Part shown: piece by piece, positions 1 to 64,000 of the stretch
How positions within the stretch are numbered: position 1 is the stretch's first letter
Layout of the letters: each line of letters begins with the position of its first letter
Assembly (NCBI GenBank): GCA_003550725.1
Contig: PUKZ01000144.1
Span: forward strand, 2,502-66,501
Length of the DNA stretch: 64,000 nt
Origin: Bacteroidales bacterium
GTDB taxonomy: Bacteria; Bacteroidota; Bacteroidia; Bacteroidales; UBA7960
Reading direction: 5' to 3'
Position numbers and translations under genes: made by a program
Notes under the pieces: model-generated
Told to the model about the DNA's origin: nothing
Database searches by the model: none
The model's input: the letters and a program-made list of their open reading frames with translations, nothing else

Positions 1-975
1 TACTTCAAATACTTTTTTCTGAAACTTGGTGGAATTCATTTCGATGAGCAAAAACTTGAAGACGATTTCAACAATCTGGTTGCCATGCTATGCGAAGCAC
101 CTGCTGATTATTTTATGTTCAGGGATTTTCAGTCCAGAAACATCATGATAGTTAACGATGAGCCCTGGTTCATAGACTATCAAGGTGGCAGAAGGGGCCC
201 TCTGCAATATGACCTGGCTTCGTTATTATTTGATGCAAAAGCAAACGTGCCATACCGACTCAGGGAAGAACTGCTGAAATATTACCTTGAGCAACTGCGT
301 AGTTATATTGATATCGAATATGACCGTTTCATTGAACACTATTATGGATTTGCACTGATCAGAATCTTACAGGCAATGGGTGCTTATGGATATAGGGGAT
401 TTCATGAAAAAAAGCCGCTATTTTTGAAAAGCATTTCCTATGCACAGAATAATCTTGCCTGGTTAATTGACCAAAAAAAGTTTCCTGAAAACATTCCTCA
501 ATTAAAAAATATTGCAGAGCAGATAATAAATAGCGCAAAGTTTGAAAAGTTCAGGCAAGCTGATCAACAACATTCAGGACTAAAAATAGCGATCCATTCT
601 TTTTCATATAAAAGAGGAATTCCTGTTGATTTAAGTGGTAATGGCGGAGGATTTGTTTTTGACTGCAGGGCTTTGCCAAATCCGGGAAGGCTGGAGAAGT
701 TCAAAAGCAAATCGGGAAGGGATAGAGCCGTTATCGAATATCTTGAAGAAAAGCCGGAAGTTACCGGTTTTATGGATACAACATCGAAACTTGTAATAGC
801 ATCAGCAAAAAATTATATTGAAAGAGGCTTTACAAACCTGATGGTTTGTTATGGCTGCACAGGAGGTCAGCACAGATCAGTATATTGCGCTGAAAGCTTA
901 GCAAGCATTATCACAAAAAAGCTCAATGTAATAGTTGATCTCAAACACGAAGAGAATGTTAACCATCATGAATAA
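1..975 (+). CDS. AmgK/APH-like sugar-kinase domain fused to a RapZ-type C-terminal domain (5' end lies outside the window)
   Basis: Frame 1 is open from nt 1, with no stop before the listed Met at 85. The N-part has APH/AmgK kinase motifs (FRDFQSRNIM, IDYQGGRRGPLQYDLASLLFD). The C-part matches the RapZ/YhbJ C-terminal domain as I remember it (FDCRALPNPG, CYGCTGGQHRSVYCAESLA). Confidence 0.6.
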   Translation, partial: YFKYFFLKLGGIHFDEQKLEDDFNNLVAMLCEAPADYFMFRDFQSRNIMIVNDEPWFIDYQGGRRGPLQYDLASLLFDAKANVPYRLREELLKYYLEQLRSYIDIEYDRFIEHYYGFALIRILQAMGAYGYRGFHEKKPLFLKSISYAQNNLAWLIDQKKFPENIPQLKNIAEQIINSAKFEKFRQADQQHSGLKIAIHSFSYKRGIPVDLSGNGGGFVFDCRALPNPGRLEKFKSKSGRDRAVIEYLEEKPEVTGFMDTTSKLVIASAKNYIERGFTNLMVCYGCTGGQHRSVYCAESLASIITKKLNVIVDLKHEENVNHHE

Positions 976-1006
976 TCAAAAAAGTAAAATAAAATTCTTT
1001 GTTAGC

Positions 1007-1609
1007 TTACCATTTTTTTGGCAGTCCATAATCTTTTTCAGACAAGTGCTGCAGAATTTCATTCCTTAGCCTGGAGATGTTAATTATTCCGGGATTATCA
1101 GTAGCAGGCGACCTATAGTCGCTAAAATATTTTTTATATAATAAGTTGCTCTCACCAACAGGATTGTCATAACCTGTATCAATAAGCACATTTGATTCTT
1201 TGTCCCATATAAAGATATCAACAAGCCTGTTAACAGAATTGTCATAACCCGCAACATAGGCAAAAACAATATTACCATTATCCTCTATGAACCGGGCATA
1301 GCTGACACTAATAGCTGGCTTAAAGTCTTTTCGCAAAACCGAAAGCTTATCCAGCTCATTTGACTCCGGCTCAAACCGGTAGAGATATATCTCCCTGAAA
1401 TGTACTCTCTTTCGCCCTTCAACAGGCATTATAAACCAAAATGACCTGCCTCTTTGCCAAACATCGTAATCCAGCAAAAAGTAAATATAACCATCATTAT
1501 AAAAACCCGGTGAATAATTCTTAGAATATACAACCGGCCGGTTTGAGTTACAGGAAAAAACCCCGGTTATTATTAAAATCAATACGATGTTTACCGAAAT
1601 AATTTTCAT
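1007..1609 (-). CDS. hypothetical lipoprotein
   Basis: 200 aa ORF with a signal peptide and lipobox-like ITGVFSC. No recognisable family. Confidence 0.45.
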   Translation of the reverse strand: MKIISVNIVLILIITGVFSCNSNRPVVYSKNYSPGFYNDGYIYFLLDYDVWQRGRSFWFIMPVEGRKRVHFREIYLYRFEPESNELDKLSVLRKDFKPAISVSYARFIEDNGNIVFAYVAGYDNSVNRLVDIFIWDKESNVLIDTGYDNPVGESNLLYKKYFSDYRSPATDNPGIINISRLRNEILQHLSEKDYGLPKKW

Positions 1610-1891
1610 GGTTTTATGATACTTAGATATCTATGGTAAATACAACTTAAATGATTTTAAGTAAAACAATGAAACCCTCATCTACCAAAGGTTAAAAGAA
1701 AATTATAAACTTAGCGCCGGCGATCTCACGATATAATAGTAGCAAGTGACACCGGTTTTTTGGGATTACACGTTACTAAAATTTTAAATATCTAATCATT
1801 AAGATGCAAGTCATTGTAAAAACAGATTATTGGCCTAAGTTTTTTCAGATTAAACAGTTAACCTCTTAAACATTCAAGAATAATGAAATCA

Positions 1892-4450
1892 TTATATCTT
1901 AATCAGCTTTTTGGTAGTAGATTTATTATTAGATCTTCCAACAATAATATAAGTTCCGTTAACATATCCTGCAACATCTAAATTAGTAATAGTTTCAGGG
2001 TTATTGATTGACTTAATTAAAAGTCCTGATTCATTAAAAATCAATATTTCATTTAATTTATCAATTGATTCTATGGTCACATAAGTTGAGGCAGGATTAG
2101 GGTATATATGTATTAATTGATTTTTATCTGAAATAAAGCTTTCTTCAACCACGTTATGCATGCTAACATAAATATCAACCACATTTGGTTTAGACAAGCT
2201 ATAACCGTCAAAAACACAATATTTTAATGAGTCTTTACCAAAAAAGCCTTCATTTGGTTTATAAGTAAAAGACCCGTCATTAAAAATCTGAATATTTCCA
2301 TGAGCAGGTGGTTCGGTCATCAGTGGTATCATTAAATCTCCATCGAGGTCAAAATCATTTTTTAGTAAGCCATCCTGAGCACTTACAGTTACCGGAAACA
2401 CTTCATTTTCAAACAAGAAGCTATCTCTTACGGCTATTGCCGGGGTATTAAATTCATGCAACCGGTCTTTCATAACCCAGTATGAGGTTTTCTTAGTCTC
2501 TTCAAGGGTTTCCTTGTCTATATCATCCCATTTATCCCAGGCGTAACGTTGATCTGCAACAAACCATTCAGAGTTATAATAAACTGCAATATCAAAGCCA
2601 TCTGAAATAGTATCTTCGGTTTCGGGTGTATTTTTATCGTCATGTAAAACCCGGCGTTTGTCGGGTGCAACAACGTTAAGTAGTGACCACGGGATTTTTA
2701 TTTCCAGTTTATCGTCATGTATAGTAACTGCATCTTTTGACGATGGATTTTGGAAGCCGTAATTAACCTGTAGTTTTCCAATATACTGAACATCTGAGTG
2801 ATTGTAGTTGTTTTTCCAGCGTACAATATACCAGGGTGCTCCATCGCTTGGTATTGATTTAAATTTTTGTTCGGGGCCTGTAATACCGTGCCATATTCCA
2901 TATATATCATAAGCTTCTGTAACATAGAGTTCGGCAGAATAATTTGTAATATGCAACATAAATTCTGCACGGGTAGGTATTTCAGCTCCGCAGGGCAACA
3001 GTGACTCTCCGAGATCTTCAGCATAAGTATCAAATGTAATCCATAATTCATCAGGAATATCGAGCGGATTTTTTAGCCCTACTTTTAATTCAAAAAAAGC
3101 ATAATTTGCATCAGCTTTTATTTCAGTAATGGCTGATGTTTCTTCAAACTCTTTCAGGGTTATCATGTCTTGAGATTGCTCAAACTTAATAAGGCCGAAG
3201 TTTTGCTCAGCTGCTGCTATGTTATGCCATAGCACCCTGCTTTCGGGCGTATAATCGATTGGATCGGTTATCCATGTGCGTTTAAACCACTCATCAATCC
3301 AGGCAAATTGAATACCTCCGCCGCATTGGCTGTCTCGAATGGTATTCAGCATACGTATATTAGTTTCACCCTGGTTTAATTCATCAAACCCACCATGATT
3401 CATGCCTGAAGTAGCATAATGAGCTATTCCCCAGCTGGATGGCACACCATATTCAGCAATAATAAGCGGAAAATCATTGTAATGCGATTTCAGCTCGGTT
3501 AAATAACCTAAATAGCTGTTAGGACCATAATTATCATAATATTCAAGATAGCATGATTGTTGACTGATAAAATCGGGATAATAAGGGTATGCATGATAAC
3601 TTATAAACAGCCCGGCCGGGGCATTTGTTAATTCGATCTTCGAAAAATCCACAGAAGCAGTATCTTCCCATGGATTTGGTTCTTCAGGATGTGTAAGAGG
3701 ATCTAATGTAGGCCAGCTTGAAACACTGACAGGCCGTTGTGTGCTATAATTCAAAAATTCGTGATTAACAAGATGGTCAAGTTTTGAAGTGAACCAAATC
3801 TCCGATGCACTTGCATCATATATGGAAAAATGTTCACCCTCAAAATCGTGATCTCCCGGATGATTCTTATCTGTTGTGAGAATCTCATGAGGATATACTT
3901 CCCTGCCGATAATGTATCCCATACACCATCTTGAAACATCGTGTGTGTATTCCCCATAGGCCTTACCCTGCCTGGGTGGAATGGTTCTGTTGCCATGCAC
4001 ACAATCGACATTTTCCTCTATCTCAATTTGAAAAGTATCAGTCATAAAATATAAATCATTATAATAACCGGGTAATTCTTCATTGAGCCATACACCCTGG
4101 AAAAATAATAACGGGCTTTGAGGGTTTGCAAGATTAAAAGAATCCAAAGCCTCATAAAAACGAGGAAAATGTAATGTGTAAAGCCTTATGTTATTAAAAC
4201 CTGCATCTTTTATTTCTTCAAACCATTTTACATATTGCTCTTTTGTTGCAGCAAGTTCTCCCGGAAAAGTTCCAGGAACAGAAACTCCTAAATTAACACC
4301 CTTTAAAAATATCGGTATATATTCGCTGCCATTCCAAATGTTAAGATGTGTTGTATCAGTTGTATAAGGTATCGGATGGTCGTAAAAATTTTGAGCATGC
4401 AAAAACTGAAAAAACAATACGAAAAGCAAAAATAGTAATACCTTTTTCAT
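1892..4450 (-). CDS. secreted glycoside-hydrolase-like protein with Ig/cadherin-like module and T9SS C-terminal sorting domain
   Basis: Signal peptide MKKVLLFLLFVLFFQFLHA. The N-terminal region is TIM-barrel-glycosidase-like (GVNLGVSVPG, NIRLYTLHFP, IIAEYGVPSSWG). A cadherin-like segment follows (DGLLKNDFDLDGD, FTYKPNEGFFGKDSLKY). The last ~75 aa (IHIYPNPASTYVTIES...KKLIKI) are typical of a type-A T9SS CTD. The GH family is not assignable by eye. Confidence 0.6.
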   Translation of the reverse strand: MKKVLLFLLFVLFFQFLHAQNFYDHPIPYTTDTTHLNIWNGSEYIPIFLKGVNLGVSVPGTFPGELAATKEQYVKWFEEIKDAGFNNIRLYTLHFPRFYEALDSFNLANPQSPLLFFQGVWLNEELPGYYNDLYFMTDTFQIEIEENVDCVHGNRTIPPRQGKAYGEYTHDVSRWCMGYIIGREVYPHEILTTDKNHPGDHDFEGEHFSIYDASASEIWFTSKLDHLVNHEFLNYSTQRPVSVSSWPTLDPLTHPEEPNPWEDTASVDFSKIELTNAPAGLFISYHAYPYYPDFISQQSCYLEYYDNYGPNSYLGYLTELKSHYNDFPLIIAEYGVPSSWGIAHYATSGMNHGGFDELNQGETNIRMLNTIRDSQCGGGIQFAWIDEWFKRTWITDPIDYTPESRVLWHNIAAAEQNFGLIKFEQSQDMITLKEFEETSAITEIKADANYAFFELKVGLKNPLDIPDELWITFDTYAEDLGESLLPCGAEIPTRAEFMLHITNYSAELYVTEAYDIYGIWHGITGPEQKFKSIPSDGAPWYIVRWKNNYNHSDVQYIGKLQVNYGFQNPSSKDAVTIHDDKLEIKIPWSLLNVVAPDKRRVLHDDKNTPETEDTISDGFDIAVYYNSEWFVADQRYAWDKWDDIDKETLEETKKTSYWVMKDRLHEFNTPAIAVRDSFLFENEVFPVTVSAQDGLLKNDFDLDGDLMIPLMTEPPAHGNIQIFNDGSFTYKPNEGFFGKDSLKYCVFDGYSLSKPNVVDIYVSMHNVVEESFISDKNQLIHIYPNPASTYVTIESIDKLNEILIFNESGLLIKSINNPETITNLDVAGYVNGTYIIVGRSNNKSTTKKLIKI

Positions 4451-4455
4451 AATTA

Positions 4456-4860
4456 TTAACTTAAATTCAGATGGTTAATAACCCTATACCTGTATTCTTT
4501 ATCAGATTGCATTATATGGCTAATAAACCACTTTTTTATAAAAACAGTTATTTTATCAAATAATAAAGGGTTCATGTAATTAAACTCCTGCCTCATTTCT
4601 TTTATCCTTTTTATAAAAATATCATGTTGTTTCCTGTGATTCTCAAGGTCTTCATAGCCGGCCTCCTCCATTAGTTTTTCTTCAACTTCAAAATGATATT
4701 GAAGGTATTCTTCAAGCTGTCTGATTATAGTTTCAAGCTTATTGTAATCTTTAACATCAAACCCTTTATTAGCTTCATCAAATAATCGAAAAAAATCCTT
4801 ATGCTGCTGATCGATTTCGGGTATATTCAACAAATATCTATTACTCCAGTCACTTCCCAT
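4456..4860 (-). CDS. bacteriohemerythrin
   Basis: 134 aa with the full hemerythrin ligand pattern: W..RY..NIPEIDQQHKDFF, HFEVEEKLM, HRKQHDIF, WFISHIMQSD. Confidence 0.8.
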   Translation of the reverse strand: MGSDWSNRYLLNIPEIDQQHKDFFRLFDEANKGFDVKDYNKLETIIRQLEEYLQYHFEVEEKLMEEAGYEDLENHRKQHDIFIKRIKEMRQEFNYMNPLLFDKITVFIKKWFISHIMQSDKEYRYRVINHLNLS

Positions 4861-4905
4861 AATTTATATATTAATTTCAAGTTTAATTTTATAAAAAAGA
4901 TGTTT

Positions 4906-5313
4906 TTACTCAATTCTTAAATAATTAATAATTGCATTCTTGCATTGCTGGTCGTACAATATGATATGGCTGATGAACCACTTTTTGACGAAAACATTGA
5001 TTTTATCAAATAATAATGGATTCATATAATTAAACTCAAGCCTCATTTCTTTTATCCTTTTAATAAAATATCGGTGTTGTTTTTTGTGATTTTCAATATC
5101 ATCAAAACCGGCCTTCTGCATTAATTCTTCTTCCAACGACAAATGATATTTTATATAATCTTCTAAATCGCTGATTATTGTTTCAAGATGCTTTGAGTCA
5201 TTCTTTTTGAATCTTTCGGGAACTTTGTCAAACAATTTAAACAGTTCGAATAATTTGTAATGCCTATCGTCAATTTTAGGGATATTTAATAAAAGTTTTT
5301 TGTTATTATCCAT
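4906..5313 (-). CDS. bacteriohemerythrin (tandem paralogue)
   Basis: 135 aa with IPKIDDRHYKLF, HLSLEEELM, HKKQHRYF, WFISHIILYD. The C-terminal half is nearly identical to the neighbouring gene. Confidence 0.8.
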   Translation of the reverse strand: MDNNKKLLLNIPKIDDRHYKLFELFKLFDKVPERFKKNDSKHLETIISDLEDYIKYHLSLEEELMQKAGFDDIENHKKQHRYFIKRIKEMRLEFNYMNPLLFDKINVFVKKWFISHIILYDQQCKNAIINYLRIE

Positions 5314-5485
5314 AAATTTTGTTTAGAAAGTTTAAAATAGAGCTTTAAGCCCGGCAAAAATACATAAATATGAGGTAAAGATATTAATTAATTGTTTATT
5401 TATATCATTAATTTAAATACTTTTGAGTTCAGGAACATATACTGCATTATAATCTCCGGCCTTATATATCTGTCAATTGCTTAAT

Positions 5486-6919
5486 TTACCTGATTTTTGA
5501 ATCAAATGCAGTACGTGTCATAACACCCCAATTATTTTTATGTCTTTTTATAAAGAAGTCATAATTACCTTTTAGGTTGAAAAATACATTCATTGGGTGA
5601 AAAACAACCAATTCGATCATAGCAATAAGTATGATTTTAAAAAGAAACCTATATCCCTTATACTTGTTGAATAGGTAGGTTTCATAAAATACTGCAAATG
5701 ATGAAAAGAATACTGAAAAAGAAAAAACCAGTAGTAAAACCAATAAGAATATATTATAGTTTACCATTCCCAGTATCAATGCAATTGTAAAATACAATAT
5801 TCCGATAGTTTCCAAAATTGGTGCAAACCATTCAAACAAAACCCAGTAGGGGAAGCTGATTAATCCGATTCGCCCATACTTTGGGTTCAAATACATATCT
5901 TTATGTTTGAGAATTGTTTCTATTGACCCTCTTGCCCACCTGTTTCTTTGTCTTGAAAGTACTTTTAAACTTGACGGCACTTCAGTCCAGCATAATGGAT
6001 CGGGTATAAAAGCAACTTTATATTTCCTTTTTACTTTATGCATATATTTCCGCATACGCACAACAAGCTCAAAGTCTTCACCTACAGTATTTGTATCATA
6101 CCCATTTACGGCGATTGCAATTCTCTTGTCAAACAAGCCGAATGCACCGGAAATTATCAATAAGCCATTAATCTTACTCCAGGCCATTCGCCCTAAGGTA
6201 AATGCCCTGAAGTATTCGAGCACCTGGAATTTTGCCCATAAATTTTTAGGATATTTAACTTCAACCATTTGTCCGTTTTCTATCTTGCACGAATTTGCGA
6301 TACGAACAACACCTCCTGAAGCAATAACCTTTTTTTTGCTGTCTTGTTCCAAAAAAGGTTTTACCATCCGCAAAATGCTATCTGACTCTATAATACAGTC
6401 AACATCAATAGCCAAAAATAATTCCGAACGTGAAATATTAATACCTGCATTAAGGGCATCAGCTTTACCCCCATTTTCCTTATCAACTAAAATAAGATTT
6501 GAGTATGCATGATTTAAAGATTTGTAAACACCCCTTATTTTTTTTGTTTTAATTGGCTCATTAAATGCATAATTAACTTTTACCATCTCATAACTCTCAA
6601 TCACTTTTTCAAGGCTGCTATCGTTGCTGCCATCATTTACAATAATAAATTCAATCTTAGGATATTTAAGTGCGAGCAAACTGCGTATATTTTCCACCAA
6701 ATTATCTTCTTCATTATAAGCCGGGGCAATAACTGAAATTGAAGGCAATATTTTATAACTCCTTATAGTGTCAAATCTGAAATGTTTGTTCTTTTTAACA
6801 TATGATGCCAGTTCTGAGGTCGAAAATACAGCAACTAGTATATATGTTAAAAAAAGAAATGCAGCATAAATAATAAAAATATTATTAAAAATATCGAAAA
6901 ATAAACTTAGTAGCTTCAT
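5486..6919 (-). CDS. processive family-2 glycosyltransferase (PgaC/IcaA/NodC/cellulose-synthase-like polysaccharide synthase)
   Basis: N-terminal TM segment and GT-A core (SVIAPAYNEEDNL, IVNDGSNDSS). Also the DxD motif (AIDVDCII), GEDFEL and the QxxRW motif (QRNRWARGS), plus several C-terminal TM helices. Confidence 0.85.
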   Translation of the reverse strand: MKLLSLFFDIFNNIFIIYAAFLFLTYILVAVFSTSELASYVKKNKHFRFDTIRSYKILPSISVIAPAYNEEDNLVENIRSLLALKYPKIEFIIVNDGSNDSSLEKVIESYEMVKVNYAFNEPIKTKKIRGVYKSLNHAYSNLILVDKENGGKADALNAGINISRSELFLAIDVDCIIESDSILRMVKPFLEQDSKKKVIASGGVVRIANSCKIENGQMVEVKYPKNLWAKFQVLEYFRAFTLGRMAWSKINGLLIISGAFGLFDKRIAIAVNGYDTNTVGEDFELVVRMRKYMHKVKRKYKVAFIPDPLCWTEVPSSLKVLSRQRNRWARGSIETILKHKDMYLNPKYGRIGLISFPYWVLFEWFAPILETIGILYFTIALILGMVNYNIFLLVLLLVFSFSVFFSSFAVFYETYLFNKYKGYRFLFKIILIAMIELVVFHPMNVFFNLKGNYDFFIKRHKNNWGVMTRTAFDSKIR

Positions 6920-6926
6920 AATTATT

Positions 6927-8156
6927 TTAAATTATATTTATATCAGACACTTCTTTAAAAGCCTTTAATACATCAGGATCATTTGAATTCCTATATTCAG
7001 CAAACTCGCTAAAATTATTATTGAACAATACTTTCAGAGCCTCAACCTTATTAATAAGTGTTTGATTTTCTATTGCATTTTTTAATATATCTAAAAAATT
7101 ACCATCTCTTATTGAATGCATCCTTTTAAGAATGAGATGCTTTACATCATCGGGTTGTTCATCAAAACGTTCCAAAATAACTTTTACAGACTGTTTCTCG
7201 GGTAAAAGGTCAAATAAGCAGTCCCATGCAATCAGTTTTAACATATTATCATTGCTTTCAAGATGTTTATGTAAAAATATCAGATGGGCGTATTCTGTTT
7301 TTTCCCGGCATTTTATAAGCATTAATCCTATTATTGCTTTATATACACGAGGTGAAGCAACAAGCGCAGGGTAATTGATGTACATTTTAAAGTTCTTCAA
7401 AACAGCATTTATCACAACATTAATATCAAGCAATGATAAACGGTGTTGTTCTCCTATAAATGAAATAAGGTTAGCATCTTTATCCATCAATCTTATAAGT
7501 GAGGCAAAAGCCTCTGTACGAATTGCATGATTCTTGCTATTTGAGTAATATAAAATCCTGTTTTCAAAATCATTTATACGAAGATATGATAGCATCTTCA
7601 TTGCTATGATCCTTTCATCCGGATTGTCGCTATAAAGAAATACTTTTTGTTTATAATAAATTCCGGTTTCTTTAAGCAGAGTCTTAAATTTATGGCTGAG
7701 GTCTATTGTAAGTGTTTCCTGTATTTTAGTGTAAACACTAAACAGTGACTCAATCTGTAAGTGGTTTTTTGTGATTCGTTTAATTGACTTAATAAATTTA
7801 GCTTTATTATGCTCTTCATTATACCTGTCGGTTAACAAGTAATCTGTTAATCTTTCAGCAAATATTTTATCATACCGTGATTTTAAATTCAAGGCTCTTT
7901 CGCGCCTATAACTAAAATAAAGACTAAGAAAAAAAAGTATAAAAACATTAATAAATGATATGATACTAAAATATAAAACCAGATAAAGCCATAATTGCAA
8001 ATTTTTTATATAGTCATAAAAAGGATTATATATAACCATATTTAAAAACTCCACTTCAGGCTGGTAAAAAAAATAAACCATGAATAGAGCCAATAAAGCC
8101 AATATTATATAAACGCTTAATTTAAATATTTTCTTTATATATAATAGAGCAATCAT
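6927..8156 (-). CDS. membrane protein with cytoplasmic HEAT/ARM-like helical repeats
   Basis: 409 aa with three N-terminal TM helices, then an all-helical repeat-like region. It lies 7 nt upstream of the GT2 gene. No recognisable catalytic motif. Confidence 0.5.
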   Translation of the reverse strand: MIALLYIKKIFKLSVYIILALLALFMVYFFYQPEVEFLNMVIYNPFYDYIKNLQLWLYLVLYFSIISFINVFILFFLSLYFSYRRERALNLKSRYDKIFAERLTDYLLTDRYNEEHNKAKFIKSIKRITKNHLQIESLFSVYTKIQETLTIDLSHKFKTLLKETGIYYKQKVFLYSDNPDERIIAMKMLSYLRINDFENRILYYSNSKNHAIRTEAFASLIRLMDKDANLISFIGEQHRLSLLDINVVINAVLKNFKMYINYPALVASPRVYKAIIGLMLIKCREKTEYAHLIFLHKHLESNDNMLKLIAWDCLFDLLPEKQSVKVILERFDEQPDDVKHLILKRMHSIRDGNFLDILKNAIENQTLINKVEALKVLFNNNFSEFAEYRNSNDPDVLKAFKEVSDINII

Positions 8157-8167
8157 ACTTTTTACTT

Positions 8168-9412
8168 CTAAAATCTTTGTTTATATATTATTTCAATAAG
8201 ATATCTGTGCCTATAATTATCTGGAATATATTCTTCGTAAGCATAACCGGCTGATAATTTCAATTCATTATATTTTCCAATAATCATATTTCTTTCAAGC
8301 TTAAATTGGTAGGTGTTCAGCCTTAATTTTTCAAGTGATGGATCAATAGCATGTCTTTCATCGGGCGAGTTGCCATATGCCAATTCCAGGCCCCAATAAT
8401 TTAAAGGGCTATCTCCAAAGAGCCTATAGTTTAAAACCGTTGAAAGCGTATTACCCATTTCACTAATAACATAATAAGGCCTGAATGCAAGCCACGACCT
8501 TGAAAAATAATATCCCAAATGACCGGTGGCTATATAAACATGATCTTGTTCTGCATTAAAGTAACGACCTCCCAAACTCCCCTCCATACTGTCAAACAAA
8601 GGCAGGTAATACTCAATCCCCGCCCTGTGGCTGGGGAAAAGTTCATCCCTAATACTAATTCCGTAATTAGTATACAAATAATGGCCATTTTCGAAAATGT
8701 GGTAATAATCGGCTTCTGCCATCAGATCGTAGGTATTAAAACGATAGGCATAATTTAAACGCGGAATTAAAGTATGCTTGCCAATTTTGAAACCATAGTC
8801 GAAATAAACCCAATGATGAGGCTCAGGATCATTGCCTTCAAAAAAATCTGCTGAATAAAAAACAGTTGCAATATTTTGCCTGTCAAGTATAAGTATATCT
8901 TTATATATTGACTTTATTTCAGTTGAATCTAATAAGGAAATATTGTTTTCAATGTAATCTATGCCTTTAGAGTACTCACCCAGACCCTTGTATGCAAGTA
9001 TACTTTTGAGGTCAAGATTATAACTGTCCGGATAATTATTATCCCTGGCAACAGATATTGTGCTAAGTAATTCTTTGTAATCACCTTTCCATAACAATAT
9101 GTTGAGCCAACTATCATATAGTTCCTTATAAGCAGGATTCACCTCATAGGCTTTGTCTATATAATCGAGGGCTTCAGAGTATTCACCCTGCCAGGCATAA
9201 ACATTAGCAATAAAAACCATTACATCATAACGGCAGCTATCAGCTTCAAGAATTTTTTTACAATTCTCTATAGCTTCATTGTAGTTTTGTAATTGAGATT
9301 GCTCTATGGCAGCATTAAACAAAGAATCAACATTATCCTGGCTAAAAGCATTAAATGTAAAACAATTAATAATAACAATAATAATAACAAATATTTTTTT
9401 GACCATTAACAT
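8168..9412 (-). CDS. TPR-repeat plus outer-membrane beta-barrel protein (YaiO/PgaA-like exopolysaccharide porin candidate)
   Basis: Signal peptide, then TPR-like repeats in the N-half (YNEAIENCKKIL, GEYSEALDYIDKAYEVNP, GDYKELL). The C-half has alternating aromatic strands and ends in a terminal Phe (IYKQRF). Confidence 0.6.
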   Translation of the reverse strand: MLMVKKIFVIIIVIINCFTFNAFSQDNVDSLFNAAIEQSQLQNYNEAIENCKKILEADSCRYDVMVFIANVYAWQGEYSEALDYIDKAYEVNPAYKELYDSWLNILLWKGDYKELLSTISVARDNNYPDSYNLDLKSILAYKGLGEYSKGIDYIENNISLLDSTEIKSIYKDILILDRQNIATVFYSADFFEGNDPEPHHWVYFDYGFKIGKHTLIPRLNYAYRFNTYDLMAEADYYHIFENGHYLYTNYGISIRDELFPSHRAGIEYYLPLFDSMEGSLGGRYFNAEQDHVYIATGHLGYYFSRSWLAFRPYYVISEMGNTLSTVLNYRLFGDSPLNYWGLELAYGNSPDERHAIDPSLEKLRLNTYQFKLERNMIIGKYNELKLSAGYAYEEYIPDNYRHRYLIEIIYKQRF

Positions 9413-9445
9413 ATTGTTTTGTTATTTAAAATATAAAAAGCATTT

Positions 9446-9859
9446 TTAATTTGTTTCATTTTTGCTGTTTGGTTGTATGTTTATTATTTCATTTACTGTA
9501 TTAACAATGTGTTGAGTTATTTTCATCGGATCAAAAGGTTTATTAAAAAAGAAATTTGCCCCCCGGTATAATGCCTTTTTTTCTTCTTCGTATTCGGCAT
9601 AACTGAAATAATAAATCGGACAGGTTATTCTTTTTTCCAACCGCAATAAATTTACAACTTCGTGAGTTGCAGAACCAGTTATTATATCGTCTAAAATAAT
9701 CAAATCTACTTTTGCTCCGGGCTCTATAGACTTTACTTTCAAGAAAGAATTATAATTAAAAATCAAAGGTGACCTCAGATTTAATTTCAATAGCTTGTTT
9801 AACAAAGCCTTAAAAACAACATCTTCTGAAATTAAAAATATTTTAATTTGTTTATTCAT
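9446..9859 (-). CDS. stand-alone response-regulator receiver (REC) domain protein
   Basis: 137 aa with the CheY-like layout: IFLISED, phospho-acceptor context DLIILDD, conserved Lys-Pro FFNKPF. No output domain. Confidence 0.65.
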   Translation of the reverse strand: MNKQIKIFLISEDVVFKALLNKLLKLNLRSPLIFNYNSFLKVKSIEPGAKVDLIILDDIITGSATHEVVNLLRLEKRITCPIYYFSYAEYEEEKKALYRGANFFFNKPFDPMKITQHIVNTVNEIINIQPNSKNETN

Positions 9860-10387
9860 TGCAGTTTTTTGATAAATCTTAAAATGTCATCATTATTAAA
9901 AATATATGATATTTAATTATATATATTTTTAAGTTTTTCATGATAGGGTAATATTCATTTTATAACTAATTAAGGTTTATATCGAAATCGTTAATGATTA
10001 TTTCCTATATTTATATATTCTCCTAAAATTCTGTAAATTACAAATGTTTTAGTCGGTCAAAAAAAATAATTTGTCGCAAAGATAATCAATATTAACTAAG
10101 CAAATAACCTATTTTTTTATTAATTAAATGTTAAAAATCTTTTTTGATTAACTTAGGTAAAAAATCCCATTTCAGGCGAGTTATTAGCTTATAATATTAC
10201 AGGATTTTCTTTTGACGGGTTACTTTTCAAACTTTAGATTTATTTTGCAAATTTTTCAATGAAATAAACTTCTTTTTTTTCATAATCATAAAGATTGCAA
10301 TTTTTTATATATATCTTAGTCCTGTGCTCTACCTTGAAAAATTTAAAATAACATCAACTTAAGCTCACAAACTATAAACTACTCATT

Positions 10388-11125
10388 ATGAAAGCAATGG
10401 TTTTTGCAGCAGGCTTAGGAAGCAGGTTAAAACCCTTGACCGAAAAAAAGCCCAAAGCTTTGATTGAAGTTGCCGGGAAGCCTATTCTGTATTGGGTTAT
10501 TAAAAAGCTGGTTAATTATGATTTCACCAGCATTGTTATCAATGTACATCATCATGCCGGCATACTTAAGGAGGCAATTAAAAGCCTGCCTTTTAAAGCC
10601 GAATTTATTATTTCAAACGAAGAAGATTGTTTGCTTGATACCGGGGGCGGATTACTTAAAGCAAAACAATGGCTTGACGGATGTGAACCTTTCCTTGTTC
10701 ATAATGTAGATATTATGAGCAATATAAACCTTCATGAATTATATTCAAATCATTTAAAAAACGGGGGTATAGCGACACTTGCCACTTCAAAAAGAAACTC
10801 GGAGAGATATTTTTTATGGGAAGAAAACAAGCTTGCAGGCTGGGAAAACACTATTACAAAAGAAAAAGTTATAGTAAAAAATATAAAAGGTACTCTAAAA
10901 AGAAAAGCTTTTAGCGGAATACATGTTATTAATCCTGAAATTTTTGAAAATATTGAAGATGCCGGCAAATTTTCACTAAAAAAAGTTTATCTTGACCTTG
11001 CAGACAAAAAAAATATTTTTTCCTATGACCATGATCATAAATACTGGTTTGACCTTGGTACAACTGAAAAAATAAAGAAGGCTGAAAAAATAATAAATAC
11101 AGATACTAACATATTTATTAAATAA
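10388..11125 (+). CDS. sugar-1-phosphate nucleotidyltransferase (MurU-like)
   Basis: N-terminal MVFAAGLGSRLKPLTEKKPKALIEVAGKPIL signature of NTP-transferases. Its ~245 aa size is typical of MurU-type enzymes. Confidence 0.75.
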   Translation: MKAMVFAAGLGSRLKPLTEKKPKALIEVAGKPILYWVIKKLVNYDFTSIVINVHHHAGILKEAIKSLPFKAEFIISNEEDCLLDTGGGLLKAKQWLDGCEPFLVHNVDIMSNINLHELYSNHLKNGGIATLATSKRNSERYFLWEENKLAGWENTITKEKVIVKNIKGTLKRKAFSGIHVINPEIFENIEDAGKFSLKKVYLDLADKKNIFSYDHDHKYWFDLGTTEKIKKAEKIINTDTNIFIK

Positions 11126-11129
11126 AAAA

Positions 11130-14033
11130 ATGACTCCATTTTTAGAAAAAGTTGCCAAACATTATTTATCTGAAGACAATTTGGAAGAAGGCAATATTTG
11201 TATTGTAACACCCAACCGGCGTGCGGCTTTATTTATTCGGGAATATATCAGCAAAAAAATAACGGATACAATGTGGGCACCTGATATTTTGAGCCTTGAG
11301 GAGTTTATAAACAAATTATCAGGTTTGAAAATAGTTGACAATATTACACTGCTTATGGAGTTTCACAGAGCCATAAAAACAGACGAAACGAACAAACCGG
11401 AAAATGATATAAACACCGGTAATAATAAAGAATTGGAAGAAATACTCAGCTGGGCACCTGCACTGTTAAACGATTTTGATGAAATTGACAGTAACCTTGA
11501 AAACCCTGACATACTCTTTGAAAACCTTACTGATGTAAAAAAAATTGAAGCCTGGTCGCCGGATCAGCAAATAACCCCTTTTCAGGAGAAATATATACAA
11601 TTTTTCAAAAGTATCCCCCGCTACCACAAAATATATAAAAAAAATCTTTTATCTCATCACATAGCTTATCAAGGTTTATCGCACCGTATTGTTGCTTCAA
11701 ATATTGAAAATATCATAAAGAATTTTCCGTGGCAAAAAGTAATTTTTGCCGGGCTTAATGCTTTAAATCAAGCCGAAGAAAAAATAATATCAACACTGAT
11801 TAATAATAATAAAGCTGCAATCATATGGGATGCCGATGAATATTATGTTTCGTCAAACACAAAGGGCATTAAACATGAAGCCGGCATGTTCATAAGGAAA
11901 TACCTCAAAAAATGGCATCTTAATACGCTAAATAATGCAAAAACATATTTCAAGGACACCAAGAAGAATATAAATATTTTAGGCATAGCCAAAAACATAA
12001 ACCAGGTGCAGTTAGCAGGCAATATACTTTTGTCTGAGATACCAAAAGAAGAGCATGAAAACACTGCAATAGTGCTTGCTGATGAAACATTAATGGCGCC
12101 AATGTTAAATGCTTTACCACCAGTTATTGATAAAGTAAACGTAACAATGGGCTATCCGCTTTCAGAAACAGGGTTTTATTCGTTTGCCGAAAGTGTTTTT
12201 TATATGCATATAAAAGCAAAACAAAGAATATCAGATGCCATAGAAACAGGATCAATGTTTTATTACAAGGACATTTTAAAAATCCTTAAACATCCATACA
12301 GCAGTAAATTACTTGCTGATGATGAAGGAAGAAATATTGCCGAGTTGATATCAAATAAAATAAACAAATCAAACCGTAGCTTTTATAACTTAAAAAACTT
12401 AAATGAAATTGCAGGAGGTAAAGAATTAATCATACTGGAAAAATTGTTTTGCAACTGGGGTAATTCACCGGCAAAAGCAATGGATTTTTTTAAACTGGCA
12501 CTACAAAATTTTGATACAAAATATCTTAAATCAAATGAGAAAGAAAATGGTAAATACTCCATTGATATAGCAGCCTTTAATCAGTTCAGTTTTTTGCTGA
12601 ATCGTTTTGAATATTACTTTAGCAAGTACAATCAGCCCGATACTTTAGAAAGCTTTAAGCTTATATTCCAAAACCTTGTATCAGGGCTAAAAATACCATT
12701 TTCAGGCGAACCACTTGAAGGTTTGCAAATTATGGGTATGCTTGAGACGCGCAACCTGGATTTCAAGAATGTGATCATTTTTCCGGTTAATGAATCAATA
12801 CTGCCTAAAGGAAAATTATATAATTCTTTCATACCTTACGATGTAAAAGTCAAGTATGGGCTAAACACTCACAAAGAACGTGATGCTATATATGCTTATC
12901 ATTTTTACCGTTTATTGCAACAAGCCGAAAATGTCTATATTATATACAATACCCAAACCGGTGATACGGGCGGAGGTGAAAAAAGCCGTTTCATATCCCA
13001 AATTGAGCATGAACTAAAAGAATATAATCCGGATATAAATATTAATCATGAGATTATACCGGTTATGATGAATTTGGGAAGCTCATCAAAGATTTTAAAT
13101 ATTGAAAAAACACCGGATATAATGAAAAAAATTTGCCGGATGGGAGAAACAGGATATTCACCTTCATCGCTTAGCATATATCTTAAATGCAGCCTGCAGT
13201 TTTATTTAAGTAAAATAATGAATATAGAAGAAACCGAAGAAGTGGAAGAAACAATGGAGTATAAAACTATGGGGCAAGCAATACATGATGCGCTGGAAAC
13301 AATTTATAAACCCTATATTGGTAAAATCTTAAAAAAAGAATACCTTGATATCAAACAGGAAGACATAGAAAATATTTTAAAGCAAATGTTTCTTAACCAC
13401 TATCCTGATGGAGATATCAATACGGGAAAAAATTATTTGCTTTATAGGGTAGCTTTACGAATGATTGAAAATTACCTGGAAAATGAAAAGAAAGAATTAC
13501 TTCTAAGAGCATCAAAAAACAATTACATTACGATCTTTTCACTTGAAGAGTTATATACCTCTGAGCTGTCGATAAAAACAAATAATGATATAAATGTAAA
13601 AATAAAAGGCAAAGTTGACAGAATTGACAGGACAGAAGACCTTTTCCGGATAATTGACTATAAGACAGGTAAAGTTGAGGCCAGAGAACTTAAAATAGAC
13701 CGGTGGGATGAGTTGCTTGAAAAAACCGCAACCTCAAAAAGCTTTCAGCTTCTTTGTTATAGTTGGCTCTTCTTTAATAAAAATAAAGAAGCCAAAGAGC
13801 TATTGCCTTCAATAATATCATTTAGAAACCCCAGCCATGGGTTATTCAAAATACAGCACCCGTCAAGTTCCGAAGGTATTATAGACAGAAACATTATAAA
13901 AGAGTTTGAGGAAAATGTGTTAAAGCCGATATTTTTGGATTTGTATGACAGTAACAAGCCTTTCAAACAAACTGATGAAGAAGAAAATTGCCGTTACTGC
14001 AATTATACACTATTGTGTAATCGAAATGCATAA
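11130..14033 (+). CDS. AddB-like PD-(D/E)XK nuclease family protein
   Basis: 967 aa. The C-terminal RecB-type nuclease motif is IIDYKTGK, and the terminal Cys cluster is CRYCNYTLLC. It starts 4 nt after the preceding gene. Confidence 0.7.
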   Translation: MTPFLEKVAKHYLSEDNLEEGNICIVTPNRRAALFIREYISKKITDTMWAPDILSLEEFINKLSGLKIVDNITLLMEFHRAIKTDETNKPENDINTGNNKELEEILSWAPALLNDFDEIDSNLENPDILFENLTDVKKIEAWSPDQQITPFQEKYIQFFKSIPRYHKIYKKNLLSHHIAYQGLSHRIVASNIENIIKNFPWQKVIFAGLNALNQAEEKIISTLINNNKAAIIWDADEYYVSSNTKGIKHEAGMFIRKYLKKWHLNTLNNAKTYFKDTKKNINILGIAKNINQVQLAGNILLSEIPKEEHENTAIVLADETLMAPMLNALPPVIDKVNVTMGYPLSETGFYSFAESVFYMHIKAKQRISDAIETGSMFYYKDILKILKHPYSSKLLADDEGRNIAELISNKINKSNRSFYNLKNLNEIAGGKELIILEKLFCNWGNSPAKAMDFFKLALQNFDTKYLKSNEKENGKYSIDIAAFNQFSFLLNRFEYYFSKYNQPDTLESFKLIFQNLVSGLKIPFSGEPLEGLQIMGMLETRNLDFKNVIIFPVNESILPKGKLYNSFIPYDVKVKYGLNTHKERDAIYAYHFYRLLQQAENVYIIYNTQTGDTGGGEKSRFISQIEHELKEYNPDININHEIIPVMMNLGSSSKILNIEKTPDIMKKICRMGETGYSPSSLSIYLKCSLQFYLSKIMNIEETEEVEETMEYKTMGQAIHDALETIYKPYIGKILKKEYLDIKQEDIENILKQMFLNHYPDGDINTGKNYLLYRVALRMIENYLENEKKELLLRASKNNYITIFSLEELYTSELSIKTNNDINVKIKGKVDRIDRTEDLFRIIDYKTGKVEARELKIDRWDELLEKTATSKSFQLLCYSWLFFNKNKEAKELLPSIISFRNPSHGLFKIQHPSSSEGIIDRNIIKEFEENVLKPIFLDLYDSNKPFKQTDEEENCRYCNYTLLCNRNA

Positions 14034-14197
14034 CAGATAAATCCAAAATTAAAAAGATTAATAATATTGATATAGTTTATTAAAACAATAAAAACAGGGA
14101 AAAAAATAATAAATCAGGTTATAATTATTTGCAAAATAAATATAATGCAACCCTAATTTAAAAAAGCCTAATACCAAATAAATTTATAATTTATTTT

Positions 14198-16471
14198 TCA
14201 AAAGTTTACCTTATGAGAAATTATGAAATCACGATGTGATTTTAACATATTTATAGTATGGAGCAAGAGATTTTTGGTTTCGGAAAGCAGGTTAAAGAAT
14301 AATAAACTATTGCGTGTTTTAACTTTTTCTTTTTTAATAAGTTTAACCTGCATTTTTTTCATGCGGTCCAGGTCTTCAAGGATTTCAATTTGGTATTGAA
14401 TCGCGTTTTCAACCCTGTTAAAATCATCGGTTTTAATAACTTCCAAAATTTTGCCATACAACAAAGCAACGTTTTCATTTAATTGTATTAACTCTTTTTC
14501 TTGTTCTTCTATGCAAGGTTTATGATTATTTTCGATATGTTCTAAAAGAGGATCTACAATAAAGTTGAGGCAATGTGCTATTTCCCTCAGATAATCGATT
14601 ATCTGAACATAATAATGACCTGTTTCAACTGAACCTTCCTCGAGTTTACGTAGTGTAAAATAAACATCTTTCTTAAGATTCTTTGTATGGCTATTGAACT
14701 CAATGATTCGTTTTCGTGCCTTTTTAAGCGTTTTTCTGTCTTCCGACAAAAATGAGCTAAGAACAGAATTATAAAGTTTTGATACGGAAACTACTGTATC
14801 AACTATTGTTTCTTTACATTGGCCCATCACATCTTCACCGTTCATTTCTACATCAACCTTATCCTTAGCTTTTTCTTCTTCTATATTTTTCTTAGCAACA
14901 AGTTTTTTATGCAGGTAATGAGTACGAACAACAAAGCCAAATGCAATTAATATAGCAATAACAGCTGCTGTAATACCTCCCCAGCTTATAAAATATGCAA
15001 AGATAAATGCAACCGAGAAAGCAGTGAATGCGGTAAAGAACCACCCGGCAATCACAGTCATAACACCGGTGATCCGATATACTGCACTTTCACGACCCCA
15101 GGCCCTGTCAGATAAGGAGGTACCCATCGCCACCATAAATGTAACGTAAGTTGTAGATAAAGGGAGTTTCATTGAAGTAGCAAATGCAATTAATATGCTT
15201 GCTATAAACATGTTTACAGAAGCTCTCAAGATATCAAAAGATGACTCATCTTTGCGAATTCTTTTGCGGCGTTTGTACAGGGCTTGGTCAAAACGTTTAT
15301 CAATAGTTTCAACAACCTTACCGGGCAAAATTTTCATAATAGCTTTATTAGCATCTAAGGCTTTTCTGACTATTGTACGTGCAAAGAGTGAAGAAGAAAA
15401 ACGCTCATAACCTTCTGACTGCCGTGCAAGATTAACTTCAGTTTTAGAAACTGTACGTGCTTTTTTGGAAAAGAAAAGAGCCAAAACCATAATAGCTCCG
15501 GCTGCCAGTAAAAACCCGGTTGGAGTCCTAACAGGCGCAAGCAACGATTCCATAGTCATAGTTGTGGCTGTTTGCGAAGGATCATTCACAAACATCATGT
15601 AAGATTCATAACCGGCTATAGGAACCCCAATAAAATTTACAAGGTCGTTACCGGCAAAAGCCATAGCCAAAGAAAAAGTCCCTATTAAAACTATTACCCT
15701 GAAAATATTTAACTTAAACAGGGTTATCAGTAGCTGAGATATTATGGCAACAGTAATAAAACTATATAACAATATAACAACCGTATTATTCTCAATCCAT
15801 GCAATTGTTTGATCGGTCATAAATGATGAGCCGCTGGCTCCTTTCACCAAAATAAAATATACAATTGCCGAAACTGCTATGCCCGTCCATATAGCTCCAA
15901 AAAATGGTAGTTTTTTCTCATAGTTGAAAGTAAATAACAGTCGTGTCAGAAACTGAACGATTGAACCGGCAGTAAAAGCAATAACTACAGATAATAATAT
16001 GCCTGAAATAATACCCAGGGCACGTGTCGCATTAATATATAGCCCGATATCCTGTGCTTCCGGTGGTATATCAGTAAAATATATTTTATATAAAGAAACA
16101 GCAACAGCAGCTCCCAATAATTCGAATACGATAGATACAGTAGTTGATGTTGGAAGCCCGAAAGTATTGAACATGTCAAGGAGAATGATATCAGTAATCA
16201 TGACTGCCAGAAAAATAATCATGACCTCATTAAAATAGAACTGGTCGGGGAAAAAAACTCCCCGACGAGCTATTTCCATCATCCCACTGGAAAAGGTAGC
16301 GCCAAACAAGACACCTGCTGCTGCAATGCCAAGGATAACATAGAATGGTGCAACTTTTGAACCAATAGCTGAATTCAAAAAGTTAACTGCGTCATTACCC
16401 ACTCCAACAACAAGATCAGAAATGGCGAGAACAAACAGGGCAATGACAAAAAACAGATAAATGTTTTCCAT
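14198..16471 (-). CDS. PiT-family inorganic phosphate transporter with C-terminal PhoU-like helical domain
   Basis: GNDAVNF and GNDLVNF repeats are characteristic of PHO4/PiT. About 10-12 TM helices are followed by a ~230 aa soluble helical tail. Confidence 0.8.
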   Translation of the reverse strand: MENIYLFFVIALFVLAISDLVVGVGNDAVNFLNSAIGSKVAPFYVILGIAAAGVLFGATFSSGMMEIARRGVFFPDQFYFNEVMIIFLAVMITDIILLDMFNTFGLPTSTTVSIVFELLGAAVAVSLYKIYFTDIPPEAQDIGLYINATRALGIISGILLSVVIAFTAGSIVQFLTRLLFTFNYEKKLPFFGAIWTGIAVSAIVYFILVKGASGSSFMTDQTIAWIENNTVVILLYSFITVAIISQLLITLFKLNIFRVIVLIGTFSLAMAFAGNDLVNFIGVPIAGYESYMMFVNDPSQTATTMTMESLLAPVRTPTGFLLAAGAIMVLALFFSKKARTVSKTEVNLARQSEGYERFSSSLFARTIVRKALDANKAIMKILPGKVVETIDKRFDQALYKRRKRIRKDESSFDILRASVNMFIASILIAFATSMKLPLSTTYVTFMVAMGTSLSDRAWGRESAVYRITGVMTVIAGWFFTAFTAFSVAFIFAYFISWGGITAAVIAILIAFGFVVRTHYLHKKLVAKKNIEEEKAKDKVDVEMNGEDVMGQCKETIVDTVVSVSKLYNSVLSSFLSEDRKTLKKARKRIIEFNSHTKNLKKDVYFTLRKLEEGSVETGHYYVQIIDYLREIAHCLNFIVDPLLEHIENNHKPCIEEQEKELIQLNENVALLYGKILEVIKTDDFNRVENAIQYQIEILEDLDRMKKMQVKLIKKEKVKTRNSLLFFNLLSETKNLLLHTINMLKSHRDFIISHKVNF

Positions 16472-16737
16472 TATCTATTCAATTAAACAGCATACTTAGT
16501 TTTAGTTACTATTTTTTTTGGCAATGCAAAACTACAAACAATTTTTCAACTATAAGGCGAAAAAAAAATCAAAATTTATAAGCTATTAATGGCCAAAAAG
16601 TTTGAGTATTGCTTTTATTTTGACCACACATAAACAGGTTTGCAATTTAAAAATCGCAAAAAAATCATATTTTTAAGAGAAAAAATATTCAGCCGAATCG
16701 GGCTAAAAAATAAGTAATAAATTAATTGATAAATTTA

Positions 16738-17739
16738 CTATTCACCTAAAGTAGCTATCATCACGGCTTTAATTGTATGCAATCTGTTTTCGGCCTGATC
16801 AAATACTATTGAATGTTCGGATTCAAACACATCGTCGGTCACTTCCATACCATCGAGCCCGAATTTCTGATAAATATCTTCGCCAACAGTAGTTTCACGA
16901 TTATGGAAAGATGGCAGGCAATGCAAGAATCCAACTTTTGGATTTCCTGTTTTTTTGATAACATCAGAATTTACCTGGTATGGTTTAAGTAATTTTATAC
17001 GTTCTTTCCAAACTTCATCGGGTTCGCCCATAGACACCCACACATCGGTATAAAGAAAATCCACTCCTTTCACGGCTTCATCCACATCTTCTGTTATGGT
17101 TATTTTTGCGCCTGTTTCTTTTGCTATTTCACGACATTGTGATACAAGCTCTTCGTTAGGCTGTACTGATTTGGGAGCGGCAGCTCTAAAGTCCATACCC
17201 ATTTTGGCAGCTCCAACCAATAGAGAATTGCCTACATTGTTACGTGCATCGCCTAAATAGCAGAAAGAAATCTGATTTAACGGCTTATCACAGTTTTCCA
17301 TCATAGTCATAAAATCTGCAATTATTTGTGTTGGATGATATTCGTCTGTCAATCCATTCCAAACAGGCACGTTTGAATATTTAGCAAGCTCTTCAACTAT
17401 CTCTTGACCAAAACCTCGATATTGTATGCCATCATACATGCGCCCCAATACGCGGGCAGTATCTTTCATAGATTCCTTATGCCCGATCTGGCTGCCTGAA
17501 GGGCCCAAATAAGATACTAATGCGCCTTGATCAAAAGCTGCTACTTCAAAAGCACAACGCGTGCGTGTTGATGATTTCTCAAAAATCAAAGCTATGTTCT
17601 TCCCTTTAAGCTTTTGCTGCTCAGTACCAGCATATTTTGCTTTTTTCAAATCAACCGAAAGATCAAGCAAAAACTTAATTTCCTTGGGAGTGAAATCCAA
17701 TAGCTTTAAAAAACTTCTGTTTCTTAAATTAAAAGCCAT
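16738..17739 (-). CDS. argF: ornithine carbamoyltransferase
   Basis: Motifs [20 protein letters not shown] and HCLPSFH. It is collinear over its full length with E. coli ArgI/ArgF as I remember it. Confidence 0.95.
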
Positions 17740-17824
17740 ATTATATTCTCCTTTTATTTTTATTAGTTAACAACAAGAATAATTATATAAATCAGTATTT
17801 TGGTTTTTCTTATAATTTTAATAT

Positions 17825-18763
17825 TTAATAAATCACTGTCCCTTTATTATCCTTAGCTATTTGTGATGCTTCGGTTATTATAGCTTCGCTTCCACTATTA
17901 TTTACGAACTTTATGCACGCTCTTATTTTAGGTGCCATACTACCTTCAGCAAAATGTCCTTGATCTAAATACTCTTTTACTTCATTAACAGAAACTTTTC
18001 CAAGCTTTTTCTCGCCCGGTTTATGAAAATTTATATAAACATTAGGCACATCTGTTAAAATAAAGAATTCATTGGCTTTGATCTTTTCGGCTAGCAGGGA
18101 TGATGCAAGATCCTTATCAATTACGGCATCAATACCGATAATAGTACCTTTTTCATTAATATATGCAGGAATTCCCCCACCTCCAACCGTAATAACAATA
18201 GTTCCATCTCTGGCCAACTTTTCGACGGCTTCCCAGTTAGGAATATCCATTGGCTCGGGCGATGCAACTACTCTTCTCCATCCGCGTTTACGTGGATCTT
18301 CATGAAAAACCCATCCGTTTTCTTCAACAAGTTTATCAGCTTCCTCTTTAGTATAAAAAGGCCCTACCGGCTTGGTTGGGTTTTTAAAAGCTTTATCTTC
18401 TTTATCAACCATAACTTGTGTTACCAATGTCACTATATTCCTTTCTATACCATGTTCAGCCAACACATTACGTAGTTGCTGTTCAATCATAAACCCTATA
18501 GAACCTTGTGTTTCAGCCACACAAAAATCAATTGGCTGCTTAGGCAGCCCATAAAGGCGTTTCCCGGCCTCATGTTGCAACAATACATTACCCACCTGCG
18601 GGCCATTACCATGACCTATAACAAGGCCATTACCCTTTTTTATCAAATCAATAAGATATTGGCAAGTTTCATAAACATTTTGTTCCTGCTCATCAATAGT
18701 TCCCTCCTGGTTGTCTTTGAGCAAAGCATTACCACCAAAAGCAATTACAGATAACTTTTCCAT
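17825..18763 (-). CDS. arcC: carbamate kinase
   Basis: 312 aa with IAFGGNAL, GHGNGPQVG and VGGGGIP, typical of ArcC. It sits directly upstream of the OTC gene. Confidence 0.9.
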   Translation of the reverse strand: MEKLSVIAFGGNALLKDNQEGTIDEQEQNVYETCQYLIDLIKKGNGLVIGHGNGPQVGNVLLQHEAGKRLYGLPKQPIDFCVAETQGSIGFMIEQQLRNVLAEHGIERNIVTLVTQVMVDKEDKAFKNPTKPVGPFYTKEEADKLVEENGWVFHEDPRKRGWRRVVASPEPMDIPNWEAVEKLARDGTIVITVGGGGIPAYINEKGTIIGIDAVIDKDLASSLLAEKIKANEFFILTDVPNVYINFHKPGEKKLGKVSVNEVKEYLDQGHFAEGSMAPKIRACIKFVNNSGSEAIITEASQIAKDNKGTVIY

Positions 18764-18946
18764 AAAAAATTAATTTAAAAATACATTTAATCAAAACATA
18801 TAGTTTTAAAACAAAAATTATTACGATAAAATGATAATTGGATTTGAGCTCTTATATAAATAAATTTTAAGAGAGATAATCAAAATTAAGAAATGCAAAG
18901 CTACAAACTTTTAACAAATATTCAAGAAATAACTAAACTACTGAAG

Positions 18947-19456
18947 CTATACCCTAAAACGAAACTTAACCTCTTTCAGGTCATCATTTGCCTGTACGAC
19001 TTTGTTTTTAAGATTCTTTTTAAACTCTAAAAGCTTTTCGAGCATCTCTTGATCAGAAACTGATAGTATTTGCAAAGCCAATATTGCAGCATTACGTGAA
19101 TTATCAAGGGCAACAGTAGCTACAGGAATTCCGGCAGGCATCTGTAAAATAGAAAGTACAGAGTCCCACCCGTCTAAAGAATTTGATGATTTAACCGGCA
19201 CTCCAATCACAGGAAGATGAGTTCCGGCAGCAATTACACCCGGAAGATGTGCCGCTGCACCGGCACCGGCAATAATAACCTGTATCCCTCGCTTATGAGC
19301 ACTTTCAGTATAATCCATAACCTTTTCAGGAGTCCGGTGTGCCGATAAAGCATTAATCTCAAAAGGAACTTCCATTTCATCTAACAATTTAGCAGCCTGT
19401 TCCATAACTTTCCAATCAGATGTGCTGCCCATAATAATACCTACTCTTGGCTTCAT
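18947..19456 (-). CDS. purE: 5-(carboxyamino)imidazole ribonucleotide mutase
   Basis: 169 aa with VGIIMGSTSDW, SAHRTP and AGAGAAAHLPGV. Confidence 0.95.
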   Translation of the reverse strand: MKPRVGIIMGSTSDWKVMEQAAKLLDEMEVPFEINALSAHRTPEKVMDYTESAHKRGIQVIIAGAGAAAHLPGVIAAGTHLPVIGVPVKSSNSLDGWDSVLSILQMPAGIPVATVALDNSRNAAILALQILSVSDQEMLEKLLEFKKNLKNKVVQANDDLKEVKFRFRV

Positions 19457-19660
19457 ATTTTAAATAATTTTAGTGTTTATTTATAATTTTGCCAAAAATA
19501 TAAATAATGTAGATACGGGTCTTTGGAAATTTAAAATTTTTTATCCCCGAATGGAAAATTGTTTGTTTTTTTAATAGATATAATTAACCGTCAGTTTTGT
19601 TGAATATTTTAATACCCCTTAAATTTCTAAATTGAAACTTACAAATAACAAAAAGCATTA

Positions 19661-20470
19661 TTAATCAAACACATTTTTAATAACATCAATAAATTCATTA
19701 TATATTAAATTATTGGTCGCAACAATCTCTTTTCCGAAAATATAGTCATTACTACCTGAAAAATCGGCTACCATTCCACCGGCCTGTTGGACTATAAAAG
19801 CACCTGCAGCAACATCCCAGGGCTTTAAACTATATTCAAAAAAACCATCAAACCGGCCACAGGCCACATAAGCCAAATCTACGGCAGCCGACCCAAATCG
19901 CCTGACTCCACGAGAGTTTCTCAGGCAATACATAAAAACTTCCATATACTTTTCCAAACGGGAATAGTCAAAATAAGGAAATCCTGTTGCCAGTAAAGAG
20001 TCATTAAGAGTATTAGACTGCGAAACATTTATCTCCCGGCCGTTGAGATAAGCTTTGCCATTACCCCAACTATAGAACATCTCATCACGATTAATCTCAT
20101 AAACAATACCAAGCAATGTTTTACCTTCTTCACAAAGAGCTATACTAATACTAAAACATGGCACACCGTGAATAAAATTGGTAGTACCGTCAAGAGGATC
20201 AACAATCCATGTATATTTTTTGTCTTCACGGTTCACTGTATTCTCTTCAGCCAAAAAACCAACATCAAACGGCAATAATTTATGTAAGCCCTTAGTAAGC
20301 TGCTTTTCGGCACTTTTATCCACATGTGTCACAAAGTCATGAAGCCCTTTGGATTTTACATCTTTTTGATCAATTTCTTCCATTTCCCGTAGTATCCATT
20401 GACCTGTATCCTTGCAAAGTGATATGACGTCACTACACAATTTTTCGAGACAAAATAACTTTTCATTCAT
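19661..20470 (-). CDS. inositol monophosphatase family protein
   Basis: IMPase motifs WIVDPLDGTTNF and WDVAAG. Confidence 0.85.
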   Translation of the reverse strand: MNEKLFCLEKLCSDVISLCKDTGQWILREMEEIDQKDVKSKGLHDFVTHVDKSAEKQLTKGLHKLLPFDVGFLAEENTVNREDKKYTWIVDPLDGTTNFIHGVPCFSISIALCEEGKTLLGIVYEINRDEMFYSWGNGKAYLNGREINVSQSNTLNDSLLATGFPYFDYSRLEKYMEVFMYCLRNSRGVRRFGSAAVDLAYVACGRFDGFFEYSLKPWDVAAGAFIVQQAGGMVADFSGSNDYIFGKEIVATNNLIYNEFIDVIKNVFD

Positions 20471-20481
20471 AATATGATACT

Positions 20482-21783
20482 TTATATAAAATTACACTCA
20501 AACTGCATGTCTTCTTTTTTATAATCAACCAGGTAAACTTTTTTTATAACATTTTCAATCGCAGGTTCATAAGGTGTTTTTACCCTGACATAATTTGGAG
20601 TAAAACCCGATATAAATCCGTTTTTTGTTTTTTGTTCAAATAATACATCTGTTTTTTCCCCTTTGTTAATATCATAAAAAGCTATAAGCTTATCTTTTGA
20701 CAATTTCTTAAGCTCAATGCTTCGAAGTTTTTTTTGCTCCAAACAAACCTTATTGATAAATTTTGACGCCGGGGTATTTTCCCTCTCACTGTAGGTAAAA
20801 ACATGTAAATATGATACGGGAAGATTTTCTATAAACCACTTGGTAGCATAAAAATCTTCACGTGTTTCTGCAGGGAAACCGGCTATCACATCAACTGCAA
20901 CACACGCCAGGGGCATCATTTTTTTTATTTTTTCGACTTTTGAAGCAAAAAGTTTAGTATCGTAATTTCTTTTCATCTCTTTAAGAACTTTATCTGACCC
21001 CGATTGCAAGGGAATATGAAAATGAGGCATAATCTTTTTCGAATCGGCTACCAATTCAATTATTTCATTTTCAAGCAAATCAGGTTCAATTGAAGACAAC
21101 CTGATTCGTTCGATATTATCAATTTTATCAATTTCCTTCAATAATTCAAAAAAATTTTCATTATGGCTTTTTCCGAAATCACCGATATTCACCCCGGTCA
21201 ATACAAGCTCTTTAACCTTTTTTTGGGTGATTTTTTTTATTTTCAAAAGAGTACCTTCTATATTATCACTGCGACTTCTGCCTCTTGCCATAGGTACAAT
21301 GCAATAAGTACATTTGTAATCGCATCCATCCTGTATTTTAAAAAAAGTGCGTGTGCGATCACCACTTGAGCAGGAAGATATAAATTGATTAAGCTTTGAA
21401 ATTTTGCCGGATTTGGGTATAATGCCATCACGCCTGTATTTATCAATATAATCAAACAACTCAAATTTCTCCTTATTGCCTAAAACAATATCAACTTTAT
21501 CCATTTTGGATAATTGTTCATGTTTTAGCTGTGAAAAACAGCCGATTACAGCAATTTTTCCCTTAGGATTTTGCCGCTTAGCACGGTTAATTAATTCCCG
21601 GCATTTCTTTTCAGCATTATTAGTCACTGAACAAGAGTTGATTACGTAAAAATCAGCTTGGTCTGTAAAGTCTACATGTGTAAATTTATCGTCGTTGGCA
21701 AAATCGCGCTTTATGGTAGAAGTTTCAGAAAAATTTAACTTGCAACCTAATGTATGAAATGCAATTTTTAATCTTTTTGTCAT
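20482..21783 (-). CDS. mtaB: tRNA methylthiotransferase MtaB (radical SAM)
   Basis: N-terminal TLGCKLNFSET, radical-SAM CDYKCTYC and a C-terminal TRAM-like region. The ~430 aa size fits MtaB rather than MiaB/RimO. Confidence 0.85.
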   Translation of the reverse strand: MTKRLKIAFHTLGCKLNFSETSTIKRDFANDDKFTHVDFTDQADFYVINSCSVTNNAEKKCRELINRAKRQNPKGKIAVIGCFSQLKHEQLSKMDKVDIVLGNKEKFELFDYIDKYRRDGIIPKSGKISKLNQFISSCSSGDRTRTFFKIQDGCDYKCTYCIVPMARGRSRSDNIEGTLLKIKKITQKKVKELVLTGVNIGDFGKSHNENFFELLKEIDKIDNIERIRLSSIEPDLLENEIIELVADSKKIMPHFHIPLQSGSDKVLKEMKRNYDTKLFASKVEKIKKMMPLACVAVDVIAGFPAETREDFYATKWFIENLPVSYLHVFTYSERENTPASKFINKVCLEQKKLRSIELKKLSKDKLIAFYDINKGEKTDVLFEQKTKNGFISGFTPNYVRVKTPYEPAIENVIKKVYLVDYKKEDMQFECNFI

Positions 21784-22041
21784 GCCTATATAACGGTTAT
21801 TTGCAAAATTAACAATTTATCTGATCTTGGTTACCAGTCAATATTAATTCACCAAATATTTATAAAACATTAATATAAAATAAAGTTTAAAATCGGTTTT
21901 TTGAGATAAATCAAAAAATATTATGTTTATTCGGCATTATTTAACAAACTAATTTTGTTAAATAAATAAAAAATATTGTAACTTGGCAGAATTAAATAAA
22001 TTTCATGAACACGGTATAAAAATAAAACTAATCACTTTCTG

Positions 22042-22863
22042 ATGAAGAAGCACATTTTACTTTTATTAATATTTTTTATTGTTGTCGGGTCTGTTTTTTC
22101 GGCTAATGATAATTATCCATTCGGTGGCCGTTCGGCAGGCATGGCAAATGCAGCTGTAACACTATATGATTTTTGGGCTGTTAGCCATAACCAGGCCGGC
22201 ATTGCACTTGAAGACAATATGGCAGCAGGATTTTATTATGAAAACCGTTTTGGATTAAAAGAGCTTGGTTTAGGTGCAGGGGCTTTTGTTTTACCGACAG
22301 ATGCAGGTAATTTTGGACTCAATTTTACCTATTTCGGCTACTCACAATATAATGAATCAAAAGTCGGGCTTGCTTATGCCCGAAATTTTGGAGAGAATCT
22401 ATCTGCGGGGTTGCAATTGAATTACCTTTCAACAAGTATAGCAGAAGACTATGGCAGTCAGGCTAATTTTACTTTTGAATTAGGAGCTATTTATCAACTG
22501 ATTGATAACTTTTATGTGGGGGCTCACCTCTATAATCCCGTTAAAGCAAAAATTGGTGATTATGATGATGAAAGGATTCCTACAATATTGCGCTTTGGCA
22601 TGTCTTATCTATTTTCAGAACGTGTAATGGTTATCCTGGAAACCGAAAAAGACATTAACCAACCCTATAATTTTAAACTTGGCATCGAATATCATATTAC
22701 CGATCCGGTTTATATTCGTGGCGGAATTGGAACAGATAACAATCAAAATGCTTTTGGAGCAGGTATTCTTTTCAGTAATTTCAGAATTGATCTGGCTGCT
22801 TCTTACCACAACGTGTTGGGTTATTCACCGCAGTTCAGCATGATATATGAATTTCAACAATAA
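22042..22863 (+). CDS. small outer-membrane beta-barrel protein (PorV/PorQ/FadL-like)
   Basis: Signal peptide, the GGRSAGMANAAV...NQAGIA motif seen in PorV/PorQ-type barrels, and an alternating aromatic strand pattern. Confidence 0.4.
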   Translation: MKKHILLLLIFFIVVGSVFSANDNYPFGGRSAGMANAAVTLYDFWAVSHNQAGIALEDNMAAGFYYENRFGLKELGLGAGAFVLPTDAGNFGLNFTYFGYSQYNESKVGLAYARNFGENLSAGLQLNYLSTSIAEDYGSQANFTFELGAIYQLIDNFYVGAHLYNPVKAKIGDYDDERIPTILRFGMSYLFSERVMVILETEKDINQPYNFKLGIEYHITDPVYIRGGIGTDNNQNAFGAGILFSNFRIDLAASYHNVLGYSPQFSMIYEFQQ

Positions 22864-22880
22864 TTAATTATGAGTATATT

Positions 22881-25022
22881 ATGATAAAGGGATTTATGCA
22901 ATATATTATTTTTTTTTCAATAACATTTGTATTCCTTTTTTTTAATACATTTTTATATCAAGCACATTCACAGCAAGATACCATTCCATATATCAGGGAT
23001 AATGGTTTGGATATCAGTGAAGAGGATTTTTATCAACGCATAGAAAGTTTGATTGAAGGCTTTGATGAAGATGTTGATGTTGATTTAAGCGAATTGATCA
23101 GGGAGCTTGAGCATTTCGCACAAAACCCGCTTAACCTTAACTTTGCCGGCCAAGAAGATTTGCAGCGTTTCTTTTTTCTTAATGATCTTCAGATAAGGAA
23201 TTTACTTAACCATATAGCTTTATATGGAGGTCTGATTTCGATTTTTGAATTACAGGCTATTGAGAAATGGGATATGGAAACAATTGAGCTGATAAGACCA
23301 TTTGTAATGGTTGATGAAGAGCAACCATTACGTCATTTTGCTTTTGATGATATGATGCGCGAGGGACGAAGCCAGCTGTTTGTTCGTTACCAGCAATTTC
23401 TTGAGGAACAAAAAGGTTATTCAGCAATTTGTCCTGACGAACTGGAACAAAATCCAAATGCACGTTATCTGGGAAGCCCTTTCATGCTATACTCACAATA
23501 CCGTTTCACCTATTACAACAACTTAAGCCTTGGATTTACGGCACAGAAGCGACCGGGCGAACAATTTTTTCAAGGCAGCCAACCTTATGGTTTTGAATTT
23601 TATTCGGGACACTTCTTTATGCGGGATTTTGGTCGATTAAAATCACTGGCTATAGGTGATTTTCAAGCTCAATTTGGGCAAGGCCTTGCTTTGTGGTCAA
23701 ATCTATCGTTTGGCAAAAGCTATGATGCAATTAACACCAAGAAAAATCCCCTGGGTTTAAGACAATACACTTCTACTGAGAGAAACCAATTTTTTCGGGG
23801 TATTGGATCAACTTTTAGCTTAGGCTCATTCGAAATAACCGGTTTTGTATCATATAAAAAACTTGATGCCAGTATTCTTGAATATGACACATTGAACAAA
23901 GAAGTGGTATCAATCTCCAGCCTCGGCACAACAGGTAATGCCCGGCTACCCCGTGAAGTAAACATGAGAAGAACAGTTGACGAAACTGTATTTGGCGGAA
24001 ATGTGACTTATAAAAAATCAAATTTCTCAATCGGCACAACAGCCTACAGGTATCAGCTAGGTGCAGAATTGAACAGAGAACTATCTTTTTATAACAAATT
24101 CGATTTTATTGGCCAGTCAAAAACCAACATGAGTCTTGATTATAATTATATTTTCCGTAATTTTAATGTTTTTGGTGAATTTGCTGTTAGTGAAAACGGT
24201 GGTTATGCTATACTAAATGGTATTATGGCAAGCATTGACCCAAGGCTTTCGGTTTCCGTTTTACACAGGCACATTACAAAAGATTATCAAACTCTTATGG
24301 GTAATGCTTTTACTGAAAACACAAGGGTTGTTAACGAAAGGGGGTTATATTTTGGCTTAAATGCCAGGCTTTCAAGAGAATGGTCAATTTACGCCTATGC
24401 TGATCACTTTTATTTCCCATGGATGAAATATCGCACTTATGCACCATCTCGCGGACATGATTACCTGGGGCAAGTAAGTTATAGTCCGTCAAGATCTATA
24501 GATATGTATTTAAGATACAGAAACAGAAATAAACCTCTTAACTCACCGGGCAACCCAAGAATCAGGTATTTAGATGATGTTATAAGGCAAAATGTCAGAT
24601 TCCATATCAGCTATGATGTTTCTGATGCATTCACATTCAGAAACCGTGTAGAATTTATTGATTTCAAGCATGGTATCAACCACCAACAAGGTTATATGCT
24701 TTATCACGATATAATTTACCGTACTATGTCCAGTCCATGGGCAATAACATTAAGATATGCCCTTTATGATACTGATGGGTACGATTCAAGGATCTATGTA
24801 TATGAAAATAATGTACTTTATGCTTTTGGCTTTCCTTTTTACTCAGATAAAGGCTCAAGATCATACTTGTTGTTTAGATACAAGCTCACTCATAACATTG
24901 ATATCTGGGGCAGGTATGCTTATACATTCTATACAAATCGCGAATATTCCGGTACAGGCCTGGATAAAATTGATGGTAATACCAGGAGCGAAATAACCGC
25001 CCAGGTGAGATTAAGGTTTTAA
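22881..25022 (+). CDS. helix-hairpin-helix (ComEA-like) domain fused to a large outer-membrane beta-barrel
   Basis: Signal/TM segment, then two HhH-like motifs (NLNFAGQEDLQRFFFLNDLQIRNLLNHI; FELQAIEKWDMETIELIRPFV). A ~550 aa Y/F/R-rich strand region follows and ends in a terminal Phe (VRLRF). Confidence 0.6.
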   Translation: MIKGFMQYIIFFSITFVFLFFNTFLYQAHSQQDTIPYIRDNGLDISEEDFYQRIESLIEGFDEDVDVDLSELIRELEHFAQNPLNLNFAGQEDLQRFFFLNDLQIRNLLNHIALYGGLISIFELQAIEKWDMETIELIRPFVMVDEEQPLRHFAFDDMMREGRSQLFVRYQQFLEEQKGYSAICPDELEQNPNARYLGSPFMLYSQYRFTYYNNLSLGFTAQKRPGEQFFQGSQPYGFEFYSGHFFMRDFGRLKSLAIGDFQAQFGQGLALWSNLSFGKSYDAINTKKNPLGLRQYTSTERNQFFRGIGSTFSLGSFEITGFVSYKKLDASILEYDTLNKEVVSISSLGTTGNARLPREVNMRRTVDETVFGGNVTYKKSNFSIGTTAYRYQLGAELNRELSFYNKFDFIGQSKTNMSLDYNYIFRNFNVFGEFAVSENGGYAILNGIMASIDPRLSVSVLHRHITKDYQTLMGNAFTENTRVVNERGLYFGLNARLSREWSIYAYADHFYFPWMKYRTYAPSRGHDYLGQVSYSPSRSIDMYLRYRNRNKPLNSPGNPRIRYLDDVIRQNVRFHISYDVSDAFTFRNRVEFIDFKHGINHQQGYMLYHDIIYRTMSSPWAITLRYALYDTDGYDSRIYVYENNVLYAFGFPFYSDKGSRSYLLFRYKLTHNIDIWGRYAYTFYTNREYSGTGLDKIDGNTRSEITAQVRLRF

Positions 25023-25144
25023 TAATAATTCAAAAAAAAATAACCTTGACAGAATAAAAAAGATTATTAGTTTTACACTGTTTTTTTGCAGTTATGAGAA
25101 TTACAAACCAATAAATTATTTAATAATTTAAAACAAAGTGATTT

Positions 25145-26665
25145 ATGATTTATTTGTGGATTGTTTTGGGTTATCTCGCATTGTTGATGGGCATTTCCAT
25201 ATTTAAGAGTTATGCTATTAAAAATCAGAGTGATTTTATGGTAGCAGGTCGTTCTGTATCTACTTCCCGTTTAGTGGGCACTCTTCTTTGTACATGGATG
25301 GGTTCGGGCAGTTTATTGGCAGGTGCCGGTTTAGCTGCCAATGTTGGTTTTTCGGCCTTATGGATGGCAGCTGGTGCATGGATAGGTATTATTATTGTTT
25401 TTTTCCTTGCTGCACGCGTTCGCCGAATAGCTGAGTTTACGGTTCCTGATATTCTGGAACTACGTTATAATAAATACGCCCGCATACTAGGTACTATTGT
25501 TATTATAATTGCTTATACAACAATTGTTGGTTATCAGTTTCGTGCCGGGGGCTTTGTGCTCGACCTGGTAGCCGGCATACCTGAGTGGCAGGGGGTATTA
25601 CTCACGGCCGGTTTCATCGTAGCTTTTACTGCATTTGCAGGTATGCTGTCAATAGTGTCGGTAGATATAATAAACGGTGCAGTAATAACCCTGGCCGTAA
25701 TAATAGCAGTACCTTTAGTTTTCTACCATATAGGTGGTTCAGAACACCTGACAGCAACTTTAGATGCTTCGCATTTTGCTATCTTCGGCGAAAATAACTT
25801 TTTCTGGGCAATGGGTATTTTCTTGCCTCCATTCTTTTTGCTTTTGGGAGAATCAAATATGTACCAGAAATTCTTTTCAGCAAAAAATGAAAAATCAGCA
25901 AAAAACTCTGTATTATTGTGGGTTATTGGTACAATTATAGTTGAAACAGCTCTTGCATCACTTGCAATTTTCGCTTTCAGCCATTTTAATAATTTGCCTG
26001 AAATTGCTGATACCTTTCTATCAAGCGGAGACAGGGAGCGTGTAATTTTGCATACAGCACGATATAGCACGGAAGTAGGGCTTCCCGTATGGGCAGGCCT
26101 TTTGCTGTTTTGCGCTTCAGTAGCTATTATAACATCTACCGGTAATAGCTTTTTGCTAACTCCATCAACTAATATAACCCGTGATATCTATCAGAGGTTT
26201 ATCAGTCCATCAGCTACATACAAAAAAGTGGTTCTGTTTCAAAGAATAATGGTGATACTGCTTGGGGTGCTGGCTTACTTTATACTTACTCAATTTGAAA
26301 CAATTCTGGCTATGGCGCTTACCGCCTACACTATGGTGGGGGCAGGACTAACCCCGGCATTGCTAGCTGCATTCCTGTGGAAACGGGTTACAATAGCAGG
26401 TGGTGTGGCATCAATAGCAACAGGAATGGGCCTTACACTAATAATAACCATCGCTAATTCAGTATTGACCAATTTATACGGGTACCAGCTGCTGGATGAA
26501 CAATATATTATTCTTCCGGCTGCAATAGCATCTATATTAGTTTTGATAATTGTATCGCTAAATACTCCTCAAGATCCAAAATCAAAATACGAAAGATTTT
26601 ATACTAAAGACACCTCTTTAGCCGAAGCTATGGAAAAGGTAAAACAAAGCGATGAAAAAAAATAA
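25145..26665 (+). CDS. sodium:solute symporter (SSF) family transporter
   Basis: 506 aa with ~13 TM helices and an SSF-like N-terminal region (FMVAGRSVS...). The substrate cannot be called. Confidence 0.8.
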   Translation: MIYLWIVLGYLALLMGISIFKSYAIKNQSDFMVAGRSVSTSRLVGTLLCTWMGSGSLLAGAGLAANVGFSALWMAAGAWIGIIIVFFLAARVRRIAEFTVPDILELRYNKYARILGTIVIIIAYTTIVGYQFRAGGFVLDLVAGIPEWQGVLLTAGFIVAFTAFAGMLSIVSVDIINGAVITLAVIIAVPLVFYHIGGSEHLTATLDASHFAIFGENNFFWAMGIFLPPFFLLLGESNMYQKFFSAKNEKSAKNSVLLWVIGTIIVETALASLAIFAFSHFNNLPEIADTFLSSGDRERVILHTARYSTEVGLPVWAGLLLFCASVAIITSTGNSFLLTPSTNITRDIYQRFISPSATYKKVVLFQRIMVILLGVLAYFILTQFETILAMALTAYTMVGAGLTPALLAAFLWKRVTIAGGVASIATGMGLTLIITIANSVLTNLYGYQLLDEQYIILPAAIASILVLIIVSLNTPQDPKSKYERFYTKDTSLAEAMEKVKQSDEKK

Positions 26666-26694
26666 TTTTAGTATATATTAAAACCTGATTTAAT

Positions 26695-26742
26695 AACCCC
26701 TCTCAAGCTTTAAAAAAAAAATTTGAGAGGGGTTATTTTTTT
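26695..26742 (+). terminator. rho-independent terminator between the convergent SSF and rtcB genes
   Basis: Perfect 12 bp stem aacccctctcaa / ttgagaggggtt (26695-26706 and 26723-26734), followed by a T run (26736-26742). Confidence 0.75.
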
Positions 26743-26915
26743 CCGATAACTATACCTCAAATAACATTTGCTGATTTTGCTCTAAGTGATTTGCCAGTAA
26801 GCCGGCCGGAAAAACTTATCTTCACATAATGACATTACCTGTTTATTATGATTGATTAATAAACTGAAAAGATTTAGAATAATTTTGATTATCGGCTTGA
26901 CATGGTTAATTATAT

Positions 26916-28085
26916 TTAACCTTTAACAACTGCCAGTGGTTTAAGCTCCAATAACACCTCTACCAGGTCTTTCTGCAAATTCATTACCTTATCGATATTT
27001 TTGTATGCGCTTGCAGCTTCATCCAAATCTTTTTGTGATCTGATAGAGTGGATGATATCTTTTTCATTAAGCTTTTTCATTTCTATTTTAAGGTCAAGGC
27101 TTCGTATAGCCTCTTTACGCCCCATTAATCTTCCGGCTCCATGAGAGCAGCTTTCAAAGCTATCTTTATTACCTTTGCCTTTTACTATATAACTGTTTGC
27201 TCCCTGGCTGCCGGGAACAATCCCTATTGTATCTTTACCTGCATAAGTAGCTCCCTTACGATGTACAATCACTTCTGTTTTGAAATGTTCTTCAGTTGCA
27301 GCATAGTTATGAGCAATGTTTATAACCGGAGCCGTTCGGAAGTTATTACCAAAAGTATTTTCAAAAACTTCAATGATTTTATTCATCATTAATTTGCGAT
27401 TGGCATATGCAAAATCAACACAATAATTCATCTCTTTATAATAAAGTTGAGCCTCATCACTATCAAAAGGTAAATAAGCTAACTGGAATTTCTTTGGCAG
27501 TTGACTTTTCCATTTCTCATTAAGCTTAACAGCCAGTTTATTATAATAATCGGCAACCTGCTTACCTATATTTCGGCTTCCCGAATGTACCATCACCCAT
27601 ATCATATTATCCGAACCTTTCTGTATTTCAATAAAATGATTTCCTCCTCCAAGCGTGCCAAGTTGATAAGTAGCCCTGTCGTATTCACGCCTGACAACAT
27701 TGAGTTCATCTATTTTGTAGCCCGATGGCATATATTCATATTTTTGAGGTTTTTTATGATGTTTAAATCCTAAAGGTATTCTCATGCGAATATCATTAAG
27801 TAGTTTAATAAGAGTTTTCCTGTTTAACTGCTTTAATGATGTTTGAACCGCACACATACCACATCCAATATCAACACCAACTGCATTAGGAATAATAACA
27901 TCGCGCGTTGCAAGAACAGCACCGATCGGCATCCCAAATCCTTTATGACAATCAGGCATCAATGCAATATGTTTAAAAGCAAAAGGCAGGTTAGCCAAAT
28001 TTTTAGCCTGTTCCATTGCACCTTCTTCAATCTCATCAATCCACATTTTTATCGGAATAGGTTCAGTTGTAATCACTTTTTCCAT
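26916..28085 (-). CDS. rtcB: RNA ligase RtcB
   Basis: Motifs GVDIGCGM, HSGSRNIG and SCSHGAGR, at 389 aa. Confidence 0.9.
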   Translation of the reverse strand: MEKVITTEPIPIKMWIDEIEEGAMEQAKNLANLPFAFKHIALMPDCHKGFGMPIGAVLATRDVIIPNAVGVDIGCGMCAVQTSLKQLNRKTLIKLLNDIRMRIPLGFKHHKKPQKYEYMPSGYKIDELNVVRREYDRATYQLGTLGGGNHFIEIQKGSDNMIWVMVHSGSRNIGKQVADYYNKLAVKLNEKWKSQLPKKFQLAYLPFDSDEAQLYYKEMNYCVDFAYANRKLMMNKIIEVFENTFGNNFRTAPVINIAHNYAATEEHFKTEVIVHRKGATYAGKDTIGIVPGSQGANSYIVKGKGNKDSFESCSHGAGRLMGRKEAIRSLDLKIEMKKLNEKDIIHSIRSQKDLDEAASAYKNIDKVMNLQKDLVEVLLELKPLAVVKG

Positions 28086-28217
28086 AATTTTGAAATTATT
28101 TTCTATTTATTCAGCCATTTTAAAACATTATTAAAACACAAAAATAGCAAGTAATATTATACGTTAATATCACTGTCATTTAATATTACTTATTATTAAC
28201 CTTGCTTTCTTTTTTAT

Positions 28218-28811
28218 ATGATGGAATCATGTGTAAAACCACCTGTACTTTTTAATGGATGGAAACATCACTTAGGTTATGTATGCAAGGTTACTGTCGA
28301 ATTTAGTGCTTATACCGATATCCCGGCAAAAAATATATTCAAAGAACTTAAAGCCATAGGAAACTCTCAATTTGATTTATACACCGGTAAATATTGTGAG
28401 GCAGAAATCAGGGAAAAAATTATTGAACACCTTAATAAAAATAATATTTCAAACAAATCAAATTACTTCAATTGGATTGAATCAGAAAACAAAAGATTTA
28501 AAACCGTTGCCATAGGTGATGGTTCAATTTGGACTATGTTAAGGGGAAATATCAAGTCATATTACATACATATTCATCCTGCCAGGTATTCACCTCACAC
28601 AATGAGGGTAAAAGCCAATCCATGGAAGTCTGCCATAGCAAGCCTGATTTACACACAAATGGACAAAAAAAAGGCATGTGATCCTGAAATAATAAACAAA
28701 TCGCGTCAATTGCTTGCAGGGCTGGAAGCTATTCATGAAAAGTTTGACCACACAATCATTGACTTAATAGATATTATTTCCAATAAATATAATGACTTGC
28801 CAATGGAATGA
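28218..28811 (+). CDS. hypothetical protein, divergent from rtcB
   Basis: 197 aa ORF with normal composition and no recognisable motif. Confidence 0.45.
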   Translation: MMESCVKPPVLFNGWKHHLGYVCKVTVEFSAYTDIPAKNIFKELKAIGNSQFDLYTGKYCEAEIREKIIEHLNKNNISNKSNYFNWIESENKRFKTVAIGDGSIWTMLRGNIKSYYIHIHPARYSPHTMRVKANPWKSAIASLIYTQMDKKKACDPEIINKSRQLLAGLEAIHEKFDHTIIDLIDIISNKYNDLPME

Positions 28812-28887
28812 CCTGTTGTTTTTATTAATCAGCAAAACAAAAAACCGTAAAACACATATAAGACAGCAATTAATACAACCGGGCAAA

Positions 28888-31512
28888 TTATTGGTTAGTA
28901 ATCATTTCGCGTGCTTTACTAATTACCTTATCAAGATTTTGAGGGTTTTTGCCACCTGCCGTTGCAAAAAAAGCTTGCCCTCCGCCGCCTCCATTAATCT
29001 CTTTAGCAAGCTTTTTTACAATATCGCCTGCATGAATATTTTTTGATTTAACAATATTTTCAGATAACATAACAGTAATACCGGCTTTTTCGTTATGCTG
29101 ATAAGCAAGAACCAAAAACATGCTATCAACTTTTTGTTTCAACTCAAAAGCAATATCCTTAGCTATTTTAGGATCAATGTCGACTTTAGCACCAATAAAA
29201 TTGATATTTTCAAGCTTCTCCTGTTTGTTTATCAGTTCTTGTTTTATTTGGTCAGCCCGGATTTTCTGTAATGTTTCAACTTCTTTTTTCAGGTTTTCGT
29301 TTTGTTCTGCGAGTTGTTTGACAGCTTGTTTAATATTTTTAGGGTATTTCAAAATCTGATTAACCTGATCAATAAGGTTAAGTTTATTATTCACAAACTT
29401 TTCGGCTTCATGACCCGTAACAGCTTCTATTCGCCTAATGCCAGCAGCAATAGCTGCTTCAGAAACAATCTTAAACAGGCCGATCTGGCCTGTCCTGGCA
29501 ACATGTGTGCCCCCGCAAAGCTCTGTAGAAAATTTACTGTCAAAAGATACCACCCTCGCCAGATCATCATATTTTTCGCCAAACAGTGCTGTGGCACCCA
29601 TATCTTTTGCTTTTTCAAGAGATATCTCACGATGTTCTTCAACAGGAATGTTTTGGCGTATCTTTTTATTTACTGTTTCTTCAATTTTAATAATCTGCTC
29701 AGTTGTAACTTTCTCGAAATGCGCAAAATCAAACCGCAAACGTTTTTCGTCAACCAGCGAACCTTTTTGTTGTGCATGACTTCCGATAACTTCCCTTAGT
29801 GCTGAATGCATCAGGTGAGTAGCAGAATGATTATTGGCAGTTAATAAACGTTTGTTTTTGTCAACCTTTGCAATTATTTTTCCGGCAACGGTTTCCGGCA
29901 ACTTTTCAGCAATATGTATTGTAAGCTCATTTTCTTTTTGAGTATCTATAATTTTTATCTCTCCACTCTCTGATGCCAAAACTCCCCGATCACCAACCTG
30001 GCCGCCCGACTCGGCATAGAACGGCGTTTTGTCTAATACTATATGATACAATGATTTCCCTTTTGATTTTACTTCCCTGTATTTAACAATTTCAGCTTCC
30101 GATTCAATAGTATCATAGCCAATAAATTTGGTGTTTTTAACATTTGGTTTCATTTCAATCCAATCCACACTTTGCTTAATACCATCGGCACGGCTTCTTT
30201 CTTTTTGTTTTTTCATGTTTGCATAAAAACCTTCCATATCAACCTTTAATCCTTTTTCTCTAGCCATAAGCACGGTAAGATCGATTGGGAAACCATAGGT
30301 ATCAAAAAGTTCAAAAGCAAACTTTCCGTCAACGGTATTGTTTTTAAGCTCTTTTTTCAGGTAATTATCAAATTTTTGAATTCCTATTGATAAAGTTCTC
30401 AAAAACACCTGCTCTTCCTGATTTATAACTTTTTTTATAAGTTCTTGTTGAGCCGGGAGTTCAGGGAAAAACCCTCCCATTTTATTAATAAACGAAGGAA
30501 CAAGTTCATATACGAATGGTTCAGACATTCCAAGAAAAGTATACCCGTATCGTATAGCTCTGCGTAATATCCGCCTTATAACATATCCGGCGCCGGTATT
30601 GGATGGCAGTTCACCCTCAGCTATGGCAAAAGCAACAGCTCTCAAATGGTCAGCAATTACGCGCATGGCAATATCTACTTCATTGTTTTTGCCGTATGGT
30701 TTGGATGTGATTTCCGATAACTTTTCAATATAAGGCCTAAAAAGATCAGTATCATAGTTTGAATTTTTTCCCTGCATCACCATACATAATCTTTCAAGAC
30801 CCATACCGGTATCGACATGTTTTGCCGGAAGAGGCAAAAGCGAACCATCAGCTTTTCGATTAAATTCAATAAAAACAAGGGTCCAAATTTCAATTACCCC
30901 CGGGTGATCTTTATTAACGAGTTCTTTTCCATTTATTTCGGTGCGTGATTTATCATCACGAATGTCAACATGTATTTCCGAACAAGGGCCACAAGGCCCA
31001 ACATCACCCATCTCCCAGAAATTGTCTTTTTTTGATCCATACAAAATGCGTGATTCCGGAACTATACTTTTCCAAATATTATAAGCTTCATTGTCAGGTG
31101 TCAGTCCATTTGCTTTGTCTCCTTCAAATACAGTAACATAAAGCCTTTTACCGTCAATATTAAACTCATTGGTAATCAACTCCCATGCCCATTGTATTGC
31201 CTCTTTTTTAAAATAATCTCCAAAACTCCAGTTTCCAAGCATTTCAAACATGGTATGATGATAGGTATCATGGCCTACTTCTTCAAGATCATTATGTTTT
31301 CCCGATACCCTAAGACATTTTTGTGTATTAACAACTCTTGTATTTTTCGGGTTAATATTGCCTAAAAATATATCTTTAAACTGATTCATCCCGGCATTAG
31401 TAAACATTAACGTGGGATCATTTTTTACTACCATAGGAGCAGATTTTGTGACAAAATGCCCCTTACTTTCGAAAAAATCAAAGAAAAGCTGTCTTATTTT
31501 TTCAGATTTCAT
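28888..31512 (-). CDS. alaS: alanine--tRNA ligase
   Basis: 874 aa with the class II core (FTNAGMNQFK), the editing-domain HSATHLMH and CGGTH motifs, and a C-terminal GGGGG DHHA1-like motif. Confidence 0.97.
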   Translation of the reverse strand: MKSEKIRQLFFDFFESKGHFVTKSAPMVVKNDPTLMFTNAGMNQFKDIFLGNINPKNTRVVNTQKCLRVSGKHNDLEEVGHDTYHHTMFEMLGNWSFGDYFKKEAIQWAWELITNEFNIDGKRLYVTVFEGDKANGLTPDNEAYNIWKSIVPESRILYGSKKDNFWEMGDVGPCGPCSEIHVDIRDDKSRTEINGKELVNKDHPGVIEIWTLVFIEFNRKADGSLLPLPAKHVDTGMGLERLCMVMQGKNSNYDTDLFRPYIEKLSEITSKPYGKNNEVDIAMRVIADHLRAVAFAIAEGELPSNTGAGYVIRRILRRAIRYGYTFLGMSEPFVYELVPSFINKMGGFFPELPAQQELIKKVINQEEQVFLRTLSIGIQKFDNYLKKELKNNTVDGKFAFELFDTYGFPIDLTVLMAREKGLKVDMEGFYANMKKQKERSRADGIKQSVDWIEMKPNVKNTKFIGYDTIESEAEIVKYREVKSKGKSLYHIVLDKTPFYAESGGQVGDRGVLASESGEIKIIDTQKENELTIHIAEKLPETVAGKIIAKVDKNKRLLTANNHSATHLMHSALREVIGSHAQQKGSLVDEKRLRFDFAHFEKVTTEQIIKIEETVNKKIRQNIPVEEHREISLEKAKDMGATALFGEKYDDLARVVSFDSKFSTELCGGTHVARTGQIGLFKIVSEAAIAAGIRRIEAVTGHEAEKFVNNKLNLIDQVNQILKYPKNIKQAVKQLAEQNENLKKEVETLQKIRADQIKQELINKQEKLENINFIGAKVDIDPKIAKDIAFELKQKVDSMFLVLAYQHNEKAGITVMLSENIVKSKNIHAGDIVKKLAKEINGGGGGQAFFATAGGKNPQNLDKVISKAREMITNQ

Positions 31513-31698
31513 TGAAAATGAGATGTTTTGTGAAAAACTTTTTAATAAATATTTGGCAAAATTAAATTATTTTTAATTATATTTGCAACATTTGATTGCT
31601 ATTAATGTATAACCATTATAGATAGCAATAAACATAGCTTTGCTTTTATATTTATTGTTTTTTACAAAAATAATTGTTTTTAAAAGACAAATACTATT

Positions 31699-32667
31699 AT
31701 GGGAAAAGTCAAATACCATTTCAATACAAGATCACTGTCAGTTGAAAAAGTAAACGAAACAATTTGGGATAAATTAAAGAAAATACTACGAATAGCTTTA
31801 GCGGGCCTGGTATTTTCTGTAATTGTTTTATTAATTGGATATACTTTTTTCAAATCCCCAAAAGAGCAAATGCTTAGCAGGGAAATAGAGCAATACAAGC
31901 TTCAGTACGAAATAGTAGATGACAGGTTGGACAAGCTTTCAAGTGTGCTGGAAGATATTCAACATCGCGATGATCATATTTACCGGACTATATTCGAGGC
32001 GGATCCACTGCCACGTTCTGTAAGGGAAGCCGGGCATGGAGGTTCTGCCCGTTATATGGATTTGGAAGGCTATGACAATACAGAGCTTATAAAAAATGTA
32101 CATCAGCGCATAGATAAATTGGCACGGCAGTTATATGTACAGTCCAAATCATACGATGAAGTCTTCGAAAAGGCTAAAAACAAAAAAGACATGCTTGCTT
32201 GCATACCGGCAATAATTCCTGTTGAAAGAGGCACTGAACGTGTTGCCTCGGGGTTTGGCTACAGGATACACCCTATTTATAAAACAATGCGTATGCATAC
32301 AGGCGTTGATTTTACGGCGCGTACCGGAACCCCAATATATGCTACCGGCAATGGTGTAGTAAAAAAATCTGAAAGAAACAATCATGGCTACGGCAAAATG
32401 GTGAAAATTGACCACGGTTATGGTTATGAAACTCTTTATGCTCATATGAGCAAACTAAAAGTAAGACCGGGTCAAGAAGTTAAACGCGGAGAAGTAATAG
32501 GTCTTGTGGGCAGCACCGGCGTTTCAACAGCACCTCACCTGCACTATGAAATAATAAGAAACGGCAAACAAGTTGATCCGGTCTCCTATTTTTATAATGA
32601 CTTAACACCCGAAGAATTCGAATATATTATAGAAAAAGCATCCAGGGTAAATCAATCTCTCTCTTAA
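31699..32667 (+). CDS. M23 family metallopeptidase
   Basis: N-terminal TM helix, coiled coil, then HTGVDFTARTGTPIYATGNG and PHLHYEI. Confidence 0.85.
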   Translation: MGKVKYHFNTRSLSVEKVNETIWDKLKKILRIALAGLVFSVIVLLIGYTFFKSPKEQMLSREIEQYKLQYEIVDDRLDKLSSVLEDIQHRDDHIYRTIFEADPLPRSVREAGHGGSARYMDLEGYDNTELIKNVHQRIDKLARQLYVQSKSYDEVFEKAKNKKDMLACIPAIIPVERGTERVASGFGYRIHPIYKTMRMHTGVDFTARTGTPIYATGNGVVKKSERNNHGYGKMVKIDHGYGYETLYAHMSKLKVRPGQEVKRGEVIGLVGSTGVSTAPHLHYEIIRNGKQVDPVSYFYNDLTPEEFEYIIEKASRVNQSLS

Positions 32668-32710
32668 TAAAATAATCCAGTATTTTAATAATACTTTGAC
32701 ATTCTTTTCC

Positions 32711-32756
32711 ATATGCCTGTTAAATAATAACCCCGGTTATCATTTAACAGGCATAT
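32711..32756. repeat. 46 nt near-perfect palindrome (22 bp arms, one mismatch)
   Basis: The left arm is atatgcctgttaaataataacc. The right arm is ggttatcatttaacaggcatat, whose reverse complement differs at one base. It lies 44 nt after the M23 stop and is not followed by a T run. Confidence 0.7.
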
Positions 32757-32957
32757 ACCCAGTAATATCAGATTAACCCGACACTGATATACAAAATAAA
32801 ACAAAGTCATATAAATACCAAAACCTGGTTTTATTAATACTTTATATATATGTCTTATAATTGTATTAACGGATAAATTTTTTAAACTTTTTTCACAAAT
32901 TAATTCATTTTGATTGTATTTTAGCGGCTTAAAAAAAATTTCTTAAAAACTTGTTTT

Positions 32958-34496
32958 ATGGAATATATCACTGAGCATTTTGCTATTATACACATTCTTA
33001 ACCAATATTGGCTGACCTTATTATTGGTTATTTCTATGGTACTTGTATCCCGCACAGTTGTAGCCGGTTCTCGTTATTCTCCCATACTTATTATTGTTGT
33101 ATTTGGTTTGATAATGGGGTTTGTGTTGGTTAACACCGGCTTAGCTACTCCGGGCTTGCCTGAATTTCAAATCGTAGGATTAACCAGCAGGGTTACCATT
33201 ACAGCACTTATGGCATCTTTTTTTGTTGGCGGCCAGGAAATACGCAAATTATTAACAAACAAAAAGATTGATCCTGAAGACATTGTTGTACCTTCATCCA
33301 AGGAAATATTTCTGGGTACTAAAGCTACCCAGTTTATGTTTTTGGTAAGAGCTTTTTTTATTTTAACAGGCATAGAATCTCTTAAACGTGTTATAATTGG
33401 ACATTCATCAGGTGATACACTTGATGAGTTTTATCCTTTACTGGGCTATATTGGTTTAGTTGCATCTATCATACTGATTGATCATCGTGCTAAAATTACT
33501 AATAAAGCAGCATATATACGCAAAGGTGTTTTCGAAACTGCTATGATACTTTTTTTACTACTGGTTTCTTATTATATTTCAGAATGGATTAAACCTGTTA
33601 TCGCTCTTCCCGAGATTTTCTTTGCCATGGTATTATCAGTAAGTCTTGGTGCTATTATGGTTAAATGGAAATTTGGGCCTACTATACGGTCATTGCTTTT
33701 TGCAGGCATACCTGTTGTATTGGCTGCTAATTTTATGGTTGGCGGATCACGAATTTTGGATGCATTTCTATTAAGCGGAATGACATCTGTATTGTCATTC
33801 GGCTTTTTCGGCCAGTTACTATGGATGTTTGGAGGATTGGCTGTATTGATTTTGCTTGGTTCGGCTAATAACATACGTAACCTGGCTCCAGGAATGGCAG
33901 GTTCTTTGTCACACTCTGGCCTAACCGGTGCATGTACTGCAGGAGACCTTGGCCCGGAAGCAGCAGTCAGAGCACCAATAATGATCAACGTGCCTTTTAT
34001 AGGCCACATATTTGTTTTTTCTATCCTGGCAGCCAGTGCTACCGTAGGCAAATTACTAATACCTTATGCTCTTGGAGTATTTTTAATAGGTGTGATATTA
34101 ACCTACTTAGCAATAAAAAGCCTGCGAATGGCTAAAGGAAATGATGCAACAGAAATAAGAGGTTTGATGTTATTTTCACTCGGCTGGCAATTGGTTGCTG
34201 TATTCGGAGGGTTATTAATGCTCGATATCTCGGGTATGAACCTTAGTGATGCCGTTATGGCAAATGCATCAGCTATCTCTCACTTCGGCTTGTTTGCTGC
34301 TATTCAGGGTGGTATGTTTGGAGCAGAAGCTGCAGGATTGATAGCTTTCGTTTTTGCAATGCCATTCCTCGTACATCCACTAGTGTTCGGAATATTTGGA
34401 AAGACAGCAGAAAATAAAGGCATAATGCCTTCAAAAATTGTATACCTACTGGCTTCACTAGGAATTATTGGGGTACTATATTCAATGATATTTTAA
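32958..34496 (+). CDS. polytopic membrane protein of unknown family (possible transporter)
   Basis: 512 aa with ~12-14 hydrophobic helices. GC is higher than in its surroundings. No motif I can name. Confidence 0.6.
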   Translation: MEYITEHFAIIHILNQYWLTLLLVISMVLVSRTVVAGSRYSPILIIVVFGLIMGFVLVNTGLATPGLPEFQIVGLTSRVTITALMASFFVGGQEIRKLLTNKKIDPEDIVVPSSKEIFLGTKATQFMFLVRAFFILTGIESLKRVIIGHSSGDTLDEFYPLLGYIGLVASIILIDHRAKITNKAAYIRKGVFETAMILFLLLVSYYISEWIKPVIALPEIFFAMVLSVSLGAIMVKWKFGPTIRSLLFAGIPVVLAANFMVGGSRILDAFLLSGMTSVLSFGFFGQLLWMFGGLAVLILLGSANNIRNLAPGMAGSLSHSGLTGACTAGDLGPEAAVRAPIMINVPFIGHIFVFSILAASATVGKLLIPYALGVFLIGVILTYLAIKSLRMAKGNDATEIRGLMLFSLGWQLVAVFGGLLMLDISGMNLSDAVMANASAISHFGLFAAIQGGMFGAEAAGLIAFVFAMPFLVHPLVFGIFGKTAENKGIMPSKIVYLLASLGIIGVLYSMIF

Positions 34497-34704
34497 TTGA
34501 AGTCATATGTTCTTCATAATCAAATTATTCAAAAGAATAAACCAAATATACTTTAATTTATAAGATAAATATTTCTGGATTCTACTTAACAGATTAAAAG
34601 TATAAAGGGAAGGTTTTTAAAAAACCGGCATGTTGCAAAAATCGAAACTATTTATTACTTTTATGTACAACAAAAAATAATATTAACATAAATTTAATAA
34701 GGCC

Positions 34705-34989
34705 ATGGACAGAAACGAATTTAAAAAAAAAGCAAAAAAAAGCATAGATGAGCTTTTTAATAAAATTGAAAAGCTTGAGCAAAAAAAAGAACAAGCCACA
34801 AATGACATTAAATCAAAATACGATGAAAAAATTGCTGAGATAAAAGCCAGAAAAGAAGATCTTAAAGCAAAGTATAAAGAACTTGAAAATTCATCACATG
34901 AAGAATGGGAAGAGGCAAAAGCCAATTTTAACTCAAGCATGGAATCATTTAAAGAGGGGTTTTCAAAACTTGCCTCTATTTTTAAGTAA
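34705..34989 (+). CDS. small K/E-rich coiled-coil protein
   Basis: 94 aa with a heptad-like charged sequence and no family assignment. Confidence 0.45.
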   Translation: MDRNEFKKKAKKSIDELFNKIEKLEQKKEQATNDIKSKYDEKIAEIKARKEDLKAKYKELENSSHEEWEEAKANFNSSMESFKEGFSKLASIFK

Positions 34990-35203
34990 CTTTAATAACA
35001 AAACCTTTTTTAACTACAATAAGGCCTGAATTGAAGTTTTGCCAAAATGCTACCATATGTGGCTTCTAAAAAAAGTTGCAGGATAAACTTTATATTAAGT
35101 TTTAAGGGCTTTGTGATAAACTTTTACAGCCTTTACGATTTATTTTCTATAATAAGATACTCTGTTTCGCATATTCTTTATCGCGAATTTGTACTTTTTC
35201 TAA

Positions 35204-35251
35204 AGCCCTGTGTTATTATAAACAGCTACAATAAAACAGGGCTGCATTTTT
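35204..35251 (+). terminator. possible terminator hairpin
   Basis: 8 bp stem agccctgt / acagggct (35204-35211 and 35236-35243), a 24 nt loop, then gcattttta. The loop is large, so the call is weak. Confidence 0.3.
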
Positions 35252-35455
35252 ACCATAAAAATGATATTGATCAACATTAGTGATTTAATGTTTATCATAC
35301 TAAAGTTCAATCGATATTTTTAAACTAAAAAAGCAGAGTATGTTATTTATCAATTATATGATTTTAATATTGTCCTTACTGGGAAATATGGTGATTTGGT
35401 TTTGACAATATTTTTTTTTATGATATGACAATGTATTTATTTATATGCTTTTTTA

Positions 35456-35463
35456 TATATTTG
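35456..35463 (+). promoter_or_regulatory. candidate Bacteroidota -7 box (TAtaTTTG) for the dsrC-type operon
   Basis: tatatttg matches TAnnTTTG, 18 nt upstream of the ATG at 35481. I saw no good -33 TTTG. Confidence 0.35.
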
Positions 35464-35480
35464 CCGGAAAAAGCTTAAAT

Positions 35481-35717
35481 ATGACTTCTTTTTGTATAAA
35501 CTATAACACCTGTCCTTTGATTAATGATCCGGGCTTTCTTCAGGTAAAGGAAAAAACGGATTATTATGTAGAAACTTTTTGCAAGGGTGGGAAAGAAAAT
35601 TGGAGCATTTGTAAACGATATTTGATGAAACTTAGGTGGAATTTTTGCCCTGACTTTGTTTTACCGGACACACCGGATACAACTGATGAGATCCTTGACA
35701 AGTTTGAAGAAGAATAG
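35481..35717 (+). CDS. small cysteine-rich protein (5 Cys), first gene of the dsrC-type operon
   Basis: The ORF track starts at 35445, but the -7 box lies inside that extension, so Met at 35481 (MTSFCINYNTC...) is preferred. The Cys contexts are FCINYNTC, FCKGG, SICKRY and NFCPD. Confidence 0.45.
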   Translation: MTSFCINYNTCPLINDPGFLQVKEKTDYYVETFCKGGKENWSICKRYLMKLRWNFCPDFVLPDTPDTTDEILDKFEEE

Positions 35718-35750
35718 TAGTAAATTATATAACTAAAAAAACTGATTTAT

Positions 35751-36068
35751 ATGCCAAAAATTGAGATTGAAGATAAAGTATTAGAAGTTGATGGTAACGG
35801 TTTTATGACCAATCCTGAAATTTGGGATGAAGAAATAGCAAATCTGATTGCTAAATATGATGGAATAACTGAGTTGACAGATCAGCATTGGGCTGTTATT
35901 AATGTAATAAGAAAGAATTACGAAGAAAAAGGCATGGCTCCTATGATTAGGCAAATATGCAAAGCAACCGGGCTTAAGCTTCGTCAGATATATGAGTTAT
36001 TTCCTCTGGGGCCGGCTCGTGGTGCATGCCGGGTAGCAGGTTTACCAAAGCCCGATGGGTGTGTATAA
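35751..36068 (+). CDS. dsrC: DsrC/TusE family sulfur-carrier protein with both conserved cysteines
   Basis: 105 aa, ending GACRVAGLPKPDGCV. Cys93 and the penultimate Cys104 are separated by 10 residues, the arrangement of bona fide DsrC. Confidence 0.85.
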   Translation: MPKIEIEDKVLEVDGNGFMTNPEIWDEEIANLIAKYDGITELTDQHWAVINVIRKNYEEKGMAPMIRQICKATGLKLRQIYELFPLGPARGACRVAGLPKPDGCV

Positions 36069-36085
36069 TTATATATTTTGAAAAT

Positions 36086-36709
36086 ATGGAATGGTATTTT
36101 TGGGTTGCAATAACCTCCTTGGGAATTTGTTTTGCCGGTTATATTTATCATTTTCTAAAACTGATAAATCTGGGTAGTCCAAAGGATTATTCAAAAAAAT
36201 CGGGTAGTACAAAATCGGGTATTATATACTCGTTTACCCATGCAATGAACCCTGTCAATAAAGAATCAGCGTTTTTAAACCTGCCGACATATATTTCGGG
36301 CGTCATTTATCATTTGGGCACATTTCTGGCTATAATTTTGTTTTTTGTATTATTTTTTACTACAAATATAAATGAATTGATATCGCTGCTGCTGGCAGCA
36401 TTTTTATTGTTATCAACATTATGTGGGGCTGGTATGTTGATTAAACGTATCACTGATAAGAAGCTAAGGCACCTTTCCAATCCTGATGACTATATTTCCA
36501 ATATATTAGTTACATTATTTCACTTAGGTTCAGGCACAGTTTTGTTTATTCCTGATGTATATCCTGTTTATATGGTAATAGCAAGTTTATTATTACTTTA
36601 TATACCTTTAGGTAAATTGAAGCATGTGATCTATTTTTTTGCTGCCCGGTATCATATAGGTTATTTTTATGGGTGGCGAAGTGTTTGGCCTACGGCAAAA
36701 TCCAAATAA
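36086..36709 (+). CDS. DsrM/NarI-like integral membrane (putative di-heme b, quinol-interacting) subunit
   Basis: The preferred start is ATG 36086 (MEWYFWVAI...), because the 36026 start would overlap dsrC. It has 5-6 TM helices with conserved-looking His residues (YIYHF, VIYHLG, LFHLG, KHVIYF). The stop abuts the next start. Confidence 0.6.
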   Translation: MEWYFWVAITSLGICFAGYIYHFLKLINLGSPKDYSKKSGSTKSGIIYSFTHAMNPVNKESAFLNLPTYISGVIYHLGTFLAIILFFVLFFTTNINELISLLLAAFLLLSTLCGAGMLIKRITDKKLRHLSNPDDYISNILVTLFHLGSGTVLFIPDVYPVYMVIASLLLLYIPLGKLKHVIYFFAARYHIGYFYGWRSVWPTAKSK

Positions 36710-38029
36710 ATGATGGTCAAAATAAATGAAGACATAATAAAGGCAGGTTTAGAGGTCTTAAATTCACACAAAGACAGCAAGTTAATTACCCATCTTAATA
36801 GTTGTGTACACTGTGGTTTATGTGCCAAAACTTGTTTGTATTATCTTACAAGTAATGATAAGCGTTTTATACCTGCGAGGAAAGTTGAATTAGTTTCGGC
36901 CATTTATCGCAGGTATTTTACTTTTATAGGCAAAACAATGCCCGGGTTAACAAATGCACGCAAGTTAGACGATGATATTATTGCTGAGATGATTGATTTG
37001 CTGTATGGTGCATGTGTGATGTGCGGCCGTTGTGTTAAGCATTGTTCTATTGGTGTTGATATTGAATATGTTGTTAGAAAGGGTCGTGAGATGCTTGCAA
37101 AGATGGGTTATGTACCCGAATCATTACAGTCAACTGTAAAGGCTGCACTGGAAACCGGTAACAATATGGCAATTTCTTATGAAGACTTTACAGACACCAT
37201 AGAATGGATGGAAGAGGAGTTGCAAGATGATTGCGATGACCCCGATGCCCGTATTCCCCTGAATGAACATGGGAAAAATGTATTATACACATTAAACCCC
37301 AGGGAACCTAAGTTTTTTCCTCTTTCAATTTCAGCCATGGCAAAAATATTTTATGCTGCAAAAGAAAGCTGGACTTTATCAACCTATATGTACGATGTTA
37401 CAAATTACGCATATTTTTCAAGTCATCCCGCAGAAGCAAAAACAATAGCACAACGGATATATGACGAAACGGATAAATTGAAAGCAAAAAGACTGGTTCT
37501 GGCTGAATGTGGTCACGGAGTGAGGGCTAACAGATGGGAAGCTCCAAACTATATAGAAAAAGAATTTCCGTTTGATGTTATTACATCGGTTGAAATAATA
37601 GCAGAGTATATCAAAGAAGGGCGAATAAAACCTAACAAAGAAATTATAACAGAAAAGACAACCCTTCATGACCCATGCAACCTTGTCAGGAACGCAGGAG
37701 TTATAGATGACCAAAGATATATTCTAAAAAATTGCGTAAAGGATTTTGTAGAAATGGTACCATATGGCACCGACAATTTTTGCTGCGGCGGTGGAGGGGG
37801 GCAGCTTACTATGAGTGAATACAATGACAGAAGGCTAAGTATAGCTGAAATAAAGGCTGAGCAAATACGAAAAACGGGAGCTTCTATAGTTGTTTCGCCA
37901 TGTCATAATTGTATTGATCAATTATCTCAGATCAATGTAACCTATAAGCTTAACGTAAAAATAAAAACCTTAGCTGAAATAGTTGCTGATACTTTACTTG
38001 TTGAAAATATGCTTAATAATAATAAATGA
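36710..38029 (+). CDS. DsrK/HdrD-like iron-sulfur protein with CCG domain
   Basis: Two ferredoxin-type motifs (CVHCGLCAKTC, CVMCGRCVKHC) and CCG-domain motifs (HDPCNL, FCCGGGGG, SPCHNC). Confidence 0.8.
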   Translation: MMVKINEDIIKAGLEVLNSHKDSKLITHLNSCVHCGLCAKTCLYYLTSNDKRFIPARKVELVSAIYRRYFTFIGKTMPGLTNARKLDDDIIAEMIDLLYGACVMCGRCVKHCSIGVDIEYVVRKGREMLAKMGYVPESLQSTVKAALETGNNMAISYEDFTDTIEWMEEELQDDCDDPDARIPLNEHGKNVLYTLNPREPKFFPLSISAMAKIFYAAKESWTLSTYMYDVTNYAYFSSHPAEAKTIAQRIYDETDKLKAKRLVLAECGHGVRANRWEAPNYIEKEFPFDVITSVEIIAEYIKEGRIKPNKEIITEKTTLHDPCNLVRNAGVIDDQRYILKNCVKDFVEMVPYGTDNFCCGGGGGQLTMSEYNDRRLSIAEIKAEQIRKTGASIVVSPCHNCIDQLSQINVTYKLNVKIKTLAEIVADTLLVENMLNNNK

Positions 38030-38044
38030 TTAAACTTTCTATAT

Positions 38045-39208
38045 ATGAAAAATTTGATTTACCTCGATAATGCAGCTACAGCATTTCCTAAACCGGAGGA
38101 GGTTTATAATTTTATGAATGAATTTTATTGTAATCATGGTGTAAGCCCCGGTCGTTCAGGCTTTGATGCATCTATTGAAGCAGAGGAACTGGTTTCTGAG
38201 ACCCGAAAATTATTAATGGAGCTATTCAATGGCGATGGTGATCCTGACAGGCTAACTTTCAGTTATAATGGAAGCGATTCGCTGAACATGATCATACAGG
38301 GCCTGGCAGAAAAAGGTGATCATGTTATAACTACCATGCTTGAACATAATTCTGTTTTGCGTCCTTTACATCACCTTCAAATTGATGGGGTAATTGAGCT
38401 AACTCATGTGCCTTTTGACAACCATGGTTATATTGACCCTGATGATATTAAAAAGGCAATACGCCCCAATACCAAAATGGTAGTAGTCAACCAGTGTTCA
38501 AATATCATTGGCACAATACAACCTGTTGGTGAAATAGGTAAAATATGCAAAGATGCAGGAGTCTTATTTGTTGTTGACGGAGCGCAGGGGGCAGGAGCTG
38601 CAAATGTTGATATGCAGGCAATGGGTATTGATGTATTCGTTTTTACCGGTCATAAGTCATTGATGGGGCCTACCGGTATAGGTGGTTCTTATGTAATGAA
38701 AGGCGTTCCTGTAAAATACACCCGTTTTGGAGGTACCGGTGTGCGATCGGCACAACTCACCCACCTTGAAGAGTTTCCCTACAGGCTTGAATGCGGAACA
38801 CTTAACATGCTGGGTGTATCAGGATTGAATGCAGGTGTAAAATGGATTAATAAAACAGGTATCGAAAACATCCATAACAAAGAATTAGCTTTATGGGATA
38901 AATTGAGAACCGGATTACAAAACATAGACAGGGTAATTACTTACTGTGCCGAAAACACAAAAAATCAAAATCCCGTATTAAGTTTTAATATTGATGGCAT
39001 GCCTGCCTCTGATGTAGGAATGATGCTGGATGTTGACTACAATATAGCATGCCGAACCGGCCTGCAATGTGCCCCAAAAGTTCATGAAAGAATCGGAACC
39101 ATTGACATTAAAGGAACCGTAAGATTTGGTATAGGACCCTTTAATACTGAAGAACATATCGACTCAGCTATTAAAGCAGTTGAAGAAATTGCTTCACTTA
39201 AAATATAA
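38045..39208 (+). CDS. cysteine desulfurase (class V aminotransferase, SufS/CsdA-like)
   Basis: PLP-lysine context FTGHKSLMGPTG. The catalytic loop RTGLQCAP resembles the group II R-x-G-H-H-C-A-x-P loop. Confidence 0.8.
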   Translation: MKNLIYLDNAATAFPKPEEVYNFMNEFYCNHGVSPGRSGFDASIEAEELVSETRKLLMELFNGDGDPDRLTFSYNGSDSLNMIIQGLAEKGDHVITTMLEHNSVLRPLHHLQIDGVIELTHVPFDNHGYIDPDDIKKAIRPNTKMVVVNQCSNIIGTIQPVGEIGKICKDAGVLFVVDGAQGAGAANVDMQAMGIDVFVFTGHKSLMGPTGIGGSYVMKGVPVKYTRFGGTGVRSAQLTHLEEFPYRLECGTLNMLGVSGLNAGVKWINKTGIENIHNKELALWDKLRTGLQNIDRVITYCAENTKNQNPVLSFNIDGMPASDVGMMLDVDYNIACRTGLQCAPKVHERIGTIDIKGTVRFGIGPFNTEEHIDSAIKAVEEIASLKI

Positions 39209-39329
39209 TAATGTTATTAAATATTTTGAATATATCTAATGACAAAAATGTTCATAAATTACCGATTTTTCAAAACAATACAAATTAAAGTTACAATTGG
39301 TAATTATAAAGAATAGAATGGATATTATT

Positions 39330-40799
39330 TTAAAAAGATAGTTCTTCCATCCCCCACATCAAAAAAATAATCTGTGGTATTTGAGTATTATTAATAAAAG
39401 GACCTTTTACGGGGTCATATTCTCCTGCAAACAGTTCAAATATATCTGCTCCCGGTCCTTTTGCATAAAAGGGCACAAGCTTATTAGTATGATGGTCATA
39501 ATTCCATTGCATACCCGGTAAATTACCTTTACCCTTATTAATAACCGGAGGATATAACGGGTCGGGTTTGCCAGGTCCGGTAAGGTATCCGCATTCATGG
39601 TCACTAGTAACTATTATCAGTGTTTCATCCCAGCTGCTGTTTTCCTCAACCCATTTTTCTGCCGCTTCTACTGACTTGTTAAAATCTATCTGCTCTTCTA
39701 TCATTCGGTCGGATTGGTTGTTATGGGCAGCCCAGTCAACTGCTCCACCTTCAATCATCACAAAAAACCCTTCCGGATTATGGCCTAAAATGTTTAATGA
39801 AGCCCTGGTCATTTCTTCAAGGGTAGGTACTGACTCTGTCAAAGGTGTATCATAAGGGTTTGTACTGCCAGGCTTTTTGTCGCGGGATTGTTGAAGAGTT
39901 GCATATACTTGAGGTACACCCAAAACACGGGAAGGTGTTTCTCCTTTTGATAATTTCTTAAATTCTTCACGTGTTTGAATAAAATGCCATGGATCAGGAT
40001 TGCCGTCGCCGGTAGCATCTTTTACATAAAAAATCTGGTCTTCAGTTTCAAAAACAGTCCTTCCGTCATTAGCTGTTAATTGTTGCCATATCTTACCACA
40101 GCCAACATAATTGTAATTTGGTTCCGATAAATTACCGTTATTGTCAAATTCCGGATGACCGGCTCCCATAATAACGTCAAGTTTTGTATCAAAAAACATG
40201 TAGTTAGCTATTTCACCATAGTTTGAACGGTCTTCCTGGTGTGCCACAAAACCAGCCGGAGTGGCATGATTAAAAGGAACACTGGCAACAACACCAATAG
40301 ATTTGCCAAGAGCTTTGGCAGACTGGCTTATATGATAAAGAGTATCGCCATTTAAACCAATTCCTATTGACCTGACATGAACTTTTTGCCCTGTAGACAA
40401 AGCTGTTGCAGATGCAGCCGAACAGGTATAGTCATTTTTTACATAGGTGTGATCTGTCATAGCATTGCGTGGATTATACCCTGCAGCAAAAATAGTGTCA
40501 CCATTATCAATAGAAACAACGGCAGGATAAGTTGCCATAGCTAAATTAACCCAACAGGATGATTCATACACCTGTGTGCCAGACTCTCCATATTGGTAAT
40601 AACTTGCAGCATCTACATGGCTATAACCCATACCATCACTAATAAAAAATATTATGTTTTTTGGAACAGGAATACTTTGGCCGGCTGAAATATAAACAGA
40701 TGAAAATAACCCGATAAATAAGTTTAAAAAAAGTAGTTTGCGAAAATTAATTGTCATGTTTCTTTGATTTTTTCTTGAATAAAATTTATGAAATAGCAT
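39330..40799 (-). CDS. alkaline phosphatase (PhoA family)
   Basis: Motifs FFISDGMG, nucleophile context DYTCSAASATA, and TSDHECG. The true start may be the internal Met at 40757 (MTINFRKLLFL...). Confidence 0.85.
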   Translation of the reverse strand: MLFHKFYSRKNQRNMTINFRKLLFLNLFIGLFSSVYISAGQSIPVPKNIIFFISDGMGYSHVDAASYYQYGESGTQVYESSCWVNLAMATYPAVVSIDNGDTIFAAGYNPRNAMTDHTYVKNDYTCSAASATALSTGQKVHVRSIGIGLNGDTLYHISQSAKALGKSIGVVASVPFNHATPAGFVAHQEDRSNYGEIANYMFFDTKLDVIMGAGHPEFDNNGNLSEPNYNYVGCGKIWQQLTANDGRTVFETEDQIFYVKDATGDGNPDPWHFIQTREEFKKLSKGETPSRVLGVPQVYATLQQSRDKKPGSTNPYDTPLTESVPTLEEMTRASLNILGHNPEGFFVMIEGGAVDWAAHNNQSDRMIEEQIDFNKSVEAAEKWVEENSSWDETLIIVTSDHECGYLTGPGKPDPLYPPVINKGKGNLPGMQWNYDHHTNKLVPFYAKGPGADIFELFAGEYDPVKGPFINNTQIPQIIFLMWGMEELSF

Positions 40800-40885
40800 A
40801 AAGAAAACCCAAAATTATGCATTATTGAAAACTTTTTACAGATACCCTTAATTAATTTTTTAAATGTAAATGCATAATACAATAA

Positions 40886-40925
40886 AGCCAAAAAATGAAA
40901 GCTTTGCCTTTCAGGTTTTTTGGCT
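40886..40925 (-). terminator. long hairpin with flanking A/T runs (likely terminator)
   Basis: The sequence is agccaaaaaa tgaaag ctttgc ctttca gg ttttttggct. This gives 16 paired bases with a 2 nt bulge. It lies between the small ORF/GH16 unit and the phosphatase gene. Confidence 0.45.
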
Positions 40926-41064
40926 GATAAATTATACCTTTTAAATTAATCTGTTTTTAAAAAAAGATAAGCAGTAATAAAAATTTATTACTTCCCTTTC
41001 GCCGGAAGATTGTCAAATCCACAGACTAAAATAATTCTATACTTCTATGACCATCAATCGCAAA

Positions 41065-41244
41065 TTAAAACTCAAGTTTTGTAAAGCCTAAATAAGCTTC
41101 CCACATATCCTTTATTTGAGAAGACACATTTTGATGATCGATTGGTGGTTTTTGATCAAAATTTTTCTGCATTGATTTACTTTTATCCAATGCTTTCACA
41201 AAGCTAGCTCGCAAACGCTTTGCAGCAGGTTTAAGTGTATCCAT
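41065..41244 (-). CDS. possible 59 aa small protein (below the ORF-track cutoff)
   Basis: My manual translation is MDTLKPAAKRLRASFVKALDKSKSMQKNFDQKPPIDHQNVSSQIKDMWEAYLGFTKLEF. It is the only sizeable ORF in a ~925 bp gap, and I have no homology support. Confidence 0.25.
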   Translation of the reverse strand: MDTLKPAAKRLRASFVKALDKSKSMQKNFDQKPPIDHQNVSSQIKDMWEAYLGFTKLEF

Positions 41245-41724
41245 AAGCCAAATTTTTTATTTACCAGGTTCCTCAACACAAATATAAAATATTTTTTGTT
41301 AAAAAAAATTAATTCTTCAATGATTACTAAAATAAATATGAGACAATTGTTTTTTCGAATAGATGATGGTTATGGCCTGAATATCAGTTCTATATAATTG
41401 CTTATCGATAAATTTGACAGCTGATAGTTTAAGGTTAAGCCAAACTACTTTACCGTGCCTCCGAGCGCTGTAAAAAGTACTTTTACCCTCCAGTTTCTAT
41501 ACCTTAAGGTTGAATAATATGGTTGTTAATGTTTTGAATTTGGTAAAATTATTTTTTTTGGTAAACTGATTGTCTTTTATTTTAGCAGCGTATGATACCT
41601 AAAATCCGAAAATGAATTATTAGCGAATAAAAAAATAAATAACAAATTATGCCATAAATATTTTGTGATAGTAATATTATAATTTTTGCTTTACATTTGC
41701 AAGTCAGGGGTTTATGAAATTAAC

Positions 41725-43326
41725 CTAATTTTTCTTCTCTATTGAAACATTAGAAATAGAATAGCCTGTATTGCAAAGGCCACCTTCAAAAGACAGTTTC
41801 ATTGCACCGAATCTTTTTGCTTTAAAATCAATGGAAAAGCTTTGCTTTTCGTTGGTAAGGCTTATGATAATAGCCCCATCATCATCAAGTAGAGGTGTAA
41901 AGGATCTTCCATCCTTTCCAAAAAAAACACCTATATCCTTATTATCTTCTGCTTTTGCATCAAAAGATAGTGTATAGGTTTCATTATCTACCATTGAGTT
42001 GATTTGATTTGTATTTAGTTTCTGGCCAAGCTGTACCGACCAAACTTCATCCCCCGCATTTGAAATATTATTAATGTGGGCCCTCCCCTCAGAAGTGGTT
42101 ACATTTGCCGTCACATCTTTATTTTCACTTACATAAAGATACCAATTGTCATCCCATGGTTCGGAAAAGTCGCCATTAATTATAATATTATGACCTAAAT
42201 CACCCAGAACAGTTACATTAACATAATCCGTTCTTGAATTATCCCGGTTATCATTAACTGTCAGGCCAAATACATAGTGGCCTTCTTCCAGTTTTTCCAC
42301 AATAGTTTCAGCTGATGTAACATTAGTTATATTTGCCTGTGTTGGCCCTTTTTCTTGTGTCCATAAGTAGCTTTCAATATCAGATTTTGAATAACTGCCC
42401 GATCCATCCAAGATAGTTGATATGGTGCCGGGTTCCAATACCTTGTCATTTCCTGCATCAGCCACTACTCCGGATATTTTGGGGCCTGTATAACTTCCTT
42501 CACCTTCACGCCGGTAGATACGAACCCAGTCAACATACATACTGGCCGGCATAGGAGCTGTAATTCCTTCGGGGTATGTTATACCGGTGAAAGAACCCCC
42601 TACGGCAAGATTAAGAATAACAAAATGTTCCCAACCAGTAAATTCGGGTATACCTTCAATATTCATACAATGAACGAGTTTACCATTTACAAAAACCTGA
42701 ATAGTGGTTGGCGACCATTCAAGGGTAAAAATATTGTACCGGTATAATGACTGGTCATCAGGCATTATATAACTACTTGAATGATACGTATAACCCTCTT
42801 CATCCCAGTGGTTAGCAAACATAACATGGCGTTCTTGTATGCCTTCAGCAATTCCGTTTACATGACCTGCTTCCATAATGTCAATTTCGCCCCATGCAGG
42901 CCAGCTAACCTCATCAATATTAACTCCTAAAGTCCAAAATGCAGGCCAATAACCATTAGCCAATACAGGCAACTTGATGCGAGCTTCAATCTTACCATAT
43001 AAAACTGAAACCTTATCCTGGGTGTTTACACGGCCTGAGGCAAAATGAGTATCATGATGAGCATAATCGGGCAAATCTTCATTAGCAGTAAGTATCAAAG
43101 CCGGGTAGCCTTCAGGACACTCACCAACTTCCACATTACCGGCAGTATATTGCTGCATTTCGCGGTTAGCCCAGTTCCAGGGACCCCAATCGGTCTCAAT
43201 GTTCCACAAATCTTTATTAAGTGAGTCCCCCTCAAAATTGTCTTCCCAAATTAACTCATAATCACTGGCATTAACCAGCAAACAACCCATTAAAAATATA
43301 ATAGCGCCAAATAAGAGTTTTTTCAT
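41725..43326 (-). CDS. GH16 beta-glucanase (laminarinase-like) with PKD-like and CBM-like modules
   Basis: Signal peptide and the GH16 catalytic motif WGEIDIMEAG. A PKD-like segment (ADAGNDKVLEPG...) and a C-terminal CBM4/9-like segment (NIIINGDFSEPWDDNWYLY) follow. Confidence 0.9.
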   Translation of the reverse strand: MKKLLFGAIIFLMGCLLVNASDYELIWEDNFEGDSLNKDLWNIETDWGPWNWANREMQQYTAGNVEVGECPEGYPALILTANEDLPDYAHHDTHFASGRVNTQDKVSVLYGKIEARIKLPVLANGYWPAFWTLGVNIDEVSWPAWGEIDIMEAGHVNGIAEGIQERHVMFANHWDEEGYTYHSSSYIMPDDQSLYRYNIFTLEWSPTTIQVFVNGKLVHCMNIEGIPEFTGWEHFVILNLAVGGSFTGITYPEGITAPMPASMYVDWVRIYRREGEGSYTGPKISGVVADAGNDKVLEPGTISTILDGSGSYSKSDIESYLWTQEKGPTQANITNVTSAETIVEKLEEGHYVFGLTVNDNRDNSRTDYVNVTVLGDLGHNIIINGDFSEPWDDNWYLYVSENKDVTANVTTSEGRAHINNISNAGDEVWSVQLGQKLNTNQINSMVDNETYTLSFDAKAEDNKDIGVFFGKDGRSFTPLLDDDGAIIISLTNEKQSFSIDFKAKRFGAMKLSFEGGLCNTGYSISNVSIEKKN

Positions 43327-43609
43327 TTTTTTGATTTCTATGGCATAAAAATATATTTTATTATGTATATTTAAAAAAATACTTATTAATTGAATTCAAA
43401 AATTTTAATTTATTTTATCAAACATATTTTTCAAATATATAATCCTTAATGAGATTGTAAATTATTTATTTCAGATTTTTTATTACTGGCATGATACTAA
43501 TAAAGCTCAGAAAATAATTAAATAATTTATATGCTATGCGATAAAAATCAGCATTTTATTAACTTAGCTTATTGAATGTTTTAATATTAATCGTAATACT
43601 TTATAATAA

Positions 43610-44296
43610 ATGCAAAAGCAACGTTACATAAAAAACGAAAACATGTTGACCACTGAGGAAAATATCAGTTTAAGGGAAAAAAGTGTAGCAGTGGTTGGTT
43701 GTGGTGGTTTGGGTGGTTTTATAATTGAGGAGCTTGCAAGGCTGGGCATAGGTAATATTACGGCTATTGACGGCGATGTTTTTGAGGAATCAAATCTTAA
43801 CAGGCAATTGTTTTCTGAGACCGGAAACATTGGTTATTCAAAAGCACTTGCTGCAAAAGAGCGCATAGAAAAAGTTAATCCCGACATTAAGCTGTCGGCC
43901 GTTAACGAATATCTTAATGACAAAAATGCCGAGAAACATTTGAAAAACCATAATGTTGTTTGCGATGCTTTAGATAATATACCATCACGAAAATTAATCC
44001 AAAAAACATGTGAAACTCTTAATATTCCGCTTGTTTACGGTGCTATAGCCGGGTGGTACGGTCATGTATCAACTGTTTTTCCGGGAGATAATATTTTAGA
44101 TTATATATATGATACAGATCAGGTAAAAGGCGAAGAACAGGAATTGGGTAATCCTTCATTTACACCTGCTCTTATAGCATCGCTTCAGGTTGCAGAAGTT
44201 GTTAAGTTACTTACAGGTAAAAATGGACTGTTGCATAAAAAACTTTTGTTTGTTAATTGTCTCGAACATAAATATAATATTATTGATATCGGCTAA
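43610..44296 (+). CDS. ThiF/MoeB/HesA-family E1-like adenylyltransferase
   Basis: The motif VAVVGCGGLGGFIIEELARLGIGNITAIDGDVFEESNLNRQ, at 228 aa. There is no rhodanese domain or zinc CxxC pair. Confidence 0.8.
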   Translation: MQKQRYIKNENMLTTEENISLREKSVAVVGCGGLGGFIIEELARLGIGNITAIDGDVFEESNLNRQLFSETGNIGYSKALAAKERIEKVNPDIKLSAVNEYLNDKNAEKHLKNHNVVCDALDNIPSRKLIQKTCETLNIPLVYGAIAGWYGHVSTVFPGDNILDYIYDTDQVKGEEQELGNPSFTPALIASLQVAEVVKLLTGKNGLLHKKLLFVNCLEHKYNIIDIG

Positions 44297-44327
44297 GAAT
44301 TAATTATTAAAACAATAAAATAATTTT

Positions 44328-44335
44328 TTATTTTT
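44328..44335 (+). promoter_or_regulatory. candidate -7 box (TAttTTTG)
   Basis: tatttttg lies 39 nt upstream of the ATG at 44374. Confidence 0.3.
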
Positions 44336-44373
44336 GCACTTATTTTTTAAAAACTAATTAAAACATACCAGCT

Positions 44374-44862
44374 ATGGAAAGAAAAGGTTTATTTATTTTG
44401 GTGGCATTTATTTTAATGCTTTCATGTGGCGAACAACCAAAAGAAGAGGAAGCGGTTAAAGAAAAATTGGAACTTTCTGTTATAGAAATGGTAACTAATC
44501 CAATGGAATATGAAAATAAGAATGTTACTTTCGAAGGTGTAATAGGTCATATTTGCCGTCACAGTGGAGATAAGATGCGTGTTTTACAAAAGGATGACTC
44601 TGATTACAGCATTTTAGTAATGCTTAAAGATTTTACAGACAAGTTTGACACGCGGTTTGAAGGGGAATATATTTCTGCTCAGGGCACTTTAAAAACAGAA
44701 ATGCGTGATCTGGGTCAACAAAATGAAGACGAAGAACATGATCACCAGGAGGGTGACCATTCATGTGAGACCACCAAAGAAGCTATAAAAAGGATGAATG
44801 AATTAGGCATTAATCCGGAAATCAGAACTTTTATAGAGCTTCAAAGTTTTGAAATAAAGTAA
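44374..44862 (+). CDS. lipoprotein with acidic/His-rich segment
   Basis: Lipobox LMLSCG and the segment QQNEDEEHDHQEGDHSCE. No family assignment. Confidence 0.5.
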   Translation: MERKGLFILVAFILMLSCGEQPKEEEAVKEKLELSVIEMVTNPMEYENKNVTFEGVIGHICRHSGDKMRVLQKDDSDYSILVMLKDFTDKFDTRFEGEYISAQGTLKTEMRDLGQQNEDEEHDHQEGDHSCETTKEAIKRMNELGINPEIRTFIELQSFEIK

Positions 44863-44879
44863 TCATAATTTATCATCAT

Positions 44880-45257
44880 TCAATCCTCCATAGGATAATA
44901 TATACAAGTTAAGATAAATTCTCCTGAAGGGTATTTGCTTTTTTCTACGTGAAGCTTATCGGCTTTCAGTTCGATTACAAACCATATTTCAGCCATTTTT
45001 TCAATATGAAGGCTTTGTGAGTTTCTAACCCTCCAGAAGTCCCATCTTGTATCACCTTTTTGCATAGTTCCGTCATCATAGAAAATTGTGGGGGCTGATT
45101 TATCGTACTCTCCAATGCCCGGGGCTTTTTCTATAATATGAGGTATCCCCCACTTCGTATCGATAAGGTCATCCTTATCAAATATGAATTGCTCATCATC
45201 ATTACATGATGCCAGATACATACCTATCATTATTAAAATGAGTTTCAGGTATTTCAT
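44880..45257 (-). CDS. small lipoprotein, last gene of the barrel-OmpA operon
   Basis: Lipobox MYLASCN. It starts 13 nt after the 1182 aa gene ends. Confidence 0.5.
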   Translation of the reverse strand: MKYLKLILIMIGMYLASCNDDEQFIFDKDDLIDTKWGIPHIIEKAPGIGEYDKSAPTIFYDDGTMQKGDTRWDFWRVRNSQSLHIEKMAEIWFVIELKADKLHVEKSKYPSGEFILTCIYYPMED

Positions 45258-45270
45258 TTTTTTCTTAAAA

Positions 45271-48200
45271 TTACTTATCGATAATTGTAATTTCTACTCT
45301 TCTGTTTCTTGCCCTGTTTTCTTCGGTATCATCGGGAGCAATCGGGCGGCTGTCTTTATATCCAACATATTCTATGTTTCCAAAACCTTGATCGAACATA
45401 TATTTAGCAACAGCTTCAGCTCTTTTGGCTGACAACTCGGGGTTATCGATTGTTTCCCTGCCATCAGAATGACCAGCTATCTGAATCCTGATATTTGGGT
45501 TTTGTTTCAGTTGTTCAATAAAGCGGTCAAGCTCAGCATAAGCCTCGGGTGGTATTTCATCACTTCCTGATGCAAAAACAAGATTTCTGAGCTCAACTTT
45601 TGAACCTACAATAATATTTTCTATCAATATTTCTTTCTCCACATCCTGTATAGTAAGATCCCGCTCAAGTCTTAAATCATCGGTATATAACCAGTAGCCG
45701 GGAGCTGATACCATAATCGAATAATTTTCATCTGTCATAAAGCTTGTATTGAACCTTCCGGTAGTTCTATCAGATCGCGTTGAAACAATAGTTTCACCGG
45801 TTTCATTATCTACTACTTCTACCGTAGCTCTGACGGGTTGGAGCGTAGCCCGGTCTTTGACATTACCCGATAAATTGGTGCGGCTTACGCTTACAGCCTC
45901 AACTTCTATATCTCTTTCGCTTGGACGGAAATCTATGCGACGCCTTTTTTCATCAAAAATAAAATTAACTTCAAATTGGTTATAAGCATTAAGATGCACA
46001 ATAAAATTATTTTGCCTCAAATTGAAGTGTTCTTCAAAAACATCGCGTACTGAAACCACGTAATCATCGAGGCTTGGTGCATACAATTCAAATTTACCCT
46101 CACTGTCGGTAAATGTTGAGATTGTGTTGCCCCTGCTATCAACAGCTTCTATTCTTATATTTGAAACATCAATTCTGCCAAGTGTAGAAAGTTTACTTCT
46201 GTTAAGCACAACTTGTCCGAAAATTCTATTTCTTTCAAGAAAGGGAATATCTACTACCTTATCTTCAGTAACATGTACCAGCACTTCACGTACATCGGGA
46301 ACAAAATTATCACGTTCTTCACCTATGTTGTTTATTTCTATCCTGTATAGGCCGGCAGCAAGATTTTCGTAAACAACTTTACCATACATATCAGATAGCA
46401 GCTTATTATTAACCAGTCGGCCCGTATATTCATAATCTTTATCAAATTCATCATAATATCTTGGATCTTCGCGATGTATTGTTACCAAAATATTAGCAAT
46501 ACCCGGGTCGTTAGGATCTCTCTCCAGTGTACCCTGCAGATCCTTGAACAGGTTTACCGTCAAATCGTGATACTTGATCCTTGGCTGATCCCAGTGAAAA
46601 TCTTTTCTAAGCCTTATTTCAAAGTAAGTGCTTGAATAATCGTATTGATCTTCGGTAACAAGATCAGTTGATACCTGGTAACCCATGGTATTAAGAAGGG
46701 TAACAGAAAAGCCCCTGTCAAAAAAGAAATCAAGCTGATTTTGAAAATAGAACCTTGTTGTTTTATATGTAAAATCGTGTGTAAAATTTACTTGAGAAGA
46801 AAGCTTTAACATGTCCTGGTATATAAAACCTTCGTAATAAGGCATAAGGCGAAGATTTTGAGTATAAGTGCCCCGGTAGAAATAATTAATTTGCTGGTGC
46901 AATCCATAAGGCCCGTAAAAATAATTCAGAAATGTTCCCCAATCACCTCTCCTAAGGCTGAAACTAAATTGGGCGTTAAAAAATTCATCCCTTGTTTCAA
47001 GGGCAGCAATACTTGGCCCGTCTAATGGTATAGAATAATCACTAACAAAATTATATCCCAGTTCCAGGGATGGGTTAAAAAACAAATGATGATTCTCTCT
47101 TATACGTGCCCCGATCTCTAAATTGGCACTATGTGTTTCAAAAGGAGTATCATCAAAATGTATATAAGAGTTTGTTGCACGGCTTCGGTATAGCGGCCCG
47201 AAAAATAGAGCAAAACCGGGATCAAGGTATTTTGTTGTTCTGAAATTAGCTCTCCTGGAGCTGGAAAATCTATCAGAGGTTATTCCTGATTCACTTTCAA
47301 TAACAGGTTTGTTTTTTCTATCATTAAACCTTAAAGTAAATAAAAGCCCGTCTTTATAATGATAACGCATTGACCCTCTAAAGTTATGTCGACCCACAAA
47401 ACTCCCATAATAATTAGTGCTTCCATATTGCTCACGCAATCTGATTCTCAAATTATTAATCCTGCCCATGTAATTAACAATAAACCCGTAGCCGATTTCC
47501 TGCTGGTCAACAGTTTTATAGGTAGCATCACTCAATCCTCCATCAATAGACAAGCTATGGCCTTCAAATAATTGTAAATTGGTGCCTGCTCCATATACAA
47601 AAGCCTCTGTATTAAAAAACTGGTTATCCACATGGGCAAACCTGGTGTGAATGTCAAAATTTTTACGGTATGAATCGAAACTACCCCCATAAGTTCTTAT
47701 CGGTCTAAACCGATTTTCAGCTACAACTCCGGTTATTTCATTTCTGTCTAAAAAACGATATTTAGCCTTAAGGCCTCTTCCTAATCCATATTTTAAGGGT
47801 ATACTTGCAACATCTCCAAAAGCAATATTATAATCAGGGGCATTAAATGCAACTCTGTATCTGCTGTGTCTCAGAATATCATCCCGTCTTCCTATCCCAT
47901 GAGCTCGAAACCTGTAATCAATATCCCTGTTTCCATCAAACAATATATTACCCATAACACTACCTGATAAGTAGGGGTCATATTCGCTAAATAGATTATG
48001 TATAATTAGTTCGGCGGTTAAAGGTATTTCTCCCGGTGGTATTGTATAGCGAAAATAATTTGTCAGATGACTGAACCAAAAAGTCGTACTGAATTGATCT
48101 TTTTCTGTTGATGCATCGAGGTCAACCCTGTAAAGTGTTTGATCCGTATAATTATTTTCATCATCCAATTGCACAGGTAAAGTTATTGTAGTATCTTTTC

Positions 48201-48819
48201 CGGCATCGAGACGAAGTTCAAATGCAAATTCATTATTTCTTTCCCTTGGCAACGAGACGCTCTCAGTGCTTGTTAAATTTATGTATATAACTTCATCTAT
48301 ATTACCCCTGTTCTCAAACATAAAGCTTATTTCACTTTCACCTGTTTCCTGGTCGAAATAAGATACACGGGTAAGGGGCCTAAAACGCAAATTTGATTCT
48401 GCCGGGATTTTAAGGTAGCAATAGGCATTAGCCAAATTTTGATCATCACGGTCTTTGACCGAAGCAATCACCGCATAACCGATTTCACCTCTAACATCCC
48501 TGGATGCAGCTACCCTCATCGGCACTACTATAGAATCACCACCTGCTATGGTAATATTGCGCCTGCCATCGGTAATAAGAGTCCAGCCCATTGGGGCATT
48601 AAAATCAACCTGGACAACCTCCGGCATAGTACCCCTGTTTACAACAGTTAAAACATTAAAAAAAGTTTCCTCAGGTTCTATTACCAGGTCCTCATGCCTG
48701 AAATATGCCTCAATTTGAGTAAAATCATAAGATTGATTGTTGGAACTTTGCGAATAGGAGTTAACAAGGCAAGCAGCATAAATAACTATAAATATCACAT
48801 ATTTAAAGTAGGTCTTCAT
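45271..48819 (-). CDS. large outer-membrane protein: Ig-like modules, beta-barrel region, CarboxypepD_reg-like modules and an OmpA peptidoglycan-binding C-terminus
   Basis: Signal peptide, a ~480 aa Y/F/R-rich strand region, and about three CarboxypepD_reg-like segments (e.g. GKFELYAPSLDDYVVSV, TGRFNTSFMTDENYSIMVSAPGYW). The OmpA_C motifs are NLVFASGSDEI, IAGHSDG, LSAKRAEAV and RNRRVEI. Confidence 0.75.
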   Translation of the reverse strand: MKTYFKYVIFIVIYAACLVNSYSQSSNNQSYDFTQIEAYFRHEDLVIEPEETFFNVLTVVNRGTMPEVVQVDFNAPMGWTLITDGRRNITIAGGDSIVVPMRVAASRDVRGEIGYAVIASVKDRDDQNLANAYCYLKIPAESNLRFRPLTRVSYFDQETGESEISFMFENRGNIDEVIYINLTSTESVSLPRERNNEFAFELRLDAGKDTTITLPVQLDDENNYTDQTLYRVDLDASTEKDQFSTTFWFSHLTNYFRYTIPPGEIPLTAELIIHNLFSEYDPYLSGSVMGNILFDGNRDIDYRFRAHGIGRRDDILRHSRYRVAFNAPDYNIAFGDVASIPLKYGLGRGLKAKYRFLDRNEITGVVAENRFRPIRTYGGSFDSYRKNFDIHTRFAHVDNQFFNTEAFVYGAGTNLQLFEGHSLSIDGGLSDATYKTVDQQEIGYGFIVNYMGRINNLRIRLREQYGSTNYYGSFVGRHNFRGSMRYHYKDGLLFTLRFNDRKNKPVIESESGITSDRFSSSRRANFRTTKYLDPGFALFFGPLYRSRATNSYIHFDDTPFETHSANLEIGARIRENHHLFFNPSLELGYNFVSDYSIPLDGPSIAALETRDEFFNAQFSFSLRRGDWGTFLNYFYGPYGLHQQINYFYRGTYTQNLRLMPYYEGFIYQDMLKLSSQVNFTHDFTYKTTRFYFQNQLDFFFDRGFSVTLLNTMGYQVSTDLVTEDQYDYSSTYFEIRLRKDFHWDQPRIKYHDLTVNLFKDLQGTLERDPNDPGIANILVTIHREDPRYYDEFDKDYEYTGRLVNNKLLSDMYGKVVYENLAAGLYRIEINNIGEERDNFVPDVREVLVHVTEDKVVDIPFLERNRIFGQVVLNRSKLSTLGRIDVSNIRIEAVDSRGNTISTFTDSEGKFELYAPSLDDYVVSVRDVFEEHFNLRQNNFIVHLNAYNQFEVNFIFDEKRRRIDFRPSERDIEVEAVSVSRTNLSGNVKDRATLQPVRATVEVVDNETGETIVSTRSDRTTGRFNTSFMTDENYSIMVSAPGYWLYTDDLRLERDLTIQDVEKEILIENIIVGSKVELRNLVFASGSDEIPPEAYAELDRFIEQLKQNPNIRIQIAGHSDGRETIDNPELSAKRAEAVAKYMFDQGFGNIEYVGYKDSRPIAPDDTEENRARNRRVEITIIDK

Positions 48820-48833
48820 TTGCTTTGTTATTG

Positions 48834-49418
48834 CTATTTTTCCGTAATCAATACTCTAAATACCAAATCTACCACATAATAACCGAATGGCTCGCCTAAT
48901 AACTTTTTATCTCCATATTTTCCACATCTGTAGGTAATATAAACAATCTTGCTAATATCTCCTTCTCCGTCACCTTCTGTTAAAGTAACAAAATCATCTT
49001 CGAGAGGTATTTCAATTTGGTTACCGTTACCACCTTCCTTCCTGGCAACCAGGGAAATATAATCCAAGTCAAGGTCATTGTCGCCATCACCTATAATATT
49101 TTGGGTATTAGCCTTGAACTGAAGTTCCCATATATCATCCTGGCCCAGATCGTCAATATTTATTTCAAGTTTAGTCCAGTCTGCGTATTCAACACCTTCA
49201 TTGTATTTGTTAAGGGAGTTTATTCTGAAATCAACACTACCTCCGCTTATTATATTAAAACTACGCGAGGTATTACCCGATAATTGCCACAAACTAAAGT
49301 TTTGAGCAAAACTGACATTGCAGGCAAAAACACCAATAATGGTTATTAAAATAAATATATGTCGTTTATATATTACCATCAAGGTGCTTTTTAACCAAAA
49401 ATAACAACCGGAGATCAC
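48834..49418 (-). CDS. secreted acidic protein, paralogue of the 49675-50292 product (fibre subunit candidate)
   Basis: The likely start is Met at 49379 (MVIYKRHIFILITIIGVFA...). It shares NIISGGSVDFRINSLNKYNEGV with NVVSGGNIEFSFNTLADYEEGI in the paralogue. Both proteins also have a late single Cys and a hydrophobic C-terminal strand. Confidence 0.55.
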   Translation of the reverse strand: MISGCYFWLKSTLMVIYKRHIFILITIIGVFACNVSFAQNFSLWQLSGNTSRSFNIISGGSVDFRINSLNKYNEGVEYADWTKLEINIDDLGQDDIWELQFKANTQNIIGDGDNDLDLDYISLVARKEGGNGNQIEIPLEDDFVTLTEGDGEGDISKIVYITYRCGKYGDKKLLGEPFGYYVVDLVFRVLITEK

Positions 49419-49603
49419 ATAATTATATTTAATTAAAATGTGTTGGCTGAAATGAAAATATTTAATTTATTTTACCCTGAAAAGCATTTTTTGAAACTTT
49501 GCAAAATACTATACCATCACATTTGTTTTATAAAAAAAATAAAGCCGGTATCCGGTATGAGTGGCACAATATTTTGCAAAACTCAAAAGCTGCCATAAAT
49601 TTT

Positions 49604-49643
49604 AAAAAGCCAGGTGGGGTATAATAACCCAAATTGGCTTTTT
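49604..49643 (-). terminator. hairpin with A/T-run flanks immediately after the first paralogue gene (attenuator/terminator)
   Basis: The sequence is aaaaagcca ggtg gggt ataata accc aaat tggcttttt, giving an 8 bp outer stem and a 4 bp inner stem. On the minus strand the stem is followed by a T run. It lies 32 nt downstream of the stop at 49675. Confidence 0.6.
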
Positions 49644-49674
49644 ATATTTAAAAATTGCAAGCTAAAATATTTAA

Positions 49675-50292
49675 TTATTCGCCCTCATGAGGCTGCAGGA
49701 TCAAAAACACATTGGTAGAGTACCTGTCGGCAGCTAATCCTTGCGAAAGCACACTCCCTAAATTTGTTACACCTTGCAGTTCTGCAGTTGCACATTCCCA
49801 ATGTATTGTAAATGCATTAGCATTAATATCACCTGCATTACTATTAGTGCCATCATATCCAACCAATAACTCGTCAGTATCTGAGGTTAAAGCCGTTACA
49901 GTTTCATGAGAGGGTATTTCAAGTTCATCAACAGTATTAGTACCTTGGGTTGCAAGCTGGTAACCGATATTTCCAAGATCCATTCCTCCTTCCATGCCTG
50001 CATCATCAGTAGCTACTAATTCATCATCTTCGGCATACATAAAAACATCCCAGTCAACAGAAGAAGCTACTGTAAACTCTGTGTCGTATGCTGCAGAATT
50101 TCCAATTCCTTCTTCATAATCAGCAAGAGTATTGAAGCTAAACTCAATATTCCCACCCGAAACAACATTCAGGCGCAAAATAGAGCTAAGTGTAACCGCA
50201 ACCGGTATAACAGCTCTATCATCAACAGCTTGCCCAAATGATACATTTCCTAAAAGCAATCCTCCGATCAAAAGAAAAACTATACGTTTCAT
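49675..50292 (-). CDS. secreted acidic protein (major fibre/surface subunit candidate)
   Basis: Signal peptide MKRIVFLLIGGLLLGNVSFG, a very D/E/T/G-rich mature part, and paralogy to the 48834-49418 product. Confidence 0.55.
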   Translation of the reverse strand: MKRIVFLLIGGLLLGNVSFGQAVDDRAVIPVAVTLSSILRLNVVSGGNIEFSFNTLADYEEGIGNSAAYDTEFTVASSVDWDVFMYAEDDELVATDDAGMEGGMDLGNIGYQLATQGTNTVDELEIPSHETVTALTSDTDELLVGYDGTNSNAGDINANAFTIHWECATAELQGVTNLGSVLSQGLAADRYSTNVFLILQPHEGE

Positions 50293-50451
50293 AGTACAAA
50301 AATTTAAGTTAGTAATTTAAAGATATTAGTTAACAATAATTTTTTTTTAATTACCAATAAATTGTTTTTTTATCGGCATCAAAAATAATATATTATGCAT
50401 GAATTGAAAAAAAATTATTAAAATAAATTAAAAATTTAACAGAATATGATA

Positions 50452-52434
50452 TTATAAGCCATTTCCTCCTAGTTTGAATCCAATAACCAAGACATCATCA
50501 ATTTGGTCTTCATCTTTCTTCCAGTCAAAAAAGTTTTGTTTCAACAACTTTTCCTGTATATCCATTGGTTCTTTATAAATATCCAGCAAGAAATTTTTGA
50601 AATTTTTAAGAAGGAATTTTCTGTTATTCTCGCCTCCAAACTGGTCGATATATCCATCAGAGAATATATAAAACCATGTAGGTTTGTTGACAGGTATTGT
50701 TGTTTTTGAGAAATTACGTTCGGTTTCTCTTTGTACACCACCGATCGACATTCTGTCGCCTTTTACTACTTTTGCTTCGCCGTCTTGTATATAAATAATT
50801 GATGTATGTGCCCCCGAAAACTCTAATGTTTTATGCTTTTTATTGATAACACAAAGCGACATATCCATTCCATCGCGGTTATCTCCTTCTTCTTGCTTTA
50901 GTGTTCGGCGTATACCTTTATGAAGGCTGGATAATATCTCATTGGGGGTTGTAATGCCATGATAAGTAATTTCGTCAAGAAGGTTATATCCAATCATAGA
51001 CATAAAAGCACCCGGCACTCCATGGCCGGTACAGTCAACAGCCGATATTATAAATTTGTCGTTTTCTATTGGCAGAAAGTCATTATTATTACCTGATTTC
51101 ATGATGTTCGTTTCATGGCCTTTTGCTTTCTTTTTATTTGTTACCGGCTCCTTTTGTATTTTTTCTTTTGTTTTTTTGGAGCTGTTGTTATCTATTTCCT
51201 TAAACCAGTAAAAATCACCACTTACTGTATGCAAAGGTTTAAAGAATATAAATGATTCCGGCAAATAATCTTTCAGAGTATCACGAGGAGGCAATAAAGC
51301 TTTTTGAATATCTTTGGCATAGTTGATACTATGAGTAATTTTAAGGTTTTGGTCTTCAATTTTATAATATGCTTCCTGTAATTGCTTGCTTTTATTTGCG
51401 ATTTCTTTGTTGGTTGCCTCAAGTTCTCTGTTAGCCCGCTGTTTGGCTCTATAGTTTCTAAATAATATTATCAACAAAAAAGCACCTATTACAAATACAC
51501 CAATACCATATGTAATAATAACTCTTTGAGTTCGTTGTTGCTCTTCCTGCTTTTCAAGTTGAGCTTGCTGAAGTTCCCTGTCAAGCTGAAGCCTTTCCAT
51601 TTCCTGTCTTGCCAAACTGTCGCGCGCATCAGCTATCAACAAAGAATCTTCTTTAGCTTCAACTATACGGCGAATCGAATCTTGTTCAGCCTCATAAACC
51701 AACTGCTGCCGCTCTATCTCCAACTCTCTTTCCCTGCGCTCAAGCCTTTCCTGGCGCAATTCAGCCTGACTCTTCTCTTCCCGGGCATGAAAATCTTCTT
51801 TAATAGATTCTGTTGCAATATAATCCTGCAAAGTGAAAAATTTTTGCTCATAATCAGAACCTTTTGCAACATTACCAATATTATTGTAATTTTTTGAAAG
51901 CTGATTATAAATATTAAGAAGCAATAATTGATAATTGTTTTCATCAGCAATCTTCTCAGCATCCTCCAAATAATCTACTGCTCTTTGATAATCGCCGGTT
52001 AAACCAACAACATATGCCAGGTCAACCAAACCAGTGGAGATCATGCGCCCACTTCCAATTTCCCTTCGCACATTTAAACTCTTTTCAAAATAATTTATAG
52101 CCCGGCGTAAATCTTCATTATCCAAATATATAAGACCAACATTGCTGTAAACATCTTTGATCTTCTCCAAATCACCAAGTTTTTCGTAAAGAGGTATTGT
52201 TTCAAGAAAATAATTTATCGCAAGATTATCCCTCTGATTATCCCAATAAATAAATGCAATTTTACTAAGGTGCGATACTGCATTTCTATACTCATCATTG
52301 TTTCTATAATAAGAAACCATCTCTTCATACTTGTCCACTTTAGTTTGATCAGCATCACTCAGAGGCCGCTGCTGCGAAAAACTATACTCACAAAACAATG
52401 ACAAGACAATCAATAAAATAAGGGTATTTTTCAT
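50452..52434 (-). CDS. transmembrane TPR-repeat sensor fused to a PP2C/SpoIIE phosphatase
   Basis: Signal peptide, TPR repeats (e.g. RRAINYFEKSLNV, QRAVDYLEDAEKI), an E/R/Q coiled coil and a TM helix (VIITYGIGVFVIGAFLLIILF). The C-terminal SpoIIE/PP2C motifs are SGDFYWF, DCTGHGVPGAFMS and SDGYIDQFGG. Confidence 0.85.
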   Translation of the reverse strand: MKNTLILLIVLSLFCEYSFSQQRPLSDADQTKVDKYEEMVSYYRNNDEYRNAVSHLSKIAFIYWDNQRDNLAINYFLETIPLYEKLGDLEKIKDVYSNVGLIYLDNEDLRRAINYFEKSLNVRREIGSGRMISTGLVDLAYVVGLTGDYQRAVDYLEDAEKIADENNYQLLLLNIYNQLSKNYNNIGNVAKGSDYEQKFFTLQDYIATESIKEDFHAREEKSQAELRQERLERRERELEIERQQLVYEAEQDSIRRIVEAKEDSLLIADARDSLARQEMERLQLDRELQQAQLEKQEEQQRTQRVIITYGIGVFVIGAFLLIILFRNYRAKQRANRELEATNKEIANKSKQLQEAYYKIEDQNLKITHSINYAKDIQKALLPPRDTLKDYLPESFIFFKPLHTVSGDFYWFKEIDNNSSKKTKEKIQKEPVTNKKKAKGHETNIMKSGNNNDFLPIENDKFIISAVDCTGHGVPGAFMSMIGYNLLDEITYHGITTPNEILSSLHKGIRRTLKQEEGDNRDGMDMSLCVINKKHKTLEFSGAHTSIIYIQDGEAKVVKGDRMSIGGVQRETERNFSKTTIPVNKPTWFYIFSDGYIDQFGGENNRKFLLKNFKNFLLDIYKEPMDIQEKLLKQNFFDWKKDEDQIDDVLVIGFKLGGNGL

Positions 52435-52976
52435 ATTAATTAAAAATGCTACAGTAAACTTAAATCTCTAAATTGAATTTTAATAAAATGAAAACAATCA
52501 GTTATTTTCATAATTTTTTAAGCTAAATAATTAAAACTATTTACAAATATTGTTTACGTTATATTTTTTTTTATGTTATACTTTTTTTTATATTATTCAG
52601 CTAATTCTATGCCAAATATAAAGAAAAATGTCCAATCAATATGCGTATAAATACTTATTTTAAAATTACGAAAATAATGCAAAAAAATCAGAAAAACTCG
52701 TAGTAATTAATTTTATAACTTTATTGTAATTTTATGTTATTATTTGTTTTTTGTTAAATTTATTAATTGTAATATATAAAAGTTTAATTTTGTTATTAAC
52801 AATGCGTATATTACTTAATATAAGGAATTAGTACAGTAGCGGTTTTATAAATTGCAGATCAAATGAAGTATAATTTAATTATGCATTTTAAAACTGCTAT
52901 GGGATAATTTACGTATATAAACATAAAAAATGAGTTTAACCAAATTATGTTATTTTAAAAATTAACTTTTACTCTA

Positions 52977-53783
52977 ATGAAAAAACTTTTTTTATTATTA
53001 ATAATTCAGTTTTTTGCAATTTCAACAATTATTTTGGCACAGGATTTTGAAGTTGCACCAATACAACTTAATTTTCGAATTGAGCCCGGGGGTACTGAAA
53101 GCCGGACTGTTACCGTAAAGAATCACGGTAACAGGAAAGAATCTATAACTTTGACAAAGAGAGATTTTTTAGTCCACAGGAATGGTAACAGGGAGGTTTT
53201 ACCTGCGGGTTCAATTGAAAACTCTATATCAGACTGGGCTACAGTTAACCCTTCATTTCTGGAGTTGCAACCTAATGAAGAGAAAGAAATTCAGGTTACA
53301 TTTCAGGCCCCGGTTGATGATGATCATCCTGCAAAATGGGGGATATTAAGTTTTGCGTCAGCAGTTGAAAGAACAGCATATACAGCCGACAAAGATGTAG
53401 AATCAGGCATATTTTTATCGGGCAGAATAGATATTTTTTTGACATATAACCCTCCTACAGATCAAGATCCAAATGTAGTAATAAGCAACCTCAGAGAGAT
53501 TTCACCAAAAGAAGACGGCCGGAGAGTATTTGCTGTTGATATAGACAATATCGGAAGCACATTAGCAAGATCTGAGATCTTTCTTATTGCTTCGAGCCTG
53601 GAAACAGATGTTGAGAAAAAATTTGAAACACAAAGAATAACTGCTTATCCACGATCTTCAAGAAAAGTTGAGCTTATACTACCTGATGTGCTGGAAAAAG
53701 GCAAATATTCGCTTGCCGCTATACTTGATTATGGCAGCAGAACAGAACTGAAAGGCACTCAAATTACAATTGAAGTTGATTAA
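52977..53783 (+). CDS. secreted two-lobed Ig-like protein (PapD-like periplasmic chaperone candidate)
   Basis: Signal peptide, then APIQLNFRIEPGGTESRTVTVKNHGN ... ATVNPSFLELQPNEEKEIQVTF. This resembles the strand pattern of PapD/MSP-fold chaperones. A second beta-rich half follows. The call is by pattern only. Confidence 0.45.
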   Translation: MKKLFLLLIIQFFAISTIILAQDFEVAPIQLNFRIEPGGTESRTVTVKNHGNRKESITLTKRDFLVHRNGNREVLPAGSIENSISDWATVNPSFLELQPNEEKEIQVTFQAPVDDDHPAKWGILSFASAVERTAYTADKDVESGIFLSGRIDIFLTYNPPTDQDPNVVISNLREISPKEDGRRVFAVDIDNIGSTLARSEIFLIASSLETDVEKKFETQRITAYPRSSRKVELILPDVLEKGKYSLAAILDYGSRTELKGTQITIEVD

Positions 53784-53802
53784 AAAGCCCTGTTGATCAT
53801 TT

Positions 53803-55005
53803 ATGGATAAAATACATTGCTTAATTACTTCACTGATACTACTTACAATATCAGTAAATATAAATTGCCTGGGGCAAACTCAAACGTTCAGGGTTTACTA
53901 TAGCTCTACCGGTGACATAAAAGAAGAATATACAGGTTATATTGAACAGGGAGACACAATAAAAGAAGGCAAATACAAATTTTATCTGCCCGGCGAAATT
54001 ATAAATCAGCAAGGATATTTTGTAAATAATAAACCAGAAGGCTTGTGGAAGCTTTATTATGATGTTGGTAAACTACATCAAAAAATTGAATTCTCAAAAG
54101 GTGTAAGGCACGGAAAAATTAAAGCGTTTTATAAAGACGGGAGTTTGCAACAAAAAGGATATTATAAGAATGGCCGGTTGGACGGAGAATTTATTTCTTA
54201 TTACAACGATGGTACTGTTGAAAGTATTTCAAATTATTCAAATGGAATTCAAGATGGTTTAAAGAAAATATTTTACCCCACCGGAATTATTTACCGTAAA
54301 TTTGAATTAAGATATGGTATTGAACACGGCCTCTGGCAAATGTATCATGAAAACGGAATGATCAACTATAATGGGAAAAAATCAAACGGAGAATTTGCCG
54401 ATACTTTAAAAGTTTATTATGAAAATGGTAATATTCAAAGAATATGCTATTATAAAAACGGGCTTTTAGAAGGTAAATACAAGGCTTTTGATAAAAATGG
54501 CAACCTTAGTATAAAAACATATTATAACAAAGGCAAAATAAATGGAAAGTATAAGGAGTATTATCCTGGTGGAAATATTCTTCAGAAAGGAAAATATTCC
54601 GAAAATAAAAAAGAAGGGATCTGGAGATCATATTATAATGATGGTTCTTTGCATGCTATCGGGAAATTTTGCAATGATGATTTTTCGGGTTTATGGAAAA
54701 TTTATTTCCCCAATGGCAACATAAAGCAGATAGGTGAATACAAAAATGGCAAATCGGAAGGCTTTTGGAGATTTTATGATAAAAATGGCAATATATCAAC
54801 TTATGGAAATTACAGCAGGGATCTAAAACAGGGTTACTGGATTATATATAGACACTGGAACGGTGTTAAAACGGCTGTTATTAAATTATACAACGGTTAT
54901 GAACCGGCAAAAACCAATGTATGTTTTGATAAAGCAAGCAAAAACAAAGACTTATTATATATTAAATCAATGCCTCTAATTGTTACTCATAACAGACAAA
55001 ATTGA
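53803..55005 (+). CDS. MORN-variant/YwqK-like repeat protein
   Basis: About 12 tandem ~23 aa repeats of the type G.Y.NGK.EG.WK.YY.NG, behind a signal/anchor sequence. Confidence 0.8.
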   Translation: MDKIHCLITSLILLTISVNINCLGQTQTFRVYYSSTGDIKEEYTGYIEQGDTIKEGKYKFYLPGEIINQQGYFVNNKPEGLWKLYYDVGKLHQKIEFSKGVRHGKIKAFYKDGSLQQKGYYKNGRLDGEFISYYNDGTVESISNYSNGIQDGLKKIFYPTGIIYRKFELRYGIEHGLWQMYHENGMINYNGKKSNGEFADTLKVYYENGNIQRICYYKNGLLEGKYKAFDKNGNLSIKTYYNKGKINGKYKEYYPGGNILQKGKYSENKKEGIWRSYYNDGSLHAIGKFCNDDFSGLWKIYFPNGNIKQIGEYKNGKSEGFWRFYDKNGNISTYGNYSRDLKQGYWIIYRHWNGVKTAVIKLYNGYEPAKTNVCFDKASKNKDLLYIKSMPLIVTHNRQN

Positions 55006-55411
55006 AATCCAGATTTGCCATATCAGCAAAATCTTCACCTGCCTCAAGCATATCTTCGTCATCTACTAAATAATACCAATCAATTGTTAATTCAGGATCT
55101 TTAGTTTCAATTTGTTTTATTAAGTCCAATATTTCCAGAATCATTTTAGATGAGGCGGTATTAAAATATTCCATGGTAAAAGAAACCTGAGTCCCCGGCT
55201 TCGGATCTTTTGCATACCAGCAAAGCCAGTCTTTTATCTTTCTGTAAAAACCTCTGGCATCTTCAGGTAATGATCTGCCCGAAAATAAAATTTTCCCCTT
55301 TTGCTTGTCTAACAAAATCTCCGGGGTTTCTGACGTCCTCTTTTTGGTCAAAACTTCAGGTAAATCATTACCATATCCATTTCTGCTTATCTTTTTTTCC
55401 TTTGTATCCAT
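54983..55411 (-). CDS. SiaC-like (DUF1987) regulatory phosphoprotein
   Basis: 142 aa with GRSLPEDARGFY, YFNTASSKMILEIL, DWYYLVDDEDMLEAGEDF and NFVCYE. This matches my memory of the DUF1987/SiaC family, including the NT(S)S phosphosite context. Confidence 0.7.
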   Translation of the reverse strand: MDTKEKKISRNGYGNDLPEVLTKKRTSETPEILLDKQKGKILFSGRSLPEDARGFYRKIKDWLCWYAKDPKPGTQVSFTMEYFNTASSKMILEILDLIKQIETKDPELTIDWYYLVDDEDMLEAGEDFADMANLDFNFVCYE

Positions 55412-55513
55412 AAATAAATTAAATGGTTTAACAGTTATATTTTTTGATTACCTCTTTTTATATATGTTTATATTAAATAAAAAACAATAACAACCCGGTC
55501 ATTATTGGTTTAC

Positions 55514-55951
55514 TTAATAACAAACAAAATTAAACTTAACACCTGCCCTTTCCTCGAAATCCTCACCGGCTTCAAGCATGTCTTCATCGTCATCAAGGTA
55601 TCGCCACTCAATTTTTAATACATTTTCGTTTTTTGCTTCAAAAATCTGTTTGAATAACTCAAGTAATTCTAATACCATTTTTGAGGAGGATGAATTTATA
55701 TATTCAAACTGAAAAATAACTTTAGTGTTTTGCTTTATATTATTTTTGGCATAATTGATTACCCAATCCATTATAGGTTTGTAAAAACTTTTTGCATCTT
55801 CGGGCAAAGAACGTCCTGATAATTTTATCAACCCTTTGTTTCTGTCGAGCAAAACTTCCGGAGAATCCATAGTTCCGCTAAGATAAAAGTAATTAAGGCT
55901 TGGAGCTTCACGAAGTTCTTTATATACGTCTTTTCTTGCTGAAGTTTCCAT
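55514..55951 (-). CDS. SiaC-like (DUF1987) regulatory phosphoprotein, paralogue
   Basis: 145 aa with GRSLPEDAKSFY, YINSSSSKMVLELL, EWRYLDDDEDMLEAGEDF and NFVCY. Confidence 0.7.
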   Translation of the reverse strand: METSARKDVYKELREAPSLNYFYLSGTMDSPEVLLDRNKGLIKLSGRSLPEDAKSFYKPIMDWVINYAKNNIKQNTKVIFQFEYINSSSSKMVLELLELFKQIFEAKNENVLKIEWRYLDDDEDMLEAGEDFEERAGVKFNFVCY

Positions 55952-56426
55952 TTTTTTATTTTAAGCTTAAAATAACAACACTCAGGTTAAATAAACCTCT
56001 ATTATTATAATTATTACGAAACAAATGTAAAAAAGGTTATAATTTAAAAACTCATGGAAACACGTAAAAATATTTTTTTTTAATATTAAATTTTAATTGG
56101 CTACATTAAAAAAGGCTGTTTATTCGATTTGTAAACTTTTTGTTATCAACAGCCGCATTACATATATGCTAATTAGAAAAATTGCTGACACATTTTGAAA
56201 ACAAGCAAACAAAGGCCGGTAAAATATCTTAATTTTAATGAATAAAATTCAATTAGCATTTAAACGTAAAAAAACAGGAAAAATTACGTGGCAAAAAGTT
56301 GTGTTTACAGGTTATACCTGCCTATTCAACTTAAATAATATTTCTGTCAACAACATTGATCCGATCTGTTATCTCAACTAAATTTATTAAGCTTTTCACA
56401 AAAAATTAAAAATAAAAAAAGTTTTT

Positions 56427-56458
56427 TTTGCCTTTTAAAGTAAAACTTTTTATGTTTG
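56427..56458 (+). promoter_or_regulatory. Bacteroidota sigma-A type promoter (TTTG-N20-TAtgTTTG)
   Basis: tttg at 56427-56430, a 20 nt spacer, then tatgtttg at 56451-56458. The promoter lies 58 nt upstream of the ATG at 56516. Confidence 0.5.
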
Positions 56459-56515
56459 ATGTATACAACACAGGCGTTTTTATTGCATTAATATTATACA
56501 AGTCATTTATTTCAT

Positions 56516-59500
56516 ATGTCTACGGAAAATAAAAAGTTTGCTTCAGAAGCATTAGAAGTTAACCTTGCCCAAACACGCAAGGCAGATATTGTTATACCTG
56601 ACGAACAAAAAAAAATTCTCAAATATTCAGAATCATACTGGGGTATAAATAAGCGTACTAAAGATTTTTTGCAGGAGTTAAATCATCCTTACGCTAATTA
56701 CCAATTTTTAGTTGATGAATACCGAAAAATCATATTAGGTGATTTTTGGCTATATGAGCAACATAACGAAGGTAAAGAAGCATTTTTGCTATTGCTCAAT
56801 ATCGCTGATAATCTTTTATCCAATAATTTGAGCAACAATGAATCAGGGCAGTTATTAAGAACATTGATGGAATTTGCAGGGGTATGTTCAAAAAGCAATA
56901 TGGCTTTCAGGGAAACTGTTATTGCAAAAGTTTTTTCAATACTTGAATCAATTTATCAAAATAACAGACACTTATTAATAAAAAATTCCGGTTTAATAAA
57001 AAAGCATTTCAAAGGATTAGCAGTTTCAGAAAATTTCTCGCAGCTCACTTTTGAGTTTACAAAAAAGATAGCTTTGGCCAATTTAGATTACTGGACAAAA
57101 AATGCCAAAGCCGGTGAGTGGTTTGATAAAAACAAGAAGCTTTTTGAGAAAGATTATTCCAAAGAGATAAAACTAATAGAAAGACCTTTTTTTGACCGGA
57201 TCAAAAAAAATATAGAGGCATCTTCCGATTGGAAATCACTGTGCGATAATGTTCCGTTTTTTAATGATATAACAGAGCATTTTCGCAGATTCATTGATAA
57301 ATTTGAAAAAAGCATTGAGAAGTTCTATTATATTATCTTTTTACTTCACTTGCCCGGCATGGAAAGCAGTCGTAATCAACTGCTTTGGGAACTGAACAGG
57401 ATACTTCGCAACATTCATGATGAGCTTAGAGCAGATGAAATAGTTGCTTTCATTGATAACATATTTTCACTATTCAAAGAGCTTAAACATGATCACATGT
57501 CAACTGTTCTTGACTGTATTCTTACCCTTGGCAAGGAGGTTATAAGTATTAAGGAGCGGAAAATTATCAGCTATTTTGAAAACAAGCTTATTGAGCTTGG
57601 TTTTGTCACACCCGGTTTGGTATATATTCAGGAAAACTGGCAGTTAAAAATTGACCCTAATCATTTGAAAAATATCAGGGTATGGCTTGAACTAATAGAA
57701 CATGCGCCATACACTTTCAGAAAGTTACTTTCGGCATTAATTGTAAACCTAAGGTTGGGCGGGATATTTATTTTTGACACCGATCTTTTTCAGCGCGATA
57801 TAACAATGTTGCTTAACAGTGATATTTCACCTTTATATAAACAGATAAAGCAGTTGACACGCATATTCCCGGTATATTTTAATGAGATTGGTGCCGAAGG
57901 TGACCTGCGTGATGTTACTACTGTTATGGACGAGATCTCAGGCAGACAGGATAAGCTCATACATTTCCTTAGAAAACAGGTGCATATTGAAGGTAATAAC
58001 TCACACATCGATCTGACTCGCAAAATTTTTCAATTCTGGTTTGACGGAAACCTGGATAATCTCAAGCCACATATCCCTGTAGATGTTTATGCAGCCATTG
58101 ATAAAGAAAGCCACTGGTTTACAAATGTTCACCAGATTATTAATCAAATGTGCTTGGAAAAAAAATGTAAGCCGGTTGATTTGCTCACTTTAAGTGAGGA
58201 TGAATTTGGTAATTTGCTTGAAGAGATAGAAAACGGCAGCAAAGACGATAAAAAACGGCTTAGACTATTGTTCAGGCTTTATAATCTTCTAAAGGAAAAG
58301 TATTCATTTGAAACTACCGACATTACAACTATTTTAAAGAAATACCCCTTCTTTGAAGAAAAAGAAATATACAAGCTTGATGACCATCTTAACAGTGGCA
58401 ACACAGAAAAAGCTATTGGAGCAATATATAAATTCATGGAAAAGCTTAACCAGGTTATATTCAGCAAAGAATACAGCCAGGGATGGGAAAGCATATATCA
58501 CAAAAGACATATTGCATTTGGTATACCTTCAATGTACGGTCAATACCGGGAGACCAAATTTGAAGCACTGGGAGTGATATTCAGGCTTGAAAAACTTGCT
58601 TCAAAGCTAATGGAGAAAAGAATTTACGGCTTTCAAACTGAATATATAACCGCCAAAGCACTTAAAGAATCATACCAGATACTTAAATTGTTTCAAAAAG
58701 GACTTGAACTAGACGGGGTTACAAGCCAGGTATTGGATTCTAATCTTCAAATGCTAAAATATGGACTTACCAGCCAAAGCTTCTCATTAGACCAGTTTAT
58801 AAATCTATTCCAGTTTATAGCAAAAAATGTGAAAGAAATTACATATACATACTTTTTTAGTTTTTATGATCAGCCTTTAAGAATGATTATTCCACAACTT
58901 TTCGATACTGAAAAAAAACTGAATGAAAAAGAGTTAAATCAGCTAATTGTAAGCAAATCCGAAGTTTTTTACAGGGAAATCCTTTACTCTTCTTTTTTGA
59001 TTCAGTTGCTCGATAATTTTGTAAGCAGAATAATTCATTCGTTACAAAATATGGTTGATAATTTTAGCCAGGAAGTCATTCGAAGAATAATGTCGTATGA
59101 TTCTGACCTGATTATAAGCCCTTTATACAAAGAAACCTTAAAAGTTGATAATCAAATTTTTCTTGGGTCCAAGGCTCTATATCAAAAAAAACTTTATTTG
59201 TCGGGATTTCCTGTGCCTCCTGGTTTTGTTTTGACCACGGAAGTATTTAGAAGCCGCCGGGCCATACTTTCCAACCCCACATTATCAAGAGAGGTTGATG
59301 ACCTGGTAAAAAGTCATATAAAAAAGTTGGAAAAGCTTACAGGCCAGCTATATGGTAGCCCTGAAAACCCGTTACTTTTATCGGTAAGATCGGGTACTGC
59401 TATTTCGATGCCCGGGGCAATGAATACATTTCTAAATGTTGGCATGAATGATAAAATAGTTGAAGCTTTCAGCCGTCAGCCCAACTTCGGATGGACATCA

Positions 59501-60631
59501 TGGGATTGTTACCGGCGTTTTCTACAAAGCTGGGGAATGACCTATGGTATAAACCGCGATATTTTTGACCAGGTTATGATTGATTATAAAAATATTTATA
59601 AAATAGATCAAAAGATACATTTTACTTCCAGGCAAATGCGTGAAATTGCTTTTGCCTATAAAGAAATACTGGAAAAAAATAATGTTAAATTTGAAGAAGA
59701 TCCATGGCAGCAGCTAAAACAGGCAATAATGAGCGTATTTGATTCCTGGTCTTCAAAAAGAGCGATTGTCTACCGGGATCACTTGCAAATTGCCGAAGAA
59801 TGGGGCACTGCTGTGGTAATACAAAAAATGGTGCTTGGTAATATCTATGACTATTCGGGTACAGGAGTAGTTTTTACATACAATCCTCAAATACAAAAAC
59901 CGGGAATATATCTCAACGGCGATTTCACTATGTGTAGCCAGGGAGAAGACATTGTTGCCGGGCTTGTACATGCACTTCCGGTATCGGTTTCACAAAAACA
60001 GCTAACTCAGCGTGAAAATCAGATTTCGCTTGAAGAAAGGCTGCCTGAAATTTACAACCGTTTATACGAAATTGCCTATAGCCTGGTTGAAAAACTTGGC
60101 TATAATCACCAGGAGATTGAATTTACCTATGAGTCGGAAAATCCTGAAGACTTATACATTTTACAAATACGTGATCAGGACACACGCAAAGTTGAAAGAA
60201 TGGAGGTTTTCAGTGAGCCGGTATCAAACATGAAACTTTTGGCAAGAGGAATTGGTGGCGGAGGAGGTGCACTGACAGGCAGGCTGGCAATAGACATGGA
60301 AGACATAAAAATGTTGAGAAAAAAATATCCCGATGAAAAATGTATCCTCGTAAGACCTGATACGGTACCTGATGATATACCAATTATTTTTGAATGCGAC
60401 GGCCTGGTAGCAGCCAGAGGCGGCACCACATCACATGCTGCAGTGACAGCAGCTAGATTAGGAAAAACATGCGTGCTTAATTGTCATCATCTAATAGTGT
60501 ATGAGAAAGAAAAAGAATGTAGTATTAACGGACATATACTAAAACCCGGTGATAAAATATCTATTGACGGGTTCGCAGGAAATATTTTTAGCGGATATTA
60601 TAAAACCGAATTAACTGAAATTGTCAATTAA
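56516..60631 (+). CDS. 1371 aa protein: ~880 aa unknown helical N-terminal region plus PPDK-type ATP-grasp and phosphohistidine swivel domains, with no PEP/pyruvate barrel
   Basis: From ~aa 880 the protein carries LGSKALYQKKLYLSGFPVPPGFVLTTEVF, PLLLSVRSGTAISMPGAMNTFLNVGMND and WDCYRRFLQSWG. These are followed by GTAVVIQKMVLGN, GTGVVFTYNP, CSQGEDIVAG and EIEFTYE...LYILQIRDQ. Next come ILVRPDTVPDD and GGTTSHAAVTAARLGKTCV (His1307, nt 60434-60436). Only ~64 aa follow the His. Confidence 0.8.
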   Translation: MSTENKKFASEALEVNLAQTRKADIVIPDEQKKILKYSESYWGINKRTKDFLQELNHPYANYQFLVDEYRKIILGDFWLYEQHNEGKEAFLLLLNIADNLLSNNLSNNESGQLLRTLMEFAGVCSKSNMAFRETVIAKVFSILESIYQNNRHLLIKNSGLIKKHFKGLAVSENFSQLTFEFTKKIALANLDYWTKNAKAGEWFDKNKKLFEKDYSKEIKLIERPFFDRIKKNIEASSDWKSLCDNVPFFNDITEHFRRFIDKFEKSIEKFYYIIFLLHLPGMESSRNQLLWELNRILRNIHDELRADEIVAFIDNIFSLFKELKHDHMSTVLDCILTLGKEVISIKERKIISYFENKLIELGFVTPGLVYIQENWQLKIDPNHLKNIRVWLELIEHAPYTFRKLLSALIVNLRLGGIFIFDTDLFQRDITMLLNSDISPLYKQIKQLTRIFPVYFNEIGAEGDLRDVTTVMDEISGRQDKLIHFLRKQVHIEGNNSHIDLTRKIFQFWFDGNLDNLKPHIPVDVYAAIDKESHWFTNVHQIINQMCLEKKCKPVDLLTLSEDEFGNLLEEIENGSKDDKKRLRLLFRLYNLLKEKYSFETTDITTILKKYPFFEEKEIYKLDDHLNSGNTEKAIGAIYKFMEKLNQVIFSKEYSQGWESIYHKRHIAFGIPSMYGQYRETKFEALGVIFRLEKLASKLMEKRIYGFQTEYITAKALKESYQILKLFQKGLELDGVTSQVLDSNLQMLKYGLTSQSFSLDQFINLFQFIAKNVKEITYTYFFSFYDQPLRMIIPQLFDTEKKLNEKELNQLIVSKSEVFYREILYSSFLIQLLDNFVSRIIHSLQNMVDNFSQEVIRRIMSYDSDLIISPLYKETLKVDNQIFLGSKALYQKKLYLSGFPVPPGFVLTTEVFRSRRAILSNPTLSREVDDLVKSHIKKLEKLTGQLYGSPENPLLLSVRSGTAISMPGAMNTFLNVGMNDKIVEAFSRQPNFGWTSWDCYRRFLQSWGMTYGINRDIFDQVMIDYKNIYKIDQKIHFTSRQMREIAFAYKEILEKNNVKFEEDPWQQLKQAIMSVFDSWSSKRAIVYRDHLQIAEEWGTAVVIQKMVLGNIYDYSGTGVVFTYNPQIQKPGIYLNGDFTMCSQGEDIVAGLVHALPVSVSQKQLTQRENQISLEERLPEIYNRLYEIAYSLVEKLGYNHQEIEFTYESENPEDLYILQIRDQDTRKVERMEVFSEPVSNMKLLARGIGGGGGALTGRLAIDMEDIKMLRKKYPDEKCILVRPDTVPDDIPIIFECDGLVAARGGTTSHAAVTAARLGKTCVLNCHHLIVYEKEKECSINGHILKPGDKISIDGFAGNIFSGYYKTELTEIVN

Positions 60632-60685
60632 AATTGATAACCAAAATAATTATTGAAAAGTGTTTTATGAAAGATTATAATTGAT

Positions 60686-60719
60686 TTTGCTTTTCTTTCA
60701 AAATTGAATTATAAGTTTG
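60686..60719 (+). promoter_or_regulatory. candidate promoter (TTTG-N22-TAagTTTG) for the GAPDH-like gene
   Basis: tttg at 60686-60689 and taagtttg at 60712-60719. The spacer is slightly longer than the usual 19-21 nt. Confidence 0.35.
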
Positions 60720-60766
60720 TATATTTTTATTAAAACTAAATTATAACCTTAAAATTTTTATAAGCT

Positions 60767-62017
60767 ATGAATAATATATTTAATAATAAAAACTTAATTG
60801 GCATAAATGGTCTTGGACGAATAGGTAAGTTAACATTATGGGGCTTTATTGCCAATGGTTATTTTGACGGAGCCATAATAAACGTAGGGCGTGAGGTTGG
60901 TAAAAAGCTTGAAGATGTTATCCAGGTCATTGAATCAGATTCCACTTATGGATCTTTAGCAAGATTTATTAATGGTCATAGCAGCAACAGGATTGATATT
61001 TCCATTGTTGATGAAAATGAAGGAATTATTGATTTTGACGGGTTTATAATAAAAATATTACGAAATGACCGCAATCCCGCAAATATTAAATGGAAGGAAA
61101 ATGGTGTAAGTATAGTTGTTGACTGCACCGGTGTTTTTCTTGATCCAACTGCACCTCCTGATGAACCTAAAGGCAGTTTAAGAGGTCATTTGGAAGCAGG
61201 TGCACAGAAAGTGATTCTCAGTGCACCATTTAAAATCAAAGATAAGACAAGAAAAATGCCTGATGACAGTTTTATGATGGTATACGGTATTAATCACCTT
61301 GATTTTGATGCTTCCAAACATCATATACTTTCAGCTGCCAGTTGTACAACAACATGCCTGGCACATATGATGTATCCTTTGCTCCAAAACGAAGAAACAT
61401 CAAAAATAATGACGGCATCTATGTCAACAGTCCATGCAGCAACCAACAGTCAAAGCGTACTGGACCTGGTTCCCAAAAAAGGCGCATCAGATCTGAGAAA
61501 AACTAGGTCGGTACTGAATAATATTATTATAACCAGTACAGGAGCAGCAAGAGCCCTGGAAAAGATAATAACCGAAATAAAAGAGATAGGCTTTATGGCC
61601 GACTCAGTCAGAATACCTACAAATACAGTATCGTTAATTATTTTAAACCTGACTTTCAGCTCACAAGTTGACGATAAAGGCGAACCTTTAATTAATAAAG
61701 ACTTTTTGAACAATATTTATAACACAGCTTCAAAAGGTTATCAAAAGGATCTTTTGATTTTTAGTGAAAAACAAAATGTTTCTGCCGACATGATAGGTAA
61801 CCCTGCAGCAGCAGTAATTGAAGGTCATGAAACCCACACCAGAACAGGATTTATAAACTTGCCCGAAACAGCTATGAGTTCAATTGGAATTAAAGTAGAT
61901 AAAGACCTCAATTTGCCTGTTACCCATGCCAAAATTTTCGGATGGTACGATAATGAGTTTGGATATGTTAGTTGTCTTGAAAAACTAACGGATTATATTG
62001 ATAAAAACATGAGATAA
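60767..62017 (+). CDS. long, divergent glyceraldehyde-3-phosphate dehydrogenase family protein
   Basis: GINGLGRIGK Rossmann start, active-site SAASCTTTCLAHM (compare SNASCTTNCLAP), MSTVHAATNSQ, TGAARAL and GWYDNEFGY. Its 416 aa include insertions relative to ~335 aa GapA. Confidence 0.8.
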   Translation: MNNIFNNKNLIGINGLGRIGKLTLWGFIANGYFDGAIINVGREVGKKLEDVIQVIESDSTYGSLARFINGHSSNRIDISIVDENEGIIDFDGFIIKILRNDRNPANIKWKENGVSIVVDCTGVFLDPTAPPDEPKGSLRGHLEAGAQKVILSAPFKIKDKTRKMPDDSFMMVYGINHLDFDASKHHILSAASCTTTCLAHMMYPLLQNEETSKIMTASMSTVHAATNSQSVLDLVPKKGASDLRKTRSVLNNIIITSTGAARALEKIITEIKEIGFMADSVRIPTNTVSLIILNLTFSSQVDDKGEPLINKDFLNNIYNTASKGYQKDLLIFSEKQNVSADMIGNPAAAVIEGHETHTRTGFINLPETAMSSIGIKVDKDLNLPVTHAKIFGWYDNEFGYVSCLEKLTDYIDKNMR

Positions 62018-62076
62018 TAACCAAGCCCTATAACTGAAAGAGTAAACCATTAATGGAGATATAAACTAAAAACATA

Positions 62077-62114
62077 GCCACCTTGAAAAATAAAGCAATA
62101 TTTTTTAAGGTGGC
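62077..62114. terminator. bidirectional hairpin between the convergent GAPDH-like and dNK genes
   Basis: gccaccttgaaaaa / ttttttaaggtggc arms with a 10 nt loop. The right arm overlaps the last codons and stop of the dNK gene. Confidence 0.5.
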
Positions 62115-62743
62115 AAATAAAACCTTGTTATACCAGGCGGATATTCCTGGTTAATCGCATCGGCAATATGTTTATAGTCTTCGGGGTTGTTAACAAAATC
62201 AAGTTTATTGATATCAAGCAGCAAAATCCTCATTGCCGGCTGCTGGTTAAGATATTGAAAATAACTGTCCTGTAACTTTAGAAGATACTCGTCTGGTATA
62301 GCTTGCTCGTAAGTGCGGCCACGTTTCTTTATATTTGCCTGGAGCTTCTCAACTTTTACATAAAGATGAACAAGTAGATCGGGTTTTGGCACATTTTGCT
62401 CCATAATATTGAACAAGTTCCTGAAAAGCTGATATTCATCATCACCCAAAGTTTTTCGTGCAAAGATCAATGACTTGTTCAAAAAATAATCTGATATTGT
62501 TAAACTATGAAAAAGGTCCATGCTTGGCAATTCATCTATCAATTGCCGGTATCTTTCAGCCAGGAAAGAAAGCTCGAGTGGAAAAGCATACTTGCCGGGA
62601 TCTTTGTAAAACTTTTCAAGAAAGGGATTATCCCAGAACCTTTCAAGTATAAGCTTCCCGTTGAATTGTTCTGCCAGCATTTTTGCAAGTGATGTTTTAC
62701 CGGCACCAATATTCCCCTCTATGGCAATGTAATTATAGTTCAT
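62105..62743 (-). CDS. deoxynucleoside kinase
   Basis: P-loop IAIEGNIGAGKTSLAKML directly after Met at 62743. The longer ORF-track start (62836) would overlap folK. The body is dNK/dCK/dGK-like (ERFWDNP, FLER). Confidence 0.85.
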   Translation of the reverse strand: MNYNYIAIEGNIGAGKTSLAKMLAEQFNGKLILERFWDNPFLEKFYKDPGKYAFPLELSFLAERYRQLIDELPSMDLFHSLTISDYFLNKSLIFARKTLGDDEYQLFRNLFNIMEQNVPKPDLLVHLYVKVEKLQANIKKRGRTYEQAIPDEYLLKLQDSYFQYLNQQPAMRILLLDINKLDFVNNPEDYKHIADAINQEYPPGITRFYLPP

Positions 62744-62747
62744 AGCT

Positions 62748-63254
62748 TTATAATTTATTAATATTATTATTACTAAGCAGGTAAACACCCTGCTTGTCAT
62801 CACACTCTTCAAGAAGCTTGTATACGGTTTTATCAAATACCGGATGTTTTAACCCGGGATCAATATCAACCAGGGGTATAAGAGCGAACCTGCGCAAATG
62901 CATTCTAGGATGAGGAATTTCCAGGCCTTTCTCATTTATTACTTTGCCGTTATATAAAAGTATATCAATGTCAATAATTCTTGATTCATAACCCGGATTT
63001 TGTCTTCTCCTGCCCATCATAGACTCTATAGAAAGAACGGCTGAAAGCAAAGCCCGGGGTGCTAATTTTGTTTTAACTGCCAATGCCTGGTTATAAAACA
63101 AATTATCACTTTCAAAGCCCCACGGCTCAGTATAATAAACCGCTGAAGCCTCAGTTATAAAACCAATATGATTTTTGATAAGCTCAATTGTTTTTGAAAA
63201 AGTATCAGGAACATTACCAATATTACCACCCAATAATAAATATACAGTATTCAT
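62748..63254 (-). CDS. folK: 2-amino-4-hydroxy-6-hydroxymethyldihydropteridine diphosphokinase
   Basis: Motifs LLLGGNIGN, EPWGF, IDIDILLY and IPHPRMHLRRFALIPL. Confidence 0.9.
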   Translation of the reverse strand: MNTVYLLLGGNIGNVPDTFSKTIELIKNHIGFITEASAVYYTEPWGFESDNLFYNQALAVKTKLAPRALLSAVLSIESMMGRRRQNPGYESRIIDIDILLYNGKVINEKGLEIPHPRMHLRRFALIPLVDIDPGLKHPVFDKTVYKLLEECDDKQGVYLLSNNNINKL

Positions 63255-63432
63255 GATTATTATATTATTTTTGCCTAAAGCAAAATTCTAAAAAAATTTC
63301 CATTATCAAACAATTAAGATAGTTAATAATAAAAATATTTGCTTAAAAAATTTGAAAAGCAACAATTAATTAAACTATATAATGGTTTATTAGTCTAACC
63401 TCTTAGTTATAAACCAACATTGCAATTTAAAT

Positions 63433-64000
63433 ATGATCAGATCGGTAGAGGTACTCTGTTTGATAATAGTTTTTAGTTTGGTACACATTCATGCGGCGGC
63501 TAATTTTAATACAATCGAAGCAATCCGTGATAAAAACTCAGGAGGCACAATAAAAGGCATTGTTGTTGAATCTGTTAGTCAACAGCCTCTGGAGTACGTG
63601 AATATTGCTGTTTTTCTTCATGAAAAAGGCAATGAAGAAGTAATAACGGGTACCATCAGTGATGAAGACGGCACTTTCAAAATCGAAAACCTTCCTTTAG
63701 ATACTTTTAATGTACGCTTTTCTTTTGTAGGATTTAAGCCAAAGTTTGTGGAAAAGATTTCACTGGGGGACTCTGAAACTATTGTTGATATGGGCCAAGT
63801 AGAAATTGACCCGGGTGATGAAATGATTGAAGCTGTAGAAATAAGAGGTGAGCGAAAATTACTTAGTCTTGACATGGACAAAAATGTATTTATAGTTACT
63901 CGTGATATGACTTCTACCGGTGGTTCGGCTCTGGATATCATGGAATCCATACCATCAGTATCGGTTGATTATGAAGGCGAAGTAAATTTAAGAGGAAGCA
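63433..64000 (+). CDS. TonB-dependent receptor (N-terminal part; continues beyond the window)
   Basis: An open frame from ATG 63433 runs to the window end and is absent from the ORF track because it has no stop. It has a signal peptide and a CarboxypepD_reg-like segment (GTIKGIVVES...DGTFKIENLPLDTFNVRFSFVGF). The start of the plug follows (TGGSALDIMESIPSVSVDYEGEVNLRGS). Confidence 0.85.
   Translation, partial: MIRSVEVLCLIIVFSLVHIHAAANFNTIEAIRDKNSGGTIKGIVVESVSQQPLEYVNIAVFLHEKGNEEVITGTISDEDGTFKIENLPLDTFNVRFSFVGFKPKFVEKISLGDSETIVDMGQVEIDPGDEMIEAVEIRGERKLLSLDMDKNVFIVTRDMTSTGGSALDIMESIPSVSVDYEGEVNLRGS

Follow-up and report, generated by a model that had tools for sequence, protein, structure and literature searches.

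The locus lies in a 64-kb stretch of DNA that was analyzed as a whole (hereafter, the window) and comprises five same-strand genes, with open reading frames (ORFs) listed at 35445-35717, 35751-36068, 36026-36709, 36710-38029, and 38045-39208. The third ORF has a conserved start (MEWYFW) at 36086 and, with the gene beginning there, the intergenic gaps are 33, 17, 0, and 15 nt, as the initial annotation had given them. That annotation had read the genes as encoding, in order, a small five-Cys protein, a two-Cys DsrC, a NarI/DsrM-like membrane protein, an HdrD/DsrK-type protein, and a class V PLP cysteine desulfurase, and these identifications proved correct when compared with Pfam, NCBIfam, fold, and motif matches. 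The DNA was also rightly assigned to Bacteroidota, because a T9SS sorting domain is encoded in the window and the closest relatives are Bacteroidales MAGs from soda-lake sediment.

The product of the first gene contains conserved cysteines C5, C11, C34, C44, and C56 (78-aa numbering) and a CPDFVLPD motif. While its description as a small five-Cys protein stands, the start of the locus at 35445, where the listed ORF begins, probably does not; the gene most likely starts at Met13, yielding a predicted 78-aa protein (35481..35717, + strand). This start is favored because gene callers give 78 aa, because ortholog conservation starts at Cys17 of the long ORF, and because a Bacteroidota-type TAnnTTTG box is found at 35456-35463 (+ strand), ~18 nt upstream of the likely start codon. 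We take TAnnTTTG to be the Bacteroidota -7 promoter consensus, and the assignment of this box, TATATTTG, as a putative -7 element is only an inference; a sigma-70 promoter scan gave nothing that exceeds the shuffle background. An exhaustive HMM search with the five-Cys protein returned 93 matches at E<=0.001, nearly all of them 53-136 aa in length, and the four long ones (496-2841 aa) look spurious. The protein has no match in Pfam or NCBIfam, and its AlphaFold model is all-helical (pLDDT 93.8), with no meaningful match in a PDB fold search.

The second gene (35751..36068, + strand) encodes a 105-aa DsrC-type sulfur carrier. Its annotation as a two-Cys DsrC is supported by matches to PF04358 (6e-36) and TIGR03342 (104 bits) and by its C-terminus, GACRVAGLPKPDGCV, in which Cys93 and Cys104 are spaced by ten residues and Asp101 lies within PKPDGCV. 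On the TusE equivalog the protein scores 68 against a cut-off of 191, and its best PDB matches are the DsrC proteins of sulfite reducers (2xsj at 108 bits, 1ji8, and 2v4j), compared to 39 bits for the TusE-like sulfurtransferase 7syb in the PDB sequence search. Judged by these scores, the DsrC of the window is much nearer to sulfite-reducer DsrC than to TusE. Cys70, a third and family-specific cysteine, is invariant in all 52 aligned orthologs, as are Cys93, Cys104, and the tail GAC[RK][VI]AGLPKPDGCV; loss of Cys93, which would have refuted the original interpretation, was not seen.

The third gene (36086..36709, + strand) encodes a 207-aa integral membrane protein with a NarI/DsrM/HmcE/TmcC-like fold. 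It has no Pfam match, and its near-full-length NCBIfam matches to HmcE (6e-07) and TmcC (1e-06) are weak and far under cut-off. Consistent with the NarI/DsrM-like annotation, the eight best Foldseek PDB matches of its AlphaFold model (pLDDT 76.7) are NarI chains (probability 0.99-1.0, TM about 0.5-0.57), and M. smegmatis EtfD (9ojn) is also among the fold matches. The third transmembrane helix is predicted to be continuous; an uninterrupted third helix has been described as the DsrM-1/NarI-like state, predicted to oxidize quinol (cryo-EM preprint). His76 and His180 are invariant in all phyla, and the Bacteroidota set additionally conserves His22 and His190; as only two His residues are invariant across all phyla, two hemes are not assured. 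We presume that this protein is a heme-b, quinol-interacting anchor.

The fourth gene (36710..38029, + strand) encodes a 439-aa protein that NCBIfam matches and motifs identify as a cytoplasmic iron-sulfur catalytic subunit of the DsrK/TmcB/HmcF/HdrD family. Its two CX2CX2CX3C ([4Fe-4S]) motifs are accompanied by AECGH (Cys267, His269) and by one complete CCG motif (C323..C358C359G..C398xxC401), and the protein scores 298 bits on TmcB, 294 on HmcF, and 235 on DsrK, all under the equivalog cut-offs. These motifs and scores agree with its annotation as HdrD/DsrK-type; of the DsrMK-like membrane module that had been claimed, the relationship in type holds, but the scores are nearer to TmcBC/HmcEF than to DsrMK proper. 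The 14 motif cysteines are all invariant across 80 orthologs, and 80/80 sequences retain the pair of ferredoxin motifs, ECGH, and an intact CCG motif. T/GECGH together with a single CCG motif is the signature of DsrK, HmcF, and TmcB (PMC10861901; also the cryo-EM preprint), and in the literature these motifs are the catalytic signature of the three proteins, with the ECGH cysteine described as a sulfur relay and itself seen persulfurated. The only PDB sequence match of the protein is EtfD (9ojn, 2e-09).

The fifth gene (38045..39208, + strand) encodes a 387-aa class V PLP cysteine desulfurase of the TIGR01977 (EF2568-type) family, as borne out by its scores on TIGR01977 (425 bits, cut-off 377) and Aminotran_5 (9e-86) and by the presence of FTGHKS and RTGLQCAP motifs. 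The PLP lysine is Lys204, and the catalytic Cys342 lies in a short SufS/CsdA-like RTGLxCAP loop. The enzyme also scores on SclA (320 bits), SufS (249 bits), CsdA, and IscS, all under cut-offs, and in the PDB it is closest to SufS-like enzymes (5b7s at 197 bits, followed by SufS and CsdA). None of 59 orthologs departs from His203-Lys204 or Cys342, and 97% of them retain His101. In the alignment, the catalytic His is followed by Asn, where SufS has His and Sec lyases have Asp. Preference for Cys or Sec is not settled by sequence.

The initial annotation had placed neither dsrAB nor tusBCD in the window, and Pfam scans of essentially all ORFs >=120 aa across the 64-kb window likewise detected no sulfite-reductase, Apr, Sat, DsrE/TusBCD, or SelD families, with several of these ORFs matching no Pfam family. 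Nor was any dsrAB- or tusBCD-like family, whose presence next to the locus would have given it an ordinary role, found beside the module within about 8 kb at about 190 related loci. Anchoring on the DsrK-like gene gave 80 species-representative loci, of which ~65 also had the membrane gene, the desulfurase, and DsrC. A DNA pattern encoding the DsrC tail GLPKPDGCV*, used as a second and independent anchor, matched at least 119 further stretches; after removal of duplicates, all three partners lay within 6 kb in 88 of the 104 assessable loci among the matches listed. These loci belong to Bacteroidota, Ignavibacteria, Acidobacteriota/Aminicenantes, Zixibacteria, Eisenbacteria, Planctomycetota, and "Eubacteriales". 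Most carriers are anaerobes with a fermentative metabolism that live in sulfidic sediments, digesters, or guts, with Muribaculaceae, Rikenellaceae, and Butyricimonas among the gut carriers. Given this frequency among the matches listed and the many phyla involved, the four-gene core is not due to chance. In all-versus-all clustering of neighbors at the about 190 related loci, only the five module genes recur, and the identities of the four core proteins to those of the window co-vary (r = 0.85-0.93). DsrC, the membrane protein, the DsrK-like protein, and the desulfurase are co-inherited in many anaerobic phyla, and all of their catalytic residues are conserved. Strong conservation of the neighborhood across phyla, whose absence would likewise have refuted the original interpretation, extends to this core but not to all five genes: the five-Cys gene is an accessory confined to Bacteroidales versions of the module.

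Only DsrC adjoining the desulfurase remains at several Aminicenantes, Acidobacteriota, and "Eubacteriales" loci, which points to a direct desulfurase-DsrC partnership. The desulfurase is on the opposite strand in approximately one-third of loci, which rules out strict co-transcription as a general rule. At seven loci, the reductase lacks a nearby desulfurase. The DsrK-like gene occurs as an orphan in eleven gut or rumen Bacteroidales, which suggests that the reductase may also act on other substrates. At the variant locus L160, HdrB-, HdrC-, AsrB-, and AsrA-like genes adjoin the DsrC-desulfurase pair and possibly encode a soluble reductase in place of the membrane module. At two other loci (L055 and L061), a gene for a CysK-like enzyme separates the reductase from the desulfurase, tying the unit to cysteine.

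The module shares features with several known systems. Like DsrC-DsrMK(JOP), it pairs a NarI-fold membrane partner with a catalytic subunit that has two [4Fe-4S] motifs as well as the ECGH cysteine and a single CCG (non-cubane cluster) motif. The C-terminal arm of its two-Cys DsrC is also the same, and its two-subunit form resembles the 'ancient' DsrMK predicted to oxidize quinol at DsrM. Unlike that system, it has no linked DsrAB, and its sulfur source would be cysteine via the desulfurase rather than sulfite; its DsrK-like protein is under the DsrK equivalog cut-off and has Cys as the last CCG ligand, compared to Asp500 in A. fulgidus DsrK, and its DsrC has Asp where Dsr-system DsrC has the Thr of PKPTGCV, as well as the extra invariant Cys70. 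Desulfovibrio TmcBC/HmcEF provide the best NCBIfam matches of both subunits and have the T/GECGH and single-CCG signature in common with the module, which however lacks cytochrome c subunits (TmcA, HmcA) and other Tmc/Hmc genes, scores far under the equivalog cut-offs of 735 and 750, and occurs in hosts that are not sulfate reducers. As in SufS-SufE/SufU and CsdA-CsdE, a desulfurase of SufS/CsdA-like sequence with a short catalytic-Cys loop adjoins a small Cys-bearing protein that could take the persulfide, but here DsrC, which does not have the fold of SufE, SufU, or CsdE, is the putative acceptor, the enzyme is a member of the uncharacterized TIGR01977 clade, and the pair is tied to a membrane reductase. 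The IscS-TusA-TusBCD-TusE-MnmA relay for tRNA 2-thiouridine similarly brings desulfurase-derived sulfur to a carrier of the DsrC/TusE family, whereas the module has no linked TusA, TusBCD, or MnmA, and its carrier has both cysteines. Finally, methanogen HdrED and mycobacterial EtfD are built like the module from two parts, a NarI-like anchor and an HdrD-like catalytic domain, and couple a cytoplasmic CCG-cluster site to the membrane quinone/phenazine pool, EtfD being both the sole PDB sequence relative of the catalytic subunit and a fold match for the anchor. HdrD, however, has two CCG motifs and reduces CoM-S-S-CoB, and EtfD is one fused polypeptide that passes ETF electrons to menaquinone, while the likely substrate of the module is protein-bound sulfur on DsrC.

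We therefore tentatively propose, with confidence just short of even, that the locus encodes a self-contained, DsrAB-independent DsrC cycle that converts cysteine sulfur to H2S with quinol. The desulfurase would convert L-cysteine to L-alanine and keep the sulfur as a Cys342 persulfide; enzymes with a short SufS/CsdA-type loop, as predicted around this residue, require a dedicated acceptor protein. DsrC would be that acceptor, its flexible C-terminal arm receiving sulfane sulfur on Cys104, with Cys93 forming a protected trisulfide or resolving the persulfide. The loaded arm would then enter the DsrK-like subunit, and the DsrMK-type complex would reduce the sulfur to H2S, with menaquinol oxidized at the membrane subunit as electron source, as proposed for two-subunit DsrMK with an open NarI-like quinol site. 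The net reaction would be L-cysteine + menaquinol -> L-alanine + H2S + menaquinone. A DsrC persulfide cycle that is linked to quinone and loaded from cysteine by the desulfurase had been suggested at the outset and agrees with all of the comparative evidence; in the absence of biochemical or expression data, the mechanism is still only inferred. Cys + H2 -> Ala + H2S yields about -59 kJ/mol (an estimate from Thauer-type tabulated free energies), which corresponds to an E0' near -0.1 V, close to menaquinone, and in sulfidic habitats the free energy available for persulfide reduction by quinol is marginal. Sequence alone does not fix which way the electrons flow, and DsrMK(JOP) runs oxidatively in sulfur oxidizers according to the literature. 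The EtfD module, which is related to the reductase, reduces quinone, an observation that counts against a fixed quinol-oxidizing direction.

Desulfurase-loaded DsrC might instead act like TusE and provide thiolation enzymes with persulfide sulfur for tRNA thionucleosides or cofactors, with the DsrK-like complex only re-reducing a Cys93-Cys104 disulfide or trisulfide or powering reductive sulfur insertion. Type-II desulfurases normally supply biosynthetic acceptors (SufS-SufE, CsdA-CsdE), DsrC is a member of the TusE/DsrC family, and the DsrC-desulfurase pair persists alone in some lineages. We nevertheless consider this unlikely, as the carrier is of the two-Cys DsrC type, far under the TusE equivalog cut-off, rather than a single-Cys TusE, and a dedicated quinol-linked membrane reductase would be a heavy cost for a repair role. 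Thiolation enzymes (MnmA, ThiI, TtuA, or MoaD/ThiS-type partners) do not recur beside the module at the about 190 related loci, and the ThiF-family gene that lies 4.4 kb from it in the window is not conserved as a neighbor. The orphan DsrK-like gene of gut Bacteroidales does lie near a MiaB-like methylthiotransferase, but in one clade only, and the methylthiotransferase of the window itself is 27-28% identical to it. A quite improbable possibility is that the DsrK-like complex oxidizes persulfurated or dithiol DsrC, with electrons passing to the menaquinone pool and trisulfide sulfur to an unknown acceptor. EtfD, a structurally related enzyme with NarI-like and HdrD-like parts and the sole relative of the catalytic subunit in the PDB, works toward quinone reduction with electrons from ETF, and DsrMKJOP is thought to oxidize persulfurated DsrC in sulfur oxidizers. 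Potential consumers of a DsrC trisulfide (rDsrAB, sHdr, DsrEFH, and DsrL) are not linked to the module, however, most of its carriers are fermenting anaerobes from sulfidic sediments, digesters, and guts, and L160 couples DsrC to an NAD(P)H-linked-looking module, suggesting reduction.

That the class V enzyme is a selenocysteine lyase, DsrC a selenotrisulfide carrier, and the reductase a source of selenide for selenophosphate synthesis is scarcely plausible. TIGR01977 is named after EF2568, which adjoins selD in Enterococcus, but the 320 bits on the SclA selenocysteine-lyase model are well under the cut-off of 525, and SelD-, SelA-, and YedE/YedF-like families do not recur beside the module and are absent from the window. 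Ordinary dissimilatory sulfite reduction, in which DsrC and the reductase would work for a DsrAB or AsrABC whose genes lie elsewhere in the genome and the desulfurase would be a neighbor by coincidence, appears very unlikely to us, despite the close resemblance of DsrC to that of sulfite reducers. The desulfurase linkage is far too conserved for chance, and the DsrK-like and membrane proteins are under the DsrK, HmcE, and TmcC equivalog cut-offs. Although dsr genes can be scattered, no dsrAB-like family was found within about 8 kb at roughly 190 loci, which does not cover genome-wide absence. Some Bacteroidota (Kapabacteria), Zixibacteria, and Acidobacteriota do carry dsrAB, but a survey of 950 dsrAB genomes records Bacteroidota dsrAB in Chlorobia and Kapabacteria alone and makes no mention in its main text of Bacteroidales, Ignavibacteria, or Aminicenantes. 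Moreover, the carriers include gut Muribaculaceae, Rikenellaceae, and Butyricimonas, and DsrC in genomes without DsrAB is already known as a 'paralogue' match class.

We found no paper describing the wiring of DsrC, a desulfurase, and a membrane reductase. Taken together, a core unit without sulfite reductase points to an undescribed, respiratory quinone-linked route from cysteine sulfur to sulfide. If true, the proposed cysteine-to-sulfide cycle would provide fermentative anaerobes with a cysteine-sulfur electron sink that is possibly energy-conserving.

The ORF listing places five genes on the plus strand between 35445 and 39208, separated by gaps of 33, 17, 0 and 15 nt when the third gene is started at a conserved MEWYFW (36086), which matches the same-strand arrangement and gaps of the initial annotation. 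The first gene encodes a small protein with five cysteines, to which profile searches assigned no family. Its start is most likely Met13 (35481), giving a 78-aa protein (35481-35717, plus strand), because this is the length given by gene callers elsewhere, because conservation sets in just ahead of the first cysteine, and because a TAnnTTTG-type box, matching what we take to be the consensus, lies at 35456-35463; scans for sigma-70 promoters and terminators were uninformative. An AlphaFold model of the protein is all-helical and very confident (pLDDT 93.8), and a fold search of the PDB with it gave no meaningful match. The family is small: 93 proteins match its HMM at E<=0.001, almost all of them 53-136 aa long, and among the fetched loci the gene is found only in Bacteroidales modules, at 18-19 loci per set.

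The second gene (35751-36068, plus strand) encodes a DsrC, with matches to PF04358 (6e-36) and TIGR03342 (104 bits, exceeding the cut-off of 53.5). Crystallised DsrC chains in the PDB score 83-108 bits against it and a TusE-like sulfurtransferase only 39 bits, and the protein fails the TusE equivalog model NF008562 (67.6 bits against a cut-off of 191). The penultimate Cys104 and Cys93, which lies eleven positions upstream with ten residues between, are both invariant in 52 orthologues; the earlier reading of a two-Cys DsrC is borne out by these residues and by the profile matches, and the loss of Cys93 that had been proposed as a check on it was seen in none of the 52 aligned sequences. The tail GAC[RK][VI]AGLPKPDGCV is likewise invariant across this set. 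Two further positions differ from known DsrCs: a third cysteine, Cys70, is invariant in the 52 module orthologues and is Ser or Thr in the crystallised DsrCs of sulfite reducers, while residue 101, an invariant Asp within PKPDGCV, is Thr in canonical DsrC. Cys70 and this Asp may determine specificity towards the desulfurase or the reductase. The Asp for Thr also separates AGLPKPDGCV, throughout the family, from the DiSCo motif AGLPKPTG(not N)C[A/V], and the outcome of the DiSCo one-mismatch rule turns on how the last residue is counted.

For the membrane subunit encoded by the third gene, no Pfam match was obtained, and the NCBIfam matches to HmcE and TmcC were weak (about 1e-06) and nearly full-length. 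When an AlphaFold model (27 homologues, pLDDT 76.7) was compared to the PDB using Foldseek, the top eight matches were all NarI (probability 0.99-1.0, TM about 0.5-0.57, E-values only 0.07-0.2), and M. smegmatis EtfD was matched as well. These fold matches, weak as their E-values are, support the NarI/DsrM-like assignment made initially. Two histidines, His76 and His180, are retained without exception across all phyla. Another two, His22 and His190, which would complete the four ligands expected of two bis-His haems b, show full or almost full conservation in the Bacteroidota set and are 54% and 66% conserved, respectively, in the wider set. The third helix is predicted to be continuous, a feature of the NarI/DsrM-1 state, in which the quinol site is open (2026 cryo-EM preprint).

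The fourth gene encodes a CCG-domain iron-sulfur protein that scores 298, 294 and 235 bits against the NCBIfam models for TmcB, HmcF and DsrK, below their curated equivalog cut-offs of 735, 750 and 400 and, as judged from sequence, is a separate clade within the DsrK/TmcB/HmcF superfamily. The two CxxCxxCxxxC motifs and the CCG motif, which the initial annotation had likened to those of HdrD/DsrK, proved invariant in 80 sequences: two CX2CX2CX3C motifs (Cys32/35/38/42 and Cys102/105/108/112) and a single CCG motif (C323, C358, C359-G, C398, C401), with PF02754 matching over one stretch (1.8e-11). Invariant across the same 80 sequences are Cys267 and His269 of an AECGH motif. CXnCCGXnCX2C is the motif for a non-cubane [4Fe-4S] cluster (PMC10861901), and DsrK, HmcF and TmcB are recognised by a T/GECGH cysteine alongside a single CCG motif (PMC10861901; 2026 cryo-EM preprint). 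In A. fulgidus, the ECGH cysteine, Cys329, was seen persulfurated, and it has been proposed that sulfur moves from DsrC by way of this residue to the non-cubane cluster (cryo-EM preprint). The DsrK of A. fulgidus DsrMKJOP has Asp500 as the last CCG ligand, whereas the module protein has Cys401, an equivalence assigned by motif position only, without direct alignment to AF0502. The A. fulgidus DsrK homologues AF0543, AF0544 and AF0547 have Cys as the last ligand, as in the module; AF0544 and AF0547 occur in dsrMK arrangements and AF0543 in a second dsrMKJOP set (PMC10861901). As the Asp500 carboxylate has been suggested to tune the cluster for an oxygenated (perthiosulfenate) substrate (2026 cryo-EM preprint), we infer that Cys at this position would fit a purely sulfur substrate.

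The fifth gene, annotated from the start as a class V PLP cysteine desulfurase, scores above cut-off for TIGR01977, the EF2568 type (425 bits against 377), and misses the named families SufS (249/475 bits), CsdA (173/607), IscS (162/643) and SclA (320/525). His203-Lys204 and Cys342, including the PLP lysine and the catalytic cysteine, are invariant among orthologues. Among solved structures, the desulfurase is closest to SufS-like type-II enzymes, whose Cys loop is short and which rely on an acceptor protein dedicated to them. A ThiF-family E1-like protein of 228 aa is encoded at 43610-44296, 4.4 kb downstream of the desulfurase, an arrangement that recalls CsdA-CsdE-CsdL; considered as a possible CsdL/TcdA analogue, it was left out of the system, as it is not a conserved neighbour at other loci.

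Recurrence of the module was assessed using two independent anchors. With relatives of the DsrK-like protein as the anchor, taking one genome per GTDB species, we compared the best 80 of 437 confirmed matches (53-82% identity), and about 65 of these 80 loci keep the DsrC, membrane and DsrK-like genes in order, most with the desulfurase directly downstream. The other anchor, a degenerate nucleotide pattern encoding GLPKPDGCV and a stop codon at the end of DsrC, for which less than one chance match in the collection was estimated, yielded at least 119 further stretches, nearly all with the same partners. After nine duplicated contigs had been removed, 174 distinct module-type dsrC genes remained among the matches listed, and 104 of their loci, those whose contig extends 3.6 kb or more past dsrC, were assessable. 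Among the matches listed, the membrane gene is present at 95, the DsrK-like gene at 96 and the desulfurase at 94 of these 104 loci, and all three lie within 6 kb at 88, so that the question whether the gene order recurs, raised in the initial annotation, is answered by a core found in many phyla. Counted before the duplicate contigs were removed, the desulfurase lies downstream at 59 loci on the same strand and at 30 in convergent orientation on the opposite strand; it is upstream at 3. The identities of the four module proteins to those of the window co-vary (r = 0.85-0.93), and the unit is therefore inherited or transferred as a block. All-versus-all clustering of every neighbouring ORF revealed no other recurrent family beside the module except the five-Cys gene.

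According to the labels in the sequence records, Bacteroidales hosts include Prolixibacteraceae, Lentimicrobiaceae, Marinilabiliales, Muribaculaceae, Rikenellaceae, Butyricimonas and Draconibacterium. Other hosts are Ignavibacteria, Aminicenantes, Holophagae and other Acidobacteriota, Zixibacteria, Eisenbacteria, Latescibacteria, KSB1, Krumholzibacteriia, Chitinivibrionales, Phycisphaerae, Planctomycetales, "Eubacteriales"/Clostridia and a few Deltaproteobacteria. Complete genomes with the module include CP006772.1 (Bacteroidales strain CF), CP070687.1, OY782180.1, OY760195.1, OY970261.1, OY969762.1 and OY970208.1. The window itself carries a T9SS sorting domain, and its closest relatives among the matches listed are Bacteroidales MAGs from soda-lake sediments, both in keeping with the Bacteroidota-like signals described earlier. 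Contigs identical to it come from salt- and soda-lake metagenomes, in agreement with DNA runs; no RNA runs containing the locus were found in the sequencing-run search. Upstream of the module, at 32958-34496, lies a gene for a 512-aa polytopic membrane protein without Pfam or NCBIfam match, which may be a transporter of unknown family and, among the matches listed, recurs only in the related loci L004 and L005 (88-90% identity). This gene and an sll1863-family gene were not counted as part of the module, being conserved only in the two closest relatives among the matches listed.

Variant and partial loci separate the components to different degrees. Several loci from Aminicenantes, Acidobacteriota and "Eubacteriales" contain only DsrC and an adjoining desulfurase among otherwise unrelated neighbours, and because several lineages retain solely those two, DsrC and the desulfurase are the tightest pair. 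At one related locus (L160:1089-7996), the desulfurase and DsrC are followed by opposite-strand HdrB-like (two CCG), HdrC-like, AsrB-like (NAD_binding_1 and DHODB Fe-S), AsrA-like (Fer4_22) and FrhB-like genes, candidates for a soluble NAD(P)H-linked reductase for DsrC that may replace the membrane module. Two others encode, between the desulfurase and the DsrK-like gene, a CysK-type PLP enzyme (PF00291) whose C-terminal tail is rich in Cys, CYTCCDPIEC...YCPRR (L055:9283-10452; L061, about 9288-10400), which links some modules to the synthesis or turnover of cysteine. Three loci (L174, L117 and L124) encode a DsrC ending in PKPDGCV without a DsrK-like gene or desulfurase within 6 kb, one of them (L174) a Deltaproteobacteria MAG whose DsrC is only 42% identical; the PKPDGCV tail is therefore nearly, not absolutely, module-specific. 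Finally, 11 gut or rumen Bacteroidales MAGs (loci L029, L030, L033, L035, L039, L041, L043-L045, L048 and L053) have an orphan DsrK-like gene with intact Cys motifs, 60-64% identical to the window protein and with no DsrC, membrane partner or desulfurase within 8 kb; it lies at about 8001-9290 in most loci, mostly between PriA-like and MiaB-like radical-SAM genes. A radical-SAM methylthiotransferase in the window (20482-21783) is only 27-28% identical to this MiaB-like gene, and no link was drawn.

Consistent with the initial remark that neither dsrAB nor tusBCD is in view, Pfam scans covering essentially all of the larger ORFs in the window gave no match to a DsrAB, Asr, Apr, Sat, DsrEFH/TusBCD or SelD family, with the qualification that several of these ORFs received no Pfam assignment. 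The surroundings of about 190 related loci likewise yielded no sulfite-reductase family, whole genomes being outside the scope of the search, and no TusBCD/DsrEFH-like neighbour recurs beside the module. What comparison at the sequence level establishes is thus a four-protein unit with conserved putative catalytic residues and no linked sulfite reductase.

The same scans recorded other genes in the window. Two tandem hemerythrin-domain genes (4456-5313; 134 and 135 aa) possibly serve O2/NO sensing or protection in an anaerobe. Genes for a TPR-SpoIIE phosphatase and, in tandem, for two phosphoproteins of the SiaC family (50452-52434 and 54983-55951) suggest a SiaABCD-like partner-switching signalling system. 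A 1371-aa protein (56516-60631) has PPDK_N and PEP-utilizer mobile domains at its C-terminal end only, the first ~900 residues being without Pfam match.

We propose a cycle in which L-cysteine would give a persulfide on Cys342 of the desulfurase, and the sulfur would pass onto Cys104 of DsrC, where Cys93 would either resolve the persulfide or join in a trisulfide. The DsrC arm would then enter the DsrK-like subunit, where Cys267 would relay the sulfur to the non-cubane cluster, and two menaquinol electrons, delivered through a presumed haem-b anchor for which there are no haem data, would release H2S. The net reaction would be cysteine + MKH2 -> alanine + H2S + MK. The free energy of Cys + H2 -> Ala + H2S is estimated at about -59 kJ/mol from tabulated values, which therefore puts E0' near -0.1 V, close to menaquinone; on these energies, the quinol-driven step is feasible but marginal, and becomes clearly exergonic with NADH as the starting point. 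Were quinol oxidised on the outer side of the membrane and protons taken up on the inner side, this would add to the proton-motive force, a contribution that has been argued for DsrMK (2026 cryo-EM preprint).

Other roles for the unit can be envisaged. DsrC could act as a TusE-like biosynthetic relay, with the reductase as a repair enzyme, yet no thiolation gene is linked to the module and the carrier is of the DsrC type. Were the system to run oxidatively, with electrons moving toward quinone, a consumer of the DsrC trisulfide might be sought nearby, and none is linked. Selenium handling is countered by the below-cut-off SclA score of the desulfurase and by the lack of any selD or yedEF linkage found beside the module. 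The conventional explanation, a DsrAB hidden elsewhere in the genome, keeps some room, since genome-wide absence of DsrAB is not part of the evidence; against it stand the conserved desulfurase linkage and host taxonomy, dsrAB in Bacteroidota having been reported only in Chlorobia and Kapabacteria (survey paper).

The proposed desulfurase-driven cycle draws on parts that all come from known superfamilies: DsrC, DsrK/TmcB/HmcF, NarI/DsrM and the class-V desulfurases. What we infer to be new is the wiring, with a desulfurase instead of DsrAB loading DsrC. No description of DsrC with a desulfurase and a DsrMK-like unit was found in the literature searched; a mention in the Venceslau 2014 DsrC review is not excluded. 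DsrC and DsrK-type reductases are currently taken to mark organisms that oxidise sulfur or reduce sulfite by the dissimilatory route, and DsrC in genomes lacking DsrAB is regarded as a paralogue false positive by DiSCo, such matches usually being discarded. Our results show that a two-Cys DsrC and its matching reductase are maintained in hundreds of species outside the known sulfite-reducing groups, where DsrC is tied to a cysteine desulfurase (94/104 assessable loci among the matches listed). Because the module is widespread, present in gut lineages and directly testable, its practical interest is high.

A bolder and rather doubtful extension is 'cysteine respiration', in which the module would be a terminal reductase for cysteine sulfur that conserves energy via menaquinol as cysteine is converted to alanine: menaquinol would be oxidised outside and cytoplasmic protons consumed as loaded DsrC is turned into DsrC and H2S. 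If this is true, sediments, digesters and animal guts would have a widespread source of sulfide that has gone unrecognised. Cysteine-sulfur reduction may also be what DsrC and DsrMK originally did, before the recruitment of DsrAB. If the cycle itself is real, it would represent a new desulfurase-acceptor pair and a DsrAB-independent function for DsrC, and would shed light on the evolutionary assembly of the Dsr pathway. dsrC and dsrMK matches in metagenomes would then be no proof of sulfate or sulfite respiration, and Muribaculaceae, Rikenellaceae and Butyricimonas would possess a quinone-linked route from cysteine to H2S that bears on gut sulfide.

Follow-up and report, generated by a model that had tools for sequence, protein, structure and literature searches.

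The fibrils TLP-1a and TLP-1b come from pond water and were resolved by cryo-EM (PDB 9ikj and 9ikk; CryoSeek, Wang et al. PNAS 2024, PMC11494351). They assemble by N-terminal donor-strand exchange, and the donor is subunit n+4 (PMC11494351), so that the fibre is made of four donor-strand chains in an 8-nm tube. The TLP-1 genes, their producer and the assembly machinery were unknown; the conserved gene cluster described here encodes, in close relatives, a protein matching the TLP-1 subunit over nearly its full length.

Chaperone-usher pili (Fim, Pap, CFA/I, Saf, Csu) resemble our locus in their Sec-exported, incomplete-Ig subunits with an N-terminal extension, one subunit without this extension, a periplasmic two-Ig protein and a large barrel in the outer membrane with β-sandwiches of the periplasm on either side; their donor is subunit n+1, versus n+4 in the TLP-1 relative. 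Type V pili (Fim/Mfa) are strand-exchange polymers of the same phylum, Bacteroidota; their pilins start as lipoproteins that proteolysis matures, and they are not known to use an usher. TasA of Bacillus subtilis and the archaeal TasA-superfamily proteins AbpA and CanA also form donor-strand-complemented β-sandwich fibres, but in systems that have no outer-membrane platform. In WxL/Csc clusters (PMC10599100; PDB 9i25, 9i1y), as here, one two-Ig protein accompanies two small paralogous secreted proteins, and the proposed binding is by β-strand complementation: according to prediction, WxLIP lends one of its own strands to complete the β-sandwich of WxL, and its described role is that of surface anchor or adaptor rather than chaperone (PMC10599100). 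According to its entry title, PDB 9i25 is a solved WxLIP complex. Our locus differs from these clusters in its diderm host and additional outer-membrane barrel.

The window, a 64,000-nt stretch of DNA from a soda-lake Bacteroidales bacterium, contains the features listed below. An ORF check confirmed the open reading frames of the candidate fibre locus where the preliminary description had placed them, together with the gaps of 14 and 13 nt and the divergent spacer of about 542 bp.

44880-45257, minus strand: 125-aa lipoprotein (ORF check)
45271-48819, minus strand: giant outer-membrane protein (OMP), 1182 aa (ORF check, Pfam, AF2)
48834-49379, minus strand: S2, second subunit paralogue (181 aa, ATG start; GTG-extended ORF to 49418, 194 aa)
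49603-49644, minus strand: terminator-like hairpin, 30 nt past the S1 stop codon
49675-50292, minus strand: S1, candidate major fibre subunit, 205 aa
50452-52434, minus strand: TPR-PP2C regulator, directly upstream of S1
52977-53783, plus strand: Ig268, secreted two-Ig-domain protein, 268 aa
53803-55005, plus strand: MORN_2-repeat protein, 400 aa (Pfam)
54983-55951, minus strand: two SiaC-family (PF09345) genes, 142 and 145 aa (Pfam)

The preliminary description had proposed, in hedged form, a chaperone/usher-like or otherwise novel surface fibre system of five genes. Protein folds, relatedness to TLP-1 and gene co-occurrence support this proposal, and the five genes lie as described, but the conserved locus is larger, adding the MORN-repeat gene and, in this clade, SiaC-like genes. 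We consider the locus to be probably a Bacteroidota surface-fibre system of TLP-1 type. The data support a chaperone/usher-like assembly system of non-canonical parts under putative SiaA/SiaC-like control, with polymerisation, export and chaperoning as predicted functions. In Pfam and profile searches, no component of the locus was detectable by sequence as a member of the classical chaperone-usher families.

S1 carries a Sec signal peptide, predicted to be cut off ahead of Q21, followed by a conserved N-terminal extension, QAVDDRAVIPVAVTLSS (the putative donor strand), and by an acidic β-sandwich core closing with the conserved strand DRYSTNVFLIL. The N-terminal block (Nte) and the C-terminal strand are the best-conserved parts of S1, whose family comprises 378 clusters at 50% identity. 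The AF2 model (pLDDT 92) is a β-sandwich in which residues 22-38, within the conserved extension, are unstructured, and is not a complete globular fold. Its best Foldseek matches were TLP-1b (3e-7) and TLP-1a (1.7e-6), with probability 1.0, followed only by other donor-strand fibre subunits, namely, CfaB, FimA and SafA of chaperone-usher pili and TasA; the TasA-type matches were weak (8aur, 1e-2; CanA, 0.14-0.17), and the fold matches were not type V Fim/Mfa pilins. Among 177,635 PDB sequences, the S1 family profile (A4) matched TLP-1b and TLP-1a alone (E 0.0027 and 0.0077), the alignment spanning the donor strand and β2 (IPVxVTLNSILRLN versus VTVTMDLQPVLQLS). S1 and TLP-1 are thus homologous: their subunits fold alike, their sequence homology is detectable and takes in the N-terminal donor strand, β2 and the C-terminal Y-x-T/A-N-V strand, both derive from a secreted precursor cleaved ahead of Gln and, in contigs encoding close TLP-1 relatives, the gene neighbourhood is the same. 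The S1 of the window is, however, much shorter than TLP-1 (184 versus about 236 mature residues) and shares only about 30% identity with it over the first 60 residues.

The small subunits are indeed very acidic (mature pI of 4.05 and 4.2 for S1 and S2), but a late single Cys, also proposed earlier, is not a feature of the family, since 23/76 major subunits have no Cys. Both proteins carry ordinary Sec signal peptides; neither a lipobox Cys, unlike in type V pilins, nor the Pfam T9SS C-terminal domain was found in them, and a dedicated outer-membrane route would therefore be needed. Unlike TasA-type systems, the locus had no Peptidase_M73/TasA Pfam match and no SipW-type signal peptidase neighbour.

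That S1 and S2 are paralogues was borne out by BLASTP (E 4e-7) and by profile-profile comparison of the two families (probability 99.7%, E 2.8e-26). The 194-aa ORF assigned earlier to S2 exists, but translation most likely begins with the ATG at 49379, for a protein of 181 aa (MVIYKRH...); counted from the GTG, the 194-aa ORF reaches upstream of the S2 signal peptide. When the two families were aligned with hhalign (A4 versus A5), a 14-residue gap faced the S1 segment AVDDRAVIPVAVTL, and the median spacing from the Q to the SGG motif was 23 in S1 and 11 in S2. S2 is thus truncated N-terminally and, judging from these alignments, is without the conserved donor-strand segment of S1, which makes it a candidate tip, initiator or cap subunit.

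Linkage was counted in 80 Bacteroidota/Chlorobiota genomes, with denominators that vary by gene (71, 55 or 51 loci). S2 adjoins S1 in 69/71 loci, the OMP gene lies downstream of S2 in 54/55, the Ig268-type gene is found upstream in 45/55 (and was not found beside the subunits in the other 10/55), and the MORN gene adjoins the Ig268-type gene in 41/51. Dozens of species-level genomes repeat this gene order, so that chance can hardly account for the clustering. The order is kept at 20-25% protein identity across Bacteroidales, Marinilabiliales, Flavobacteriales, Chlorobiota and freshwater TLP-1-type loci. The five genes first described are found together across orders and phyla.

The TLP-1-type loci come from 31 freshwater metagenome contigs, retrieved with a 59-aa TLP-1b fragment as the query. 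One ORF (L104:9920-10714) matched TLP-1b with an E-value of 1.6e-67 over chain residues 2-236, beginning right after the signal peptide. These contigs encode, in order, an Ig268 homologue, S1, S2 and an OMP homologue of about 1,180 aa, with HMM E-values of 1e-37 to 1e-83 (1e-37 to 1e-42 for the Ig268 homologues). In pairwise comparisons between the window and L104, E-values were 2.7e-22 for the Ig protein and 1.8e-13 and 4.7e-10 for OMP. The window-type locus adds the MORN, PP2C/SiaC and lipoprotein genes and the OmpA end of OMP, which are lacking or replaced in TLP-1-type loci.

OMP is composed of a signal peptide, two Ig-like β-sandwiches (residues 36-251), a β-barrel (267-759) with about 26-28 strands, three β-sandwiches (777-1066), the last being CarboxypepD_reg, and an OmpA peptidoglycan-binding domain (1082-1181). 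Pfam (CarboxypepD_reg and OmpA) and the AF2 model agree with the architecture first read from the sequence, i.e., Ig-like modules, a strand-rich region, CarboxypepD_reg-like modules and OmpA. The notion of a peptidoglycan-anchored platform fits the window OMP with its OmpA domain, but the anchor is not universal, as the TLP-1-type relative L104 had no match to Pfam OmpA. The model, built on only 18 sequences, had a pLDDT of 78.9 (mostly 85-93 in the barrel blocks) and a pTM of 0.47. Its best membrane-protein matches in Foldseek were ushers (FimD 9bog_D, 1.5e-10 over 868 columns; 9fxs_D; 3rfz_B; PapC 6cd2_C, 8e-8), the E-values of the generic barrels BtuB, LptD and MtrB being 3 to 4 orders of magnitude weaker; TM-scores to ushers were weak (0.23-0.37), and BtuB reached 0.40. 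Unlike ushers, OMP has a barrel of more than 24 strands, modelled with no plug domain inserted, possesses CarboxypepD_reg domains and OmpA in addition, and gave no Pfam match to the usher, PapC_N, PapC_C, PapD_C or plug signatures. We regard it as a putative export and assembly platform.

Ig268 is secreted and has two Ig domains and no membrane anchor. Searched against the PDB, its family profile (A3) aligned with EfmWxLIP1 (9i25_C) over both domains (34-248 to 27-245, E 5e-4); on this evidence Ig268 is remotely homologous to the WxLIP (DUF916 + DUF3324) of Gram-positive bacteria, from which it differs by having no C-terminal transmembrane helix. All Pfam matches of the family were below curated cut-offs: fn3_5 in 37/49 members, WxLIP_PGBD in 29/49, Cep192_D6 in 24/49, MSP in 16/49 and PapD_N in only 3/49, unlike in chaperone-usher systems. 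Ig268 itself had sub-threshold matches to ASH, MSP, Cep192 and fn3_5, Ig-like families of the PapD-like kind. Its earlier designation as PapD/MSP-like is thus right as regards two Ig domains and a superfamily-level resemblance, but the nearest solved relative is WxLIP, not demonstrably PapD. By analogy, Ig268 is a candidate periplasmic chaperone or adaptor for S1 and S2.

We infer that such a system might operate as follows. S1 would be exported by Sec, and cleavage of the signal peptide before Gln21 would expose the conserved N-terminal strand, which would complete the incomplete β-sandwich of another subunit, leading to polymerisation by donor-strand exchange as in the cryo-EM structures of TLP-1a/b. 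S2 would accept a strand but could not donate one; because its donor strand is missing, it would lie at one fibre end, the simplest case being a distal tip or initiator that is incorporated first. The WxLIP-like two-Ig protein would hold unpolymerised subunits in the periplasm by β-strand complementation and hand them to OMP, whose large barrel would export them and support polymerisation, while its Ig-like periplasmic domains would dock the complexes and its OmpA domain would fix the platform to peptidoglycan. The MORN-repeat protein and the surface lipoprotein would be accessories, and the TPR-PP2C phosphatase and SiaC-like proteins would tie production to a signal from the envelope or the environment. 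Several points count against this scheme. As a remote TLP-1 relative (about 30% identity over 60 residues), S1 may differ in quaternary structure; a single 26-28-strand barrel is not obviously able to pass or coordinate a four-chain 8-nm tube; the usher resemblance of OMP is weak by TM-score; and donor-strand fibres such as TasA and archaeal cannulae can form without a chaperone or usher (PMC12518558).

The fibre might instead be chaperone free, with S1 as a TLP-1-type subunit self-polymerising outside the cell, OMP as a mere export pore or anchor and Ig268 in a structural or anchoring role (at the fibre base, in a sheath, or as an adaptor that, like WxLIP, binds the cell wall or a host) instead of that of a periplasmic chaperone. 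We consider this unlikely, since Ig268 is periplasmic by default, because it has no membrane anchor, T9SS or lipoprotein signal, and is linked to the subunits as tightly as OMP across very divergent clades, and since the five periplasmic β-sandwich domains in the AF2 model of OMP suggest more than a passive pore. The alternative does draw on TasA/CanA-type fibres, which polymerise without chaperone-usher machinery (PMC12518558), on the description of WxLIP as a surface anchor or adaptor (PMC10599100), on the n+4 geometry of TLP-1, which is easier to reconcile with extracellular assembly than with extrusion through a single pore, and on the usher and PapD signatures not found by Pfam.

A non-fibre reading, in which the locus is a diderm counterpart of the Gram-positive WxL/Csc complex, with monomeric S1 and S2 held by strand insertion from Ig268 and the OmpA-fused barrel as envelope anchor, appears still more doubtful. 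The gene count equals that of the commonest WxL cluster (one WxLIP and two partners), Ig268 is homologous to WxLIP (E 5e-4), and the N-terminal domains of OMP also match WxLIP (9i25_C, 7e-6 by Foldseek), but no member of the S1/S2 family matches the Pfam WxL domain, S1 is homologous to a polymer seen by cryo-EM whose genes sit in the same cluster type, and the extreme conservation of its N-terminal strand fits self-polymerisation. Functionally unrelated neighbours, with OMP as a general OmpA-type envelope tether and the small acidic proteins as unrelated periplasmic proteins, are a reading with hardly any probability left: OMP does match named families by its C-terminal module only (OmpA, PorE/CHU_0125-like), but a gene order conserved across orders and phyla at 20-25% identity effectively refutes it.

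Around the core of the presumed TLP-1-type fibre system, the 125-aa lipoprotein has the lipobox LASC and, after the Cys, an acidic run (CNDDEQ) similar to the signal for surface-lipoprotein export in Bacteroidota; its homologues have C-E-K-E, C-E-D-D or C-K-D-D. It is clade restricted (detected in 23/51 loci), had no relatives in Pfam or the PDB and is an accessory that may serve the barrel as a surface lid or partner. The MORN-repeat protein, secreted and basic (pI 9.4; Pfam MORN_2, 8e-35), is a conserved accessory predicted to be co-transcribed with Ig268; its gene is absent from TLP-1-type loci, where a WG-repeat lipoprotein gene lies downstream instead.

The TPR-PP2C protein combines a signal peptide, a periplasmic TPR sensor, a coiled coil, one transmembrane helix and a cytoplasmic PP2C/SpoIIE phosphatase (Pfam TPR_12 and SpoIIE). 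In 39/55 loci its gene lies directly upstream of S1; Flavobacteriales and TLP-1-type loci lack it. The two SiaC-family proteins (Pfam SiaC, 3e-35 and 4e-34), whose genes flank 16/33 related loci in one to four copies, are likely substrates or partners of the PP2C. SiaABCD of Pseudomonas aeruginosa likewise has a membrane PP2C with a periplasmic sensor and SiaC-family phosphoproteins beside a surface/aggregation locus; the PP2C of the window differs in its TPR sensor and scored 169.7 bits against NCBIfam SiaA, below the equivalog cut-off of 700 bits, and the window yielded neither a SiaB kinase nor a SiaD cyclase.

The hairpin 30 nt 3' of the S1 stop codon, AAAAAGCCA...TGGCTTTTT, is terminator-like (-16.6 kcal/mol). 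Hairpins in the S1-S2 spacer (stability of at least -8 kcal/mol, T-rich tail) were found in 36/75 related loci, which is suggestive only of a putative attenuator that may give the major subunit in excess over the downstream genes.

The positions of the open reading frames (ORFs) bore out the six genes named in the preliminary description and placed them, together with the genes that follow Ig268, as listed here.

44880-45257, minus strand: 125-aa lipoprotein
45271-48819, minus strand: giant outer-membrane protein of 1182 aa (OMP)
48834-49418, minus strand: 194-aa ORF, second subunit (S2), probably translated from the ATG at 49379 (181 aa)
49675-50292, minus strand: 205-aa major subunit (S1)
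50452-52434, minus strand: TPR-PP2C regulator gene (PP2C)
52977-53783: secreted two-Ig protein of 268 aa (Ig268), beyond a 542-bp AT-rich spacer
53803-55005: MORN-repeat gene (MORN; 400 aa), followed by two SiaC-family genes

The intergenic gaps of 14 nt and 13 nt in front of the OMP and lipoprotein genes were also correct, and the two small proteins proved to be acidic (mature pI, 4.05 for S1 and 4.2 for S2) and paralogous (BLASTP, 4e-7; profile-profile probability 99.7%, E 2.8e-26), as had been described.

We modelled S1 with AlphaFold2 (AF2) from a 60-sequence alignment (pLDDT 92, pTM 0.80), and the resulting monomer is a β-sandwich preceded by residues 22 to 38, which have no secondary structure. 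Foldseek comparison of this model to the PDB returned TLP-1b (9ikk; 3e-7) and TLP-1a (9ikj; 1.7e-6), with probability 1.0, followed by CfaB, the TasA fibre, FimA/FimI, SafA, and CanA, which are donor-strand-complementation fibres, in line with the proposal that the 205-aa protein is a fibre subunit. TLP-1a and TLP-1b, 8-nm tubular fibrils found in a pond, were published as proof that cryo-EM is able to discover unknown bio-entities, and their authors found neither the organism, the genes, nor the machinery (PMC11494351). Donor strands in TLP-1 come from subunit n+4, which makes the tube a set of four donor-strand chains.

Among 177,635 PDB sequences, the S1 family profile (A4; 123 members) matched TLP-1b (E 0.0027) and TLP-1a (E 0.0077) and no others. 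The alignment spans the N-terminal strand and β2 (avIPVsVTLNsILRLnvtsGGnIeFvFnt..Y.nGi versus NVTVTMDLQPVLQLSMQGSETVSFVFSQISEYIGGL), with the segment of S1 residues 22 to 38 aligned with TLP-1b residues 6 to 20. Conservation within the S1 family is highest in the N-terminal extension (AQxVxDRAVIPVAVTLNSILRLNV) and in the final strand (DRYxTNVFLxL), as would be expected if the strand has to fit its groove; the latter has a similar counterpart in TLP-1 relatives, which end in GVYTANVKYVL. S1 shares both sequence and fold homology with the TLP-1a/b protomers, and its N-terminal β1 donor segment directly follows the signal peptide and is unstructured in the monomer, as in the TLP-1 superfamily. 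Overall, these data make it very likely that S1 is a fibre subunit of the TLP-1 donor-strand type. About 200 close homologues of S1 were all unannotated proteins from Bacteroidota MAGs without Pfam domains, and an exhaustive profile search gave a family of 378 clusters at 50% identity. Single sequences scanned against Pfam and NCBIfam left S1, S2, and the lipoprotein unplaced; the remote matches of S1 and Ig268 surfaced only with family profiles. The subunit gene had no match in the RNA-seq runs searched.

A query of 59 N-terminal TLP-1b residues, taken from the profile alignment, matched 31 metagenome contigs at 49 to 75% identity (30/31 at 63 to 75%), mostly from freshwater and with a GC content of 30 to 34%. 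On one of these contigs, L104, a 265-aa ORF (9920-10714) matches residues 2 to 236 of the TLP-1b chain (E 1.6e-67) as well as TLP-1a (E 5.6e-66), the match to TLP-1b starting right behind the signal peptide (...AKAQ followed by LIDEQNVTVTMDL). Every contig that was long enough (L099, L103, L104, L106, L111, L092, and L117) carried Ig, S1, S2, and OMP in this order, with Ig268 homologues at E 1e-37 to 1e-42, OMP homologues of 1,038 to 1,195 aa at E 1e-43 to 1e-83, and an S2 that matched its own S1 at E 6e-10 and had a different, Cys-containing N-terminus. Compared directly between the window and L104, the Ig268 proteins are 23% identical over 253 aa (E 2.7e-22) and the OMPs match at E 1.8e-13 and 4.7e-10. 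Since a TLP-1-like S1 lies amid homologues in the same order, the observed fibre family and the window locus represent one cluster type; the gene neighbourhood is the same as that of close TLP-1 relatives. Genes adjoining the TLP-1-type loci encode T9SS C-terminal domains, which point to Bacteroidota as the source of these contigs, and the TLP-1 subunit family is assigned to low-GC Bacteroidota contigs. Our literature search found no paper linking TLP-1 to this cluster or later naming its genes, organism, or machinery.

S1 relatives were present in at least 213 genomes when one genome was scanned for each species, and the cluster occurs in soda lakes, sediments, freshwater, and guts. We took 80 loci from Bacteroidales, Salinivirgaceae, Marinilabiliales, Paludibacter, Flavobacteriales, Sphingobacteriia, and Chlorobiota MAGs and searched their ORFs with iterated HMMs. 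The order MORN< Ig< [PP2C>] S1> S2> OMP> [lipoprotein>] [SiaC] was recurrent. Counting only loci whose contig is long enough for the component in question, two subunits were found in 69/71 loci, OMP in 54/55, Ig268 in 45/55, MORN in 41/51, PP2C in 39/55, the lipoprotein in 23/51, and SiaC in 16/33. The proposed co-occurrence of five genes was thus recovered in the same order, the lipoprotein being present in fewer than half of the loci. The two subunits and OMP are the most constant components, followed by Ig268 and then MORN, and the remaining ones are clade-specific regulation or accessories; in the Flavobacteriales loci, MORN, Ig, S1, S2, and OMP are kept, while PP2C, SiaC, and the lipoprotein are absent.

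In the profile-profile alignment, S2 has a 14-residue gap opposite AVDDRAVIPVAVTL of S1, and the predicted mature Gln lies 22 to 24 residues from the SGG motif in nearly all S1 proteins, whereas the median distance is 11 in S2. Chaperone-usher pili (Fim, Pap) carry at their distal tip the subunit that has no N-terminal extension. By this analogy, we infer that S2 is a putative fibre-end subunit. Directly 3' of S1 lies a terminator-like hairpin (window 49603-49644; -16.6 kcal/mol), with a comparable hairpin in about half of the loci, which would be compatible with over-expression of the predicted major subunit. A generic σ70 promoter/terminator scan was uninformative and did not pick up this hairpin, and chance matches to Bacteroidota promoter motifs are frequent in so AT-rich a spacer.

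We next considered how far the outer-membrane protein corresponds to an usher. Only 18 full-length homologues were collected, and searching with the non-OmpA part gave no further ones, so that the AF2 alignment stayed at 18 sequences and the model is of medium confidence (pLDDT 78.9, pTM 0.47, barrel blocks mostly 85 to 93). In this model, the signal peptide is followed by two β-sandwiches (36-137 and 144-251), a barrel region (267-759) of about 26 to 28 consecutive long β-strands according to the AF2 secondary structure, three further β-sandwiches (777-873, 889-957, and 980-1066, of which the third corresponds to Pfam CarboxypepD_reg), and an OmpA domain (1082-1181; PF00691, 60.9 bits versus a cut-off of 27.2 bits, residues 1082-1173) with many PDB matches to OmpA, Pal, and MotB. 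AF2 and Pfam thus agree with the order of signal peptide, Ig-like modules, strand-rich region, CarboxypepD_reg-like modules, and OmpA end read from the sequence in the preliminary description.

The best membrane-protein Foldseek matches of OMP were ushers, namely, FimD (9bog_D, 1.5e-10 over 868 columns), 9fxs_D, 3rfz_B, and PapC (6cd2_C, 8e-8), with generic barrels (BtuB, LptD, and MtrB) at 8e-7 to 6e-6. However, the TM-scores of the usher matches were low (0.23 to 0.37, versus 0.40 for BtuB), and Pfam Usher (PF00577), PapC_N, and PapC_C had no match in the window OMP (E<=0.1) or in the 18 members (E<=1). OMP is thus usher-like in architecture, but membership of the usher family is not demonstrable. 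An usher is a 24-strand barrel with an internal plug, whereas the OMP model has about 26 to 28 strands and no inserted β-sandwich in the barrel, only short helices (607-610 and 640-649). The C-terminal CarboxypepD_reg-OmpA module resembles PorE and CHU_0125, and the OmpA module should tie OMP to peptidoglycan. The OMP of L104 (11553-15107; 1185 aa) gave no Pfam OmpA or CarboxypepD_reg match, though of the same length as the window OMP, indicating that the peptidoglycan anchor is a clade feature, which seems to be replaced in the L104 clade.

For Ig268, a profile of 49 members matched the E. faecium WxLIP protein EfmWxLIP1 across both domains (E 5e-4, residues 34-248 versus 27-245), while the single sequence found nothing in the PDB. 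Below threshold, Pfam matches were obtained to fn3_5 in 37/49 members, to WxLIP_PGBD in 29/49, and to PapD_N in 3/49 (best E 1.8e-4). MSP, ASH, and Cep192 (Cep192_D6) were matched more often than PapD_N, also below threshold, and PapD_C had no match among the 49 members. The PapD/MSP-like character first ascribed to this protein is mirrored in these sub-threshold matches, more often on the MSP side, together with ASH and Cep192, and rarely on the PapD side. Sequence comparison indicates a remote homology of Ig268 to WxLIP, not family membership. WxLIP (DUF916 and DUF3324), whose complex has been deposited as 9i25, is found with two WxL proteins and is predicted to complete the WxL β-sandwich by its own strand (PMC10599100). 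In contrast to WxLIP, which has a C-terminal transmembrane helix, Ig268 ends in ...LKGTQITIEVD, without a hydrophobic segment, and should thus be soluble in the periplasm. Based on the WxLIP binding mode, the tight linkage to the subunits, and the analogy to chaperone-usher systems, we infer that Ig268 is a putative subunit chaperone. The N-terminal Ig pair of OMP matched ASH/PapD-like Ig repeats and WxLIP (9i25_C, 7e-6) by Foldseek; its comparison to Ig268 as a possible paralogue was not significant (hhalign probability 3.5%, E 0.012).

Among known subunit classes, S1 matches the incomplete-Ig subunits with an N-terminal extension of chaperone-usher systems (CfaB, FimA/FimI, and SafA), and S2 is without the extension. 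WxL proteins were rejected, as no Pfam WxL match was obtained in 60 S1 (E<=1) or 70 S2 members (E<=0.1); the WxL chain of 9i25 was not among the best 50 Foldseek matches to S1. TasA/camelysin membership was rejected for want of a Peptidase_M73/TasA Pfam match and with a weak Foldseek match to 8aur (1e-2), and the locus has no signal peptidase gene of the SipW type. S1 and S2 were also rejected as type V (Fim/Mfa) pilins, which are lipoprotein precursors, their signal peptides ending in ...VSFGQ and ...VSFAQ with no lipobox Cys, and as T9SS cargo, having no Pfam match to a T9SS C-terminal domain.

Taken together, these data support the cautious interpretation of the locus as a chaperone/usher-like or otherwise novel surface-fibre system and place it within a TLP-1-type family: it is best described as belonging to a cluster family encoding TLP-1-type donor-strand fibres. 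In its conserved core, the cluster encodes the WxLIP-like two-Ig protein, the major subunit together with its strand-less paralogue, and the barrel protein (about 1,180 aa). A full assembly model, in which these non-canonical parts work in a chaperone/usher-like manner, is probable. Surface filaments of Bacteroidota have been attributed solely to type V pili and the T9SS; our data suggest a chaperone/usher-style solution in this phylum, putatively linked to the poorly understood WxL clusters of Gram-positive bacteria. It is possible, if rather doubtful, that the cluster is the assembly pathway of an unassigned class of Bacteroidota pili, the tubular four-stranded TLP-1 fibres, with a peptidoglycan-anchored usher analogue (not homologue) of about 26 to 28 strands and a chaperone of WxLIP lineage. 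If so, WxLIP-like two-Ig proteins would be an ancient class of strand-complementing chaperones, distinct from PapD and common to monoderm WxL clusters and diderm fibre systems. Concrete genes are now available for the study of TLP-1-type fibres.

We also examined the accessory genes. In the lipoprotein, the lipobox Cys is followed by an acidic run that is conserved among its homologues. This run resembles the export signal of surface lipoproteins in Bacteroidota, and the protein may partner with the barrel at the surface. The MORN-repeat protein is secreted and basic. Profiles of S2, the lipoprotein, and MORN gave no meaningful match in the PDB. In TLP-1-type loci, a WG-repeat lipoprotein is found downstream instead of MORN, sometimes with an FKBP protein. 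The former, of about 370 aa, is conserved downstream of the barrel gene (L099:14344-17041, L106:15184-16308, and L111:11216-12343) and may be functionally equivalent to the MORN protein of window-type loci; in L099, a four-domain FKBP isomerase is encoded there as well. TLP-1-type loci also encode, directly upstream of the Ig gene, very large T9SS-sorted proteins (L099:552-6596, L104:3067-8061, and L111:51-2264) with a proprotein-convertase P-domain or PKD repeats and Por_Secre_tail or CHU_C, which likewise place the contigs in Bacteroidota and could be co-regulated adhesins.

PP2C has a signal peptide and a TPR region in the periplasm, then a coiled coil, a single transmembrane helix, and a phosphatase domain in the cytoplasm, and it scores 169.7 against the 700-bit equivalog cut-off of NCBIfam SiaA. 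Both SiaC proteins of the window matched Pfam SiaC (NCBIfam SiaC, 68 versus 150 bits), and no SiaB kinase or SiaD cyclase was found among the neighbour genes scanned. PP2C and the SiaC-family proteins probably form a partner switch controlling the locus. At L003:4292-5629, L005:4286-5626, and L040, three or four tandem SiaC-family genes lie beside a GAF-domain protein, an unannotated protein of about 650 aa, and an MFS transporter, which suggests an expanded partner-switch module.

Unrelated housekeeping and glycan genes (ThiF, GH16, alkaline phosphatase, a PPDK_N protein, and GAPDH) flank the locus, and the window DNA is present in salt-lake and soda-lake metagenome runs. The secreted GH16 glycoside hydrolase (41725-43326, minus strand), which also has PKD-like and CBM_4_9 domains, is encoded just beyond the locus and is unrelated to the fibre genes. 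On the other side, the 3' ends of the convergent MORN and first SiaC genes overlap by 23 nt (54983-55005), and the two SiaC genes adjoin a 1371-aa protein (56516-60631, plus strand) of unusual architecture, in which an unannotated N-terminal region of about 900 aa precedes PPDK_N and PEP-utiliser mobile domains; with a homologue in 0/86 related loci, it is probably not a member of the system. In the secreted proteins of the locus, the predicted signal-peptidase sites all precede a Gln, after SFG in S1, SFA in S2, SYS in OMP, SFS in PP2C, ILA in Ig268, and CLG in MORN. For the L104 relative of TLP-1b, the alignment to the solved chain starts at chain residue 2, which puts chain residue 1 opposite Gln23 of the relative. 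In Bacteroidota, the "Q-rule" describes an N-terminal pyroglutamate after signal-peptide cleavage, and the Gln at the cleavage sites of the locus proteins and of the L104 relative fits this rule.

Follow-up and report, generated by a model that had tools for sequence, protein, structure and literature searches.

A probable SiaABC-type partner switch of Bacteroidales, with dispersed genes and probably dedicated to a conserved envelope/fibre gene cluster

Introduction

A stretch of DNA from a Bacteroidales bacterium (64,000 nucleotides, hereafter the window) carries the gene of a SiaA-like membrane phosphatase near two genes of SiaC-family proteins, and nothing within the window matches the SiaB family, HATPase_c_2 or GGDEF. 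Which enzyme, then, phosphorylates the SiaC-family proteins, and what does the switch serve? An earlier interpretation made from the DNA alone (the sequence-only reading) had described a rewired switch that may control the adjacent surface locus, with its kinase either elsewhere or in a neighbouring PPDK-like ATP-grasp/phosphohistidine enzyme. All the open reading frames of the genes it had noted were found where it had placed them. We compared the genome (G000) with 40 relatives and with more distant Bacteroidota; the features are collected in Table 1.

Table 1. Features of the locus and the stand-alone SiaB gene
Feature	Coordinates	Strand	Basis
Putative lipoprotein, 125 aa, with a LASC lipobox; its gene ends the conserved block	44880..45257	-	Sequence
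Exported envelope protein, 1182 aa (OmpA giant)	45271..48819	-	Pfam, PDB OmpA-family matches
Exported 194 aa protein, paralogous to the 205 aa one	48834..49418	-	phmmer 205 vs 194, about 3e-5
Exported acidic protein, 205 aa, 3' of the PP2C-660 gene	49675..50292	-	Fold match
SiaA-like sensor phosphatase, 660 aa (PP2C-660)	50452..52434	-	Pfam, PDB, NCBIfam, hydropathy, motif conservation
Divergent control region, PP2C-660 gene/268 aa gene, 542 bp	52435..52976	.	-7 box motif
PapD-like (Ig-like) two-domain exported protein, 268 aa	52977..53783	+	AlphaFold, Foldseek
MORN_2-repeat exported protein, 400 aa	53803..55005	+	Pfam MORN_2 8.4e-35; N-terminal hydrophobic segment
SiaC-family phosphoprotein, 142 aa ('142-type', SiaC142)	54983..55411	-	Pfam SiaC, PDB 6k4f
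SiaC-family phosphoprotein, 145 aa ('145-type', SiaC145)	55514..55951	-	Pfam SiaC
Region upstream of SiaC145, 564 bp	55952..56515	.	-7 box motif
PPDK-like giant	56516-60631	+	PPDK_N + PEP-utilizers mobile domain
Stand-alone recG-linked SiaB	G000:C191:48867-49442

A sensor phosphatase and two SiaC-family proteins

PP2C-660 consists, in order, of a signal peptide, an extracytoplasmic region of TPRs and coiled coil, a TM helix, a cytoplasmic coiled coil and a SpoIIE/PP2C domain. This architecture, much of it already proposed from the sequence, was borne out by Pfam (TPR_12, 7.5e-19, best stretch 95-164; SpoIIE, 5.5e-14, residues 459-651), by hydropathy, which gave a single internal TM helix (305-323) and an N-terminus with a signal-like hydrophobic core, and by the closest solved relative, the PP2C domain of SiaA (PDB 6k4e, E 3.1e-33). 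A Lys-rich insert lies at about residues 413-458. The PP2C motifs VDCTGHGVPGA, DGMD, SDGYIDQ and DDV are unchanged across eight orthologues and paralogues. The NCBIfam SiaA model gives 169.7 bits, below its 700-bit equivalog cut-off, and the NCBIfam SiaC model likewise stays below its own for the proteins described next.

The two minus-strand genes, 2,549 bp from the PP2C-660 gene, encode DUF1987/SiaC proteins, as had been claimed: both are far over the 24.5-bit cut-off of Pfam SiaC (PF09345; 3.3e-35 for SiaC142 and 4e-34 for SiaC145), and the solved SiaC (PDB 6k4f) is matched at 1.4e-11. In P. aeruginosa SiaC the phosphosite, Thr68, has been demonstrated experimentally (PMC7647112). Thr85 of SiaC142 (YFNTASSK), a predicted phosphosite, and Ser87 of SiaC145 (YINSSSSK) both align with it, which confirms the Thr/Ser difference seen earlier. 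The Thr is kept in all 142-type orthologues, single-SiaC modules included, and the Ser in 5 of 5 145-type orthologues; SiaC145 also has a conserved N-terminal extension (METSARKD.YKEL). The two types form sister clades (support 99/97), indicating a tandem duplication within the family.

The Sia-type genes are distributed among three transcription units, which lie within a cluster of envelope-protein genes, the PP2C-660 gene heading a same-strand run with the 205 aa, 194 aa and OmpA giant genes. Correctly oriented Bacteroidetes-type -7 boxes (TAnnTTTG) occur in the 542 bp divergent region (52613-52620 on the minus strand, 52785-52792 on the plus strand), and minus-strand candidates precede SiaC145 (56022-56029) and SiaC142 (55525-55532); the motif is not enriched over the window (110 found, 107 expected), which makes it weak promoter evidence.

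Kinases elsewhere in the genome

The lack of a SiaB kinase holds for the window, but not for the genome, which encodes three SiaB-family kinases: (i) in a siaA-siaB-siaC cassette (C17), (ii) as a SiaB-SiaC fusion (C192) and (iii) as a stand-alone gene linked to recG. The earlier suggestion of a kinase encoded elsewhere is thereby made plausible. The full inventory comprises five SpoIIE PP2Cs, three SiaB, six SiaC domains and no GGDEF protein; of small STAS proteins there is one at most, and that one is marginal, and HATPase_c_2 has a single weak match. SiaB is present in 22 of the 41 genomes and SiaC in 23, and every one of the 22 SiaB genomes also has SiaC. Four relatives have exactly one of each (G005, G010, G017, G024), on different contigs; in the well-assembled G005 the two genes are clearly apart, which suggests that kinases of this group normally act in trans.

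The kinase for the SiaC pair is probably one of these three. Parsimony would favour the stand-alone SiaB, as this gene is not paired with a substrate gene. Each genome has a single copy from its clade (support 93/92), slowly evolving and always adjoining recG, and the clade is found in exactly the family's ten genomes with the module marker (see below); as the C192-type SiaB clade shows the same ten-genome pattern, this phyletic match does not discriminate between them. The reported lack of GGDEF in the window extends to the whole genome and its 40 relatives, where no credible domain was found and the matches amounted to two weak fragments. The output is thus not c-di-GMP.

A conserved module of exported proteins

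The block [125 aa, OmpA giant, 194, 205, PP2C / PapD-like 268, MORN 400 / SiaC] recurs in 17 genomes of several Bacteroidales families, from the relatives' set (G000, G002, G003, G004, G008, G011, G014, G018, G020, G023, G032) to MAGs from more distant Bacteroidales, Salinivirgaceae and Draconibacterium (L053-L056, L061, L062). In 11 of the 14 evaluable copies SiaC is found within the module or next to it, after the MORN gene, after the PP2C gene (directly 3' of it in L053) or after the OmpA giant; no SiaC is close to the copies in G018, G032 and L062. In the slot held here by the SiaC pair, next to MORN, L055 and L056 have a SiaB gene. The most constant part is 268-MORN-PP2C; G008 has the trio SiaC-MORN-268, with no PP2C gene within 20 kb. 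The same genome carries a paralogous operon (C191) made of SiaC, a TPR-TM-PP2C gene starting 9 bp after it, an OmpA protein of 329 aa and a protein of 596 aa. This operon type is kept in G002, G003, L059 and L060, and also in L065, where SiaC was not detected. Around 80 Bacteroidota TPR-TM-PP2C loci, OmpA_C genes reach a density of 1.13 per 100 kb, roughly four times that of the window's own genome (about 0.26), and all 14 are no more than 5 kb away from the PP2C gene. A tie between the Sia switch and the surface locus, proposed from their adjacency, is thus supported by their conservation together across genera and families. The word "rewired" overstated its uniqueness, as PP2C and SiaC without an adjacent SiaB account for 10 of the 21 SiaC-bearing TPR-TM-PP2C loci in Bacteroidota.

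The 268 aa protein marks the module most faithfully. It occurs in 11 of 41 relatives, and its gene adjoins the MORN gene in every case with flanks examined and, except in G008, the PP2C gene, from which it is divergent here. Its AlphaFold model (pLDDT 80) gives Foldseek matches to WxLIP (5e-12) and to several chaperones of chaperone-usher systems, namely CfaA, CsuC, FimC, PapD and Caf1M (1e-9 to 1e-7). The MORN gene, co-directional with it and next to it in every module copy, is convergent with SiaC142, their 3' ends overlapping by 23 bp. The 205 aa protein has no match in Pfam or NCBIfam; in the PDB, the fold of its model (pLDDT 78) comes closest, though weakly, to the TLP-1b fibril (9ikk, E 5.6e-5, TMq 0.47), followed by the CfaB and CS17 pilins (about 1e-2), and its sequence profile also puts 9ikk on top of the PDB, at a non-significant E of 0.99. 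The 205/194 genes are kept as a pair in module copies, with the OmpA giant conserved 3' of them. The giant combines CarboxypepD_reg (3e-12) with a C-terminal OmpA peptidoglycan-binding domain (Pfam OmpA, 1.6e-16), its N-terminal 980 residues being without annotation; orthologues of the 125 aa protein come after it in G003, G018 and G023. The models suggest that the co-clustered proteins include a PapD-like chaperone and donor-strand fibre subunits, the 205 aa protein being a candidate donor-strand-exchange subunit.

Known systems compared

The reference for such a switch is SiaABCD of P. aeruginosa (PA0172-PA0169; PDB 6k4e, 6k4f, 6kko, 7e6g; PMC7647112, PMC8457831). The locus shares with it the membrane sensor with a C-terminal PP2C domain, the SiaC-fold phosphoproteins with Ser/Thr at the Thr68 position, SiaB-family (DUF6272) kinases in the genome and the theme of cell-surface or aggregation structures. 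It differs by the absence of a diguanylate cyclase, by a kinase outside the locus, by two SiaC paralogues, by an extracytoplasmic TPR sensor where SiaA has periplasmic and HAMP domains, and by genes dispersed among envelope-protein genes. Porphyromonas gingivalis FimS/FimR is likewise a Bacteroidales system with a membrane sensor, extracytoplasmic TPRs and a surface-fibre locus, and the TPR region of PP2C-660 (residues 57-242) matches NCBIfam FimS (7.6e-12; 44 bits, far below the 600-bit equivalog cut-off); FimS, however, is a histidine kinase with a response regulator, whereas the output here is a PP2C acting on SiaC-type proteins.

A PP2C phosphatase, a small phosphorylatable antagonist and a kinase also make up RsbU/RsbV/RsbW and SpoIIE/SpoIIAA/SpoIIAB of Bacillus and RsbU-RsbV1/V2-RsbW of Chlamydia. 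In such switches antagonists may outnumber kinases, and chlamydial RsbU is a sensor phosphatase with an extracytoplasmic domain. The logic would be the same here, but with DUF1987 as the substrate in place of canonical STAS, a kinase of the SiaB/DUF6272 rather than the HATPase_c_2 type, and no evident sigma-factor target.

Among fibres, the PapD-like fold of the 268 aa protein recalls the chaperone-usher systems (CFA/I CfaA/CfaB, Csu, type 1 pili; Foldseek 1e-9 to 1e-12), and the 205 aa protein comes closest to the protomer of TLP-1, an environmental fibril (PDB 9ikj, 9ikk; PMC11494351). Sequence similarity to these donor-strand-exchange fibres is not significant, and no usher homologue was identified. 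The fibre-like proteins surround the switch and are not its components.

Alternative explanations

That the PPDK-like giant replaces SiaB and phosphorylates the SiaC pair is contradicted by the comparative data, and we consider it extremely improbable. The shared divergent region is real (564 bp), and the giant, which lacks a barrel, possesses a phosphohistidine swivel domain together with about 870 N-terminal residues without annotation; but the region is common to SiaC145 and the giant only in the window's genus (G000 and G004), and a recurrent DUF1987/PPDK-like adjacency is not borne out. Full-length giants occur in 11 of the 41 genomes and are followed by a GAPDH-like gene in 10 of 10 evaluable cases, the window's own included. 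The Sia module is complete in G002 and G003, which have no giant in the genome, giant and module occur together in 3 genomes where chance alone would give 2.95, and three bona fide SiaB-family kinases are at hand. The giant and its GAPDH-like partner are a two-gene unit unrelated to the switch, abutting the SiaC pair in one genus. It is also improbable, if less so, that the SiaC pair are not substrates of PP2C-660 at all, serving another circuit (that of the C17 cassette or that of the C192 fusion cluster) or acting independently of phosphorylation, with their position merely historical. Their genes do form a separate transcription unit beyond two opposite-strand genes, and three module copies lack SiaC; yet SiaC stays with the other 11 despite rearrangement to three positions, and both its place in L053 and its sharing of one operon with a TPR-TM-PP2C gene in C191 speak against such a separation. 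The Ser of SiaC145 could also be taken against a common phosphatase, but both Ser and Thr are substrates of PP2C and SiaB-type enzymes in partner switches.

A stronger alternative, though one we still find rather unlikely, reverses the direction: the envelope and fibre proteins would be the input, the periplasmic TPR region monitoring chaperone/subunit load or an OmpA-anchored complex, and SiaC would relay to a global target elsewhere (a transcription factor, a secretion component, or a shared SiaB as an anti-sigma-type binder). The cluster would then be co-inherited because it encodes the sensor's ligands. All the co-conserved non-Sia genes are exported and SiaC is cytoplasmic, so that the cluster encodes no cytoplasmic SiaC target and the output is a guess; moreover, the constant core of the module is 268-MORN-PP2C, with SiaC variable in position and sometimes absent. 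YfiB, of YfiBNR, is an OmpA-family lipoprotein acting as an envelope sensor for a signalling enzyme, a precedent to which the similarity here is that of the OmpA domain only. However, the position of the PP2C-660 gene at the head of the 205/194/OmpA giant run fits regulation of the locus as well, through co-expression, and in a feedback loop the cluster could be both input and output.

Proposed mechanism

We favour, as somewhat probable, a Bacteroidales SiaABC partner switch that is split over the genome and dedicated to the conserved envelope/fibre gene cluster. The domain identities, the conserved phosphosite position, the conserved synteny, the kinases elsewhere in the genome and the lack of a credible GGDEF are observed; we infer the pairing of enzymes and substrates, the cue and the effector. 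PP2C-660 would span the cytoplasmic membrane, with its TPR sensor on the outer face and its SiaA-type phosphatase on the inner. On an envelope cue, probably related to the co-conserved exported 268 aa, MORN and pilin-like 205/194 aa proteins and to the OmpA-anchored giant, it would dephosphorylate SiaC142 at Thr85 and SiaC145 at Ser87, and one of the three SiaB-family kinases would re-phosphorylate the pair in trans. Unphosphorylated SiaC may then bind a putative non-cyclase effector, in a switch that would be dedicated to the envelope and fibre genes with which it is conserved.

A SiaA-type sensor phosphatase and a pair of SiaC-family proteins

Open reading frames were recovered where the sequence-only reading had placed them, and profile searches bore out its assignments of SpoIIE and DUF1987 domains (see the table of features). 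In the 660 aa protein the SpoIIE domain covers residues 459-651. The N-terminal part consists of a signal-like segment followed by TPR repeats, then a long charged coiled-coil stretch and, by hydropathy, a single strong TM helix (residues 305-323) with basic residues behind it. Among proteins of known structure the PP2C domain of SiaA from P. aeruginosa comes closest (6k4e, 3.1e-33), and the metal-binding motifs are invariant across eight orthologues and paralogues; the protein is a SiaA-type PP2C with intact metal-binding aspartates. Its score against the NCBIfam SiaA equivalog is 169.7, where the cut-off is 700 bits; the shortfall comes from the sensor half, which is different. The TPR region resembles FimS (7.6e-12, NCBIfam), the fimbrial sensor kinase of Porphyromonas. 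A Lys-rich low-complexity insert, whose sequence differs among orthologues, lies in the PP2C domain at residues ~413-458, between GDFYWF and VDCTGHG.

Both small proteins, of 142 aa (SiaC142) and 145 aa (SiaC145), match the Pfam SiaC family over model positions 2-118 of 120, with 120.8 and 117.3 bits respectively (gathering threshold 24.5 bits), and both match the sequence of the SiaC crystal structure (6k4f, 1.4e-11). They score 68.4 and 68.7 with the NCBIfam SiaC equivalog NF038265, for which the cut-off is 150 bits. The likeness to SiaABCD is thus one of family level, and the SiaA-like and SiaC-like proteins of the window are family members rather than orthologues of the Pseudomonas proteins. 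The phosphosite of SiaC proven by experiment is Thr68, in the peptide LLYLNTSSIK (PMC7647112), whereas the predicted phosphosites here, which share its alignment column at the N-terminus of helix alpha2, are Thr85 in SiaC142 and Ser87 in SiaC145. In the orthologue alignment every 142-type protein has Thr and every 145-type protein has Ser at this position; Ser is also found in the SiaC of a paralogous module on contig C191 of the same genome. The two types form one clade in the SiaC tree (support 99/97), which is consistent with tandem duplication within the family, and where a module has only one SiaC, it is of the 142-type. An N-terminal extension of ~25 residues is conserved in both types and absent from the SiaC of the siaA-siaB-siaC cassette. 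The MORN gene and SiaC142 are convergent and overlap by 23 bp. An overlap of 14-23 bp is kept in G002, G003, G004, G014 and G023, relatives from the same order, and antisense interplay is therefore possible.

Features of the Sia module, its right-hand neighbours and the further Sia loci of the genome (G000)
Feature	Location	Strand	Evidence or content
205 aa and 194 aa genes	window 48834-50292		
TPR-TM-PP2C protein, 660 aa	window 50452-52434	-	Pfam TPR_12 7.5e-19; SpoIIE/PP2C 5.5e-14
MORN/SiaC142 overlap	window 54983-55005		
SiaC142	window 54983-55411	-	PF09345 3.3e-35
SiaC145	window 55514-55951	-	PF09345 4e-34
PPDK-like giant and GAPDH-like gene	window 56516-62017		
siaA-siaB-siaC cassette	C17:122805-129654		SiaB kinase 1
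SiaB-SiaC fusion locus	C192:12052-17226		SiaB kinase 2
Stand-alone SiaB	C191:48867-49442		SiaB kinase 3
SiaB/recG site	C191:46676-52441		
Orphan SiaC locus	C186:23134-24498		

A conserved module links the switch to possible fibre genes

The sequence-only reading had suggested that the switch may control the adjacent surface locus, and the link between the two is borne out by a block of genes that is kept with the switch across genera and families. The block consists of a leftward run (the TPR-TM-PP2C gene, the 205 and 194 aa genes, a 1182 aa OmpA-anchored giant and a 125 aa lipoprotein), a rightward pair (a 268 aa gene and a 400 aa MORN gene) and one or two leftward SiaC genes. Copies were found in G000, G002, G003 and G004 of the window's own genus; in G014 and G020; in G011, G018 and G023; in part in G008; in G032, of another family; and in MAGs labelled Bacteroidales, Salinivirgaceae and Draconibacterium (L053-L056, L061 and L062; PP2C identity 37-42%). 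SiaC lies inside or beside the module in 11 of 14 evaluable copies, and three copies (G018, G032, L062) have no SiaC nearby; the G008 module has no adjacent PP2C gene. SiaC changes place between copies: it follows MORN in some, the OmpA giant in L061 and, directly, the PP2C gene in L053. Retention at shifting positions is the pattern to expect from a functional link and not from a historical one. The slot next to MORN, held by the SiaC pair in the window, is taken by a SiaB gene in L055 and L056; the module of these lineages brings its own kinase along.

The paralogous operon on C191 encodes SiaC (127 aa), a TPR-TM-PP2C protein (618 aa), an OmpA protein (329 aa) and a 596 aa protein. It is conserved in G002, G003, L059 and L060, and also in L065, where no SiaC was detected. 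A survey of 80 Bacteroidota TPR-TM-PP2C loci showed OmpA_C genes to be about fourfold enriched, all of them less than 5 kb from the phosphatase gene; an ABC association was seen only in the cassette on contig C17 of G000. SiaC is present at 21 of the 80 loci, 10 of these 21 without SiaB nearby, so that SiaA/SiaC without a local SiaB is recurrent in Bacteroidota. Calling the switch rewired makes it look more unusual than it is, as the arrangement is no peculiarity of this genome. Scans of the window for sigma-70 promoters and terminators did not rise above shuffles, and the Bacteroidetes -7 motif TAnnTTTG was not enriched window-wide (110 found versus 107 expected); promoter assignments are only positional hints, as the motif is not above chance.

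Every non-Sia gene of the module has a signal peptide or lipobox, and the cluster encodes no cytoplasmic candidate effector. The model of the 268 aa protein (pLDDT 80) has two Ig-like domains, and in a fold search matched WxLIP (5e-12) and CfaA, CsuC, FimC, PapD and Caf1M (1e-9 to 1e-7), the last five being periplasmic chaperones of chaperone-usher pili; judged by this model, it would be a periplasmic PapD-fold chaperone. The model of the acidic 205 aa protein (pLDDT 78) matches best to TLP-1b (9ikk; E 5.6e-5, TMq 0.47), a donor-strand-exchange fibril from cryo-EM of pond water that has been proposed as a bacterial pilus not yet characterised (PMC11494351), and CfaB (~1e-2) and CS17 pilins come next in the ranking. 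The same entry, 9ikk, is the top PDB entry for the sequence profile of the 205 and 194 aa proteins, at a non-significant E of 0.99. With a PapD-like 268 aa protein and the TLP-1b match, the locus may encode the TLP-1 fibre class, and the structural models make the cluster resemble a chaperone-assisted fibre system. The 1182 aa OmpA protein has no Pfam match in its N-terminal 980 residues, and PADLOC found no defence system, only generic TPR and MotB/OmpA-domain matches.

SiaB kinases on other contigs and no credible GGDEF cyclase

As the sequence-only reading had it, the window contains no SiaB-family, HATPase_c_2 or GGDEF match. The absence of SiaB holds for the whole contig (no NF038262 match) but not for the genome, where the suggestion of a kinase encoded elsewhere is made plausible by three SiaB genes on C17, C191 and C192; in SiaABCD, SiaB is part of the same operon. 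The assembly (3.02 Mb, 195 contigs, 89% complete) holds six SiaC domains, five SpoIIE-type PP2Cs, three SiaB-family kinases (NF038262/DUF6272), at most one, marginal, small STAS protein and no GGDEF domain (PF00990). PP2C, SiaB and SiaC, the components of a generic partner switch, are therefore all present, and they are co-distributed. A genome search for RsbW-type kinases (HATPase_c_2) gave one weak match, to a 377 aa ORF, and this candidate was discarded; the real kinases are of the DUF6272/SiaB type, found with NF038262.

The C17 kinase (193 aa) belongs to a canonical cassette with siaA (TM-GAF-PAS-PP2C, 865 aa) and siaC (124 aa). Directly behind lies a gene for a 1046 aa ABC transporter that carries an additional N-terminal domain and may be a non-cyclase output of SiaC in this genome. 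The C192 kinase is fused to a SiaC domain (314 aa). Its neighbours are a coiled-coil protein of 106 aa and two TPR-TM proteins; the one of 707 aa has neither the DxxGHG PP2C motif nor a SpoIIE match and so is probably a pseudo-phosphatase. The C191 kinase stands alone. No kinase gene adjoins four of the SiaC genes: the two of the window, that of C191 and that of C186. The C186 gene is an orphan (124 aa) with a gene for a 296 aa DnaB-C-terminal/RecA-like P-loop protein behind it and no PP2C or SiaB gene near.

Of the 41 genomes from the order, 23 encode SiaC and 22 encode SiaB, the latter always together with SiaC, with up to 21 SiaC and 18 SiaB per genome; tandem SiaB-SiaB-SiaC fusions of about 380-530 aa were also found. 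Where a relative has just one SiaB and one SiaC, as four do, the genes are on different contigs, and in the well-assembled G005 the two are clearly apart, so that kinase action in trans is normal in the group. In P. aeruginosa, SiaC activates a diguanylate cyclase, the GGDEF protein SiaD, whereas no credible GGDEF was found in the 41 genomes; PF00990 gave two weak fragments in the 40 relatives, one barely above the cut-off with an internal stop codon and the other below it. With GGDEF essentially absent from the order, the output of the switch cannot be a SiaD-type cyclase, and since SiaB and SiaC are common, these switches need other outputs.

Candidate kinases for the window pair

Two proposals were made for the kinase: the right-hand neighbour of the SiaC pair, a PPDK-like giant, and one of the SiaB proteins. 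The sequence-only reading had allowed for a kinase elsewhere as well as for the giant, had noted the divergent control region (564 bp) between the giant and the SiaC pair, and had pointed to recurrent DUF1987/PPDK-like adjacency as a check. Only two genomes, the window's own and G004, both of one genus, have the SiaC pair beside the giant, which leaves the joint control region without support. Beyond SiaC, the genes are all different in G003, G020, G014, G008 and G023, and both G003 and G002 have a complete Sia module with no giant anywhere in the genome. Full-length orthologues of the giant (1371 aa) occur in 11 of 41 genomes, and giant and module occur together in 3 of 41, against 2.95 expected by chance. 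Given its synteny and co-occurrence the giant was rejected as the SiaC kinase, and it is unrelated to the switch. A 416 aa GAPDH-like gene lies directly behind it in all 10 evaluable genomes, own included, and the pair is patchy and independent of the Sia module. The giant is barrel-less, with ATP-grasp, a swivel His and ~870 unannotated N-terminal residues; the GAPDH-like protein bears an insertion.

A tree of 39 SiaB sequences places the stand-alone SiaB in a clade (support 93/92) with one copy per genome, on very short branches and so slow-evolving. It lies immediately upstream of recG in 10 of 10 genomes (G000 and loci within L134-L164), and in most cases a TonB-dependent receptor gene is divergent from it. 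Within the family its distribution coincides with that of the module marker, the 268 aa gene: ten genomes have both, while the remaining 15 lack the stand-alone SiaB. Among these is G001, of the window's own genus, which has no marker either. This phyletic profile was rejected as a pointer to the cognate kinase, since the C192-type SiaB clade shows an equal distribution. Parsimony favours the stand-alone, recG-linked SiaB as kinase for the window pair, because it is a kinase without a substrate gene in a genome with four substrate genes without a kinase.

Proposed mechanism and meaning

Beyond the protein identities, the synteny, the kinases observed elsewhere in the genome and the absence of credible GGDEF matches, we infer enzyme-substrate pairs, cue and effector as follows. 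The extracytoplasmic TPR region would sense an envelope or fibre-related cue and control the cytoplasmic PP2C, which would take phosphate off SiaC Thr85 and Ser87; a SiaB-family kinase encoded elsewhere would put it back, and free SiaC would bind a non-cyclase effector. The sequence is compatible with the fibre cluster being output of the switch, input or both. One might speculate, although we consider it rather unlikely, that the cluster is the home of a TLP-1-like donor-strand-exchange pilus in Bacteroidales and the split Sia switch its dedicated, c-di-GMP-independent checkpoint of assembly or expression, built from the periplasmic TPR-PP2C, the Thr- and Ser-type SiaC paralogues and the recG-linked SiaB as hub kinase. 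That this housekeeping SiaB would serve several orphan SiaCs is likewise a doubtful proposition. The TLP-1-like class is so far known only from pond-water cryo-EM, with no organism, assembly machinery or regulation assigned.

In the full-text literature, work on SiaC/DUF1987 was found only in P. aeruginosa; from the study of the SiaC-SiaD structure came the suggestion that, in other bacteria, DUF1987 proteins act as modulators of proteins adjacent to them (PMC8457831). The locus offers a concrete, widely conserved test case, in which a periplasmic TPR sensor phosphatase and SiaC accompany a fibre-like cluster. Its moderate interest lies chiefly in the evidence that kinases act in trans and in the conserved tie between the switch and what may be a new pilus locus; that kinase and substrate are often unlinked suggests a multi-input network with shared kinases. 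If the target of SiaC at this locus were found, the SiaC family would gain a new class of output, and regulation might be assigned to a pilus type that is as yet uncharacterised.
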